Source: Phoronis australis (taxonomy: Eukaryota > Animalia > Phoronida). From it: a DNA stretch of 64,000 bases. This document shows positions 1 through 64,000 of the stretch, piece after piece (the first letter of the stretch is position 1; every line of letters begins with the position of its first letter). The stretch spans positions 1 to 64,000 of the forward strand of contig NMRA01000875.1 of the NCBI GenBank assembly GCA_002633005.1, given 5' to 3'. The notes beneath the pieces were generated by a model. The model was given only the letters and a program-made list of their open reading frames with translations. It did no database searches and was not told the DNA's origin. The position numbers were made by a program, and so were the translations under genes.

Positions 1-1007
1 TGATTTCACAAGACTGAACAAACTGAATTTTAAATTGCTTGATTGCCACAATAACTGTGGCTTCTATGCTCGCCTTTGTCCTAATCTCAAACTCCTTGAT
101 CAGGCCAGACAAGCGTCAAAACTTTGCTATGACAAACAGCTGGTTCATCTAGCACAAATCAACATAGTCTAACACATCGTGCCAGTGAAGTCACGTACTT
201 ATCAGCAAGCGCAAACAACTTAACGGGACTGCATTGATAAACTGTATGCAAACTCATTTTTGTAGTGGCTTGTTAAAGCTGTGTTTCGCCCATATTAAGC
301 TGGCTAATTCGATGACTGAATTATAGCTTTTATTCTTATAAAATTTGTACAAAATGTTCCTTATCATGTTAGACCTTGTCTTCTGTTAGTGAAAACAACC
401 GCAAGACTTCAACAGGTCAAGAAATGCATTACATGTTACATTGACGTCATTTTGATGGGGATGAATTTAGAAAATGGCTTGCAGCGATTTTCATAAAAAA
501 GGGCAGTCACGTGACACAGCAAAGGCCACTTCCTGAGTGAGCCAATACCGCAGATCGACTGTTGATTTTGGCATTTTGGGTTAAGAACTTGAAATTTGTT
601 TAGATTGAAGGAACAGGGAGAGACGCAACTTTTAAATCATTTCAGTTTTATTAGTCGATATATTACTGGATACATGATACAGGGTGTAAACACTCTCAAC
701 TGTAATATATACAGTAATATGAATTATGAAGACACGGATGAGAATTTTTTCTAATGAGAATGGCGCGGGCAGCAGTCAACTTTACATATCTTGATAAAAA
801 CGCTACTTACGCACTGAAACGAAGTGTCACCTACACGTGGAGTAGCTTGTGAGAATCGGTGAGAAATGGCATACAAATATGGCTGATAACCTGCGCGTTA
901 GCACACATCCTTGAGAAAATCACAAGAGTTGGTGAGCTATACACAAGCCAGTTAGTACCACCGTTTGTGTTCCCACATCCGGAATGAAAGAAATACATGT
1001 AGAACCG

Positions 1008-1141
1008 CCTCTCGTTCAGTAACGCAAGACTTCGCGAGATTACGTGAGACATTGCCGTGTATTTTGAATTAGAACACATGACTTTGACGAGATTTTAGCT
1101 AGGTCCTAGCGTAGGTCCTAGCCTTACTGAACGCACGCCTG
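1008..1141. repeat. Short dispersed MITE-like repeat (copy 1)
   Basis: Closely similar to 14981-15132 and, in reverse, to ~56636-56750. Ends GTTCAGTAA...TACTGAAC are inverted. Confidence 0.7.
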
Positions 1142-1191
1142 GGATCCACGGTTCAATCGTTTTGGCTCATGTTCTCAGCGCTTCAGACGAC

Positions 1192-1828
1192 TGTCACATT
1201 TTCCCCGTGTGTGGGTTTGCGCAGGTGGTTATCAACCGGTGCTAATAGCTTCCGGTACGACGATAGACTGAAGACTGGTTCGAGTTAATTTCTTTATTAA
1301 TCTCGACCGTACGTTGACAAGCCTACTCAAACAAAACGTCCGAGTAATGTCTGTTCTGCGCTCCAGCCAGTGCTGCGAAGCCTTGACTTGTGATGAACTT
1401 CTGAGACACGTTCAGCAACTGTTACACTCGCTGATTCAGTAACCTGCTGTCTTTATAGCTGGCTCTCTATCGCTTAACTGCTAATTGTCTTCACTGCAAC
1501 TCAATTGTAACTCTATTGTAACTAGCTGTTTAAATACTTAACTGACTGCCACAAAGCCGTGCTTGGGTATTTATAGTCTCATGCAATGTTCAAGAACTTT
1601 TCACCAACTCAAGCACAATCTAAAACTTTTCGGAATCTACCCAATCGTTCTACAAACATATATTAGTCTCACATAAATCACTTGCATGATAGAATCTTCT
1701 AGAAAGTTCCACACTATTCTGCAATGAACAAATTACATCATCATTGTACTGACCTCACGGGTCATGTCAATCAATAACACAAACAGAACAAAATAAAACC
1801 AAGAACAGTGTCAGTCTACATTCTGACA
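1192..1828 (-). mobile_element. Solo LTR of an LTR retrotransposon
   Basis: Termini TGTCA...TGACA with a 5-bp TSD ACGAC at 1187-1191 and 1829-1833. On the minus strand there is TATAAATA (~1568-1575) upstream of AATAAA (~1293-1298). A diverged partial copy lies at ~10828-11028. Confidence 0.85.
1691..1710. promoter_or_regulatory. Perfect 4-unit heat-shock element in the LTR U3 region
   Basis: aGAAt-cTTCt-aGAAa-gTTCc, i.e. alternating inverted nGAAn units. Confidence 0.6.
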
Positions 1829-2006
1829 ACGACTGACTTAAAGAGGCATGGACCGCGAAAACTCGTGAAAAATACGTTTTAAACGATCCCTAACCAAAGT
1901 ACCTTCCGTCAACCTTTACTAAAAAGTTATTCACTTCCCCCTGAGAAGGAATTTCCAGAAAAAATGACCTAATTCATGGTTTTTGAAAGAAGTACGAAGA
2001 AAAGCT

Positions 2007-2293
2007 TGTATGGTAACCACCTATACCTGCCTATCTTCCTTTCATTTATTATAAATGCGCGCATGCGCTCAGTCATTCGGCAAACGAACAGCTGATTCAG
2101 TGTCAAGAGTGTTATGGAGTGAATACTTTGCCACCCGATGTGCTTTATACATCGTGCCGTGTATTTTGTGCCTACCTCTACGATTCTTCATGATTGGACC
2201 ATTACTTGAGATTTGACCATGCTGATCTGCAGTGGACTATTATTCATTTACACTACGTGTCAGAGAACGGTGCTGCCTTAGTGCGCTAATAAT
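2007..2293 (+). mobile_element. Possible 5' LTR fragment of the Gypsy element
   Basis: Starts TGTA, with TATAAAT at ~2050 followed by CAGTCATTC, directly upstream of pol. It is cut by the N at 2294, and no 3' LTR is visible for comparison because of the gap. Confidence 0.3.
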
Positions 2294-2304
2294 NACCCCG
2301 TTAT

Positions 2305-5300
2305 ATGGAATGTATTATTTCCAAAAAACCGGTGACAATTCAGCCTAATTCTGTAAAACGAGTAGGTTGTTTTGAATTCCCCAAAATATCCTCCGCATTG
2401 GTTTTTGAGCCCTGTGACGAGCTGGATTATAGACTCATGATTCCGCGGTCTGTTCATGATACAGCAAAAGACCCAGTACTGTACATTTTTAATGGTTCAG
2501 ACCGAGCGATCAGGGTTAAAGCTGACTCGAAACTAGGTTGGGTAGAACCCATTGCTGAGAATGTAGATAACGTGGTGATACGATCTACAGGTGTCGCTGC
2601 TGTGTCCGACGATGCTGACTCGTCGTCTGCCAATCCGGATTCCTCTCATAAAGGGATTGCGGAGTTGTCGGCCGATGGGAACGGTTCCTCTGGTTTACCT
2701 CTGAAGCTGCATTCACTTTTTGAAGTATCGAAGACTGGCTTGTCCTCTAACGAGGCGTCAGTTCTTGAAAATCTCTTAATAGAGTATCAGGATGTGCTTG
2801 CTGCTGATGATTTAGATCTGGGGAATTTTACGGCAGTCGAGCATGTCATCGATACAGGCTCTGAATTTCCCGTCAAAATGGCTATNGACTATGGAATTCC
2901 ACCCCGTTATATGGAATGTATTATTTCCAAAAAACCGGTGACAATTCAGCCTAATTCTGTAACACGAGTAGGTTGTTTTGATTTCCCCAAAATATCCTCC
3001 GCAGTGGTTTTTGAGCCCTGTGACGAGCTGGATTATAGACTCATGATTCCGCGGTCTGTTCATGATACAGCAAAAGACCCAGTACTGTACATTTTTAATG
3101 GTTCAGACCGAGCAATCAGAGTTAAAGCTGGCTCAAAATTGGGTTGGGTAGAACCCATTGCTGAGAATATAGATAACGTGGTGATACGATCTACAGGTGT
3201 CGCTGCGGTGTCCGGCGATGCTGACTCGTCGTCTGCCAATCCGGATTCCTCTCATAAAGGGATTGCGGAGTTGTCGGCCGATGAGAACGGTTCCTCTGGT
3301 TTACCTCTGAAGCTGCATTCACTTTTTGAAGTTTCCAAGACTGGCTTGTCCTCTAACGAGGCGTCAGTTCTTGAAAATCTCTTAATAGAGTATCAGGATG
3401 TCTTTGCTGCTGACGATTTAGATCTGGGGAATTTTACAGCAGTCGAGCATGTCATCGATACAGGCTCTGAATTTCCCGTCAAAATGGCTATGAGACGAAC
3501 CCCTGTATGTTTCATTGATGAGGAAAAACAACACCTCCATAAAATGTTACAAGCAGGTGTAATTGTCCCCAGTACAAGTGAGTGGGCTGCTGCTCCTGTT
3601 TTAATTCGTAAGTCCGATGGTTCGGTGCGTTATTGCATTGACTACCGTGCTTTGAATAAAATTACTAAAAAGGATGCGTGGCCCCTTCCCTTGATTGATG
3701 AGTGTATCGACCTTCTATCAGGCAATGTCTGGTTTAGTAAGCTCGATGCTAACTCGGCCTATTGGCAGGTTAAAATCAGAGAGGAGGATCGTAAAAAGAC
3801 TGCTTTTATTACCAAATACGGTCTTTATGAATTCAAGTCCATGCCATTTAGTCTTTGTGGTGCTCCTAGTACTTTTTCTAGGGCTATGGGGTTGGTTTTA
3901 CGGGGGTTGAATTGGAATTCCGTTCTCGCCTTCTTGGATGATATTTTGGTGTTGGGTTCTTCTTTTGAGGATCATCTCCAGAATCTCCGGGAAGTGTTCG
4001 ACCGGTTTAGGGAGTATGAGTTACGACTCAAGCCTAAGAAATGTGGATTATATCAAAAAAGAGTTCAGTTCTTAGGTAGATGGGTAGGCCCTGATGGTTT
4101 AGAAATGGGGGATGATAATATTAAAAAGGTCAAAAATTGGCCTATACCCCAAACCAAGAAACAATGTCAAAGTTTTTTAGCCTTTGCTAATTACCACAGG
4201 TCCTTCATCAAACATTTTGCAGAGATGGCTTCTCCACTGTATGCGGTAACTGGTTCATCTAGTTTTAAGTGGGGTGATGCTCAGCAGTCGGCTTTTGATG
4301 AGCTCAAATTAGCTTTGATTACTCCGCCTGTTCTTGCTCTCCCCACATCAGATGGGGAATTCATTCTCGACTGCGATGCTTCTGACTTTGCGATCGGCGC
4401 TTGCCTATCTCAGATTCAGAATGGTGTTGAGCGGGTGATCTATGCTAGCTTGGCATTGGTCGATGAACAAAAGCGTTACTGCACTACTCTTAAGGAACTG
4501 CTTGCGGCAGTTCGTTTCACTCATCAGTACCGTCATTTTCTATTAGGTCGTGCTTTTACGGTAAGAACCGATCATAGTAGTTTGACGTGGCTCCTGAATT
4601 TCAAATCGCCCAATGGTCAGCTCGCACGGTGGATATTACAACTTCAACAATTTGGTGGTATGAAAATTGTTTACCGTCCTGGTAATAAGCACGCGAATGC
4701 AGACGCTCTGTCTCGTATTCCCGTGTCTTCTGGTTGCACATACAAGTATGGTGTTCAATTAGAGGATTTACCATGCCGGGGGTGTAATAAGTGCAAAAGG
4801 GCACATGAGGCTTCGTACGATTTTTCCAAGGAAGTAGATGATGCTTTTCCTTTGGCAACTCGGCCCACGCCTGTTTTGACTGATAAATGTGTAGGTACTG
4901 TTCCTGATCCCAGTAGTGACGCTATAATTAATCGTTTGTCTTGCTATAGGGATTCGATTTCAACTAATATGACGGATTATATTCCAGATGACTATGATGA
5001 GACTCAGCTTTCTTTGACAATTGCTTCCCCAGTCCCAGGTGGAAACATTCTTTTGGAGGATCATTTTTGGTTTTCTGAGGACAATGTTTCGATTCGTAAT
5101 GTTACGTCTTCCAATTATTTGGACAGTGTTCCCGACTTGGCTAAGAAGCAAAGAGACGATGTAAATCTTCAATTTGTTTTTGATTATTTGGAAAATCAAT
5201 CTTACCCTAGTCAGGACACACTCTTTTTAGCTAGTAAATGTACTAAGTTTTACTGGATAAACAGAGATAACCTGGAGCTGGTGAATGGAGTTCTACACTG

Positions 5301-6657
5301 GAAATCTACTGACGGATTATCATCTCGTTTGTTAGTAGTGCCGTCCTCACTTGTTAATAATGTTATTAAATTACATCATGATGTTCCATCGTCTGGAAAT
5401 CAGGGTATTGATAGAACGGTATCACGTATTAAAAGTAGTTTTTACTGGCGTGGCATGACAGCAGACATTAAAAAGTACATAGATTCTTGTTCTTCCTGTA
5501 ACCATAACAAGCAGGGTAGGGGAAGGCACGGAAAGTTCCCTATGAACCGGTATCATGCTGGTGTTCCTATGGAACGCGTTCACTTGGATTTTATGGGACC
5601 TTTTCCTATGACTTCCAGGGGTAATGCGCACATACTCATGATGGTGGATCAGTTCACTAAGTGGGTAGAGTGTATTCCTTTGCCTGCCCAAACTGCGGAA
5701 TTAACTGCGTTTGCAGCAATAAACGAGTTTTTTACAAGGTTTGGTTACCCTTTCCAGATCTTTACGGATCAGGGTAGGAATTTTGAGAGTGCTTTGTTTT
5801 CTAATGTCTGTAAGCTTTTGCAGATACGCAAGACAAGGACTACTCCTTACCGCCCCTCATCCAATGGTCAGGTGGAGAGATTTAATCGTACATTGATGGA
5901 TGCTGTTCGATGTTACGTTTCTTCTAGTCAGGATGACTGGGACCTTTTCTTGCCGCAGATTGCATGTGCTATTAGGTCTTCAGTTAATAGGCAGACAGGT
6001 TTCACTCCCAACATGCTTATGCTGGGCCGTGAGATTAATCATCCGGTTTCTCTCATGTATCCAGTGGCACAAGGGCAGGACCCTGTTTCCCCTATTGATT
6101 TCGTTGACACTCTTCAAAAGAGGATTTCTAGTGCACATGAGGTGGCCAGGAAGACCCTAGTCACTACCCAAGCCCGTATGAAACGCGATTACGACCTTGT
6201 GGCACACCGTCGCTCGTTCAAGACGGGTGACGTTGTATATATTAGTGACACCGCGGTCATTAAAGGCAAATGTAAGAAGTTAAGTCCACCTTGGAAAGGT
6301 CCTGGCATTGTTATTGATGTTCTTACGCCTTTTCTTTTCAGGATCCGACTTGAGAATTCAGTTTCCACTGTTAATCATGATCGATTAAAAATTTGTAATG
6401 ATAAATTGGAAACGTTGCCTAATCAGATTAAAAGGATGTTAGCTGTGGGTAATTTTACCAGTCCCCTTCTTGTTGATAACGACCTGTACTGTGTATGTCG
6501 CCGCCCGGATGACGGAGGATTTATGATCCAATGTGATTCGTGCGATGAATGGTACCATGGTAGTTGTGTCGGAATAAACAGTGAGGTGGCGGCTACCATC
6601 GACAAATATTATTGCCCTCGGTGCAAGCCTGTCAGGCGGTCTTACTTATCATGTTAA
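2305..6657 (+). CDS. pol: Ty3/Gypsy Pol polyprotein (spacer, RT, RNase H, integrase, GPY/F, C-terminal PHD finger); gag and protease not visible
   Basis: RT motifs: YCIDYRALN, LDANSAYWQV, MPFSL, FLDD (3931-3942). RNase H motifs: DCDASDFAIG, KELLA, TDH, NADALSR. Integrase motifs: H..CSSC, DFMGP, TDQGRNF, NGQVERFN, WKGP. The order RT-RH-IN is Gypsy-type. 2295-2885 duplicates 2901-3491. Confidence 0.95.
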   Translation: MECIISKKPVTIQPNSVKRVGCFEFPKISSALVFEPCDELDYRLMIPRSVHDTAKDPVLYIFNGSDRAIRVKADSKLGWVEPIAENVDNVVIRSTGVAAVSDDADSSSANPDSSHKGIAELSADGNGSSGLPLKLHSLFEVSKTGLSSNEASVLENLLIEYQDVLAADDLDLGNFTAVEHVIDTGSEFPVKMAXDYGIPPRYMECIISKKPVTIQPNSVTRVGCFDFPKISSAVVFEPCDELDYRLMIPRSVHDTAKDPVLYIFNGSDRAIRVKAGSKLGWVEPIAENIDNVVIRSTGVAAVSGDADSSSANPDSSHKGIAELSADENGSSGLPLKLHSLFEVSKTGLSSNEASVLENLLIEYQDVFAADDLDLGNFTAVEHVIDTGSEFPVKMAMRRTPVCFIDEEKQHLHKMLQAGVIVPSTSEWAAAPVLIRKSDGSVRYCIDYRALNKITKKDAWPLPLIDECIDLLSGNVWFSKLDANSAYWQVKIREEDRKKTAFITKYGLYEFKSMPFSLCGAPSTFSRAMGLVLRGLNWNSVLAFLDDILVLGSSFEDHLQNLREVFDRFREYELRLKPKKCGLYQKRVQFLGRWVGPDGLEMGDDNIKKVKNWPIPQTKKQCQSFLAFANYHRSFIKHFAEMASPLYAVTGSSSFKWGDAQQSAFDELKLALITPPVLALPTSDGEFILDCDASDFAIGACLSQIQNGVERVIYASLALVDEQKRYCTTLKELLAAVRFTHQYRHFLLGRAFTVRTDHSSLTWLLNFKSPNGQLARWILQLQQFGGMKIVYRPGNKHANADALSRIPVSSGCTYKYGVQLEDLPCRGCNKCKRAHEASYDFSKEVDDAFPLATRPTPVLTDKCVGTVPDPSSDAIINRLSCYRDSISTNMTDYIPDDYDETQLSLTIASPVPGGNILLEDHFWFSEDNVSIRNVTSSNYLDSVPDLAKKQRDDVNLQFVFDYLENQSYPSQDTLFLASKCTKFYWINRDNLELVNGVLHWKSTDGLSSRLLVVPSSLVNNVIKLHHDVPSSGNQGIDRTVSRIKSSFYWRGMTADIKKYIDSCSSCNHNKQGRGRHGKFPMNRYHAGVPMERVHLDFMGPFPMTSRGNAHILMMVDQFTKWVECIPLPAQTAELTAFAAINEFFTRFGYPFQIFTDQGRNFESALFSNVCKLLQIRKTRTTPYRPSSNGQVERFNRTLMDAVRCYVSSSQDDWDLFLPQIACAIRSSVNRQTGFTPNMLMLGREINHPVSLMYPVAQGQDPVSPIDFVDTLQKRISSAHEVARKTLVTTQARMKRDYDLVAHRRSFKTGDVVYISDTAVIKGKCKKLSPPWKGPGIVIDVLTPFLFRIRLENSVSTVNHDRLKICNDKLETLPNQIKRMLAVGNFTSPLLVDNDLYCVCRRPDDGGFMIQCDSCDEWYHGSCVGINSEVAATIDKYYCPRCKPVRRSYLSC
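6484..6624 (+). other. PHD finger at the integrase C-terminus
   Basis: LYCVC-x8-MIQCDSCDEWYHGSCVG-x11-YYCPRC, a C4HC3 pattern with Y/M/W cage residues. Confidence 0.9.
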
Positions 6658-6690
6658 ATTGTTTTTATTTGTAGGTTCTCTTGTCAAGAC

Positions 6691-8859
6691 GTGAGATTAA
6701 AGGAGAATCCCGACCTACCCGTTTTTAGGGGCAACGCAAATGCCCCTACTCAGGTAACGGTTTCAGCAGCCGTCGCCGTCGTGCCCGCCCCCCAGGGCGA
6801 GGGTATGCCGGTGCCGGCGCCATCTGTGGGTTGTGGCCCATCAACTTCTACGGAAGGAGGTGGTCCAGAACCTCCGGAACCCTCCTCATCCCCTTCTTCG
6901 GTGGGGGATTTTGATGATTCCATTTTGGAGGATCCTTATGCACCCGCCCCTGTGGCTGCAGTTTCTCAACCCTCTGTACCCATGGAGGTGGTTGTTGAGG
7001 AAATTCCCCAAAGACCTAAGAGGTCCACAAAAGGAGGTCCAGTGAAGTCATCCACCCTCCCAAGGGCTGGTACGGAGGCTTACTCTGCCCCTCCTCAACT
7101 AGGCGAGGTCGTTTCTTGCCCTCTATGTGGTTTCCACGTTTCTGGAGACCACACAGAGGATGAGATTTTACTTAGCCATGCGTATGCGCACCGTTTACCG
7201 GCCCTCTTCACGGTAACTGATGCGTTTACCTTGGCCGACCTCGATCTGCACCGAATAAGGTTTGAAGCCTTGTCGGTGCTCTACAGGTTGGTAGTAGAGC
7301 GTGAGATTAGAGATTGTAGGGACCTTTTAGATCTCTGTAATCTTTTATGTGGGGCTTATCCTGTGCTACCGCACATGCACGTCGTAGACCTAATGTCTAT
7401 GGGGTTCATGTGTAGTGCCATGAATTGGTCTTTCTCGGGATCCTTTGAGATTGATCCCAGGATCAACAGCCCAGCAGCTTGCAGCCACTGTCATGTTGTC
7501 CTGGTTTTGATGTCAAGGTTGCCGGCTGACGCTCTGTCCGCCTGGATCCACGCCTTTGGCAAGCGCGCAGTGCCCGTGCTGCCCAGAGAAATGTGGTCGG
7601 GGGGCGCAAGACTTTCAAGTCAAGTGCCACCCAGTTCCGTGACCCCATCTCCTTCGGGGGGTGGGGTGATGGGACAAGGAGAACTGGCTGGCGCCTCCAC
7701 ATCCTCGGGTGTGGCTGTCGCTAGCACAAGTTCTTCAAGTGGAGCTGGTTCCGCTGAACCTTCACTTGCTGCTAAGCAGCAGCAAGAGAGTGCTTGGCTG
7801 AACAACCTCCACCAGCAGGCTGGCCGTCTGCTTTATTGGAGGCAGCAGGCCACCCTGCCACAACAGGGGGTGAGGGATGCTGGTGCGCCGTACCCTCAGA
7901 TGACGTATGCGGCAAAAGTCCGCAAGCCACCTGGCCGGCCCCTAAAGGGTCGACGTCCATCTGGGGCTTCGCCCTCCGTGTCAAAAGCTAAATCAGGACC
8001 ACCTCCTGATTTAGCTATAGATGCCCACTTCCATCTGGATCGCTTGTCGGCATCCTGGGCTCAGCGTCATATCACTGAGACTAGGATGTTGACGATCGAT
8101 CAGATGCTCAGCACCCAGCTGTCACGGGTTTCTCAGAAACCTGTGCGGTTGGTTGGTGGGGTTGCAGTTTTCTGCGATGTGGAAAACTGGAAGTACATTG
8201 AGGCTTCCCGTTTCCCACATGGCTGGAAGGCTGTGGTGGGCATCCACCCCAAACGGGTTGGATCAACGAATCCCAGTGTTCTGGAGCGTCTCCCCCAGCT
8301 ACTAAAGGAGCCCTTTGTAGCTGGCCTTGGTGAGGTCGGTCTGGAGGCCCGGGAGGACTTGGCCATCCAAAAAGAAGCTTTGGAGGAGATGGTGCGAATC
8401 TTTGCGGAGGTTCGGGCCAGCTCCCCCAGCTTCAAAAATAAAGTCGTGGTGATTCACCTTCGTGGCTCACCCGACAATCCACGCTTCTTGGAGGGACAAG
8501 ACTTCGTCTTCGACCTCCTGAAGCGCCACTGTGATGCAGACTTGGGTTTGCATCTCCATTGTTTTGGAGGTGCGCCCGAGGATGTACTCCGGTGGACGGG
8601 GTTCTTTAGGAACTGCCACTTCGGCTTCGCCGGTCATGTGCGGCAGTTCTTAAAGTTCCAAAACAAGGGGCTACAAGAGGTTCCGATGAATCGACTCCTC
8701 CTGGAGTCCGATTCACCGCACCTCGCCATTGGGCAAGCCCCAATGGCGCCCCAATACCTGGGCGAAGTAGCCATGGAGGTGGCGCAGCGTTCTCGTCGTC
8801 CGCTGCGTGACATCCTGGATGCTTCCACCAGGAATGCCAGGCGGCTTTACCATCTCTAA
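6691..8859 (+). CDS. Retrotransposon-associated ORF2: Pro/Ser-rich N-terminus, C2H2-like motif, helical region, C-terminal TatD-family metallo-nuclease (~8011-8856)
   Basis: TatD motifs in order: IDAHFHLD, GIHP, GEVGLE, IHLR, HCF, GFAG, RLLLESDSP, NARRLY. The ORF is uninterrupted. The true start is uncertain; the frame is open from 6658. Confidence 0.9.
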   Translation: MRLKENPDLPVFRGNANAPTQVTVSAAVAVVPAPQGEGMPVPAPSVGCGPSTSTEGGGPEPPEPSSSPSSVGDFDDSILEDPYAPAPVAAVSQPSVPMEVVVEEIPQRPKRSTKGGPVKSSTLPRAGTEAYSAPPQLGEVVSCPLCGFHVSGDHTEDEILLSHAYAHRLPALFTVTDAFTLADLDLHRIRFEALSVLYRLVVEREIRDCRDLLDLCNLLCGAYPVLPHMHVVDLMSMGFMCSAMNWSFSGSFEIDPRINSPAACSHCHVVLVLMSRLPADALSAWIHAFGKRAVPVLPREMWSGGARLSSQVPPSSVTPSPSGGGVMGQGELAGASTSSGVAVASTSSSSGAGSAEPSLAAKQQQESAWLNNLHQQAGRLLYWRQQATLPQQGVRDAGAPYPQMTYAAKVRKPPGRPLKGRRPSGASPSVSKAKSGPPPDLAIDAHFHLDRLSASWAQRHITETRMLTIDQMLSTQLSRVSQKPVRLVGGVAVFCDVENWKYIEASRFPHGWKAVVGIHPKRVGSTNPSVLERLPQLLKEPFVAGLGEVGLEAREDLAIQKEALEEMVRIFAEVRASSPSFKNKVVVIHLRGSPDNPRFLEGQDFVFDLLKRHCDADLGLHLHCFGGAPEDVLRWTGFFRNCHFGFAGHVRQFLKFQNKGLQEVPMNRLLLESDSPHLAIGQAPMAPQYLGEVAMEVAQRSRRPLRDILDASTRNARRLYHL

Positions 8860-8861
8860 CA

Positions 8862-9488
8862 NNNNNNNNNNNNNNNNNNNNNNNNNNNNNNNNNNNNNNN
8901 NNNNNNNNNNNNNNNNNNNNNNNNNNNNNNNNNNNNNNNNNNNNNNNNNNNNNNNNNNNNNNNNNNNNNNNNNNNNNNNNNNNNNNNNNNNNNNNNNNNN
9001 NNNNNNNNNNNNNNNNNNNNNNNNNNNNNNNNNNNNNNNNNNNNNNNNNNNNNNNNNNNNNNNNNNNNNNNNNNNNNNNNNNNNNNNNNNNNNNNNNNNN
9101 NNNNNNNNNNNNNNNNNNNNNNNNNNNNNNNNNNNNNNNNNNNNNNNNNNNNNNNNNNNNNNNNNNNNNNNNNNNNNNNNNNNNNNNNNNNNNNNNNNNN
9201 NNNNNNNNNNNNNNNNNNNNNNNNNNNNNNNNNNNNNNNNNNNNNNNNNNNNNNNNNNNNNNNNNNNNNNNNNNNNNNNNNNNNNNNNNNNNNNNNNNNN
9301 NNNNNNNNNNNNNNNNNNNNNNNNNNNNNNNNNNNNNNNNNNNNNNNNNNNNNNNNNNNNNNNNNNNNNNNNNNNNNNNNNNNNNNNNNNNNNNNNNNNN
9401 NNNNNNNNNNNNNNNNNNNNNNNNNNNNNNNNNNNNNNNNNNNNNNNNNNNNNNNNNNNNNNNNNNNNNNNNNNNNNNNNNNNNNNNN
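8862..9488. other. Assembly gap, probably hiding the 3' LTR
   Basis: Run of N starting 2 nt after the ORF2 stop. Confidence 0.95.
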
Positions 9489-10827
9489 ATGCAAATTTGA
9501 TATGCAAATGAGGGAGTACTTGACTACTGCGCCATCTATACATCGACGGAAAAGCTTAAATACCCGTGACTGCGTGTGGGAAGTTGCGATTGAGTGCTCT
9601 GAAGTCGATATTTTTAAAGTACAATTACACCACTGTTTAAGGTTGCAAAGTGAGTTTTTTGATATCCTTCTATAGAAAAAGCTTTAATCTCTCTGATGAA
9701 ATCATCTGTTTCCTTTTAAACGAAACTTAAGTCCTGAAATTAGACCGGGGAAGGAGGCCAAAAACGGCGGTTTAGCTAGTTGTCCCTTCCTGGTTATCTC
9801 TTCCTGATATTAGCGATGTTGGATTTGGAGATGAAGAGTTTGGTGGGGAGGAAGTTGCAGGAGATAGCATCAATATGTACGGCTATGGAGACTATGATGA
9901 CACGTTGTCTACAGGTTTCAGTGGTGTCCACAGAATTCATGATGCAGCTGGTGCACACTCAGCTGTGGACGATAGCAAATTTATTGTTTTTATGAAACCC
10001 TCCTTTCCCTTTCAAATCTCATCAACGTCTTGCAAAGAATGAGTGATGTTCGGATTTCTTCTGTTAAAGGTTCAACACTCTCTTTCTACCTCCTTCTCTG
10101 AAAGGTGTCGCACTTGATCATTTGGTCATTGCATTTACTCTTCTCTGAAAATTAGGAGATTTTTCACTAATTATGGAAAGGAGATATTTATCCCATCTTA
10201 AATTCTTATAATTCACTTAGCTACAAGCTCAGCTCACAACTAGAAAAAACTGGAAATTTATTCAAAAGTTGATGTCACATCTTATTTTGCATCATTAGAC
10301 AAATGATAACCACATGAAAATCTGTGTAAAATGTAATGGCTCCTTATTTCTTCAAGATGTAAAATGACATAGAAGGTTAAATATTGGATATTCTCTATAT
10401 TTACAGGTCTTAAATTATTCTCTGAACTTGAATTTTTGAGTTGTTTTTTCACGTGTTTGTTATTCATGATAAAGTACCTGTACGTCATCATTGATAAGAT
10501 GCATAACCTTGCAGACCACGATGAGCTGGGGTCACTGAAGCTGGACCTAGAGTAGCTGTAGCGACTGACTTCCATTTCCTTCCTCTACCTCCTCTTACAC
10601 TTTCACCTCTCCTTGTTTTCATGGCTCTCCCACATATCCTATGGAATTAAACAGGTCTTTTAAATTTCATATAGTCTCAAAGTTCATCAAAAGCCATGCC
10701 TAACGTTGGGAGTAATTTCCAAACCAAAGCAAATGCTTCAAACAGGACTGGTAATGTGTGAAAAAATTCTTTTTCTGAGAGCATTCCATTAGTGAGTTCT
10801 CAGCCCCAGTCTGTTAGTCTAAGCTCT

Positions 10828-11028
10828 TTTCACGTTTTACCCCATGGATAGGTGGGCGCAGGTTGTCACCGATCTGTTCTAATATTTTGATGCAATGGTA
10901 GACCGAACATTGGATCGAGTTCATCACTTTATTAATCTTGACTGTATGCTCATATTAAGTCCATTCAAACAAAACGTACAACGTAATGTCTGTTCTATGC
11001 TCAGCCAGTGCGACAAAGCCTTGACTTT
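10828..11028 (-). repeat. Diverged fragment of the LTR family at 1192-1828
   Basis: Shared strings such as gcgcaggt, tttattaatct, caaacaaaacgt, taatgtctgttct, cagccagtgc and aagccttgactt. Confidence 0.7.
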
Positions 11029-13199
11029 CAGTACCTCCTACAATTGCTGGTGCAATAACATGCTACTTTTGACAGTTCTTCGTTCTCTAGCCACAGGTGA
11101 AGTGTTAGACAAGGTCTGTGCAATTGAAACTGTGCAATGGCTGATGTTGTAGCCAATGAATAATGTTATGAACTATGAAAGTACCTCGACGTTTTGTTAT
11201 TTTCTCCTGTGGAATGATAATTAGATGCTCCATGGACAGTAGAAATAAAATTATTTTCAATTAATGTTGCTGCAATTTCTGATGTTTTTAGTTGGACAAA
11301 TTTGCTGGAAGTGCAATTCATCATTTCATTTCTCCAAAGGTGTGTAGATTGATTCTGTCTTTTTATTTCTAAACACAGTTATGTTGCTCAAGTGGAATGA
11401 CCTCTTATTTCGTGCATTAAGTAACTTTGTATCCTTCACACATCATTGATGTTTCATTGTAGTCAGATGTAAAAGTGGAGGTCAGGTCAATAAAACAGAA
11501 GTTGATTGCAAACCACAGATTTGTGCAAATCCCTAAATTGCTAAGAGCTTGTAGTTATAGTCAGTGAAAATGTGTAACATACTTTGAAAAAAAGCAAAAT
11601 TATTTGGATCATGATGATGCTCGATAAAATAAAACTTTTTGAATGTTGTTGTGACTGAATGTTCATTATGATGCTTATTGCAAACTATTACTGGGTGAAC
11701 AATTAGGTCAATAGATTTACCACCAGTCCTTGGAACATATGTGTCTGTGACTTAACATCATCACATCTTTCCATGTAATGACAATGTAAATTATCAGATG
11801 ACTGGAGTTAACAGCTTTTGAGATATTAGGAGATAAACTGTGTTTTAGGTTCAAAAAGATACCAAAATTTTGCATTAGAAAGTTAATCTTCCCAATTTTA
11901 AAGTTTTATTTAAAAATTCGCTGTGAAGCCCCTTGTAATTGGTTAGAATTACTGTAAATAACAGTGTGATTACTAAGACATAATTTTAATATATTTACTA
12001 AGCTGGTCAAGTCATTGCACTTGGCCATTTCAACCCTAAAATGCATTGACTACATGTACTTTGGGCCAACTGCGTGCATTTGGCCCCAGAATTCAAGAAA
12101 CCCCTGGGCCAGAATTTTTGGGAGATTTTTTGATCGGTAAACAAGAAAGTTTAATGAAGGTTTTCAGAGAAATTCAGATTACATTTTCTTCCACCACTAA
12201 CAGCTGAGGAGTTAGCTAACTGCACTTGCACTACTCGGCCACTCACTAAACGGTGAATACGCCAGTGGCGGATCTAGGATACCACAAGGGGGGCCCAACA
12301 TGACACCTCGGAGAAATGGGCAAAGCTCGATTGTACGCACAGGAGGCTCGAATGTTGTGGGGGTTGGCGATACGGACCTGGTGTTCCGGAATTCTACCGT
12401 TGGACTCGATATTTTCTCACGCTTCATGCTGTTGCTGTGTAATGTTTGCTTGCATCAGTCATGGGGGGCACCTTGGCCTGTTAGCAATCATCACGTAGTA
12501 ACAATTAACAATCACCCGAAATACATTTTAGTTATAAATCACGATAAGTCTATAAGTCACGATGCATTGAAATGTTTTTAGCAAAATGTTATTGTTCATG
12601 TTTACTATAGATTATACACAACATAGTCTACGATGTTGACCGTACGCCGATCGGTGAGCCAGACTATTTTCATTCACTAAACGATAAGACATGAATAGAA
12701 CGTTTTTCCGTTTGAAATGCACATAAATGAAATCCTGGGCAAAAAGTATATTAGACCATACTTCGGAGAGCATAGAAACCAAATAAATCGATAACTTACT
12801 TCAGAAATGGGACTTCTTTGAGTCAATCGAGGTGTCGATGTGCTTTCGAAACCAGCCATCACTGTTTTGTTTCGGCGACCTTTCACTTCTCTGAGGTCAT
12901 CAGGCCATATCCAAAGAAGGCACCGCAATGCATTCTGGGACTGTAATGTCGGACTTGACGAGTACGAAGTCGTGTCTTTTTGGTCAACTTTCAAACGTAA
13001 AGAAAAATACTCCAAACTCATCTAAAACTTACTATACTTACGAAACCTACAAAAAAAACTTGTACGCCACGATATGTATAGGTTTCATGCAAGATGAGTA
13101 ACATTTACTTTATTATTTTATACTATTTTTCACGTTCCAAGCCACTTTAAGCAGTCATAATACATCTTATAAACTTTTTTAACAGCACAGCCCAGTCAG

Positions 13200-13779
13200 T
13201 GTAGATACCATCTTATTGGAGATAGAGCAATTATCGAACAAAAGAGAGCTGGTCCTCCAACCATAAATGCCAGAATGGAGTTAATCAGTCGTGTAAGATA
13301 TTGGCTCCTGGGGTAAAATTCCCAATTTGTTGTTGGGCTATAGAATCGAACAAGTTGGGAACAACGGGAAAACGCCGTAATGTATGTCTGCAGCATTTCT
13401 CCTGCAAGTGAGTCGAGTTCATGCCGCCTCGAACCCCCAAATCGAATTTACTGTCTGATTCTTCAAGTACTTGAGTTGAGTGTGATGCCCGTATCTACTC
13501 TCCTCACTTTCTGCATAATAATTGTCCAGTCCTCGCTCAAAATTGTGCTCGTCTTCTGATCTGCTGTGTTTCGCCATTGCAATTGTTTGTCAACTGACCA
13601 AACGTCTTTATCCCATTACATCATTTGGCGGGAAACTTGGAAATCACTAATGTTTCTTCAAAATTAAAGAAATCGCGTCTATTTGGCATACAATTCTTAT
13701 TTAATTGGATTTCACGGTATTCATTTCATATTAGCTAACTGAAACCTTGAAAACTAAGAAAATCCATGGTGGGAACTCA
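13200..13779. mobile_element. Truncated Kolobok-like element (right end)
   Basis: 13420-13779 matches 34085-34472 and ends TGGTGGGAACTCA|TTAA. 13240-13385 matches ~52606-52745 in reverse. Confidence 0.65.
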
Positions 13780-14980
13780 TTAAACCAGGCTTAAACCCCC
13801 TTCATGCAATCGCCTGCTATTTTTCGCATGGTCAGCATCCTGGAAAACTTACGGTTGTTATGAACGTTGTTTACATGTCTGTCGACATTTACATGTGTTT
13901 GTCTTCAGTTGAGGAAGAGTGTTTTTAAAAGGTGCATTTCGCCCTGGTTAAATTGCAGGTTAAACAACAAACATTGAATTAGGTCTTTTACTATGATGAA
14001 GTTGTATTTCCGTTACCAACAAGCACATTAAAACCATCAGCGAATCTAGGACGCACTTCAGAGTTTAATGAGTTTGACCAACCCCAAAACTGCGGATTCT
14101 AAAATGGCAGATGAACGCACTTGTAACATGAGTTGCCTTAAAAGTGAGAGGCTGAAATTCCAGGTCAAGTGCAGCACACAATGAGCGCTAGTTTTAACAA
14201 ATTAACTGCAGGACATGGTGAAAAGCGATTCATTCAGCATGGCTTCCAGATACAGATTTGTATTTGACAGTGGCGGATTTAGAGGGGTGCCAAGGGGACC
14301 ATACCCTTCTAAAATTGTCCCGGATAACATTTGGTAGTTCGGCACTGCGAATGTCTGCCCTGCCGCCCCAACTCAAAATCTTCGATCCGTCCTTGTTTGA
14401 AGTGCCATGTTACCACCTGAGTTACCCTCACTGGCTACGTGAAGACACTAACTTTTCTATCACAGAATTATTTATGTAAATTGTTATGGTATCACAAAAC
14501 ATGTCTAGACTAGACGTCAAGTGAGTCAATGTACTTTTGTTCACCCTATTTTTCAGCGTTTGCGAGTAGAAAGGTGAGGGGCGTGTGGCGTATGGATTTC
14601 AAGGAAAGACCCGCGGGAACTGAACCGTACATTGTACATTGCCTTCTTTGTGAAATACAATCCGCAACCACTGGCACCAACGGTTGTATGGTAGCGTAGA
14701 ATTCGCCCACTAGTTGATGCGGTGACCGAGAACAGGTGATGAATTTGACGTCATCTGGTGTTAGGAGTAATCCCAGTTTCGACCAACATTTATCCCAAGT
14801 GATTTATACAGTTTTTTTGAACACTTAAAGTTTCTTCCAGGCCTACTTAAACACGTGCTACGGCAGTGTTCATATTGAAAATGGCCTATGCCTGCAGCAT
14901 GAAGTCAGATATCTTAATTGACCTATCGCAAGCTCCGCCCCCTTGAGAAAAATCATCAAGCAAACGATAAGTTTTACCTG

Positions 14981-15132
14981 CCTCCCGTTCAGTAACGCTA
15001 GGACCTCGCCAAAGCAAGACTTCGCAAGATTACATGAGTTATTGCCGTGTATTTTAAATGAGAACACGTGACTTTGACTAGATTTTAGCTAGGCCCTAGC
15101 GTAGGTCATAGCGTCTACTGAACGCATGCCTG
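14981..15132. repeat. Short MITE-like repeat (copy 2)
   Basis: Inverted ends GTTCAGTAACGCTAGGACCT...AGGTCATAGCGTCTACTGAAC; homologous to 1008-1141. Confidence 0.7.
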
Positions 15133-15734
15133 ACAATGTGTTTGTCGGGTAAAATGGCGGCTTAGAAACGAAGCTGTGTCAAGAATGCTGCGTTCTGATT
15201 GGACAGCTATGCTGTCACTCAAAATCCTTGTGATAGGTCCATTGGTTGAGAGCACACAAACAACACTGGCAGATCTACGTTTTCAATAAGAGGGGGGGGG
15301 GGTGGTGTAAGATTCGCGCGAATCCAAGGCGCGTAGGGTCGTGCGGAATGAAGGTCAGGAGGAGGTTTACCCCTTTCGTGTAAGATTGTTTTAGTAGCTG
15401 ATTTGGTTTCCTAGCGACATTTTTTCAATTTTTATTGTTGGCCCTGTCCCGAGGGTGAGTTTGAACCCCATGAACCCTCGCCTGTAGATCAGCCTCTGTA
15501 CAACTAATTCATTCTCCTTTCTACGTACATGATAAGTAAGTGCGCATTTTTGATTTTTGTACGAATGGTCTAACAAGAAGAGAAATTAATGTCCATAATT
15601 CCGAAAAGCCTGAAAGTGGCTGATAAAGTTGATCACATGTCTTAAGTCAATTGCACGATGCCACATTGATTAACATTTTACGTAAATGTACTCTTGCCTG
15701 CCAACATTTCATTGTCATGTGAATTCACACAAAC

Positions 15735-16594
15735 TTAAGGTGTTCTTTTCAGATTGAAAATTTCTATATCTTCCTGATACAGATGAGCGATTCTCTCTAT
15801 GATGCTGCTTTCAATTTGTTTGTAGTACTTCGACAACTTGTTGTCACCACGCCTTTTCCTGTTTTTTTCTTCATGTGCCGTTAACTTTTCCGGAAATCGT
15901 CCCACGATATGCGTAATATTGGCACGGCTCAAAATGTAATTAGAATCTTCTGCAAACGTGTCGTACTTCCCAATGACGTCAAATGTAATAGCACATGGGT
16001 TGCAAAGTTTATAAAATTGCACCCAATGTTCATTTTCCGGGTATTTAGGAGGACGTTTCAAACTCTTCGGGTCATTGATTATGAAGTCAAGGAAACCCTT
16101 GAAATTTGGTTGATTCGCATGCGAGTAATGTCGTATGCTAGCAATTCCGGCGCTGTTTCGAAAACCCGGATCACCGGCACTGTTGTTTTCGTATTTGTCA
16201 CGAAAACACGACAAAAGACGATCCCAATGATCTCTCACTACGACAAATTTTAGGTAATTTTCCAATCTGTACTTAATAGCTTCGTGATCACCATAGAACT
16301 GAGCTAGAGTTTTCAGGCCCTGTCCATGGACGCTTCCACGTGACATACTCAAAACTTTAGATTTGTTTACTCCTCGAAGAATAAGAAAGGCACGTTTCCA
16401 ATTTGTACACGCCACTTTTGGGATGTTACACCAGATAATTTTGTGCTCATCGTCGACCACCAGGTGTCCCAACTGACTGTGATCGATGGTGCGATTCGCC
16501 AGATGTGGGAATCGGCTGCATTGTTTCCTCACCTCCTGTTGTCTGAGTAAGTTTCTGTCGGCCGCCTTTACGGGAAACCATCGTAAGCTTCCTG
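15735..16594 (-). CDS. Carbohydrate sulfotransferase (Sulfotransfer_2, CHST8-14/HNK-1ST-like), catalytic terminal exon
   Basis: 5'-PSB IPKVACTNWKR, 3'-PB VRDHWDRLLSCFRDK, HW, CNPC, IGKYDT. No N-terminal TM anchor is present. A NAGNAG acceptor (ttttggtatCAGCAG) at ~16592-16597 suggests upstream exons. Confidence 0.9.
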
Positions 16595-17013
16595 CTGATA
16601 CCAAAATAAACATTTCTGAATACGAAGACGAGATACTGGCGTGGTCACGAGTGCCTGCATAAGCACACGGGTACGGGCTCGTGCTCACAGGCACACTGGT
16701 AGTGTTCACAACAAGAACGAGATGAACTCGGAGTCAAACACAGGTGCAATGGCATGTCCTGTGAACATCTTTAAATATTTCACAATGATGAAGCCGCCCG
16801 AAGGGTTCTCAAACGACTACCTTTCAGCCCGTTAACGTGTGTTTATTCAACACGCACTATTGTTAGACTTGCTTGAATGGCCAATAGATATGAGAAGTCA
16901 CAGGGTTCTTAACCGAATGCTTTTCTGTGCGTTAAAAATGCCAAAACTGGAAATGATAGTAAAAAAACAGCCTAAATCGTAGCACATTTGATTTAGGCCA
17001 GAACAGAAGCACC

Positions 17014-17463
17014 AACTTTAAAATTAGCGCGTAAGTAAATAACGACATATCTATCCGACGTTTCGGTTTATTACTCTAAACCATTGTCAAGGAAACAGTT
17101 CACAGACTCAAAACAGGCGGCACAGGTAGAGAAGAGACTGTACAGGTACATGTCAAAATGCAGTGTGAGGGGGATAGACCAGAAATCAAAAGAAATGGAG
17201 CTTAAATGAACCAATGTTTCTATTGAGGTAACGCTCAGCATGATTCAACTGTATATGCATAGCCTCCTTTATGAGGAACCTGAGGGTGGCATTATCCTTG
17301 TCTAGGATCTGGACACCCCTCACAATGCATTTTGACGTGTACCTGTACAGTCTCTTCTCTACCTGTGTCGCCTGTTATGAATTTGTGAACTGTTTCCTTG
17401 ACAATGGTTTAGAGTAATAATATAATATAATATGTCGTTATATTATGCGCTAATTTTAAAGTT
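17014..17463 (-). mobile_element. Penelope-like element remnant with inverted pseudo-LTRs
   Basis: Arms of ~150 bp (17014-17172 and 17317-17463) are reverse complements. The spacer reads VQILDKDNATLRFLIKEAMHIQLNHAERYLNRNIG on the minus strand, like a Penelope GIY-YIG C-terminus. Confidence 0.7.
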
Positions 17464-17731
17464 CGTAAATAGTAGTATTCAAAGTGGTTTTTCGCCACTC
17501 AAACAAAAGCTAACCTTCTCACCAGGTAAATATTTTGAATTTCTGTTGATGTCCAAGCATTTTCCTTCAACTTCAAGTTTCAAAAAAGACCTGTCATCTA
17601 CTAGTCACTTTGCCAACTTTTATCCCGCAAGGCAAACATGTGTCCTTATTTTGAGATGTGAACTTTCACCTTTGATCTAAAATCAAACGTGATTATGCGC
17701 CTGAGTAACTCTTTGAGCGTATGTGCATGTA

Positions 17732-19282
17732 TCAGGTGTCCCGAAAAAGTGAGCCACTCTTTGACAAATAATTTCTCAGCAATTGGCCAACCTAATTCGT
17801 TCAAATTTCTTACATTAGTGTATCTTCAGAGTTTCATCAACAGGTCTTCAAAGTGTCTCAGAGAAATAAAAAATATGGAAGTACTATGAAATTCAAACAG
17901 CGGGGTGAAAAATGCAACATCATTTTGACTTTCGTTGTGTTCATGCTGTGCTGCCATCTGTCAGTGAATAATAATTGCCTGCCTGGGTCACAAGTCTACT
18001 GTTCTACTATTTCTGAATTGCCAGATATGTATCCAAATCAGTTTTGTCCAACATTTCGGTTTGTAAGGATGACTTTGAGCGAAATAATGATAAATTTACA
18101 ATTGAAACCAGTTTCAAGGAGAAAGGGTTGAGCGGAAAAAGAATCTTGAAGGAGTTTTCCTTAAAATGGTGGAGTCGTGTGACTGTAACACGCAACACAG
18201 GGCCTGTTGCGCGTATAAGTGGCAGTGGGAGACCCGAGACTGCACGAGGTTCATGTTGAAGAAGTGATTAAATCCCAGGAGGGCAACACGGGGAATCACA
18301 AACCTCTGAGAGATGTCGAAAGGGATTTACAAATGAGCATTTCTTCTGTGCAAAGAATGTCGAAATAAACTGAAGTTATAATTCTTCAATAGAATGTGAG
18401 TACCACGGAGAGATCAAAATGTTAAAAAGAAAAGAAAAACTCGATACCGCTACTTTCATGACCGCTATTCAGCCACTGATGTGAAAAATCTATTCACTGA
18501 CTTGAAGCTAGAAATCATTAAATCGCCAAAACGATCTTGTTTATGGGAGACAAAAACGAGAAATTCAGGGTTCTCGACTCTATCATGAGACTTCCAGACT
18601 TTCCGAAAACGTAATGGTTTCCGCTGGAGTATCTTGGGAAGGAAAAACATATATTCATTTTATTGACACTGGTAGAGCCAAAGTTAACAGTCAATGCTAC
18701 ATGCAGTTGTTGGATGAAATTCTGCTCCCGGATTACAGGCGGCTTTATACTGGAAACAATTACGTGCTTCAGCAAGGTGGAGCTTCTTTACTCGCGAGCA
18801 AATTAACCCGGGCTCATCTGGAGGAGTCCACACACTGAAATTCATCAAAAAGGATGACTGGCCTCCGCTGAGTCCTGACTGCAATCCGATGGACTATGCC
18901 ATATGGAACTCTCTGAAGGAGAGTGCTTACGGGGGATGGAGAGGCAAATTGCCTGAGCAGGAGTTAAAAGATAGGATAATTATGTCATGGAGGAAATCTG
19001 AATGGGAGAAATACGGAAAAGCATTTCTGGTTGGAAGGAACGGCTCCGTGGTGGAGGAATATGGAGGCCACATTGAGCATAGACTGAAATAAGAGAGCTT
19101 CCGTTTGAAATTTTATTTGTAGACCTGGTGTTTTTAATTTGACAGTACTCGCACAATTAGACACAGGTCTGTGTGTATTTATTGACGATACCCTATGTTC
19201 ATCTGTAAGAAATTTGAAAAAAATCGGTTCTGTTGCTGATAAATTACTGGTCGAAAAGTGGCTCACTTTTTGGGACACCTGA
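17732..19282 (+). mobile_element. Tc1/mariner (DD37D/maT-like) transposon with a decayed transposase
   Basis: TIRs TCAGGTGTCCCGAAAAAGTGAGCCACT / AGTGGCTCACTTTTTGGGACACCTGA with TA TSD. Fragments MVSAGVSWEGK, KVNSQCY, QQGGA and WPPLSPDCNPMDYAIW carry frameshifts. Confidence 0.9.
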
Positions 19283-21869
19283 TATACATGTATATTGTTA
19301 GGGAGGAGACTTAGAAACTGTATTGATATGAAAGTTTATATTTCGTATGTTTTCCAAAAAAGACGATTTTCTTTAGAAGTTCTTGCAATATTCATAGAGA
19401 ATAACTCTCACTTTAGCACCTCATAGAAGCAGTTTCGCCACGGTCTGCATGTTTAAGGGGTATTTTTAGGAGTTTTCGCCTTCCGGGCCTCTTTAATCAG
19501 CGCCTGCAGTTGTTTATTCGGCGTGTGGGTCGAAGCATTATGCATTGTACTGATGATCAGTGCGCGATATTTACTTAAGAGCACTAAATTACGCCCAATT
19601 AAAGACTACAGGCGGCTCAGGAAGACTCCTCCAATTCCCAGTAAAAGTAATTGGTCCGCGATGAATAACCAATTGTGAAACTTGGAACTTGACTTAGGTA
19701 CTATAGTTATTATAATAGTCATTCGAACTTTAACCCTTGCGTTTTAGTCCCAGATGTCCGTTTTTCTTATACTGGAGTTCTGCTGTTCAATCCAGTTTTT
19801 TCCTTCTTGAGTGTTGGGCGAGACAACATTGCAACAGGTGTTCAAAATACATTGGCCCTTTTTTGAATATTGTTATTTAATGGTATTCCAGGGCTAGAGT
19901 TCTAGGATAATAGTGATCGCGTGCGTTTAAACACAGGAAGGGACCTTGTTGGGTCTGGAGTGATTTCAGAACAAATTTCAAGGAATAATGTGTAGCTCAA
20001 CCCAGCGCACTCCGAATACTTTTTCATTAGCATCACGTGACATCACCCATGACATAGGTTTTAGGTGCCATTTTAAATAATGTAATCTTGTGTGGCCCTT
20101 TTAGGGTATCACCAATACTTTGAAACTTTAAATGCTGCAATACTATGCACTCAAGTTTGTGTCTCATGATTAAAATGCTACTTAAGAACAACCTCTGGAA
20201 CGTGTGGGAATTACGACACTTGAACTATCAACGAAACGGGCAACTCTTCTATGGAATTCCATTAACCTGTAAATCACTTTTTCCCCTTTTCATGTGACAA
20301 TTTTTCATTTAAAGCTTTGACTTATAACTTTCCAGTCAGATTAACATCCAAACTCAGGAACCCACTACCAAACATTGGAAAGTGTAAGATTTTATTAATT
20401 TCAAATATTTTAATTCCACGTGGTCTGAGCTTCCATGCAATGCATTACGTGCAAATATGATTTTTAACTTCTTTCTTAATTTCTTAAATTTTCGTACTAG
20501 TCTCCTTAACATTATTATTTTTTATTTTTTACTAAAATGCTGTTGTTTTAATATGTAATTAATAATCTTTCATTGAAGTGTATTCAATACGTGTGCCGAT
20601 TACAAGTACGCGAACTCGTTACAAGTACGTGTTGAATAAGCAGCTGCCCGCGTTAAATTAATATACTGTATGTCAAACTACATATACACGTGTTTTATGA
20701 GGATAAAAGTTATTGAGCTTGCTGTGATAAGTAATTACTTTCGCGAGGCCGAAGGCCGAGCGAAAATACTTACATGTGCTTGGCACTGCAACAGTGGCTA
20801 ATGACATTCACTCATTTAACACGCGTGTAGTTTAAAGCCCTTGCAATCTGGTTCAAAAACTTTAAAACGTATGCCGAAGTATTCTCACATGAACTGGAAT
20901 GTGTTACGACACAACTGGCTGATGATACCAAGTACGTAAGTTTTTGATATTACGTGGGCGAATCACAAAGTAGTGCAAAGTAGAAATCAATACGCCTTAC
21001 ATACATGTATATCGTCTGCCAAGCACTACATGAAATATCAGCAACCAAACGATGCCGGAATCCCGTGAAGGTGACGATATAACACCCAAAGCAACAGCAT
21101 CATGTACATACTCCTAGTTGGAAAGACGTGCAAACAACTTCCTAAACGGACCTATCTTCGGCGGCGAATTCCATATCATTCAAACGGAGACGAACTCCAA
21201 CTCGAGAAACCACGCGGTGAGACTGATTAGCTGTGCTCTATCAAGGCCGGTCAATTCAGTGCTCACGCGCGGGGAAGCACTGCTGACTGCGTTATTAAAT
21301 TTTATAAACATTTGGTAAGCTTTAGTGTAACAACTTCCGAGAGTATTTATTAGATTCTAACTTGAACGTTTGTTAGGAAAGCCAAATATAATTTACAATT
21401 AGTTTAAAATAAAATTTTTTACAAATAGCAATTGGGTTCAATTCATATTGCGCAATCGTGTTTTTACAAAAATTGCGTCAGGTGGTTGAAAGTTTTAGAC
21501 ACGCCGAGTTATTACGGTTCGTGTGAGGAACAAATCCTACAGTCTCATCAGGTTAATGACTTGGATAATAAAACATCTTGGACATTTCGTCAAAATCACT
21601 CGGCAAGCCTCGGGATTTTGTCGAAATTTCCAAGATGTTCAATTATCCATGTCATAAACCTGAGACTCGTGTAGGATTTTCTATACATCTAACATGTCAT
21701 GATGTTAATCTCCTTTCTGTTATAAAACCAAAAGCTTTTTTGAGCACCGGTTTGTATCTCGGCCGAGATAAGAAAATCATCGACTATTCCCGTCTATGTC
21801 CGTGAGCCGAGTTCCTGTGCATCGGGTCAGGAACGATTCCTTCATGACGCTCATGGAAATTATGCGTTT

Positions 21870-22545
21870 TATTTTTCATAGCGTATAAATGTCGGTACAA
21901 TAGCCTTTGTTGAACATGCGATTGTTGCGCGTGCTCATTTAAGTATTATATTTTCACGTTCGATGACGTCAGCCGCTGAGTGGTGTAGTTGTAAAGTCGA
22001 CGACTCGAAACTCTTGATGACCGGGTTCAGAGGACGTAACCTTTTAAGAAACGTCGAGTTATTCGTGTTAAAATAATGTTTTTACTCAAAACCAATTGAA
22101 AATTCAGCAAAATAAAAATAAAGTGTATTTATAAAATACGTTTTAAGCAATTATTTTAGCTTACTACACATCTTAATATGCTAAGCTTCCACCGTGCAAA
22201 TATCGTCTGCCAAGGTAGGTTACCAGTGGTTACTGAGTATACTGTCCAAGTCAAACGATCCCGACGACACATTACCCGCATTCAAACAGGAGATCGTTGA
22301 TTTGCAGGTGAGAGAAAATGACAGATGAATTTTACTGAATTAAAGATCTCGTATTTATTGAAATTGTGTGTCTTATTTTCATAGCGTATGAATGTCGGTA
22401 CAGTGCCATTTTTTGAACATGCGATTATTGTGTTATCTCATTTAAGTATTCTATTTTCACGTTACGTGACGTCAGCCGTTGAGGGGCGCAGCCATTAAGT
22501 CGACGACTCGAAACTCTTGTGAACCAGGTTCGACTTCGGCCTCGG
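21870..22545 (+). repeat. Direct repeat pair, each ending in a tRNA-like/SINE-head sequence
   Basis: 21870-22030 resembles 22375-22545. The copies carry A-box-like TGGTGTAGTTG and B-box-like GGTTCGACTTC motifs. Confidence 0.5.
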
Positions 22546-24869
22546 GTACCCGCCAAAATGTTATTGAACGTGCGTTGTATAACTACATGTACATGGGTTA
22601 TTTAGCTGTTGTATTGGCCATGTCAGGCTGATAACGTGGCATAAAGTTTCGATGTCATTGTTCTTCACTCATAGAACTCTATGCCTGGAGTGCGAACTCC
22701 CGTGTACGTGACCGATGTATTCTATTATTAGAGCTTACAACCCCGAAACCAGCCACGAGACTTTGCACTAATAATTTCCGGCTGCCTGCTCGACTGAGTT
22801 TTGTTCAAAAGCTGTGGTTATCAAATCAAGCCTAATTTCATGGTTACATTTTTACTTTGTTATTATGTTTCGTCAAGCTAGACTCATGAGGTACGTTCAA
22901 TGCGATCATCGATTTCTCGGCAAAATCAGTCAACAAACTCGACAAATACACTGCTCATTCTTTTTAAACACCAACCTGTGGCCCCTGGGTGGATGCCAGG
23001 AGAGTTTGGCCTCTGAAACCTTTTCAGCTCCAGTCGTAGAACAACTTGTGACACCCCAAGAATTTTTCAACAAGACATTGTGGGTGTAATAATCATGTTA
23101 CGGTATTTTACGAAATTCAGTTACATTTGGCCTAAGTGCAAAGTTTAGGCACTAGAAACAGGCGTGTTCACGTAACTTACTCACTATTACTGACCGTTAG
23201 CGTGTGTGCTTACGTGCATGTTTGTGCGTCTTATTACAGTTTTCAAATGTTTCTATAATAATTCATTGGTGCAATGTTTAACTGTTGCCCAGATGCCATA
23301 TTTTGACAATTCGATTTCTGAGAAGTAGGCCTACTGAACAATCAAGTACTTGGTGTTACTGACATCGTACAGTGTATTTTTCAATTGACCCCCTCCTGGC
23401 GGACTGTCCCCCTTTATATATTTCCGCCTTCCCGCCTCGCCATATAAATGTCGCACTTCTTAACACACGGCTCAATTGACGTACTATCATTTTCTATTGT
23501 AATTTCTCCTCGCGACATACTCATGTTTTCTCTCTCGACAAAAATGGAGAGTATCGTAGGTTTTTGCTGCACCTACAGTTTCCCATTCAACTATAAAAAA
23601 CAACAGCAAAAATCGCTATCGGACATGTTTGGTTGTATTACATTTCCCGTTCGACAAAAGTACTGTCGATACGTCTTTGTGTGTTGCAGCGAACTTTTCT
23701 CCCTAACGTTTTTGCTTAGACCCAGATGTCCGACTTTTCAGCCTGAAGTCCCGCTTTTCAATCCCATTTTAATAAACAATACATTTCAAAACTACGTGGA
23801 AGATATTTGCCCAATTTTTATCTATCAGAAGACCTATATCTGCAAGTTTCTGATAGATACTTGGAGTAGTTTATTGCATTTTTTCGAAAATCTCACTGCA
23901 TTCTAAATTTTTACTAAAGAAAGAAATTGTATCAAACGGCACTAAAGGTCCAATTAATTTTAATACATAATGATTATAATTTTGGATTAATCCCTCACTA
24001 AATTTTCAACAGCAAGTGTGGGAAGTCTATGTTCTAAAACCTTTGTCTTTATAGGGTACACTTCTTTTGAGTCGTTGAAATTATTTTGCCTCATGGCTTA
24101 ACTAGTCATTTATATAGCCTCGTTTCCTTTCTTATGTTGCTGATAAACGCTGTTATTTTTCGCATATTGGTAACACTCTTAGTTTTTTTGAATGAACAAA
24201 TATTTTGAAACCAGTCAGGTATGCGAAATGATAGTTATTTATGAATAAAGTTATTTATCTTTTGGTTCTGGCATAATCATCATGAACTGACAAAGGGTTT
24301 TCTAATAATATGGCTCTTATGCAATTTGGTTGAAAAAACGGCGGGGTTGCGAAAAGTTTTAATGACAGTAAATTCCATAGCAAGTACACACACCGGAACA
24401 AACGAAAGCAAGAAACTCACAGGCATGCGCGGCAACCTCTGGGGGCGCTTGATCGGACTTGGCATTGCGGGGCTAGAGTTCTTTGGTTCATTGTAACCCG
24501 GTTCTGACTTTCGAAAGCAAAACAGATGGAACTTATAATTGATAAAATTTACATTCAACCAGTATTTTTGCAACATAAACTCAAATTTTTCCGAAACACT
24601 CTAAGTACAAGATGGAACAACACAAATACGACTATCTTTACTTATCGGTGGTCCACAGTTCTGCGTCTATCACTGGACTGTGGATTTTCCAATTCGAATC
24701 TGGAAATTCCGGTGGCAGATGCAGAATTTAGAATCCTCAAATCCGGTTGAAAGTAATGATAGTGTCAGTTTGTTTTTGTAAAAGTGCAGGATTGACAAGA
24801 AACACAAAGTAGCCTTTCTGCCTGACTACACTCCCCGTGGTCTCCCAACGATGCCACAACACCCGATCA

Positions 24870-25455
24870 AATGGGCGGCGTAGCACTGAAAAAGTGGAGC
24901 TATAGCCCTCCACTCCCCAGCCCCCTGTGATGCACCACTCATAGACCATGGGCAGCTCAGCACTGAAAGAAGTAGGGGCTACATTCCCCCCCAGCCCCCG
25001 GTGTTGCGCCGCCCATGGGTCATAGATGTTGTGTGGCGTACTAGGTTCAGTGTGCTTGTTAGGAATCATCCTACGTTGGAGAATCGGGTCGTCAACTGAG
25101 AGCTCCCACTGATGAGCACCAAATTCTATAAGGACGGACTCTTTGCAATCAGCCTCATCGGAACGTGCACATACAAGTACTTGTAGCTATGATCGCTATG
25201 TCAACTAGTAGTGAATATTATTTATTAACAACAACGGTAGAGACATTCCCAGAAAATCTGTAGTCTGTTCGTATCAAACGTGTAGACACCACCATCAACA
25301 CTGACTTCGCATGAGCGGAGCAGCACTGAAAAAAGTGGGGGCTATAGCCCCCAGCCCCCCTCTGGTGCAACGTCCATAGACCGTGGGCTGAGCAGCACTG
25401 AACAAGTGGACGCGCTATAGCTCCCTCCCCCTGCCTCTTAGGGTGGCCGCCCATG
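24870..25455. repeat. Cluster of short CATGGGCGGCGCAGCACTGAAAAAAGTGGGG-type MITE units
   Basis: Repeated units at 24870-25020 and 25310-25455; same family as 50462-50529. Confidence 0.65.
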
Positions 25456-27087
25456 CGTCGGTATTCAGTATTACACATTCATAATTATCGAAAAACTCCT
25501 GCGAAGGTTTTGAGTAGGGCACTAGATTTCCCGCAAGACTTGCCCGCAGTGTGCATGATCGTTTGCATGATAATTGATATGATGCGAATTATGAGCCCAC
25601 TGGGGACGTAATGCATAACAAGTCTATTCGATTTCCTTTTTGCATTTTGTGATACATCCATGTCACTTACTATTATGCACTGTAATCGTATTGCCTGCGC
25701 CACAACCAACAGCCAGAAAGACTGGCGTTCGTCATAGTCAAAAGCTAAATTGTAATTAAATCTACCTGCCTGTAATAAAATAACCAAAATCAATACTTTT
25801 GGGAAGTTTGAAAGACTTTTAAACTTTTCCTCATTGAATATCTTCTTCTACAATTCCAGAATCTACTCGAGTTTAATTTCGGAAAGTGTAGTTTAGAAAA
25901 ATTACGAAATTCAGTGATATTATGACCAAACGTAGTCCTGACTTTTTCCCTCACCTTGTCTTCGAACGTCGTCTACAACCGTGTGATATCGCTTCCATAA
26001 CGAAGTATAAAATGAAAACACGAAGATAAGTATTATCACAAAGCAAAAGCGCAGTACGCGTAGCAAATGCAACTTCATGTTCATTGCCGTCAACGAAGAC
26101 GACAGTTGAAAATGAACTTAATCTTTCACGCTCGTCACCAATGTATTGATTGAGTCTTTATTAAAAATCCAATAAACGGTTCGTCACGGATGTTGCAGGG
26201 AATTTATATTAAATTTCAGTCCACAGCAAAAGGTTACTGCGGGCCAATCGTTGAAGGTGTGCCACTTTTATGGCATGCCAACCAATGAAATATGCAGCCA
26301 GGTCTCGTCTGCGCTCAGTTTATAATAAGAATCATAGCTCTATTGCGCTTTAAGCAAAGCATGACTGGTTCAAAATCCTATCCTGGCGACCACATCATAT
26401 TTAAATGCACACTATTGTCTCATGGCCGAAAAAACGCATTTATGGGTTATTGTTGGATGGGATAGGCTTTTTGAAGTTATTGACTTTGACCAGAGTTACA
26501 AAACAATCCTTTGTTGTTTTTGTGACGGTGCAAGTAGCCAATTATCGCCGTTGTCTGACAGACACTTGCTGAAATCAAGGCAGATGTCTTTTTTATTCAA
26601 ATATGCTTAAAATACCGTACTAAGTGTAGGATTTGGCTCCGCTTTTGATGCTCGAATTCCTGACGTTGTGGACAATTAGATTACAGAAAAGCGGGCGGAC
26701 TAAATAAAAAACCGGGGGCACCACTGAGAATTGCGCGTTTGTACTTGTTTAGTTCGAGACGGTCGAGTCCCCCCACTGAGTGCTAGTGAGTTCAATTCCG
26801 CCAAGTGCTATTTTCTGTAAAATTACGTTTCCCGCAGGGAATGTCTTTTGAAGTTAGAACGAAAACGAACTCGATAGACGTGGGTAACAATTAGGGTGAT
26901 GCCTTTTTGAAGGACTCTCATTATGAGGTATATGTTGAACATTTTTTTCAATACTTTTCGTTTTCATAGCATTTAGTGTTCGGGCTAGTACAGTGACTCA
27001 AAGATGACATCGCACGTTACTTTTTTAATTATTTCGGGATCCCGAGATTCCGAGATAGTTTTCCTCAGTGTGTCGCTGAACGTAAAC

Positions 27088-27425
27088 AGTCTTCTGGCGC
27101 GTAGCATTCCCACACCATCAGGATCCAAAGAATGATTCGCATTGTTTTTCGTTTCACCACCAAGCCATTGACACATTTGTGGTGCATGAATCTATAACCA
27201 TTAATGCTGTCCTGGCATCAACATTTGTCGGTCTATTAAACCAATCACATCATCAATGTCTGAATAATTTTTACTACGACGTGCAAGCCCCAGTCTTGAG
27301 AACAAACGCCGAAGGTGTCTAACGGTAATACTAATAACAAACCGATACCTGAGCATGTCTACAACTTGCTTTTTGCGAGAACCCTAAATTAAAAAGATCT
27401 TTAACAGCTTCATATCTATCCAAAT
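27088..27425 (-). pseudogene. Decayed N-terminal fragment of an integrase-like DNA-transposon transposase (IS3EU-like / Clr5-HTH family)
   Basis: Frameshifted reading FNLGFSQK..ITVRHLRRLFSRLGLARRSKNYSD..GYRFMHHKC..LDPDGVGMLRARRL matches this family's GYR / LDPxGV..RRL pattern. Confidence 0.6.
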
Positions 27426-28689
27426 TGGAGAATTATTGGTAACAGAAATGAAGCCTATCATGTGAGCCTGATGTTATAACAGTAAGAGACCTAACTCTGT
27501 TTTTGTTTTCAGCCAACAACACTTGTACTACTGCAGATTTAAGCACTCGAGCGTCCGCCACCGATTCTTGCCTCTGTACCGCCCGGTCACTGCTCTCAGT
27601 ACACTGGACACAAACTGAACCACAACAGGCAAAAACTGAGCTACAATACCACGCTTTTAGTCAGCTTCGCATGGGCTTGCTGCAAATTATTTATCATCAC
27701 TACATGTACATGTACGTCAAAATCAACACATTTCTTGTGGTCCTGGCAGTTGCAAAAAGCAAATCAACATACTTGGGTTACTGACGATACTTTTACTGTG
27801 TACATGTATGCAGAACCGTCAATGTACACATGTACCCTCAAGGTTCATGACTTTGATTCAGATACTTGTATATCACATGATGTATACTAAAAACAATGTT
27901 TGTTATTAATATTCACAGATGTTTTATTGGAACCATTGATATTTGTTAAAGCCTTTTCCGAGCTGCTCTTCCTGTCTCGTCTTAGAGTGACGTCTAAGAA
28001 TTCAAATTAAGCCCGTGAAATTGAAGGTTGTCATTAAAACGATGCTCATCGGGACCTGACATATAGCCTGCAATTTAACGAAGCCGTCAAACGTGTCAGA
28101 TTTTAATTTTCTGAAACCGAACCTACCTTATGGGCATTGGTTTCAAACCCTTTCATTAACTACCAACCATTTTGGTTTATTTCCCCTGTTATTATATGAG
28201 TTTCTTACTAACCTTTTGTTTAAATACTGAATTGTCGATGGTTCGACAGAAAATGCGCACCTAATTCCAGCACCTAAGTCTGTAGGAGTAATACGAATTG
28301 AAATATTGCCCTTTTGCAAGAACTTAAAAATTACCATGAAAATAAATTGTACAATTTAAGCAACTGGATGCAGTGCAATGCTCTGCCTGAGGATATCAAA
28401 CTTTAGAGGTAACGTAAGAGTGGTGTTAATATCCAGGGTAATATCATTTCCGCATACATATAAATGTAACGCTTGTTCCTGGAATTGTTTACTAAATAGG
28501 AATTGAACGGATTTTAGTTACAGGTATACTGCCTTTCAAACATTTGTAACACGTTTTCAATTATTATTCATAAAAGCATAAAATAAGCTGGTCGTGTAAA
28601 TATATTTAAAACACAACGACAGTGTAAAATTACAAATGGACTTGTAGAAACTGGCAATCACGTGTTTTTGGAATGTCACCATGTTTTTT

Positions 28690-30450
28690 CAGGTATTTAT
28701 TGTCATTGATAAACAAATACAAAACAAACAAACATATAAGTACATCCATTCATTCACGCATGAACACCTCAAGAGAGACCATTTTCGTATCCCGTATGAA
28801 GTAAACAACTGTTACATGGAGTTAAGGTGAACAATTAAATTTTCCCATTTCGCAGAGCAGCTGTCATACACAAAGTTTTTATATGCAATTGACTTTTCAG
28901 CGTTATAGTACTCATAAGTTCATGTAACAAACTTGTGAAAATTTGGTATACTATTGTGACATCTCTCCTTGTATATATACTGTTTGGCTATCAAAAGCAA
29001 AATGTTGATCATGAATCTCATAAAGTCCAAGAATGAGACGTTCGAAAGAGAGACAGGTGGGAAACTGAATGAGACAATTTTGAAGTAGTTTTCTGAATTC
29101 CTTCCAAAAATCTTGTACTGGGCGACATTCCCCACAAAAGGTATGACAGCGTCTCTGGAGCTTCATTGCAAAAGGAACATGAATTAGAATCCCGAAAATG
29201 GATTTCGACTAAAAAGTATTTGTTGCAATAATCCTATGTACTATTCTAAATTGGAACTATCTAATGTTGGGATCCTTAAGTAATTTCATAAGGCAATGCG
29301 AATATTTTCTTAAAATTTAAACTCTCTCTTAACTCTATTTCCAATTTGCACTGTTACTTAGAAGGTTTGTTAACGTCGTTAAAGATTGAAGAAATATATC
29401 TGCAACCCTTCAAATCGTTCCAACCATGATGTTCCATTTTGGAAAGTAATGCAGACATGGCTTTCAAACAAAGTAGGCAATAACTGTCTACTAGTCGAGA
29501 AAAAATGTCATGCTATTTGTAATGTTTGGTGATCATTGTTATGGACTTAATCCCATCTTATCCAGTAAAACTTTATATATACTTGTTTCGCAACCACCTG
29601 CAGTCCAGTATTTAGGAATTAGAGAAAATGTAATTGATGTCAAGATATCATATCTTCCATAATGGAAACACGCGACAGTAAAAGAGTACCTACGGACATA
29701 GCTATCTGACACCATTATAGATTCACTGTAAAATTGAGTTGAGCAGAGCTGAGAAATGGGAATGTCATAGTGGGGTTTTTGTTCCTCATCTGCGTTGTTA
29801 AGCTCTACTAAAATTTGTAGAAACAAATTATTAAAACAAAAATACCTGAAGAGCTTTTTCCAATGCAGGTTTATATTCCATTGGAAAGCAATACTTCATC
29901 TTAAAATTTTAAGGTCAGTGTATATAATTTGTTTTCTTCTCATTTCTTTATATCATCTGCAACATAGTTATTTAAAGCGTGAATGTATCGTCAGTGTTGA
30001 TAAAACAATTCTCATTTAACAACTGTGTCACGATAATAGAAGGCATACTTTTAGTGGGAATTGATACTTCATCAAAGTTACGCTATGTGCAAGTAATAAT
30101 GTGTGTAGACGCATAGCCTCATTTCGGAATATATGCTATGTTTAGCAGCTGTAACTAAAATTTGCTAATTGTAATATCTTGTTTAGCGATGACTACTTGA
30201 ATCGACGAGTAATAGTTGTGAACATAAAACAGACCAGATATCTTTAGATGCGCAGGTGCTCGAAATGCAATATTTCTTTAAAGGAACTCTTTCCGATTTA
30301 GTTCAGTCGAAACTTAACCCCAAATAATGTTCATTTAACACATCTCTAAATATTTTCAAACTTGATATGTTTTATTAGTTTATTTTTTAGATTTGGTGGT
30401 GTACTGCCACCTAAAATTGCCACAGTAGTGTGTGAAAGCTGACTCATGCA
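28690..30450 (-). mobile_element. Decayed 3' portion of an L1/Tx1 LINE
   Basis: Zinc-knuckle remnant CSFCNEAPETLSYL..ECRPVQDFWK at ~29100-29190 and AATAAA near 28695. Boundaries are approximate. Confidence 0.5.
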
Positions 30451-31849
30451 TTATGGGTAAGCACTCAACTGCCGCCACATGTAACGAGATTCCGCGGAAA
30501 CACCGCCATTTTTAAAAAATAAAAAGTTAATAGCAAAGTAAGTCAAACACAGTGAACGTGATCTCTTTCGAATGACGGAATTCATCTTGTGTTCTAAATT
30601 GGTGAATTTGAAGGAAAGATTATCTTTAAAACAAACCATCCGTGCCTTTGCATTGTTAAACACAGTACAAGTCCAAAGTACTCAGACAAAATGACCCGCA
30701 ATTCCCGTCACTACGACAGGGCGGAAACAGAACTCATCGTCAGAGTAGTCTAATCTCTGATCATCGAGAATGAAAGCAAATTGAAAGGAAAGTTAGAAAG
30801 TGGACGCAGTAAGTGCTCATTGGCAGACTATCACACATTGCGTTACCGAGTGCGTGCTTGTCAACTGTCCCGCTCCTTGGAAGACTTTCACACTTTGTGT
30901 TACCGAGAGCGTGCTGGCCAACTGTCCCGCTCGCTCCTTAGCAGACTGTCGAACTTTTTGAAATATTTTCCCTCCATAGTGCTACACCATGCGATATTTT
31001 ATCAAATATTATCGTGATTTCCGACGCCAAAGAGCAATATTTTCCCTTTCGACTGAAACAAGAAAAACGTAGATTTCGTAGGTTCATTGGGTACCCAGAA
31101 TTCCCCGCTCGATTAAAAAACAAAAACGTCGTCGGAAGCTTTTGAGTGTACGGTACTCGTTCTGCGAAATACGGTGCGGAGAGGTTTTTGTGTTTTTGCG
31201 GCGAATATTTCACTTAAGTAACGTTTTGGAATAGACCCAGATGCAACTCTTTTAATCCAGATGTCCCGCTTTTCAATCCAATCGCCCGTTTATTTGACAA
31301 CTGTGCAACAGGTGTTCCAAGTGATATTGTCTCTTTGTTATGAATAATGATATTTTCCGGAGTCCGCTTGCTTATGTAACATAATAACCGTGAAAATGTG
31401 TCCCGATGTCTCTGGTTTACGTTGAGTCACACTCACGTATCAATATCAAAAATTTTCTCTTTGTGAAGAAACGAGTTTATTTCGAAATTTCTTGTAAGGA
31501 TCTACACTGCAACCAACAAAATAATCATTTATTAATTCGATCATTTATCTATTTCGTCTGGTGTAATTATACAGCAAAATTTTCTCAGTGTGGACTTTTA
31601 ATGGGATGATTTATGCAATTCAGTTAAAAAACGGCGGAGTTGCGAAAAGATTTAGTGGCCATAATGAATGTGGTTGTATGTCATTTGAAAATGATAGGTA
31701 TCCTTCGATTTATTTCAGACCACAAGTTTTCTTCATCTGGTGCCACTTTCCTATTGTTGTCATTAATTCCATCATCATTTTCTGTATGTAAAACTTTCAT
31801 TTGCGTGATGTTAAACTGAGGGCCGAGTAAAATACCCGCCATTCATTTG

Positions 31850-32560
31850 ACAGTGGTGCTGATCTCTTCCGCACAGCAAAATTTATAGTTCAGGCCATTC
31901 GTCTCAGCTTGATGAAGCGATTCTCCAACTTGTCTTAATAAATGAAATACTTTTATTATATCAGCCACATTGAAAGCAGCTATTTTTCTGAAAACTAATC
32001 ATTACGGGATTTCTAACAACGGGTTTTATTGTTGTCAAAGCTACCTTGAACATATAAAGCAGTTTGTATTGATACTGCCACTTTTGCCATACCTTGCATT
32101 TCTACAGGTGTACCACAGGGAACTATGTTATTAGCTCTCACATTTTTAATCTATGTAACTGGCATCACATTCTCCGGCAAGACGCAGTCTATTAAGTACG
32201 CAAACGACACATACCTGATACTTCCTTTCCATATTAAATAAAAATCACAGCTTCAGCGATCAAGCCATCGCAATAAATAATATTCTACAAAATACTTTTG
32301 ATTGGCTAAATACCAATAAATTATAGCTCAACACAAGTAAAACTTAATCTGTCCTATTTCGATTTCCTCAGAAAAAATCAGCAACGCTGATATCCCTCTA
32401 ATCAAAATTAATAATGAGCTTATTAAAAGAGTTGACAATTTTATCATACATGTATGATTTAAAAAATAAAGTTTGCTTCTCATATTTTATCTTTGAGTTT
32501 GAACAAATTAAATTGTATCTTCAGAATGATTTAGAGGCATATAATCTATAATCAATTGTA
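31850..32560 (+). mobile_element. Decayed CR1/L2-type RT fragment
   Basis: STGVPQGTMLLALTFLIYV, KYANDT and WLNTNKL*LNTSKT remnants. Confidence 0.65.
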
Positions 32561-32612
32561 AATTCTACGTTTACCGGAAGAGTCCTTCGTCGAAGGATGT
32601 GGATTAACCTTT

Positions 32613-35600
32613 TAGTCGGTGGGCCAGATTTTGTAGGGCCTCTAGAAAATGGTTTTTGCGAGTACTTGAGGGAGGCAATTTTATTTTGGTGTTTTTTAGT
32701 TCATTTATTAGAGTGTTTTCAAAATCTAAAAAGTTCCCACATATAAAGTTGCATATTTTTGAGAAAATTGAGTTTAAAGTTACCTAATAATCACCAAAGA
32801 GCTTAGTAAACTTATATTTGTAAAAACAACAGTTTTGGTGACTTTTTTGTAAAACAAGTAATGTGGTCCCATCAGTGCCATTGTATTGAACAATATTACA
32901 CTCACATTACATGTTTTACTATTGTAAATTAATTGTAAACAGTGAAATTTAAAAAACGTAAAGACACCTAGTGGCAAAAATGCAAACTAAGTCTGAATGT
33001 TACAACGAACTTATTCTGGCATTGTCAGGCAACAAAAATAACACAAAACACTTGAGACTGGGAATAATTTGTGCCTCAATGACTAAAACATTGACTAATG
33101 GTGTAAAATACAGCTTGTTTGCATGATACACCAGAAATACGTTATACTACAAAAACAATATAGTTGAATGATCTCTGTGAATGTTCACAAAGACTGTATG
33201 AAAATAATAGATTATTCTGACAGCTTTTATGAAGCAGTATGAGACAAATACATGACAATGATCAAAGAATGTACTTTCTATGACTTAATCAACAAATAAA
33301 TTAACTTTTTAAAGAGTTCCCACCATGACCCTGTGTCTCAAAAAGGAATTTTATTATTACATCTTAACAGATTTAATAGCCTTTAATACACCTGTTGCTA
33401 CGAAACAATCTAAAAATTTTAAAAATATATTTTTCTGTTATCGAGTTTGTACGCAATGGGTGGAAGACCGCCTCAGTCGTTGTTGTTTTACTAGTGCGAT
33501 ACTGAGGAGTTGTGAAGAAAGTCCGCGTGGAGCCGTCTTTTTCAGACATGAAAAGGTGCGTTTGTGGAAACTGTGGTAACAACAACTTGACTGTGAACGT
33601 CTTAGTGTTCAAATTTCCTAAATACGTGAAAGTTGCAAAAAAATGGCATCGGTTTGTCATGGGCGGCGCACAAGAGTGTGGAGTGTCAGTGTGGAACATG
33701 CGATTCAGTTTGGCGTAAGCCACACTTTGATCGGCATATTTCAAAGAATCGAGTTTCGACCACACACATAAGCGGCGCTACAATGAAGGACTCACCACCA
33801 AGTAAGTGCATTTGCAAATTTTGTAAATAACGAACAAACTGTTTCCATTCTAGGGCGAGTGAAGCCAGGCCCTGGACCCCGACCCAGATCGAGTGCTACT
33901 ACAAGTAGGCTTATGCATATTGTGTTTAGACTGCGCTCATTTCATCACGGCAATAGTGAATACGAGTAACCCAGGTTGGATGTGGCCTTTGTCAGTAATT
34001 GTTAAGTGTCTATTTTGTGAGTAGTCACCACCACTTGGTAGAGTTGGTTGTGGCTCACATATGTCATTTCTCGTGCAAGTGGGTCGAGTTCATACGGCCT
34101 GAAACCCGACGAAAGTTCGCTAAATGGGAAATCGAATTCATTGTCTGCAGTGATTCTTCAAGTACTTGAGTATAAGTGCCCGTTTCCACTCTCCTCTCTG
34201 TCTGCATAATAATTGTACAATTCTCGCCTAATATTGTCGTTGTCTTCTGACCTGCAGTGTTCCGACATTGCAAATGATTGTCAAGCGGCCAACCGTCTTC
34301 CACCCATTGCATCATTTGGCGGGAAACTTAGAAATAAGTAATTTTTCTTCAAAATTAAAAAAGTTGCCACTATTTGGCATAAAAAGTGCCTATTTAGCAA
34401 GATTTTATGTTATTCGATTCATATTAGCTAACTGAAACCCGAAAAAGTAAGAAAATGCGTGGTGGGAACTCTTTAATACAACAAAGGAAATAACGGGGTT
34501 GGAGGTCTATTTAGGGTTGACTTGTGAAAGAACTATTCAATGTTATGCAGTCAGTGTTGCTGATGTTACTACAGTTGTCACAGCTGCACATTTCTGTACA
34601 GTTTGACCCAGCATTGCAGCACAAACTCAGCTTCCCAGCACACATGTTCTTTTTGCACTTGCAGCGTTCATGGTTTAGTACTGTCAATGGAGATGCGGTC
34701 ATTGCCATACATATTAACTGCAAAGCTCCACAGCCATGGAGCCAACTATGGTCGATTAGAGAGGGTACAGCACTGCACACTGGTGATTAGCCCGCAGGCA
34801 ATGAAGGGTCAAACACTAAGTCTTTGTTTGGAGGCGGGCACTTTTGGGCAAACGTTTGATTCAAAATATGTTATAATGGGCTGTGTTAATTAGAGTCAGC
34901 AAGTGAATTATTGAACACTAGCCTCAATTCACTTTCGTATCTCTTAGTTGGGCACAAACTACAACAGTGAGTAGCTTCAATAATATTTCTTAAGATTTCC
35001 TGTCCAAATAGCACACCAGCTTTCTGAAGAACAGCTTCAAAGTCTTGCTTTAGTTTTGAAAAGCAAATGACATCTCCTTGTGTTAGAAGCTTCGATTCAA
35101 TGAACTCCAAATAAAATTGTAGAAAAACATCTCTGAAAACTGTGAATTCGTCACTCTTCACAATCGTTGTCTTTCTATTTTTTATAGCATGATGATCTGT
35201 GGTAGGCCCCCTACTTGGCTTCTAAGACACAAGGTCTTTATCTTTGAATTTCATTTGCATATTCAGGGCTCTGGACCGAGCTGTTGCTTGCGATACAAGT
35301 CCAACTGAAAAAAACCCGAACTGTTAACACTAATTTAACCTTCAACTATGAGTGAGTTGGCATGCAACTTTTTCAGGCGGACTTATCAGGAACTGATCCG
35401 CCACCAGTCTAACAAATTTACATGCCGTCTGATCTGTAGCCTAATAATGTTGATCGTCTAATAATTAGATCAGTTGATGCAACTGAAAATAAATCAGCTG
35501 ATACATGTGCAGTGATTGAAATTTAATTTTTTTAAATCAGATGCTCAAACCATACTTAATCGATTTACACTTAAGGTAATCGACGTTTGACGAAATGGTC

Positions 35601-36914
35601 AGTGGCTTCCATCGTCCTCAAATTTCGACGGCGACGATGGCCACTTAGGTACTTTAATTTAATTATCATTGCAGCTACCTAAGTAATTAATGTTTACAAA
35701 AAATTGAGACTACGGCAGGGGATGACGGCCACTTGGGCATGTTGTTTGCAACCATCTACTCCATTTAACTTTCTCAAAATTTTTTGACTTAAAGTGCTTT
35801 AAAATCACACCCACAGTATAACGCCATAGGATTATCCCTTAGAGCAAGTAGTGTCGATGTGGCAACTGAATGGAGTGTTCGAAAAACAGGATTGCAGGAG
35901 TATTTGTTTAAACTGGCAAATGAAAACATTAACGACCTCCTCAGTGGCATCTCTCTACGCGGTAATTCTAAACTTATAGGAACATAATTTGCTGAAAAGT
36001 ATCCGGCATATGAAGTATCTATGGTATGATCATCGTCTCTACTGGGTCAGCAGTATTGTCTAAGGCCTAGGCAGCCAAGGGACTGAACAAGTTAAAAAAC
36101 AACTAGTGCTAAAACACACATGGAAAACACCAAGATGTATTTTAAAAAAACACGTACCTGTTTTTGAAAACTATATTTCTTTCTCTTTCTTGGAATGTGG
36201 CCCATAATGTACTTTCCCTGCTAACAAATGATGCACTCATGTTTCAGAATGTTCCTATCTTGTTCAGGTTAATTGGGTGTTTCAGATTTTGGAAGTATAA
36301 TTGATTTTCTTGGGAAATCTTGGATAACATCTGTACCACTTTCAGCAACTTCAGCTTTAGTACTACTGTTGGTGCCTTGAAACGTTGCCATGCCGTTCTA
36401 TGTCCTTTCAATTTTTCGGTCTGACACTTGGTCTTCTAGTCTACAGCACTCAGCAGTACACCATGTAGGCTACCAGGACATGCAGCTGTTTTCTGCACAA
36501 ACGCTTGTGACACCTCTTCTTCTTTTTGATCTTCTGATCTACAGAGTTCCACAGTCAATCAGCTTTCGCCAGGAAGCTTTCCTAAGCTTCTTTAGTCTCT
36601 GACATCACAATTTTGTGCTGTTTGATAAACCTTGAATTATACATGGATCACACTCCATGGGAGCAGCCATATTGAAGTAACAAAGCACAACAATACAATC
36701 TGGCTCTCTGATTGGTCAATTCAATAGAAAAGCGCCATCAAGTGGCAGGAATGTGCATCATACTTTGTGCAAAAAACACCTTTTTAAAAAAATGTGTAGA
36801 CGTGGGAACTTTTTGGAATTTGATTTATAGGTATATTATCTAGCCACATAAAAAACTATTGCCCCAACCAAGTACTCACAAGGATGAACGCTATGAGATC
36901 TGGCCCACCGACTA
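32613..36914 (-). mobile_element. Academ-like DNA transposon (internally decayed)
   Basis: TIRs TAGTCGGTGGGCCAGAT / ATCTGGCCCACCGACTA with 3-bp TSD TTT. Cys8 C-terminal remnant RCKCKKNMC..CC..CTEMCSCDNCSN at ~34560-34740 on the minus strand. Confidence 0.75.
33313..34472. mobile_element. Non-autonomous Kolobok-like element nested in the Academ element
   Basis: TIR AGAGTTCCCACCA with TTAA on both sides. THAP remnant MKRCVCGNC..FKFP..W on plus (33548-33660). Convergent PYELDP-type ORF2 start on minus. Confidence 0.8.
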
Positions 36915-37892
36915 TTTGACCTCAGTCCTGTTTTTGAATTTGTCTTCCCCGAATAGAGTTGGTTGTTACTTGTTGACTTCAGTGGTTGTGTTTTACTCAT
37001 CTCTCGTTATAATTTCCACAAAGTTTTCATTTACACATACCTTCAACTAAGCCTACATGTACATGCATTATCGCGTAGGTCTACATGCACACAAGCATGT
37101 AATTTCGTTAAAAATTCACGGCTTTAATGAGCGTCAATATGTATTATCACAATGGGGCAGCATATATTGTCGTCTTCTACACGTATTGTTGTCCCATAGG
37201 GGGCGACAATATGTGCCGTGAACGCCCTAAATATTGTTGCACGAGCAAAAATATGTGTCAAGTGCGACAATATCATTATCTCTCAACAGCCTGTGCTTGT
37301 ACACTGAGGACTGGGTTCGAATACATATAATCTTGATATCACACTTTTTAATATTGAAGCAATACGAGCTAGAATGAATGTCATGCATAATCTGAATAAA
37401 AATCTGATGTCCTTTAAAGCAATAATTTATGGAACTTGGACGGATTACAATGCGCTGTTTAAATTCTAGCTTTACGACATTTTTATTGCTACGTGATAAC
37501 ATTTTTGACATCATTTTGGCGGTGTATTTTCTACGGTTCAAAACCGCGAGTACTTACTTTTTAAAATAATGTTTCAACAAACTGTGTCAGAGTAAATAAA
37601 CTTCACACGAACGGCAGGCCATCACGATGGCGGTTCACATAAAAACTAGTGATGCAAAAAAGCCCGCTGGTAATTAATTATGTGTTTTAACTGTCCATAC
37701 AGGTAGTATTGCAACACGACGAAGAACGGTACAGCTATGCCAACTTTTTGTTGGGTGTCTTAGGTGCCTTCGAAATAATGTCACCTACATTGCTGAGGAA
37801 AGACACATGCTACCGAAATTTTCCGTAGATAAGACCATGGGGGTGTATTGGGAAGAATACTCCGGCTTTTTAGTAACACCAAAATAAACGCC

Positions 37893-40800
37893 CAACAAGT
37901 GGCGCTTTAAAACATGGCGGATGTGTTCTAGAATTCGGGAAGATATCCTGCAAAAATATCAGCCCTATAGCCCAAATCCGCCTATAAAACCTAACCATGG
38001 AAGCAAACACGTTCATTCAAGGCATGAAGGCTGCACAACAGGACGCGGAAATAAAGAGATTGTTCATAGAAATTTTCGAACGTTCTCTCAATGAAGCCTG
38101 TCGTCACTCAACCGAGGGGTTCAAAGATATGTTACAGTCAACAGGACGAAACAGCCTGTTAATACACGGTTTAGAGGAAAATAAGGGGATGAGCCAGTCA
38201 TAAACATAGCCAAGAAATTGGAAGTTTACCTGCCCGTAATTGAATTAGACCGCACCCACAGGTTTGGTGCTTTTAACAGAGATACCAGGGGTAAACCTAG
38301 ACCGATCATCGCTAAGTTCATTAGTTATCGTAAACGAACAGAACTTCTGAAGAAAAGGTCGACACTTGCGGTTACACAGGTGAACCAAGGGCGTGTCTCG
38401 GTGCGAAAAATACATGTATATATTAATTAAAATCCCACAAAGAGGAAAGCTGTTATTTTTGCAAAATGTCGCAGATTAGTGAAACAGGGACACATCAAGT
38501 CGACATACGTGAGAGATGGGAAGATCTTCATCAAGAAGAATAATCATTCTTATCATGAAATGAATAGAATGGAACAAGTTAGCGAATTCGTGGAAGGTCT
38601 TTGAAAGAGTCAACCCCAGACACCAACGCCGGAACGGGTTTTGAACCGTGAATAATATGACGGCGTATGGTTACTTAGTTTAGGTATTCGTCAGATAGTG
38701 CGGAATTGGGTTAATATTCTAGGCGGCGTTAAAAAGTTTGTTTTGTGTTAATTACGTTTGCGCAGAAATCAGTGTCATCTCGTAATTTGATACCAGTACT
38801 TTTACATGTATTTCATGTTAATCTGCTGTTTCAAATTCTCTATTTAGCTGTCTGTTTATTTAATTATATTTTCTAATTTTTAGTTCCTATTTGAATCTTT
38901 TCTTCAGCTAGTGATCTCTTGCAATAACGACCTTTAAATTGATTCAACGTTTTCTTTGTGCCAATGTTGAACATCTGGTAGTAACCAAATCAGGCTTGTA
39001 ATCAATGGCTTGTGCTCAAATGCAGTGTTTCAATTGGAGCGCTCCCACTGTTCTTCACTTCGCTTGCCATTCTATAGGGTATACATTTATAACTGCAGTA
39101 ACTATTCAAATATCCAGGGCTTTAGCATGCATAGGATGACTGTCGATGCGGGCTGCCTTCTCAGATTCAGGGTTCTTGCCGTCTCAGGTGTTTGTGAGTG
39201 CTGTTACAGCTCATTCATTTAGTGTTCGACTTTCTTCTTTGTCTTCGTAGCTATTTGTCCATTGTGTTTCTTCTCTTGTATATGTTTTATGTTCAAGACT
39301 GTGCAAACAATCACTGGTAGTATGCGCAGAAAAATTTAATGTCACTGAGAGCAATACTTGAATTTAGTTGTAGTCCACAAATTAAATTTCAACATGGAAT
39401 TAAGTATACTTTCTGTAAACTGTCAGGAATTTAGAGATTCCGGGAAAAGACTTGATGTTCAAAAGTACCTAAGAGATAAGTCATTCAATATGTATTGTGT
39501 TCAAGATGCTCATTTTGTGAAGGCTTTGGAGGATCAAGTCCAATTACAGTGGGGGTTTTCCTGCTATTTCAGTTCATTCAAGGACAATGCAAGAGTAGTC
39601 GCAATATTGCTGAGTAATAATTTTGAACATCAAATACACGGTTGGAGAAGTGACAAAAGTGGGGATAATGTATTACTTGATACAACAATGGAGGGAGGAA
39701 GAATTGCGCTTGTCAACTTGTGTGGTCCAAACGAGGACAAACCTGACTTTTTTCAAACCTTTTTAAGGAAATTGAGGAGGTGGGTAATGAAAAGTTATTG
39801 CAAGTAGGGATTTCAATCTTGTTTTAGACCAGTCTAAATACACGCGTTACTATAAGCAACGCAATAATCCAAGTGCTAGTGAAAAATTAAAAGAACATAT
39901 ACAAATGTGGGAGCTCGTAGGTCCATTTCGGGAATTCTAACAGAATTTACACGTAAACCGTTATACATGGAGACGCAAAAATCCTATCAAGCAGGCGAGA
40001 TTGGACTTTTTCTTACTTTCAAAAAAGTTTCTTCACTTTGTGTGTAAAATTAATCAGATCATATCATTCAGGTTTGCTATTGAGTGTTAAATTAAAAGAA
40101 ATCTTAAGAGGGAAATTCCTTTGGAAATTCAATAATTCTCTGTTGGGAGACTTGGAATATACTTAGAAAAAATTACTGAGGTAAAACGGCAATATGCTGT
40201 TCCAGTTTACAATTATGAAATGATTGATACAATTTCTAACAATGAAATTCAATTCGTAATCAATGACCAGTTGTTCTTAGATGTTTTGTTTATGGAAATC
40301 CGTAACACCACTATAGACTACTCAATAAGAAAGAAGAAAAAACACATCAGTTACGAACGTACATGTAATTTAGAAGTTATTAATTGGTTGGGAAGCAAGG
40401 ACAACCCGACTGAAGATGATCTAACGACTCTAGAAGAAAAAAGATCAATTTACAAGAACTAAGAAGAGAGACTTCGAAGGACTATGTTGTCCGATCAAGA
40501 GCAAAGTGGAGACCTCCCGAACCAAATATTTTTGCAACTTAGAATCAAGGAACTTTTTTAGTAAGTGGATAGATGCTATAGAAACAGAAGAAGGAGAAAC
40601 TATTACGGATCAAAAGGAAAGTTTATGCGAAACAATGAATTTTTATAAAAACTTACATTCTTCTAGGTCTGAGAAATTTTGAAGTTCTTTTGGGAAAACA
40701 TAAAATATTTTGTATTGGGGCACATTAAATGTAGTGTTTTGAAAAGGGACAAATGTCTACAACTCAACGGACTGGGATTATTACATGTATTCCAAAACCA

Positions 40801-43800
40801 GACAAGCCAAAACAGTTTCTGAAAACTGGCGACCAAAAACTTTATTAAATAGTGTATACAAACTAGCTTTGGGAAGCGTTGCAAACAGATTTAAAACGTT
40901 CTAGACAAACTGATTGCAAATACACAAACTGGATTTATTAAGGGAAGATTTATGGCTGAGGACACAAGAATAATTTATGATATTTTATTTATGAGTTATA
41001 CGGACAAGCACAACATTCAAGGACTACTCGTGTTGATAGATTTTGAACAAGCTTTTGACAGTGTTTCCTGAATAATTTCAATTTCAAAGTCAATATTATT
41101 CGATGTATGAGAACATTTTGTAATTTTGCCCGTGTCAAACAACTTCATACTGGAACGCAGATGTCGACAAGGTGATCTCTCTCCCATTATATTTTATACG
41201 GTGTGCTGAAATTTTGTCCATATTGATTAAACATGATCCTGAAGTGAAAGGTATCAGAATCGACAACGAAGACTTCGTTATAACACAATACACAGATGAC
41301 ACAACTTTCACATTTGACGGAACTCCAAGATCCCTAGCAGCACTTATGAACAACCTAGAGCTCTACGCAGGGATGTCGGGGCTGAAGATAAACTATTCTA
41401 ACACAAAAGTAGTGTGGATTGAAAGTAGAAATTTCTCTCAACAAGTGTTTCATCGGACGCGTTGGAAACTAAAATGGGGTGACGTTGATTTTAAGCTTCT
41501 GGGTATTAATTTCAAAGTGAACTTGGAAACTATGTGTATGTCTAAAGATAACTTTGATGCAAAAATAATGGAAATGAAGAATCTGATTTATATATGGTCA
41601 CAATATTAAAAACACTTGTGCTTCCAAAAAATTATACATCTGCTGACGCTGTCCCAATGATACTACTTTTGGCGATATTGAAACTTTGTATTTTAAATTC
41701 ATTTGGGACGGTAAACCGGATAAAATAAAAAGAGGAGTACTCCTTAAATCCATAGAATAGAGTGGATTGAAGATGATGTCAGCAAATTTAATATGTCTTT
41801 AAAAAAGAAGATTCTTTTTAACAACATCTGCATGGAGGTATTTGTTGCAAAAAGATATCGGGCTTACTACTAGAGAGGTAATGTTTAGCTATGGAGACCA
41901 TAGGTTAACTAGATCGGATAACTGTAACTCTTTTGGAAAGAATGCTTCCAGTATTGGAGCCTTTAAGTTCACAAACAATTTCGAGACACTAAAATACGGT
42001 GTCAATTAATTTGTGGGCCAACAGTACTACATGTATTACGGTGGAATACAGCCCTTGTATTTATGAGTCATTCGTTGGAAAAGGTATAATATTTGTGAAC
42101 GATTTTTTAGACTGGAATGGTAACTTTTACACCTTTGACAGTTTCCAGACGATTCATCAGATTAAAGGAGAATGCCACCTGATTTAATTAGTCATTTTAC
42201 CATCTTAATCGGTCTATATCCAAATCGCCTCTTATACCGTTGATCTCACCTTTCCGAGAGGTGTCGCCTTAACCTGTGAGGAAGGTGAAAAACGACGCAG
42301 CGGCGTCAGTGGTTCGTCTGCAGAGTGAATGCCGCTATATTGCGTGCCTCGTTCCCGCTTGTCCGAACTATGAAGCTGTGAACAAAGCGGGTATATCGTT
42401 TTTTCGGCTTCCTCGAGAGCTCGAAATGCTTAGGAAGTGGCTCGCGGTAGTGAAGAATGAAAGGTAGGCTGTTAATAGCAAGTATGAGGCCGTGAATCAT
42501 CTCCATGTATGCGGCCATCATTTCGTCGACATTGATTTCTCTGACGAATTCCGGCTTACCAAAGAACTATCCACACGTTCCGTTGCCTGTGCCTGTGCAC
42601 GGCGCCTCTCTAGTGTTTCTCGATCAGTGTATCCCGGTTCGAACTGATAGCCTGTGAAACCTAACGATCCGAACCGTGAAGTCTTTGTCGCCTGAGCTCT
42701 TGACTAAGTCGGGATTGGCGCGGGCCGAGTTGCCGTTTATTAGTAAACGTTCATTATTCTGCGTTCTGTTTCAAAATAAATTATTCTCATCCTTATCAAT
42801 GCTGATATGAAACTGAAACAAAGTCTGTCTCATTAGATACTATTTGGAATGCCTTGGAGTGCTCGTGAGTGCAAATGTTTTAGAAGCCAGCAATGAATAG
42901 ATCACTGCGTAACAAGCTTTTGATGCCGGCAACAAAGGTAATTGACCGGGCACCGAGGCCGTGTGAGCGCATGCTAATTCAGAAAGCTGTTTGGAAACAA
43001 TTACTCTATTTTATATGCAATGGTCACATGTTAGGGGAATCTTTATTTAGAAATACAAATACATTATTCAATTCATTGTTATTGCACAACCTTTGCCCTG
43101 ACGGTCTGTCGAAGAGGAACCCGACTTCGCGGCCCCCGACATGTATGTAGATTTTCAGCTTCGTCGGTGGCTAATTCACATTAATAATTACGTGCACATT
43201 ATTTCTTTGGCTCACTGTTATACTGTAATCTTTTCGTGACTGGAAATTTGGTTTCCATTTCAAGCTGGTTTATGTTCGTGCCATTCTCGCGACGGGTCTG
43301 ATCGGGTTCCGAGCCACTGGCCGGGATAACAAGTCAGCCCGGCCACGACGGGCCTGATCGGGTTCCGAGCCACTGGTCGGGATACCAAGCGTTTTGTGTG
43401 TTTAGAAATAAAAAAGTCACAAGTATAACAACACAGATCTAGGTTCTCCTGTCTGTATTTCACGGAAGAATGCATCGAATTTATCTCTGAACAGACCCCA
43501 AACTCCCCAGTGCTACGGACCTTGATAAATTGACCTGCCGAACTTTGTAGGCTACGGTATGTCCAAAAAGCACTAAATCCGTAACAGCGAAATAAAACAA
43601 CATGCTTTTATAAGAACTCGGTGTATTTTTAAGGGTTTTACATCGAAGTTTGATGATTTATTGGTGTTAAACGATGAATTCAAGCGATAAGCTGACACCA
43701 GTAACCCAAGTTGTGAACTGCTGAACAGACTGCGTGTGAAACCAATTACGCCACTGGATAATTTCAACACCTCCGTTTATTGTCAGATAACGCAACCGAA

Positions 43801-44773
43801 CGTGCCGTTGTCGAGTAGAACTACTCGATCTAAATTAATGTCACCTTTCTCAACTATTATTCAATTGTTAGTGCAATAAAAATATTTGGATACGTTTTCC
43901 AAAAACTTAATTCTAAAAAGGTACATGTATGTTGACCACTTGTATATTTTTCTCTAAAAATATTATTTTGACGAAAAAAGGCATGTCGGGATTCTTACCA
44001 TATTCTGTGCAAAAATGACATAATACCATCAGCACAAAAGAAATTCGAAGTACTAGGATTTTCGCTATCAGAAAAGATGTGGAATTTCTATTACAAACTT
44101 CCACATGAATGTACGAATGGCACAAGCTTACTTTCTTTCAGTTCCGCGCAATGCATGAATTCCACCTACTAATCATTTCTTAAATAATATTAGATGCTGT
44201 ATGTGGACTCAAATGCTGGTACTTTTTGCAATTACTTTGCCGAAACTCTAGAACAGTTATTCTTTGAATGTGAATATGTTAATTCTTTCTGGCATGGGGT
44301 ACGTCTCTGGTTAATGAAAGCAATGCAAGTAAATTTTAAAATAGACAAAACCACTATTACAGTTGGTCTTCAAAATGAACAAAACAGAATTTTGAATTGG
44401 TTCCTTTACAAAGTAAAATTTTCATTAATTTTATAAAATGAAATTTGCTAACGTCAAACTTAATTCGTCTTAAATGTTGAAGGTGTGTTTTAATGTAGAA
44501 TTTAGTGCTTCGTCAAACATACGGAAATTTAATGATACAAACAAATGGGAAGATTGGAAATGTGTTTTTGAAACATGAAGGGAGCCGGATAAATGTAGTT
44601 GACCAGGTGCCAGAACAGAAATTTAAGTAGTACTTTTTAACTTGGAAGTAACAATGAAATGCTTTTTCGATTTTTTGCACAGTTCTGTAAGCCGTTGTGC
44701 TGTGTTGTGTATATTTGTATATGCACCTGTCTTTTGTAATAAACGTATTTAAAGTAAAAAAACTAAAAAATAA
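37893..44773 (+). mobile_element. Near full-length decayed L1/Tx1-clade LINE (ORF1 ~37997-38600; ORF2 ~39394-44570)
   Basis: ORF1: LLIHGLEE, DRTHRFG..PRPIIAKF. APE domain: LSVNCQ, YCVQDAH, GDFN, RLDFFL. RT: IDFEQAFDSV, TQYTDDTT. C-terminal FCNY..ETLEQLFFEC. A-rich tail and 12-bp TSD AAAATAAACGCC (37881-37892 and 44774-44785). Confidence 0.9.
42166..43834 (+). mobile_element. Kolobok-like element inserted in LINE ORF2
   Basis: Left end TTAA|AGGAGAATGC. THAP remnant CLVPACPN..FFRLP..KW..VCGHHF (42341-42525). Removing the element restores LINE text HQINVTFLNYY. The right TIR is deleted. Confidence 0.8.
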
Positions 44774-46884
44774 AAAATAAACGCCTGGAAAAGAAGGGCG
44801 TGTAAACGGAAACTCATAGGTTTGCTGACTTTGACATTCTTACTTAAAACTGTGTTCTTAAATTTTATGTTAATAAATGCATAGTTCGCCAACATTTTGT
44901 TCGTTTTTATAAGTGATAAATAATCCACAAAACTGAATTTGTTACAAAGAGTTGACGTTGAGTGAGGTTTTAAGAAGAAATTTTCCGAATAAACTGCCCA
45001 CCAGATGGATAATTGTCACCATGAGTTACAACACCAAATGTACGCCCAAGGACGTCTATTTGGCATAATCTTCCGAATAAACGCCCATGGGCGTTTCATC
45101 GGGTGGGCTTATCAACGGAAAATTTCGATAGAAATTTTAGACGAGCGATGTGCAGTTGAAGATGCGAGGTTTTAATTCCTTGTTAAAGCAAGTGGAATAT
45201 GATGCCCTCGCAAGAGGTCCCATTGTAAGGGGAAGCTACTTCTCCTTCCTCATTTTGAAATCATTCATGTACATCGTTTCATCTCAAGTGGTACATGTAG
45301 GCTGTCGGAGGTTGCACTTGTGATGGAAACAAAGTCAAAAGACGCAGCAGTAGCAAACTCAGCAGACGAAGACGCATCCTGATGAGCAGAAGTCATGCGT
45401 CTTTGTTTCAAACTTGCGGATCAGGAGAAGGCAAATAAACAAAATAATTTCACTGTGGCGTGTGCATGCGTTAATTAGTTCATTTGAAATGATTTCTTTA
45501 ATTTCAATTTGTCTGGAATAACTATTCTCTTTAGTTGTATTTCTAAATAAGTGTATAGGCTGTGTAGTGACTCATCAGAGTACTTGTTCTGTACATGTAT
45601 ATGTAGAAAAAAAAATTGTCAGTCTTTAAAGCCCAACTAAAGCTGAATTTTGTTATTTTAGATGTTTTGGGCTAACCAGATAGTCCGAGAAAGGCCTTAG
45701 TAAAATAAGAAAACGCGAGTTCAATCACGCAAATGTAAGCCCGTCAAATGATAGGTGAAGCTGCTTTTTTGTGCCATGTTGCGTCACCGCGAGATCCCAG
45801 CACAAACAACAAACGGTCGATAACAGTTGTATTGAACTGGGGTCTGAGTAGAACACCATTGTGTGCGGGTGTTATTGGCAGCTGTTTGGATTAAAGGTGA
45901 TTCTCGCGTTGACGTAGACAAAAGCAACCCAATACGCCTAACAGTTCGTTACGTTTGGCAATTTATGGCAATAGTGGGTTCAGAGCGAAGCTCTTAACAT
46001 ACTGTAGAAACCAAATTTACAGGTGTTACCGTTCAAGATAAGCTTTAAAAGAACACGGTTGTTTAGTTAATCACGTCATTTTATGTGTTGTAGTGCGCAG
46101 TACTAGAGTTTTACACAATAATTATTACGTTACAACGTAAATAATATATCGATTGAATGTTACGTTGTGCTACTGCGCTGGATCACCGTTGGCAAGTTCT
46201 ATTACTTGCTGTATTAGAGGTCTTCTCAGTCACGTTACTGCGTCATACTGCGTTTGTTGTACCTTTTGGATTTTAACGAGAACACTGCAATGCCAAGTAG
46301 CTCCCCAACCATTTGCTTGTTCGTATTGTTCTTGTAAATATGTCTTTATTATTTATCATCAACCATGTCACCCGCAGTGTCTTCCATATTTTGTCCGTTT
46401 AGCCTATACCATTCGGCTCCAACTTTTTCATTGATGCCCGTAATGTACACTGCTGTTTGCGTTTACGATTGCAGAGACAGTCGCGTGAAAATCATCTCCT
46501 CCGAAGTGAAACTGCGGGCTTCATATTAGCCGCTACAACGATCTAATTTATTGATTGATGCGCAGGATCCCTTAAATAAGCCAAATAACGGCTTTTGACG
46601 TGGTTATGTTGGCAACGAGAGGGATGTGACAATTCGAGGTGCCTCGTTCGTCAAGCAACAGCTGCAAAGTTTAACACCTGAATCAAACCCGAATTTTGTT
46701 TGACACAAAAATTAATGTTTGGCAAACTGCTTTTAAGCATTAAAATGTCGCCGAAGAGTTTCAAAAATTTGACGTTCGTCGCCATCAAGCGTGTATGATT
46801 TTCATATTTCCACCATACAGTATGCCTCTGCTGCGAAATTCAATGGATTATCTTAGGAACTGACTCACAGTTGTCGCCGATGCC

Positions 46885-48012
46885 ATGTCATCAGGAAGCA
46901 ATTGTTCGACTCCTTCGAAATATGTCACGGTCGCGTTTGTGTTAGACACTTGCGTCTCGGGTACCTTGGTAACATTTGGAATTGTTGGTAACTTGCTAAC
47001 TATACTTGTCTTCGGCCATTACCGTCTTAAATCGAGCACGACGATTTTATTAACCGGTCTGGCTGTGTCCGATCTCCTGTACCTTTCCGTACATGTGTTC
47101 CTGTTTCAAGTTCTGCGATCCATATATCCAGAAACTGGATACTTTGAGGTCTATCACGATAACTGGAGTTGGATAGAACCATACGAATATCCATGTGGTA
47201 TAATGATGCAAACTGCCTCAGTGTGGTGTGTTGTTCTTGTAGCTGTCGACAGATTTATAGCTATTCGCTGGCCTTTACAATCCAAGCGCCTCTGCACTAC
47301 ACGAAGGGCAAAATTCAAACTGATCGGCGTGGTCTTCTTCGCGATTCTCTTGAACCTGCCACGTTTTTTCACGCAGAAAACAGTGATGGCGTACGACTCG
47401 TGCCGAAACAAAACCATGGCGAAACTTGTTGGAACAGATTTCGGCTGGAATCCAGCTTATATTTGGCCGGCTACAGTATTGTACATTGGTTTTATATACG
47501 CATTGCCCGTCGTCATTCTGATCCTTGTTAATTTGTCACTTATGATAGCCCTGAGAGCCGCTGGTAAGAACATGAGAAAGCTCATTATAGTTGGAATACA
47601 CAATAAAAAATCGAATCTAGAAAGCAAACGAATCACATTCATTCTGGTTATGGTAGTGATGGTGTTTATTCTTTGCCAAATTCCCATTGGAATCGATCAC
47701 GTTATGTACGCCACCAAGATGACGTCATGGGCCTGGCCAGAACGAGGATATTACAGTTTAGTGTGCAATGCGTTGGTTGCGCTAAATTCGTCGACAAATT
47801 TCTATATCTACGCTTTGTTCGGTGGTAAGTTCCGACGCCAACTCAAGGACTTGTGCTGTTGCATACTGCGACGAAAACCGCAATCCCCAAGTTCGCCCAC
47901 GTTGACGAATTTTCAAATGTCGCTGGTGTCGATCAGCTCATCGTCCTTCCGGGTAAAATATAATGATGCACCGGGAAAATTTGCCCCAGGAAGTAACCCA
48001 GGAGCGACTTAG
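46885..48012 (+). CDS. Intronless rhodopsin-family peptide GPCR (FMRFamide-receptor-like)
   Basis: Seven hydrophobic segments with GN (TM1), LAVSD (TM2), DRF (TM3), NLPRFF (TM4), CQIP (TM6), NSSTNFYIY (TM7) and FRRQL helix 8. Confidence 0.93.
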   Translation: MSSGSNCSTPSKYVTVAFVLDTCVSGTLVTFGIVGNLLTILVFGHYRLKSSTTILLTGLAVSDLLYLSVHVFLFQVLRSIYPETGYFEVYHDNWSWIEPYEYPCGIMMQTASVWCVVLVAVDRFIAIRWPLQSKRLCTTRRAKFKLIGVVFFAILLNLPRFFTQKTVMAYDSCRNKTMAKLVGTDFGWNPAYIWPATVLYIGFIYALPVVILILVNLSLMIALRAAGKNMRKLIIVGIHNKKSNLESKRITFILVMVVMVFILCQIPIGIDHVMYATKMTSWAWPERGYYSLVCNALVALNSSTNFYIYALFGGKFRRQLKDLCCCILRRKPQSPSSPTLTNFQMSLVSISSSSFRVKYNDAPGKFAPGSNPGAT

Positions 48013-48559
48013 AGTCGTGTCCTGATTTTGTCTACTATGCACTATGACCCTTGACATACGATGCGTTGTTTCATAAAATGATGCTCATCGGTAAGTTGAA
48101 CCATAATGCCAACGCAGCAGATGTACAATTATTGTTTGCAAGTTGTATAGTACTATGTGCATAGTGATTAACACTTCAAACAGGAATATACGTAATGAAA
48201 TGTTTTGGAAAGAAATTTGAAATACAAATATTTACACAATGATCTAATTTGATTACTGTAGTACCAAAATCAGAAAAGTATTTTTTTGCTCCACGATGTT
48301 TTGATACCTGTTTTTGCGTATTTTAGATCTGATTTGATGAATAATTATTTTTAAAATGGCGCCTAGGGCCATATTGCCTTGCATAACTATTTAATTGGAA
48401 TGGCAACGTCATAAAAGTTTTCATTGCATTTGCATATGTACAGTTTGGGTTCTTCCTGTGTATTTTTTATCATATTTGTGAATGCATGTATTCAAAATAG
48501 CGGCTGACTGTCATATTGGATTTATTGACACACAAACGTGAAAACTGTGTAAGAAAACT

Positions 48560-49260
48560 ACATGTAGTCCAGCTCCACGTGTTCATCAAGGTGAGATATC
48601 TGAACTTATATTGAAAGAAATGCGTGATCTAAAGTCTGCGCAAGATGGGTTCAGAAAAACGTTTAAATTCAGATGTGACCTTACTGAACTGCACCCGTCT
48701 GAATCATGCTCGACAGGGGGATACTAGACCTCCCTTGGTCAAATTTGCTGTTGAGTCACTGGCTCAAAAATTATAGTGCTGCGAAACAAGCAAAAATTAA
48801 AGTGCACGCCTTTATTTCAACCACATTTTCTACGTGAAAGCAAATCTCACACTGACAGGATAATTGAAATCAAATTCAAAACAATTATTGAAACTTTGCC
48901 GAACAACAAGGAATTCAAGATCCGCTCAATTGGACCAATTGTGAGAGTGGCCACAGGTGAAGACGCTGACTCGGGGAACAAAACAGTGAGGATTTGCGAT
49001 GCCAATGTCGGTGGTTGGACTAGCATCAATTTATTGCTCCGTGAACACTTGCTGTCTTCAGTCAACGCCCTCATCATAGGGGTGGCAGAAACTCATTTAC
49101 ATCCAAATAAATGTAATACTTTGCCCGGTTATTGTTGGTACGGATACAATAGGCAGCTTATAAACAAGCGGGCCCACAGATCGAGGTTCGGGTGGGGTGG
49201 GAATATTTGTTAAAACGATTTGTTTAAAACATTTAAAATCGATGATTCATTACAGACAAG
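48560..49260 (+). mobile_element. Decayed LINE fragment (ORF1 end and APE endonuclease start; CR1/L2-like)
   Basis: NVGGW, IIGVAETHL, LPGYCWYGYNR and a frameshifted GSGGVG. Confidence 0.6.
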
Positions 49261-50461
49261 CAGTTTTTACCGGCCGTCTGCGCTGGCTCTGAGGTCAAGA
49301 ATGGTTCTATTGTGGTCCAGTTTCGGAAAAAAGTTATTTTATTATGGCCATTCTTTGAAGGAGTTTTTTGAAAATGTGAGGTCCTGTCTGAAATAGAACA
49401 CTTTAAGATAAATAAGGCTAAACATCATTTAGCTTGGAAAAAGAGTAACAGTTCATTCCACCGTCGTATGGTCACAAGACGATGCAGGAAGTGATTTTCT
49501 TCAACATGAAAGCCGGTTGAACGATTTCACAAAAACGGCAAAATAAGAGGTAATGGATTCCAACATTGGGCCTTATCTCCGCGAGCGGCCCCTTAAAAAT
49601 TTGTCAATAAAAACACAATAAGGTGACTACTTGAAATGTCACCAATGGCCTCCTTCAAGGCTGGGACCCCTAAATATGAAAATGTCTATATTTTCCAAAA
49701 TCAGGGAATGCGCAGCAATTGATGTTATGTGTCAGGTCATCAATTTTTCTCGAGTGATATACAGTTTCGAGAACAAAAATAAAGCGAAAGTTATCCCTTG
49801 CCAAGGAAGTGCTTCGGGAAAAATATAGTTTTGCATTCGCAAAATTGATTTATTTAATTTAAAAATCCAGAAAATTGGTACGCTCCGGAAAAGTTTCGCT
49901 TGATATTTTTTCTCGATTTTAAATATATGAACGAATTATTACGTGCATGAACTGTGCTGCAGAAGCGGTAACCGTAACAACAATGTCCTGGCCGGGGTCC
50001 TCAACAGGTAAACCATGCACTGGTACATGTTCTCTTGAATTTTCTCTCATCCGTATTTCCCAGTCTTTTTTCTCGACTGTCCCCGGTCCCACGCCTATGT
50101 CGGTTGCCACGGTTTAACCTGGCGCCTGAAATTTTTTTGAGGGGCACGTGCCCCCTACTTCGTACGGCCCTGCCTCTATGCCAGTCAGCTGCTTCACTTC
50201 GTAATCAAGCCATTGCGGCCTATATACAGGGTGAAACGGTATCTTATCAATATGGCCAATGATACTTTTGGATAATTCTTATGCCAAGTACGCGCAAATT
50301 GAACATTCAGCAACAGTTGAGTTGTCTGACGAGAGTTCGTGGGGAGAGGACATTTTACCCACTGGATGGCCGTTTTATTTTCAACTTCAGTTCCCCGGTA
50401 TGCGCTGGATATTTCAAATATTGCTTGGTAGTCTCGACACGACATGTTTTCACGAGTCATG

Positions 50462-50529
50462 CATGGGCGGCGCAGCACTGAAAAAATGTGGGAGATTATC
50501 CCCCTAACCCCCATGGTGCGCCGCCCATG
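50462..50529. mobile_element. 68-bp MITE
   Basis: TIRs CATGGGCGGCGCA / TGCGCCGCCCATG flanked by the 5-bp direct repeat TCATG. Confidence 0.7.
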
Positions 50530-51913
50530 TCATGAGATACAACTTGACCTAACTGCATGCAAAGTTTTGTCTTGCGCAATGAGCCGAGTCTATTTGCAAA
50601 GCGAATATCTGAAATAAAACAACGAACATCTAATCAAAATTTGTCGATAGTCATATTGCTGTTAATTGAAAGTAGACTGGGCGGTCTGCTACACCGTTTC
50701 ATTAGTTTACTGTACAGGCAAACACTGGGTGAAAACGGGGGTTGGCTATCTCGTCATGTTGAACATGCTGATCACAAAAAAAAACGACTGAACGAAGTCT
50801 GATTAGGTTGTTTTTAACGCAAACCAATGCATACCTCTTCAACTGTAATTTAATACAAATCCGCGGATGAAGCCCTTCTTATTTGGTTAGGACTGTAATG
50901 GAAAACACGAGGCACATCCTGAATGCAGCGTCCACTTTCTAGAAAGATAGCTGGTGAGTACCCCGACCCGAGCTCCCCTGAGCTTGACGCGATCTAAACC
51001 AAATAAATGCTACATACAAAAATATCGGCATACAATAAAGGTGACCCTGTAATGTTACATGTATGTACTGTGACTCCGTTTTAGTTTGGAAACTTATTGG
51101 GTATAGATGGCAGAACGAAATTAACTTGAGGTCAACTGACCGGGTCAAAGTACACGATATACTAAAATGAGGAAAATCCACCTCTTATGGCGCACAGCAT
51201 GTTAAATATATGAAGAAAATGCTGAATCAACTGATCTTTGATTTCTTTTGTGATCTAATAATGTTAAGAATAAAAGATACATAAAGAGTGGAATCAAATA
51301 TTTTGGTTCCCAAAATCTCAATAAGCGAAGTCACCATAGTTCGGTGTTATTTGTGATTAGGGATGTGGGTAGTCAGAACAGCTTACAAAGTGTATTATAA
51401 GGACTGTGTGTCTGTAGTCTGCACATGCTACATAGAGGACGATCATCGTACTCATTGTTCTATTATTTACATCTGATGTAGTTATTGCAATTAAGTAAAT
51501 TTTAACTGAAATGTAAGGTATTGGACCACGATGTACCAAAATCTCAATAAGTGAAGTTGCAGTATTAAGTGTACATCTTACATGAAAATATTGTACTTAG
51601 AAGAATATTTGTACCTATGTCTTATACGGTGGGTTATTGCAATTAAAACTTCAATTTATATTTAAATTCATTATGCTTCATTATACATGTATGCGCGAGA
51701 CATATTGGGTAGCACAAGCGTTCCCTAATTTGAACGATATGTGCACGGGCTTAAAATACTTGGAGCCCTTCTAATTAAATTTGAATCCCCTTCAATTAAT
51801 TCCCAAGGTCTCCATAGAATTTGCCTTTGTACAAATAACGTCATTCCGCCAATGGAATCTCTCGTGCATCTTGCTTGCATTGGCTTTTGACCTTGTTCGT
51901 TGTGTAGTGTTAA

Positions 51914-53711
51914 AGGAGAATGCTATCCAAAAACAACCTAGTTTGTATCACTCCAGATCGAGTAGTTCCACTCGAAAACACCAAGTACAGCTCTTTTACC
52001 TGACACCTGACGGCAGTCGAAGGTGTTGAAATTAACCAATGACGTCAGAGGCTCGAATGCAGTTTGTTCAGCAGTTCACAACACGCTTACTGGTGTCAGC
52101 TAATCCCTTGAATTCATCGTTTTATACCAATAAATCAAATACATCGAGTTATCGAAACACGTATTATTCTATTTTGCTGTTAAGGATTTTTAGGTATTTG
52201 AAAATACCGTAGCCTAAAATAAAGTTCGGTAGGTCAATTTACAAGGTCTGTCGGTGACAAATTCAAATTATTCGTCCGTAAACTACAGACAGGAGAACAT
52301 AGCTTTGTGTTGCAATTTTAGACTTGCGAATATTTTCAGTTCAAAACACACAATACGCTTGCTATCCCGGCCAGTGACATAGAACCCGATCAGGCCTATC
52401 GCGGCCGTACTGAAGACGTCACGAACATAAACCAGCCAAAGTTGGGAACTAAACTTCCAGTCACGAAAAGATTACATGTATACTAGTGAGCCAAAGAAAA
52501 ATGTGCACGTGATTTTTTTGGAGAATTAGCCGCAAAATTGCAAATCTATTTACCAGCTCGTCGGGGGCCGCGGAGTCAGGTTACCCTTCTGCAGAACCGT
52601 TGAGGCCATTACGGCGTTTTCCCTTTGCTACCAACTTGTTCGATTCCATAGCCCAACAACAAGTTGGGAAGATCACACCTGTAGCCAATATCTAACACGA
52701 CTGATTTAGTTCCATTCTGTCATTTATGGTTGGAGGGCCGGCTCGCTTTTGTTTCAGGTCTAATATAAGCATTGGTTAGGGTGAGAATAAGTCATTACGA
52801 AACAGAACGCACAAATAAATGACAACGTGGCAACTCGCAATCTCGACTTAGGCGAGTGCTCATCTAACGAAGACTTCACAGGTCGCCGACTGTTAGGTTT
52901 CACAGGCTATCAGTTCGAGCTGCAATACACAGATCAAAAAATAACAGAGAGGCACCGTGAACGTGCACAGAAAACGGAACATGTGGATAGTTCCGAAAAC
53001 CGTTTGAATGAGTAGTCATGGTGTCAGTGAGCTAACTGCACGATAATGGAAACTACTGACGCTTGCGTTTGCTGGCACGGAGTTCTGCAAATGAAACGCC
53101 TTCCTGGAGAAGCGCAGATGTGTCTCATGGACAATCTTGATTTAGCATCTCTTCTAAACAGAGGTGTACTTACGATGTTTACTGGGCTGAGAAAAGAATA
53201 AGCGAAAACATCTTACATCAAGAGGACCAAACATAAGCCTCACGAACGAGTCAGTCATCAAACAGTTTATATAAAACGTTGTATTCTCACGCCTTGAGTT
53301 AAGTTTGTTTATGTTTTCGAGGCCAACTACAATTCTCCACAGTCAAAAACTGATCAATCAATCCGACGAAATGCAGGCCACTGACAGACACGGAGAAAGT
53401 TCAAGCCCTCATACTTGGTATTAACGACCTTCTTTTCATTCTTCACTACCGCGAGCCACTTCCGAAGCATTATAGGCTCTCGAGGAAATCGAAATAACGA
53501 TATATCCGCTTTCCCCGTAGCTTCATAGTTCGCACAACACCACAGCGGCACTCTGCAGAAGAACCACTAACGTCGCTGCGTCGTTTCTCACCTTCCTCAA
53601 GGGTTAACGCGACACCTCTAGGTGAGGTAAGATCGACCGTATACGACTTGATGTGGATATAGACCGATTAAGACGGTAAAAGGGAGTAATTAAATCGGGT
53701 GGCATTCTCCT
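51914..53711 (-). mobile_element. Non-autonomous Kolobok-like element
   Basis: TTAA|AGGAGAATGC...GCATTCTCCT|TTAA. THAP remnant on minus (53354-53551). Cys-rich ORF2 remnant on plus (52827-53200). Confidence 0.85.
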
Positions 53712-54290
53712 TTAACTTAACTGGGAAAGCCTAGCCTTGATTTCAGCAAATGTCTCCCAGACACTGCATGTCGGCAAGAATCATGTTGTTTCATAGCTCT
53801 TGTCAAAGCTAATAACTTCAAGAAGTCTATTCAAAGGAAAAACGAGTGGTTTGTGTTCCAAAGGTCAAGGACCACAGAAATATGTCCAAATTTAGGTTCA
53901 GATATTTATGACCCCAGAAAAAAACTTCGGAACGCCATGGCTGATCGTATTCAAATGAAACTTCCTTATACTATCCTTTATGCATGTACTGTTCTCCGCA
54001 ACCTTGTTAGGGATTACTTTTTTAAATATTCTCGTTTTGCGCGAGGATCTATATAAAATAAGACTCATGATTTTCATTAAAAAAGTAAAAACTTGAATAA
54101 AATTTGCATTTTTAAAACATGTCCGGGATTTATCCCTAGGACAAGTTCGTCCATGTTGCTCCTGTAAAACTGCACGTCGCCGCTGTTGGGTGTCAATGTT
54201 GAATACCTAAACGAAGTGCTTTGGGGTTAAAACCATCGCTACGATCTCCCACCTAGCAATAATCTCGAATAAGCCGCGGCAAAACTTTAA

Positions 54291-55878
54291 AGGAGAATGC
54301 CGGCCAAAAATAACCTGGTTTGTATCAGTTTACATAGAGTAGTTCCACTCAATAACATCAAGTTCAATTGTTTCACCTGACACCTGACTGCAGACGGAAA
54401 AGTTATAATTAACCAATGACGTCATAAGTTCAAACGCAGTCTGTTCAGCCATTCACAACACGCTTACTGGTGTCAACATATCGCTTGAATTCATCGTTTT
54501 ACACCAATAAATCATCAAAATTCGATGGAAAACCTTTACAAATACATCGAGTTCTTAAACAAACGTGTTGTTTTATTTCACTGTTACGGATTCACAGGTA
54601 TTTGAACCTACCGGCCGTAGCCTACAGCTAGAGTTCGGTAGGCCAATTTACCATAGTCGATTGCGGGAGTTTGAGTCTGTTTGATGACAAATTCGAATCA
54701 TTTCCGTGAAATACAGACAGAACAACATAGCTGTCTGTTATGCTTATAGACTTGCGATTTTTGTTTAGTTCTAAACACACAAATCCCAGCGAGTGGCTCG
54801 GAACTCGATCAGGCCCGTCGCGGCCGCCGGCAATGGACATCACGAACATAAACCAGCTCAAGTTGGAAACTAAACTGTGACTTGTGAGCCAAAGAAATAA
54901 TTTGCACGTAATTATTTTGGTGAATTAGCCACGTCACTGCAAATCTACTTACTCAAAATTATCGGGGGCCGCGAAGTCATGTTTCCCTTCCACAGAACCG
55001 TCAGGGCAAAAGTCGTGCAGTAACAATGATTTGAATAAGGTATATGTGACCATATCATAAAAAATCGAGTTATTGTTTCACAACAGCTTTCTGTCAGCAA
55101 ACACTGAATGACCACGCGCTCACACGGCGGCTCGGTGCCCAGTCAATTACCGGTACCTTTCTGCATCTAAAGTCGGTAACACAGTGATCTATTCATTGTT
55201 GGCTTCTCAAAACATTTGCACTCACAAATACTTCAAAGGATTACAAATTGTATCTAATGAGACAGACTTTATTTCAGTTTTATATAAGCATTGATTAGGG
55301 TGAGAATAATTCCTTTTGAAACAGAACGCAGAATAATAAACGTCAACATGGCAACTCGTAATCCCGACTTAGATGACAGCTCATCCGACGAAGACTTCAC
55401 AGGTGGATAATAAGGTTCCACATGCTATCAGTTCGAACTGGAATACACTGATAAAGAAATACTTGAGAGGCGCCGTGAACATTCACAGGCAACGGAACGT
55501 ATTCTTTCGCCGCCGGCATACGTCAGAGAAATCACTGTCGACGAAATGCCGGCCACAGACACGGAGATGTTTCACGGCCTCATAGTTGCTATTAACAGCG
55601 TACATTTCATTCTTCACTACCATGAGCCGCTTCCTAAGAATTTCGGGCTCTCGAGGAAGTCGAAAAAATCAAGAAAACCCACTTTCCTCGCACCTTCATA
55701 GTTCGCACAAGCAGGAACGATGCACCGCAACATAGCGGCATTCACTCCGCAGACGAACCAGACGTCGCTCATCTTCCTCACAAGTTAACGCGATCTCGGC
55801 AAGGCAAGGTCAACCGTAGGCGAGGCTATGTGGATATAGAACGATTAAGACGGTAAAAAGGAAATCGGATGGTATTCT
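54291..55878 (-). mobile_element. Third copy of the same Kolobok-like family
   Basis: Starts TTAA|AGGAGAATGC and is colinear with 51914-53711 and, in reverse, with 42166-43834. The right TIR is degenerate and followed by TTAA. Confidence 0.8.
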
Positions 55879-56635
55879 TTAAAGGCATTGAATGCGTTCG
55901 TATGCCACTTTCGAATTCGCAATTTTATGGTTAACCAAGCGCAATAAACTGAGAAGAGTTTTACCCTCTCTGGAGTCTCGGGTGGTTTCGATGTTTTTGG
56001 TGGCAACAGAAACAAAATCTTACTACAGTCAGCAGAAATACAAGCATATTTCAGGAGAGTAAACAGCAATTTGGTTTTCGTTTCTACCAACATAAATTGG
56101 GTGGAAAACAGCTTTAAATCACCTACAATAAAAAGAAACTTTTCTTTGTAGTCGAGAATACAAATTAGATGAAATCAGATATTTGAAGCAGTCTGCCATA
56201 AAGTTTTATTTCAATATATTGTCGACACATATATACTGTACAATAAAATACTATCAAATGTATAAGGCAAACGGCACTTCCAAGACAAGTCTGGCCAGTG
56301 AAGACACCAGCAATTAAACTTGTTCAATTTGCTACTATAAACAAAAAATCAACAAAATTTCAAGAACCGCTAAGATAACTTTCGGTGATACTACAGAATT
56401 CAGTTACCAACTGCATTACACAATAAGATACCTGTACGTTTCAAGAGTACCTAGTTAAAATTGATTACAAATTGTATCAACAAATCGGATGCTCGGATAT
56501 CCTTCAAAGTCACTCTTACAGTTGTTTCCGTTTGTCAGCTGCAATTCAGGCATAATCAAGTGTTATTAAAAATTACCAATTTGGAAACATGAAAATTACT
56601 TCGCTATAACTATGCTGGTTCAACTCCTGGGTAGA

Positions 56636-56750
56636 GTTCAGTAACGTTAAGACCTACGCTAAGACCTCGCTAAAATCTACCCAAAATGACGTGTTTTCGT
56701 TTAAAATACACGGCAATATCTCACGTAATCTCGCTTTTTAGCGAGGTCCT
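56636..56750. repeat. MITE-like repeat (copy 3, reversed)
   Basis: Reverse complement of the 1035-1135 and 15026-15124 core. Confidence 0.65.
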
Positions 56751-56879
56751 GGTCGATGTGCCGACACAGTTGGCTACTGAAACTTCGATGAACCCACCCT
56801 CCGGGTAATAAATCAACCATTGATTTAAATCACACTCCTCAAAATTGTGATAATAAGGCTGGGAAATAACTGGGATTTG

Positions 56880-57002
56880 CTTATTGCTTGAGACGTGGCT
56901 CTATTTGTTGACGTGACATGGCATGTCATGTTATTGCTGAGACGTGGCTCTGTTTGTTGACGTAACATGGCATGTCATGTTATCGCTTGAGACGATGCTC
57001 TG
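56880..57002. repeat. ~50-bp tandem repeat, about 2.5 copies
   Basis: Unit ttattgcttgagacgtggctctatttgttgacgtgacatggcatgtcatg. Confidence 0.75.
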
Positions 57003-58368
57003 CATGCTGACTAGTCACCGTGCGTCATATTATTCGCTGAGCATTATCTCTGGCAGTTATGCCAGACCGACAATCACTTCGCATTTGAGTAAGGAACAAG
57101 TTGAGACTAATTTCTAGGAATAAGTGGCCTAAATCAAAATTGAGATTTACCATATTGGTTTACGAAACAAATACAATTCGCTTACGGAATATGGAGTTAC
57201 TTTTACACAGCAATTAGCTGCTTAAAACGAGGCTCTGCCAAGTTACAACAAGAACGAAACTTCAGAGGTGAAATTGAAGGGCAATCTCACTGCACCCTAT
57301 TCAATTTGCACCACAGCGACATCTGGTGCCGCTATGAAGCAAAAGAACAAAAAGGCAGTAAACAATCTGACTATTATTCTTGGAATTTCTTCTATTAACA
57401 AAATATGACACATAAAAACCCCCCGAGACGGAGCTTAACCCGCTAAATACAGACTCAAAGTACTCTTTTTCGCTCATCTGCCACGCTTGTCCGAGACTTC
57501 CACAGTACCTAGACCTAAGCAGGTAGATGCCCCGCCATCTAGCGTTTAGGCCGGGAACCAGCCAGGCCCCAATGAACTAACATGTAACTCCATGTAATAT
57601 TCGGGCGCAGTACCAGCATTACGTCTACGTTCACCTTTAGCTATCAGGGCTATATCTTCCCAAGACTTGTTCAAGGAACACATTGAGTATTTTAAGCAAC
57701 AAGTGGTCTATTTGAAGTGCTAGTGATCTGGACATCAAAAATCACCAGGAGTGAGGTATATGGGGCTTTCATGAGAACATAGGTCAAATGGTTTCCTTGG
57801 TAACTACATATTTTTACCACTGTAAAAAACTCTATTTACCTACAACCAGAAATTCAATAACAATTTGTAAAAAGCATGATCCCAACAGCTTCTAGACAAC
57901 TAGCTAAGAAAGCATCCTTTTAACTTTTGCCTTGATCCAATCAACCAATGAAGACAAAATCAAGCATGTTTTGCATTACCAAATGCCAACAGCTAATAGA
58001 AAGTCAATTAACAGGTAAAACACTACATGCTGCAATGATCATTCAGCGAGATCTTGAGTAATGGCAGCCCTGCCCTTAGAAAGAACCTCCACTTCGCAAG
58101 AGCATGAACTGTGAATTACAAATAATAGACACAACCTCTGTTTTAGACATGAGAACTTCAGTCTTCAAGCAAAACTTAAAGTTAGGTAGTACAGTCACCG
58201 AGATTTTCATTTTTGGAAATGGGATTAGATGCACACCATCAATTCTTGAGAAACTATAGAGTAGTCAGCCGCACGTTCAGCCAATAAGGAACAATTCCTA
58301 GTGAAGAGTGCAAATATTCTGTCACATCCGGCCAGGTCACCGACCATGGCAATAGCATTGAAAGACAG

Positions 58369-58427
58369 CTATGTGTCCATCCCAGGGAGTTCAGGTACAA
58401 AGTTTTCGATCTCTTGGTAAACCATTT
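58369..58427 (-). CDS. MAPK14: p38 MAPK last coding exon
   Basis: (E)MVYQEIENFVPELPGMDT*; CAG acceptor; phase 1 matches the previous exon. Confidence 0.85.
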
Positions 58428-58977
58428 CTGAAACAAAGGAAGGAATGAAACTTCGCATTAACGCAGTTACATAGATATCTTAAAACGTCAATTAAGCGAA
58501 ATCACAGAAATCGCACCTGGGTTCACCACTGCCGAACATTTATCAGTCCCTCAACAATGTTTTGTCTCATTAGAACTGTGAATATTTAAATTAGTAGCAA
58601 GCACCAACAAGTGACTTCCCGGAGAACAGTGTGAACAAGGATAATTAGGAAAAGAAACAATCTATATAATGAAAACTATAATTTCGGACCCAGATGTTGA
58701 CCGTGCAACTGCCGTTTGAAAACTTCAGATTAGTTAAATGAACTATAGAGTGCGCCACATTTCAAAATGCATGTAAATTTGATTATTCTTCCTTTATCGC
58801 ACCAAAAGCAACTCGAGAACAGCTATTGAGTGTGGCTATGTCTCGAAAGCACTTATATTTGGTGGCTGCTGTCTTAAGAATTAGTTGAGAGGGGACAATT
58901 TGGGGTAAACATTTCTAAGTAGTACGAATAAATAATATTACAAGGGCAATTTAATAACACTGGTTCGTATTAATTAA

Positions 58978-60164
58978 AACAAGAGCAACGCAGAGCGTTG
59001 AAATGCGCCCACAATTGCATCGTATACGGTATCCTTCTAGGGTTGTTTATTGGTACCATAAAGTGGCCAGTAGAGGGCACATATGTAGTATGTTGTACTT
59101 TGCAAAATGGAAAGGCATGATCATTGTCTCCTCAATAGGCTAGGGGCAAAATGTGAGTGATCTTCATAATACAAGCACATCCTATACATCAGTTGCTTAA
59201 AGCACCACAGAAACATAGAATTAAAAACAAATTTACCAACATACGAGATTAGCACAGCATTAGAATGCCAGAAACAAATTTCTACTTGGAACTTTTTCTT
59301 CATAGTCACGAAGTAACACAAAGTATACACCTGAAGACCTATGAAAATACAGAGGTCAATGTAAAATACTTAAATTGCCACTAGAGGCATACCGGTAGTC
59401 AGAATCATCCTGAAGTTGTCATCGTCCGTTGTCAACATCACATAAATACACTTGCTAAATTTAGTAAAGATCCTGCAAACGGTTAGGGAGATACAGCCAT
59501 GGGTGCAAAAAAAACTGCCACTCGGAGGCGCCACAGTAATCAAAGTCATGGGAAATTCAGCGTCAACCGTCCTCTTCATAGTAAGCACATACATGCTAAT
59601 TTTCACAATCATCCTTTGAGCGGTACAGATACAGCCATAGGTGAAAAACAAAACAAAACTGCCACTAGGAGGCGCCACAGTAGTCAAAATCGTCGGAAAG
59701 TCATCGTCCACCGTCCTCTACATAGTAAGCATATACATGCCAATTTTCACAATCATCCTTTGAGCGGTTTGGTTGATAGAGGGGTGGACGCAAAAATACA
59801 GACTCGAAAACACTAAAAATGGCCACTAGGTGGCGCAAACTATGTCGAATCCATCTGAAAACGGGAGGCTAGCGTCATCTCACTAATAGGTGCCTACATA
59901 CCAAATTTCATCAAAATCTGTTCAGGACTTTTGAAGATACAAAGGTAAGCGTAAAAAACTAAAATTGCCACTAGGGGGTACACCGGTAGTCGGATCCGTC
60001 CGAAAGTTCGCACATGCCGTCCCATTCATGAATGGAACATATGTGCTAAATTTCATGAACGTATGTCAAAGGCTTTTGGAGATAGAGCAGCGGACGCCGC
60101 CCGGACGGACGGATGGAGATGACGGCATAATGCGTCCACATATAAATGTGTGGGCGCATAAAAA
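58978..60164 (-). mobile_element. HINE/DINE-like non-autonomous Helentron in the last p38 intron
   Basis: AACAAGAG end with a CAACGC-aga-GCGTTG hairpin, sub-TIR ATGCGCCC/GGGCGCAT, (GACG)n microsatellite, terminal hairpin plus A-run, and internal ~145-bp tandem units. Confidence 0.75.
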
Positions 60165-60302
60165 TCTTTCCACAGAAACCAGGTTAATTATTATGAGCCT
60201 AAATAACTGAGACATTTAAGAAAAATTTAAATGATTTGATTCAAAAAGAGATATACGAGCCAAACCAAGTGCAAGCATATATGATTATAGGAGATGCCTC
60301 AC

Positions 60303-60476
60303 CCCTCCACTCGGCCGCATTCTTCTTCAGCTCCTCGTATGATTGGTCAAATGGCTCGCCAGTGGGTTCATCTAATGGGTCTGCATACTTTTCCAAATAT
60401 GGGTGGGCCAGCGCTTCCTCTGCCGTGATACGACAGTCGCCATCTAGTGTCAGCATCTTGTCCAACAAGTTCAATG
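60303..60476 (-). CDS. MAPK14: p38 MAPK exon (174 nt)
   Basis: (A)[37 protein letters not shown]...EWR; AG/GT boundaries. Confidence 0.92.
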
Positions 60477-60729
60477 CTGAAAAGCAATGAAAAGTGTTAG
60501 AAAATGGCGGAGTAACCAAAATGGGGGAGGAAATTCTTGACAATCAATCAGGTTTATTAGTCCGGTTGCTAACTACAGTTGATGTAGAGAATAAGAATCT
60601 TTCAGTTATTGGTGGATGTGATGCCAGCCAAACGCAGTTTACTTTCGAGCAATGGCAGTTACCCAGTCCTATGCGTGAGTTCACAGAAGCAATGCAAAGT
60701 GTTTTGACTCCATTACATTCAGTACTCAC

Positions 60730-60808
60730 CCAATGTGTTGGCTCCAATGAAGAATGCTTTGAGATCCTTCTTGGGCATTTCAGGCATACTAGCCACATAG
60801 TTGCGAGC
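60730..60808 (-). CDS. MAPK14: p38 MAPK exon (79 nt)
   Basis: ARNYVASMPEMPKKDLKAFFIGANTL; TAG acceptor and GTGAGT donor. Confidence 0.9.
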
Positions 60809-61440
60809 CTATGGGATCACACAGGCAATGTGTTAAAAGCAAGTTTTAGTAATTGAAAGGGAGAACAGTAAAATAAAGTGGTTTGGAATGTCAGGTTCGA
60901 GTTTAAATTTTGTGTTGGATGAGAGACTATGACCTGTGAACTTCTCGTCCCTTACCGCCTAGCCTTCAGTCTTGGCTTGAGAATGAGAGAAAGGAAGAGT
61001 ATGTGGTGAGAATGTGTTGGTAACCGTGGTGTGGAAACTGATGCTCAGCACAGGTGAGAATGTGATGGTAACCCTAGTAGGGAACTCGTGCTCACCACAG
61101 GTGAGGTTATTCTTGCAAAAAGCTTTTGGGATTTCTGAGCCTGCTTCCCAAACACGCGATGACTGCAGGCAATGTTCATTGAATGCCCAACCATTACTTC
61201 CAACAACTACAATATCTTCTCACACCCTCTATTAGTTTAACACTTTCAGTCAACAGACCACTTTAAAATTTGCTTTTACAAACAGACACAGAATTCAAGC
61301 CACAGAGTAAATGAATAATGCAGGAAAATACATAATTAACATCTATTAAATCACTGTATTTCCTGACCTAGTCACAAGCAGCAACAATGTCTCATTAAAC
61401 CCTATTAGCGTACTTCAAGCTCCGCACGACCAAAACTTAC

Positions 61441-61592
61441 CTGATCACTCGTTATTTTTGCCAGGTAATCTTGACCAGGGGTCCCCACTAACTTCATGAT
61501 ACGGGTCAGCTGGTCAATGTGGTCGTCGCCGGGGAACAAAGGTTTACGGGTCATAAGTTCGGCCATGATACAACCTACTGACCAGATGTCAA
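61441..61592 (-). CDS. MAPK14: p38 MAPK exon (152 nt)
   Basis: (V)[50 protein letters not shown]; CAG acceptor and GTAAGT donor. Confidence 0.93.
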
Positions 61593-62014
61593 CTGCGGAA
61601 TGGCAAAAACGAAGCATTTTCATCTCCACAAAGGCTGTTTTGTCCGACTCAATGTCATTTTATCAACATATTTTTACAAATTAATGAGACAGAAATAAAA
61701 ACTATAGTAACAAAAAGCTTTCACCAGTGCTGTAACTCAAAACTTTGTGAAAACTCATCAAATGACTGTGTAGTTTCAACTCAAACAATTTGAAACCAAC
61801 CTCTTAAGGTAAAATACAAGGAGACTGAAAGTTTAATGAAAAATCTCAGTTTCTAGGTTTGACGGACGTTATGGCGACTTACTACTTGATCCAGTTGCAG
61901 TTCATAGCTGTTAATAAATGAAAATGATGTGTGCAGAGTCTGAGCTTGGCATTCAGGTAGTCGTCTAAGAGAATGGCTGGTAATGTCAAAAACTTCTAAC
62001 TTTCCACATGCTTA

Positions 62015-62143
<129 letters not shown>

Positions 62144-63321
62144 CTATGAGTTAGATGGAAGCACAGCAAAATTAGCAATAACACTTATAACTGAAAGTAT
62201 GAAATGATCATCACAGCGTCTGTTTGCGTGATCACATCACATTTATTTGCAAGTCGGACAAGATTGCTGCACCAACCAGGTAAAATTCCCAGGTCACCAA
62301 ACCTCACTGGCAAGAGCCAAAAATGAAATAACTGAAGTGAAAAGCCGGTGAACTTCTGCTATGTACCCGAGTTCCCTCGCACGGCGTTTTTCACATTTTC
62401 TTGCATTTTTCGTTTCTTTTTGCTTGAAGGAAAAAATAGAGGTGCTTCACACGCAATGTCATGCCAATTGACCCCCATTTGGGCCTATCGGGCCCAATAC
62501 CTGCACACTCTCGCATCCTGAGGCCAAATGGTTTCGACTTCCCTCGGCTTATTCTAACCAGTGATATTTTACATGCTGTGTTCTACAATGTGGCATGACA
62601 TGATGACTTTGTGGTGACCAGGGTTGTTACCAATTTGAGCAAACAAAAAAAATCTGAGGTCAAGTTTGTCAGGATGACACAGTATTGTTTAGATAGACGA
62701 CAAATCTCAGTCTATTCATTATCTATTAGCAAGCTGGATTTCAGTGTAGAACCAACTTCACAGTGAGTAGATAAATCTTGATAACATCTCAACTGAAATA
62801 CACCATTGAGATGGATGCAGAGATCAGACACAATGTTTGAATATAGGCGGATATGTCCAAGTCTTGGCCTCAGAGCATACAATCACTTCTAAGTAGACAA
62901 AAATCAGCAAAATTTTCAAGCACTAATTTTGACTGATTTCCCAAATGGCTTTTTCATCAGTTTTTCTTCCAGGTTTCACAACTTTAACAGGCCAATTTTA
63001 CCAACTTGCTCTGAAGAGTTGCAAGAATCTGCTCCACAGATGGGCTAAAACTCATGCATTGCTTTATTTTAATGCAATGCACAAAGACACATGCCAGTCT
63101 GGATGAAATAAAGACAGTTTCGCATGCAGGCGCAGGGATGGTGCACCAATCCTATACAACCAAACCCATCCCGACTATCGATTTTGCAGAAATAGTACAA
63201 ACCAGAAAATTGGTGGGTCACAAAAATCCAACCATTTTGGCACAACATGCCCCCCCACCCCTCAAAAATTCAAATGAAGCACGTTTTTGTATAATCCATC
63301 ATAGTGTAAGCATCCACATAC

Positions 63322-63369
63322 CTTCAGTTCACAATCCTCGTTAACTGCAATATTGCTGGGTTTTAAATC
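63322..63369 (-). CDS. MAPK14: p38 MAPK exon (48 nt); the 5' exons lie beyond the window
   Basis: DLKPSNIAVNEDCELK; CAG acceptor and GTATGT donor. Confidence 0.93.
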
Positions 63370-63589
63370 CTGGAAAAATATAATACTAAATGTAAAACAG
63401 AGAAATGTGAAGAGAATAAAAACCTGACATATTTCATAAGACCAACACAGAGCATTTAAATGCCCCCACGAATGCACCGCAAAAAGGGTGCTTCTAGGGT
63501 TGTTTATTTCTATCATTAAAATGGCCGCTGAATTGCGCAAAAACATCCAATCCATCCTTCAACGAGAACGTGCCATCCCTTCTTTAATA

Positions 63590-64000
63590 GAAAGTTATTA
63601 ACCAAATTTCACAAAAAATCTGTCAAGGAACTTCAGAGAAACAAATAAACGAAAAAAAATGAAATTGCCACTAGGGGACACAGCGTTCGTTGGATCCGCC
63701 TAAAAATCGTTGTCCGTTGTTAGCTGCATATAAATACACGTTACTAAACGTAATAAAGATCCTGCTATGGATTTAAGAGATACAGCTATGGGCGCAAAAC
63801 AATACTACTAGGAGACACCACAGCAGTCAAAGTCGTCATCCTCAACCGTCCTCTTCACAGTGAGAACATAAACGTCAATTTCAAAAACATCCTTAGAATG
63901 GCTTGGTTGATAGAGGGTGGACTCAGAAACAACATTAGCAAAAATAGCCACTGTGTGGCGCAAAATACCTCGATTCCATCCGAAAATGGGAGGATAGCGT
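63590..64000 (-). mobile_element. Second, partial copy of the HINE-like family
   Basis: Matches the 59370-59880 units (ttgccactagg, aaagatcctgc, accgtcctcttca, ggttgatagaggg). Confidence 0.7.

Follow-up and report, generated by a model that had tools for sequence, protein, structure and literature searches.

In errantiviruses such as Drosophila gypsy, env lies between pol and the PPT, with a splice acceptor after the pol stop codon. LTR retrotransposons seldom capture an enzyme stably. Third ORFs that hold another nuclease in place of env are already known from rotifers: in the available text of PMC5408684, the Gypsy-like Juno and Vesta elements of bdelloids carry as ORF3 a DEDDy exonuclease or a GDSL esterase with intact catalytic residues and unproven function, and Rodriguez, Kenefick and Arkhipova (2017) describe such ORF3s as typically spliced. 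The literature that we examined holds no shown function for a third-ORF nuclease of this kind. Fusions of PHD readers with retrotransposon proteins are known as well, for instance in cnidarians (bioRxiv 10.1101/2021.11.30.470311), with no link to a TatD ORF in the text of that preprint available to us. We found no description of TatD-bearing Gypsy elements in a literature search that left aside subscription journals, supplements, Repbase and Dfam, and the terms PHD, nuclease and third ORF occur 0 times in PMC6238403, consulted with regard to named Gypsy clades such as MolGy, C-clade and CsRN1.

The window analysed here, a stretch of 64,000 nucleotides from Phoronis australis (contig NMRA01000875.1, positions 1 to 64,000), holds pol and the third gene of a Ty3/gypsy LTR retrotransposon, that is, the 3' part of an element. 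Its features are as follows.

2295..2885, + strand: duplicate block, repeating 2901-3491 at 96.8% (19 differences in 591 nt)
2905..6657, + strand: Ty3/gypsy pol, an open frame ending in TAA at 6655-6657, 5' end cut off
3604..4077, + strand: reverse transcriptase (RVT_1, E 9e-30)
4270..4653, + strand: RNase H (RT_RNaseH, RT_RNaseH_2)
5338..5856, + strand: integrase zinc-binding and core domains (Pfam)
6490..6624, + strand: PHD finger at the integrase C-terminus (Pfam, E 6e-12)
6653..6674, + strand: predicted splice acceptor, a pyrimidine tract and TAG, 17 nt past the pol stop
6658..8859, + strand: ORF3, 733 codons between stops; translation from the first ATG (6805) gives 684 aa
7096..7575, + strand: C2H2-type zinc finger (7117-7191) and helical domain, model pLDDT 90.7
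7576..8004, + strand: linker of low complexity with basic patches, modelled at low confidence (predicted structure)
7801..7870, + strand: depth step, a rise in DNA depth of about 2.5-6 fold that lasts to 8861
8017..8853, + strand: TatD domain, class II (HxH), with full metal site and TIM-barrel fold
8862..9488, no strand: assembly gap of 627 N, inferred to contain the 3' UTR and PPT and perhaps the LTR

The pol domains follow the order RT-RH-IN, as in Ty3/gypsy (Pfam). The original prediction had pol running uninterrupted from 2305; the frame is indeed open over 2905-6657, but 2305 sits in the duplicate block, which has a single N on either side (2294 and 2886) and is probably an assembly duplicate or artefact. 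Because Pfam detects no protease in 2905-6654 and the frame begins at an assembly join, we regard pol as open but truncated at its 5' end. Gag, protease and the 5' LTR are absent from the window, and relatives whose reverse transcriptases are 64-73% identical do have gag and protease. On the 3' side, contigs extend 45-84 letters beyond 8861. Near ORF3, where the gap at 8862-9488 hides the region, this copy shows no PPT, LTR or target-site duplication, and beyond the gap lies a separate, very abundant repeat (depth 540-3400, versus 7-345 across the element).

ORF3 follows the pol TAA on the same strand as a stop-free, intronless frame, and it is richer in GC than pol (0.556 versus 0.432), all as predicted. 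The length of 722 aa given for it counts from a GTG at 6691; the frame is intact, but from the first ATG the protein has 684 residues. Its assembly is poor at this locus (single-N joins, the duplicate and the gap), and relatives are publicly named TATDN2, which would suit a chance adjacency, a chimeric assembly or a host TATDN gene beside the element. That reading is hardly credible: the pol-ORF3 boundary is spanned by reads and contigs that show neither a break nor a loose end, at least four element variants coexist in one sample (pieces with 0, 15, 37, 55 and 76 differences), and the same order recurs in 27 related loci. Chance adjacency, a chimera and a host gene are refuted by the pol found upstream in related loci and by the TatD found beside the closest integrases.

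Those relatives were taken from the best 150 of 463 clusters returned by a full scan at E<=1e-10; a word search with a single protein had found 1 relative among 7992 candidates. Their layout is LTR-PBS-gag(HhH, capsid, CCHC)-pol(PR, RT, RH, IN, PHD)-ORF3-PPT-LTR, where ORF3 consists of a variable N-terminus, the C2H2/helical domain, a linker and TatD. The TatD-type frame, labelled ORF2 at first, does come after pol, but it is the third ORF, behind gag and pol. Pol domains lie upstream on the same strand in 17 of the 18 loci with more than 3000 nt of upstream sequence and in 24/27 with more than 2000 nt; L034, whose TatD is truncated, has 3.5 kb upstream without pol, and L010 and L048 show none within 2.0 and 2.5 kb. 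A PHD finger stands upstream of TatD in 27/51 related loci, most of the others being too short to show it, at a distance of 1238-2685 nt in relatives and 1381 in the window copy. Downstream, PPT and TG occur 90-842 nt past TatD in 20 of 32 loci with more than 300 nt there, and in L086 the PPT/LTR start flanks a full gag-pol-ORF3 unit on either side, so that the LTRs predicted to enclose the ORF are present in relatives. These counts are not fully independent, as several loci are near-duplicates, and the related contigs are collapsed repeats.

Counting from the integrase gives the same picture. In two draft genomes, G001 and G002, all 11 of the 11 best integrase matches (54-60%, through the PHD finger) carry TatD downstream, as do 4/4 partial contigs matching at 48-54% through PHD, versus 0/20 lower-scoring Gypsy contigs from the same samples, many of which end soon after pol. 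Across 18 elements, TatD and integrase distances are correlated (Mantel Spearman 0.63, reached by 0/5000 permutations), and the nearest neighbour is identical for the two proteins in 15 of them. Judged from these comparisons, ORF3 is inherited together with the integrase. The TatD layout marks an old Gypsy group, likely spread across marine invertebrates, and we are close to certain of the identity and architecture of the element. Viral contigs account for 0/19, 6/52 and 0/37 stretches; five of the six group with bacterial TatDs and L006 is unplaced in the tree.

The TatD domain is complete, as the original prediction had it: Pfam TatD_DNase matches aa 454-732 over profile positions 1-253 of 253 (E 3.9e-28), the five motifs start at 8020, 8329, 8452, 8557 and 8704, and the ligands H457, H459, E559, H600, H634, E683 and D685 (numbering of the 733-aa frame) are all there. 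Across 42 family sequences E559, H600, E683 and D685 are present in 42/42, H634 in 41/42 and HxH in 39/42, so the catalytic residues are near invariant where overall TatD identity is 28-40%. The ratio dN/dS is 0.13-0.51 over 13 unsaturated pairs, and TatD evolves under purifying selection; together with the conserved order and the co-inheritance with integrase, this bears out the proposal of a dedicated nuclease module in the env position. Nowhere did the ORF turn out to lie outside the LTRs, to be a single-copy host gene or to be missing from copies of this pol. From its residues, ORF3 is very probably an active nuclease. Variant sites are too few to use: 25 synonymous and 15 non-synonymous in pol among 40 of 408 listed, and, from 31 ORF3 sites among 40 of 335 listed, 7 synonymous to 17 non-synonymous before TatD and 4 to 3 within it. 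Some transcribed copies have 1-nt indels in TatD.

In a tree with 10 bacterial sequences, the bacterial ones serving as the only outgroups, the TatD family forms a separate clade with its own insertions (support 0.987). The capture of TatD is ancient, not recent, and its donor may have been a host TATDN2 or a bacterial gene of YcfH type. Bacterial YcfH (PDB 1yix, 6l25, 2gzx) gives the best sequence and fold matches and has the same class II site (136.5 bits as best solved match, TATDN3 61.6, TATDN1 59.2), while structural identity is only about 21-23%. ORF3 might on these grounds be a DNA-end or repair nuclease with 3'-5' exonuclease and AP endonuclease activity, trimming cDNA ends or mending the gapped integration intermediate in the nucleus: the class II HxH enzymes YcfH and TATDN3 have such activities in the accessible part of PMC10085689, and an HhH domain, found in 7/9 gags by Pfam (E<=1e-3) and in more by eye, suggests DNA handling. 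We consider this unlikely though worth weighing, since most Gypsy elements of the same samples integrate without a TatD ORF and ORF3 is not fused to integrase.

Human TATDN2 offers a second comparison. Like ORF3, it is long and in part disordered and ends in an HxH class II TatD that has the catalytic Glu, Glu and Asp, and the portion of PMC10711561 available describes a long, disordered N-terminal part on which R-loop binding depends, a preference for R-loops and minimal activity on plain RNA:DNA duplexes. ORF3 differs in being intronless, mobile and multi-copy and in its extra folded C2H2/helical domain. Its cysteines have the spacing of TATDN2 C538 and C656, judged from residue numbers and not from an alignment (53 versus 55 residues before the catalytic Glu, 50 versus 51 before the last Asp). 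The first cysteine is present in 33/42 family sequences and 0/10 bacterial ones; the second is also in 7/10 bacterial sequences, and since it is common in bacteria and the best solved relative is YcfH, kinship with TATDN2 is a lead only. The minimal activity of TATDN2 on plain RNA:DNA duplexes weakens the original idea that ORF3 processes reverse-transcription hybrids. A 3' exonuclease would suit single-stranded intermediates, and RNA 3'-end processing was proposed as a hypothesis for the rotifer DEDDy ORF3 in the consulted text of PMC5408684, so that ORF3 could be active within the particle or next to it, working on reverse-transcription intermediates or removing abortive cDNA. With a separate ORF, no shown route into the particle, an RNase H of the element's own, that weak activity of TATDN2 and an enrichment of basic, NLS-like motifs, this strikes us as improbable.

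The original list of domains overlooked the PHD finger at the end of pol and the second folded domain at 7096-7575. The latter, about 160 residues with the zinc finger, is kept across the family; Foldseek matches it to nothing in PDB or BFVD at E<=0.001, its best VIA hit reaches Z 3.8 and Atlas gave no usable match, which does not make the fold new. Just ahead of the zinc finger, K(K/R)x(K/R) occurs in 12/40 family members versus 10/170 control windows, a count that omits the window copy, whose zinc finger did not fit the pattern. ORF3 shares the position and acceptor placement of errantivirus env, but it has no signal peptide and no transmembrane segment (highest 19-residue hydropathy 1.28; 1.8 is reached by 2/57 long relatives), and Pfam finds TatD only, with no fusogen match.

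In other Gypsy elements of the same genomes the third ORF has C2H2 without TatD (L103, L104, L110, L112), and that of L114 has C2H2 with a BTB domain; because of these variants, the third-ORF slot seems to hold a zinc-finger protein with swappable parts. They also speak for ORF3 as a regulatory RNA or chromatin binder acting in export or anti-silencing, like CERV of Cer1, which the accessible text of PMC10309623 describes as made from spliced mRNA; TatD would then be mostly a binding module, or the protein would limit the spread of its own or rival elements. A role in binding only would not need catalytic residues that stay near invariant at 28-40% identity, and we find this account slightly more doubtful than action in the particle. 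Relative to Juno and Vesta, the ORF described here encodes a TIM-barrel TatD and not a DEDDy fold ('TatD' occurs 0 times in PMC5408684), is stably inherited with integrase over a deep clade, is joined to the zinc-finger/helical domain, and belongs to elements with a PHD finger on integrase and an HhH domain in gag.

The acceptor behind the pol stop scores a median of 15, where three controls score 9, 7 and 10 (p 1e-7, 3e-12, 6e-5), by a second score designed after a first, cruder test that was not significant (11/28 versus 24/100). An ATG follows within 16 nt of the acceptor in 22/28; in the window copy the first in-frame ATG comes 130 nt behind it, after a short upstream frame. Raw RNA reads from three runs lie on the element at low depth, and none is spliced at 6675, where depth is 0-20. 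A read-through fusion of pol and ORF3 was considered and rejected: the frames agree in the window copy and L049 and differ in most relatives, and a search through 1549 candidates, in itself weak evidence, yielded no longer fused pol-ORF3 protein.

Two DNA runs of one sample, and one RNA run, also contain a second arrangement, in which unlike sequence is attached at 7801, and the depth step accompanies it. From that step, close to 7870, and the purine tract at 7865-7877 came the idea that TatD lies within the 3' LTR, which we rejected because the PPT and LTR of relatives lie downstream of the ORF3 stop.

As the best explanation, held with confidence no better than even, we propose a nuclear accessory nuclease made from a spliced message in an old TatD-bearing Gypsy clade. 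The acceptor that follows the pol stop would be joined by splicing to a donor close to the end of the 5' LTR, in the manner of env messages, and the ORF3 protein, made free of Gag-Pol, would then enter the nucleus; that it is nuclear and separate from the particle we hold with fair confidence. There the zinc-finger/helical domain would tether the protein, which would act like TATDN2 and, at transcribed copies of the element itself, strip R-loops of their RNA or remove nascent RNA, a step we put forward tentatively. Element copies would thereby stay transcribed and escape RNA-guided silencing or damage, and the integrase PHD finger would, independently of this, recognise histone marks.

Bivalve and hemichordate relatives carry annotations as host proteins, in some cases as TATDN2, and 13 members of one relative, at 90% identity, are distributed over 11 Mya arenaria contigs. 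The multi-copy 'TATDN2' genes of mussels (Mytilus) are likely element genes, in line with what was predicted for such annotations and judged without DNA context; the evidence, again from annotations seen without DNA context, supports the same explanation for the multi-copy genes of Mya and Argopecten that are labelled 'uncharacterized'. In a bacterial draft genome, about twenty contigs named 'TatD family hydrolase' are retrotransposons and likely animal DNA. Host 'TATDN2' expansions and bacterial 'TatD family hydrolase' entries call for corrected annotation. In this clade one captured nuclease is available in hundreds of diverged versions kept under selection, and the protein lends itself directly to expression and assay, whereby the role of non-env third ORFs becomes testable. 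It is possible, and we suggest it with reserve, that this is an undescribed ancient lineage, ranging from molluscs to deuterostomes, that couples a TATDN2-like R-loop nuclease, an accessory protein in which TatD follows a zinc-finger domain of unmatched fold, with a histone-reading integrase in counter-silencing; if true, retroelements would here have a weapon against RNA-guided silencing in the nucleus, concealed in annotations as host TATDN2 expansions and as bacterial TatD.

The Gypsy element of the window carries a real third open reading frame (ORF3) encoding a TatD nuclease, in an env slot already known to hold enzymes. Such enzymes are described in rotifers (PMC5408684) and PHD fusions in cnidarian retrotransposons (bioRxiv 2021.11.30.470311). 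Literature searches, with Repbase, Dfam and supplements outside their scope, found no description of a TatD ORF in such elements: text searches gave no mention of TatD in PMC6431247, PMC5408684 or PMC13524379, of a nuclease in PMC6238403 or of transposon terms in PMC12709183, and PMC6962438 merely lists TATDN2 in a squid Hox cluster. The features of the window are as follows.

2293-6657, forward: first open frame, ended by TAA at 6655-6657; Pfam matches to RT, RNase H, integrase and a C-terminal PHD finger
6658-8859, forward: second open frame (ORF3), 733 codons without a stop; full Pfam TatD domain at aa 454-732 (E 3.9e-28)
15738-16733, reverse: host ORF, Sulfotransfer_2 protein (E 7e-49)
46864-48012, forward: host ORF, rhodopsin-family GPCR (E 4e-24)
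39349-41609, 42195-43831, 48755-49213, 51910-55862 and 58981-63917: fragments resembling decayed LINE endonuclease/RT (by eye, no Pfam match), with several families of dispersed repeats found in both direct and inverted orientation

As originally noted, ORF3 is open, contains all the TatD motifs listed and is GC-richer than pol (0.556 vs 0.432); the proposed length of 722 aa, counted from a GTG, did not hold, the first ATG (6805) giving 684 aa. Gag, protease and 5' LTR are missing from the window, and 2295-2885, flanked by single Ns and repeating 2901-3491 at 96.8%, is probably an assembly duplicate. The roughly 190 aa (2905-3480) that separate RT from the missing protease have no Pfam match.

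The element is covered by DNA contigs from one sample and RNA reads from three others, in which the pol-ORF3 boundary is unbroken, and the overlapping pieces differ at 0 to 76 positions, so that several copies must exist. RNA depth is low. Across most of pol, and in run X7, it is the minus strand that carries the first mates, the pattern of sense RNA in most stranded libraries; some transcribed copies contain 1-nt indels. From about 7830 DNA depth rises roughly 2.5-6 fold, and there is a second arrangement that has the final kilobase of ORF3 (7801-8861) in common with the window and is unlike it before 7801; a sister subfamily could account for it, as could a derivative with a deletion. Directly past the gap, 9489-9800 is a separate, very abundant repeat transcribed from both strands.

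A family-motif search yielded 51 related loci, 39 from 93 metagenome stretches and 12 from 28 draft-genome stretches. Pol domains lie upstream of TatD in 24 of the 27 loci with more than 2000 nt of upstream sequence and in 17 of the 18 with more than 3000 nt, the loci without upstream pol being L010, L034 (TatD truncated) and L048; a PHD finger precedes TatD in 27/51, at 1238-2685 nt (1381 in the window). Long loci show the order gag-pol-ORF3, with HhH, capsid and CCHC parts in gag and a protease in pol. A polypurine tract followed by TG occurs 90-842 nt 3' of TatD in 20 of the 32 loci with more than 300 nt downstream, by a loose pattern that also matched upstream in four. Several loci have visible LTR ends and PBS-like TGG starts, and one, L086, is a complete unit with a polypurine tract and LTR start at each end. 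A placement of TatD inside the LTR was rejected, since the tract and LTR of relatives lie 3' of TatD and the L086 unit encloses it. The gags of L014, L017, L028, L049, L051, L053 and L095 begin with a helix-hairpin-helix domain, and L095 lacks PHD.

Integrase and TatD appear to have been inherited together. In the 18 elements where each domain spans 200 aa or more, integrases are 52-89% and TatDs 28-96% identical, and their distances correlate (Spearman 0.63, 0/5000 permutations); the two trees show the same pairs, and 15/18 elements have the same nearest neighbour by either domain, the window element, a long branch, being among the three exceptions. For TatD, the 13 pairs in which dS is not saturated have dN/dS values of 0.13-0.51; deeper pairs have saturated synonymous sites and dN of 0.22-0.53. 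In a tree with 10 bacterial outgroup sequences, two of which serve as root, all 42 family members fall into a single clade (support 0.987) whose deepest branch is the PHD-less group; one old capture fits best. The FCD cysteine occurs in 33/42 family and 0/10 bacterial sequences, and with the HCF cysteine it matches the spacing of two cysteines reported to be peculiar to TATDN2 among human paralogues, a lead towards a possible TATDN2 origin.

An AlphaFold2 model of the ORF3 protein from an 87-sequence alignment (mean pLDDT 79.7) shows two confident domains and a low-confidence linker, the C-terminal domain matching best the TatD structures 6l25, 2gzx, 1j6o and 1yix. E559, H600, E683 and D685 are invariant across the 42 sequences, H634 is kept in 41, and both histidines of the HxH motif, which characterises class II TatDs (PMC10085689) and is present in ORF3, in 39. 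At the start of the middle domain (7096-7575) is a C2H2-type finger; the domain models well (pLDDT 90.7), and structural comparison gave it no clear match. ORF3 has no transmembrane segment and is therefore not an env.

A full scan returned 2064 clusters at E<=1e-3, 463 at 1e-10 and 59 at 1e-30. In the best 150, TatD lies at or near the C-terminus (identity 29-42%); weaker matches probably include ordinary TatDs. Family proteins occur in Mya arenaria (13 on 11 contigs, 90% identical), four Mytilus species (6/16 proteins listed in two clusters named "putative deoxyribonuclease TATDN2"), Pecten, Argopecten, Ostrea, Ruditapes and the hemichordates Ptychodera and Glandiceps, and these named proteins are probably products of element genes.

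ORF3 may be translated from a spliced message, separately from Gag-Pol. An initial test for an acceptor gave no significant difference (11/28 vs 24/100). A second score, devised afterwards, had a median of 15 past the pol stop vs 9 in pol windows, 7 in ORF3 windows and 10 in 3' UTR windows; in 22/28 cases the site is followed within 16 nt by an ATG, a feature that plays no part in the score. Donor-like sites lie 160-285 nt into many LTRs (no control), and the low-depth RNA runs contained no spliced read for the window element. Basic motifs are enriched before the finger (12/40 vs 10/170). The favoured reading is a nuclear accessory nuclease, translated from such a message, that would remove nascent RNA or the RNA of R-loops at copies of the element itself; this last step is tentative and less likely than not. 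The reading is based on the proposed separate expression, the basic motifs, the TATDN2-like layout and cysteines, and the preference of TATDN2 for R-loops over plain hybrids (PMC10711561). The main rival is that ORF3 acts on DNA ends or in repair.

The reciprocal search, from integrase, used two draft genomes titled Sedimenticola sp. (G001 and G002; loci L046-L094), which gave 159 integrase and 28 TatD matches, four of the latter bacterial-type. More than 20 of their contigs carry TatD retrotransposons and are likely animal DNA; NCBI names these ORF3s, and some under Ca. Thiodiazotropha, "TatD family hydrolase". TatD was present on all 11 contigs whose integrases matched best (54-60%, the match extending through PHD), on four partial contigs at 48-54% and, without PHD, on lower-scoring L086; it was absent from four weak PHD-only matches (34-42%) and from 20/20 other lower-scoring contigs examined, many of which stop less than 1 kb past pol. 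On several lower-scoring contigs the third ORF is of another kind and encodes a C2H2 protein, in one case with BTB:

L103, 247-1386, reverse: third ORF of another Gypsy element, starting with C2H2 fingers
L104, 4603-5655: the same, in another Gypsy element
L110, 6672-7589: the same, in another Gypsy element
L112, 8466-9032: the same, in another Gypsy element
L114, 7326-9089: third ORF of another Gypsy element, C2H2 finger (by eye) then terminal BTB (E 6.6e-13)

The third-ORF slot seems to accept swappable effectors. A further third ORF, on contig L101 (553-1362, reverse), has no Pfam match and contains motifs that we take to be reminiscent of an SGNH/GDSL hydrolase, as in rotifer Vesta elements.

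Follow-up and report, generated by a model that had tools for sequence, protein, structure and literature searches.

Reader-guided integration is established for chromodomains that seek heterochromatin. In chromoviruses such as MAGGY, a chromodomain forms the C terminus of the integrase (10.1101/2021.11.30.470311; PMC6673714; 10.64898/2026.05.21.726589). PHD fingers are likewise in print as parts of retrotransposons in general (PMC6673714) and of CR1, Rehavkus and Chlamys elements (PMC8557442). Specifically, Gypsy-7a_cRei of Chlamydomonas carries a PHD in its Gag-Pol that has been proposed to influence insertion, and its intergenic insertions are reported at 2.6 times above chance (10.1101/2022.06.16.496473). 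In animals, Grau-Bove et al. describe cnidarian retrotransposon-PHD fusions orthologous to PYGO1/2 (10.1101/2021.11.30.470311), and Ginger1-9_HM combines a gypsy-like integrase, including GPY/F, with a C-terminal PHD (PMC2836005). Here we describe an element in 64,000 nucleotides of Phoronis australis DNA (this whole stretch is termed the window) whose integrase ends in a PHD finger.

Architecture of the element and its PHD finger

Translation of the window and Pfam searches reveal a pol frame with the order RT, RNase H, integrase (DDE) and GPY/F that is found in Ty3/gypsy LTR retrotransposons. By this architecture, the element is a partly assembled member of that group. Its features are as follows.

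2956..6657, + strand: pol open frame as assembled (translation and Pfam)
about 3604-4077, + strand: RT, within the pol frame
about 4270-4653, + strand: RNase H, within the pol frame
about 5338-5511, + strand: integrase zinc finger, within the pol frame
5581, 5761 and 5869, + strand: integrase DDE core motifs, within the pol frame
6247..6405, + strand: GPY/F module, a predicted small beta-barrel (WKGPG motif at 6292 and AlphaFold model)
about 6409-6483, + strand: short helix and variable linker from GPY/F to the PHD (AlphaFold model; the linker is the least conserved part)
6484..6624, + strand: PHD finger (Cys4-His-Cys3), integrase C terminus (translation, Pfam and PDB matches)
6655-6657, + strand: pol stop codon, 10 residues after the PHD end
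6659..6674, + strand: pyrimidine tract and TAG, candidate acceptor site for splicing of the third ORF (sequence)
6658..8859, + strand: third ORF, 733 aa (low-complexity N terminus, middle domain, TatD domain)
about 7100-7560, + strand: C2H2-like/INSPAA conserved middle domain of the third ORF (family alignment)
about 8017-8853, + strand: TatD nuclease domain with metal ligands, third ORF (Pfam PF01026)
2295..2887, + strand: assembly duplicate of the pol start (97% over 300 nt reported; single-N joins at 2294 and 2888)
8862..9488, no strand: N gap at the expected place of the polypurine tract and 3′ LTR (LTR placed by comparison with the relatives L003 and L083)

The assembly of this copy lacks gag, protease and the 5′ LTR, and the third ORF is followed by a gap of 627 bases. 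In relatives, gag and protease lie upstream of the RT, where the window copy has the assembly join 2294/2888. An apparent ORF of 1454 aa is an artefact, because positions 2295-2887 duplicate the pol start. The catalytic motifs of the RT and integrase are kept. One integrase zinc ligand is substituted and, compared with RNA reads, the RNase H is one codon short, so this copy is probably defective. The surrounding DNA is rich in repeats, and the window also holds GPCR and sulfotransferase ORFs that point to an animal host.

A reading made from the sequence only had proposed that this pol ends in a PHD finger of the H3K4me3-reader type, in the position taken by the chromodomain of chromoviruses. 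Positions 6484-6624 read LYCVCRRPDDGGFMIQCDSCDEWYHGSCVGINSEVAATIDKYYCPRC, in frame after RT, RNase H, integrase and GPY/F (translation of 2956-6657). This segment matches the whole Pfam PHD model PF00628 at residues 1179-1223 (E 6.3e-12; 45.8 bits, cut-off 24) and has all eight Cys4-His-Cys3 zinc ligands. The Pfam search of the window gave no Chromo family match in pol. Thus, an intact PHD finger indeed lies after GPY/F at the end of pol, where chromoviruses carry their reader. An AlphaFold model spanning GPY/F and the PHD (mean pLDDT 78.9, pTM 0.54) supports a cross-brace PHD fold, in which the predicted PHD superposes on H3K4me3-bound BPTF, DIDO and PHF2 with 0.9-1.4 A rmsd over 48-55 columns for most top rows.

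The reader type was also borne out, with a refinement concerning the cage. Among 60 of 69 PDB matches listed, the best are PHF2 (E 2.3e-17), Cfp1, PHF8, BPTF, KDM7A and DIDO, and a profile of 33 family sequences ranked Drosophila Cfp1 first (E 9.6e-21). In the PHF2 structure, K4me3 sits among Tyr7, Tyr14, Met20 and Trp29, R2 contacts Glu22, and A1 contacts Ile45 and Asp46; BPTF instead binds R2 through Asp27 (PMC8166343). The corresponding positions of the window PHD are listed here.

6487, + strand: cage Tyr, equivalent of PHF2 Tyr7
6508, + strand: Asp at the fourth cage wall, position of PHF2 Tyr14
6523, + strand: cage Met, equivalent of PHF2 Met20
6535, + strand: Asp, predicted H3R2 contact, matching BPTF Asp27
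6550, + strand: cage Trp, equivalent of PHF2 Trp29

Three of the four PHF2 cage residues are therefore kept, together with the equivalents of Ile21 and Ile45, which would form the hydrophobic pocket for H3A1, and of Asp46, and Glu22 is replaced by Gln. The Asp at the Tyr14 wall is also present in Drosophila Cfp1, which has been solved with H3K4me3 (PDB 9c0o), and thus an aromatic fourth wall does not seem to be required for this reader type. The two replacements relative to PHF2 (Tyr14 to Asp, Glu22 to Gln) may alter affinity or the preference between me2 and me3. As judged by its residues and closest solved structures, the domain belongs with the H3K4me3-reader PHDs represented by Cfp1, PHF2, BPTF and DIDO. 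No Pygo chain occurs among the 60 of 69 PDB matches listed or the 33 profile matches at E<=1e-8. Similarity searches hence indicate that the domain is Cfp1/PHF2/BPTF-like and not orthologous to PYGO1/2.

Family-wide conservation of the PHD finger

The element belongs to a large family whose hosts include molluscs and sea urchins. A query of integrase plus PHD matched 857 proteins, and PF00628 was found in 120 of the best 120, a proportion biased by the PHD in the query itself. PHD-bearing gene models include those of Pinctada, Haliotis, Nucella, Lytechinus and Diadema. A PHD-blind query comprising only RT and RNase H was scored on its best 120 matches: 74 have a full PHD, 41 end before a complete GPY/F, and 5 extend past GPY/F without a full PHD. 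These five comprise one broken inside the PHD, two that stop just after GPY/F, one distant multi-copy model and one Gigantopelta model with a repeat tail. The sequence-only expectation that other family copies would share the PHD thus holds for 74 of the 79 relatives that reach past GPY/F in this PHD-blind set. On this distribution, the PHD finger is a lineage-defining trait. No relative turned up when viral contigs were scanned.

In this family, the cage is conserved as strictly as the zinc ligands. Among 121 relatives (123 PHD-bearing proteins minus the window and one that could not be aligned), the cage Met and Trp are each present in 121/121 and the Tyr position holds Tyr or Phe in 118/121. 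All three are found together in 73/74 members of the PHD-blind subset and in 74/77 clusters formed at <80% integrase identity. The median pairwise identity of the PHDs is 54%, so the invariance of the cage is selective. The fourth wall is Asp in 59/121 relatives and Trp or Tyr in 44/121. Furthermore, the equivalent of BPTF Asp27 is acidic in 111/121, and the PHF2 Glu22 position is Gln in 100/121.

The PHD finger is under purifying selection at a level that matches the integrase. For 11 hand-picked pairs of close loci, pooled pN/pS is 0.18 for the PHD, 0.17 for integrase/GPY and 0.47 for the linker; these values are uncorrected, and most pairs approach saturation of pS, with the least saturated informative pairs giving 0.03 and 0.06. 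Family copies are also transcribed at a low level. In three RNA runs of one study, about a fifth of each of which was covered, reads lie at low depth over the full length of the element and its PHD, and two of the runs have reads in both directions. The reads are 90-99% alike to the window element and so stem from family copies or a different strain. The junction between retrotransposon and PHD is spanned by reads and contigs that carry the same organism label, and among the 40 of 157 rows listed, the reads differ from the window inside the PHD at two sites, both silent.

We collected 102 related loci, 87 of which have a GPY/F match, and built trees by quick searches with the PHD columns left out. 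The first tree (83 rows) splits PHD from PHD-less groups with an SH-aLRT of 98. In the second (42 rows), a single PHD clade is nested among PHD-less relatives (SH-aLRT 99), and this clade comprises 26 PHD rows, one truncated row and one PHD-less gene model (P0163). The pattern is best fitted by a single gain of the PHD with occasional loss, given a root set by one distant, long-branch outgroup element.

The third ORF and other accessory domains

Complete relatives share a layout of gag, pol-PHD, third ORF and LTR region. Gag starts with an HhH domain in 9/9 cases at E<=0.01, of which 4 are above the cut-off, and in one family GPY/F and the PHD are separated by a KptA/Tpt1 domain. The third ORF of the window matches TatD (PF01026, E 3.9e-28). 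In relatives, 11/11 third ORFs have the TatD match and the zinc-finger-like middle domain is conserved. The metal ligands of this putative TIM-barrel nuclease (DxHxH, Glu, His, His, Asp) are invariant in 20 aligned ORFs.

It had also been asked whether PHD and TatD co-occur. They do, with a third ORF in 16 of the 17 PHD loci that have at least 4 kb downstream or lie on a circular contig; the single exception carries an inserted LINE. The association is not specific to the PHD, however, since TatD is also found in 14/29 PHD-less loci. TatD therefore appears to be older than the PHD in this lineage, and the two domains need not act together.

Acceptor-like sites between -10 and +100 of the pol stop are found in 17/36 PHD loci, against 5.6 expected from shuffles and 46/215 in control windows. 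The PHD-less loci have 6/23 against 5.2 expected, and two near-duplicate pairs are among the loci counted. These counts suggest that the third ORF may be expressed by splicing in the manner of env. Among the reads listed, none is spliced into the third ORF, at a depth of only about 1-14 and with the donor outside the window, a result that does not speak against splicing. Read-through of the stop codon is another candidate, as pol and the third ORF share a frame in the window; it was rejected as a general rule, because the frame offset varies among relatives.

Integration targeting and known systems

We propose that the PHD finger would remain on the integrase after cleavage of the polyprotein and would bind the tail of H3. 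The Tyr/Asp/Met/Trp cage would take up K4me2/3, and the Asp that follows Cys3 would hold R2. Binding to H3K4me2/3 is, in our estimate, the probable property of this domain. The integrase-PHD would then tether the integration complex to H3K4-methylated nucleosomes of the promoter type and bias insertions toward H3K4me3 chromatin near promoters. For such an insertion bias overall, the prospects appear about even, and tethering with biased insertion is the account of the integrase PHD that we narrowly favour. In its support are the in-frame placement of the PHD after GPY/F on a variable linker and the H3K4me3-bound state of the closest structures. The principle of a PHD tether works, since an engineered fusion of the ING2 PHD with the integrase-binding domain of LEDGF moved HIV-1 integration to transcription start sites (PMC8149907). 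Against simple promoter seeking, insertion into active chromatin has been argued to be harmful, with few Bromo-TE fusions reported (Grau-Bove et al., 10.1101/2021.11.30.470311), and the PHD-bearing Gypsy-7a is enriched in intergenic DNA.

What the PHD may have replaced bears on a second explanation. The pol of PHD-less relatives ends in an acidic stretch followed by a basic R-x-G-R...P..L.D-Y/F tail, presumably akin to arginine-anchor nucleosome binders such as LANA and CENP-C motifs. Arginine anchors of this sort have been treated as a general concept (PMC13347269). With a pattern composed after viewing the tails, 14/24 PHD-less loci match strictly and 22/24 loosely, compared with 0/121 PHD proteins. 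This mutual exclusion suggests a swap of tethers, in which the PHD would have been gained once in place of an older basic tail that probably also bound nucleosomes. The PHD might accordingly be a general tether to chromatin or mitotic chromosomes that makes integration more efficient or eases access to the nucleus, with little promoter bias, as the resemblance of the replaced tail to arginine-anchor binders would suggest. The large size and long life of the family are, moreover, hard to reconcile with strongly mutagenic targeting. However, a tether blind to the mark would not need the cage residues, which are nevertheless as invariant as the zinc ligands, and we regard this explanation as unlikely.

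A third possibility is that the PHD reads H3K4me3 away from host promoters, such as on active LTRs of other elements or in germline-specific domains, and directs insertions into repeats or intergenic DNA. In Chlamydomonas, ~40% of unassigned H3K4me3 peaks lie on TEs and Gypsy-7a is enriched in intergenic DNA (10.1101/2022.06.16.496473). The window element also lies in repeat-rich DNA, with unremarkable flank CpG o/e (upstream 0.74 and 1.03; downstream 0.71 and 0.45; window mean 0.86). These flanks are not proven insertion sites, because the element ends in assembly gaps at both sides, and the contigs of relatives either are collapsed circles or stop within the element. Inspection of 14 and 8 loci and self-BLAST of 12 gave no LTR pair with flanks and target-site duplications. 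Visual inspection of L003 and L083 shows a purine tract, a TG start and a PBS-like motif; scanning for purine tracts and primer-binding sites with regular expressions gave mostly uninformative results. We consider off-promoter reading quite unlikely.

The PHD could, alternatively, act outside target choice, by binding a methylated non-histone N terminus or as an anti-silencing shield, possibly together with the TatD ORF. PHDs of the PHF2 type also bind methylated non-histone N termini that mimic H3, such as that of VRK1 (PMC8166343). The lineage gathers accessory domains (the HhH of gag, TatD, and the KptA/Tpt1 of one family), and the reads found in antisense direction in two runs hint at silencing by the host. 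Against such a role, the PHD occupies the targeting position of chromodomains, TatD predates it, and a pol-encoded integrase acts in the incoming complex; we consider this explanation quite unlikely as well. A chance or assembly fusion of a neighbouring host PHD exon with a dead retrotransposon, which the gappy and partly duplicated contig might suggest, has virtually no likelihood, as it is ruled out by family-wide conservation (the same fusion recurs across 121 distinct protein clusters and at 53 loci of other samples), by purifying selection on the PHD and by the reads and contigs that span the junction.

The tethering account remains our preferred one. Its fuller version, that a widespread animal LTR clade swapped an ancestral basic, nucleosome-binding tail for a captured Cfp1/PHF2-type PHD and so became an H3K4me3-guided promoter-seeker, with a spliced TatD as an older accessory, is held only tentatively. 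The earlier suggestion that such targeting would be the opposite of chromodomain targeting is too neat. Tf1, a chromodomain element, inserts at promoters, and the PHD-bearing Gypsy-7a is enriched in intergenic DNA, as noted above.

If the proposal is correct, a natural integrase that carries an H3K4me3 reader would stand as the counterpart of chromoviruses in active chromatin, and these elements would continually supply molluscs and echinoderms with promoter mutations and regulatory variation. One source assembly holds sister families with the PHD (L081-L092) and without it (L095-L098) that otherwise share their architecture. A comparison of their insertion sites would thus control for host selection. 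As an accessory gene, the third ORF is also of interest in its own right; TatD in LTR elements was not found described in the literature searched.

Within that literature, we found no paper on an integrase-terminal PHD of the Cfp1/PHF2 type in animal gypsy elements, although Repbase or Supplementary Table 6 of Grau-Bove et al. may list the family. The main texts of mollusc and annelid LTR surveys (PMC6238403, PMC8556966) contain neither 'PHD' nor 'TatD', and the available text of PMC3286476, PMC5890265 and 10.64898/2026.05.21.726589 has no bearing on such a lineage.

Comparison with described systems places the element as follows. It shares with chromoviruses the Ty3/gypsy pol order and a histone-reader domain after GPY/F at the integrase end, and differs in its H3K4me3-type PHD and in two features of its lineage, the HhH-tipped gag and the TatD third ORF of the putatively spliced type. 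By the position and logic of its reader it is chromovirus-like, yet the absent chromodomain sets it apart from the chromoviruses. Gypsy-7a_cRei is likewise an LTR element of the Gypsy type whose polyprotein includes a PHD, but belongs to a green alga and has the PHD between RNase H and integrase according to a figure legend; the available text of that report mentions no TatD. The cnidarian PYGO fusions are also animal retrotransposons with an H3K4me-reader PHD, whereas the window PHD is Cfp1/PHF2/BPTF-like. Ginger1-9_HM differs as a cut-and-paste DNA transposon with a Ulp1 protease and no RT, described for one family only in the text available. The host readers Cfp1/Spp1, PHF2/PHF8/KDM7A, BPTF and DIDO (PDB 9c0o, 7m10, 3kqi, 2f6j, 4l7x) share the fold, zinc ligands and Tyr/Met/Trp cage, while the window PHD is fused to a retrotransposon integrase and has Gln at PHF2 Glu22. 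The ING2-PHD/LEDGF tether (Ferris et al., 2010, via PMC8149907) likewise links an H3K4me3-binding PHD to the integration complex, but it is artificial and acts in trans, whereas the window PHD is natural and part of the integrase. PHDs on transposons are therefore already known; new, within the literature searched, is a lineage with a Cfp1/PHF2-type PHD at the end of an animal gypsy integrase.

The third ORF and gag

Relatives with and without the integrase PHD finger have in common a third ORF, which encodes a TatD nuclease preceded by a conserved middle domain of zinc-finger-like type. Literature searches on the topic listed no publication describing TatD in LTR elements. When DNA read run X3 was compared with the window, summed contig depth was 160-326 over the TatD end (window 7875-8860) versus 21-51 over pol, a difference of approximately 5-10 times that reflects summed contig depth and not copy number. 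This raised depth hints at the existence of many truncated or non-autonomous copies. At the other end of the coding region, all nine gag ORFs scanned have a helix-hairpin-helix domain of the ComEA type (HHH_3) at their start.

Distribution of the two features among the window and related loci (L-numbers)
Third ORF with TatD: window 6658-8859; L001, L003, L006, L025, L027, L033, L045, L055, L066, L083, L089
HHH_3-starting gag (domain scan of ORFs): L001, L003, L006, L025, L081, L083, L089-L091

Loci L081-L102 are animal retrotransposon contigs that were binned with bacterial genomes, among them Sedimenticola and SUP05, and their proteins carry bacterial annotation. The presence of these contigs in bacterial bins is likely due to host contamination.

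Host genes and other repeats in the window

Two host ORFs are present in the window:
15735-16733, (-) strand, Sulfotransfer_2 sulfotransferase
46864-48012, (+) strand, rhodopsin-family GPCR

An octamer motif, ATGCAAAT, occurs twice at 9489-9540, immediately past the gap located 3' of the element, in sequence that may be either LTR or host flank. Also, a repeat of ~2.2-2.5 kb is present in three copies, two in tandem and one inverted (42195-43831 and 51910-55862), and probably represents another transposon family. Dispersed 71-nt repeats of families D3 and D6 lie within 59345-63881 and share the conserved core GCCACTAG(G)GGG, which resembles a CTCF-type motif.

Integrase ends of related elements

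In the related protein P0142, a Tpt1/KptA RNA 2'-phosphotransferase domain (residues 1065-1234, E 4.2e-43) is inserted between the GPY/F module and the PHD finger; one family has this insertion. In PHD-less sister elements, the integrase ends in a conserved basic tail, R-x-G-R...P..L.D-Y/F, that follows an acidic stretch.

Basic integrase tail at the pol ends of PHD-less loci
L030, L034, L040, L042, L044, L052, L055-L058, L060, L062, L066, L067, L069

The basic tail of these PHD-less relatives is suggestive of the nucleosome-binding motifs of LANA and CENP-C.
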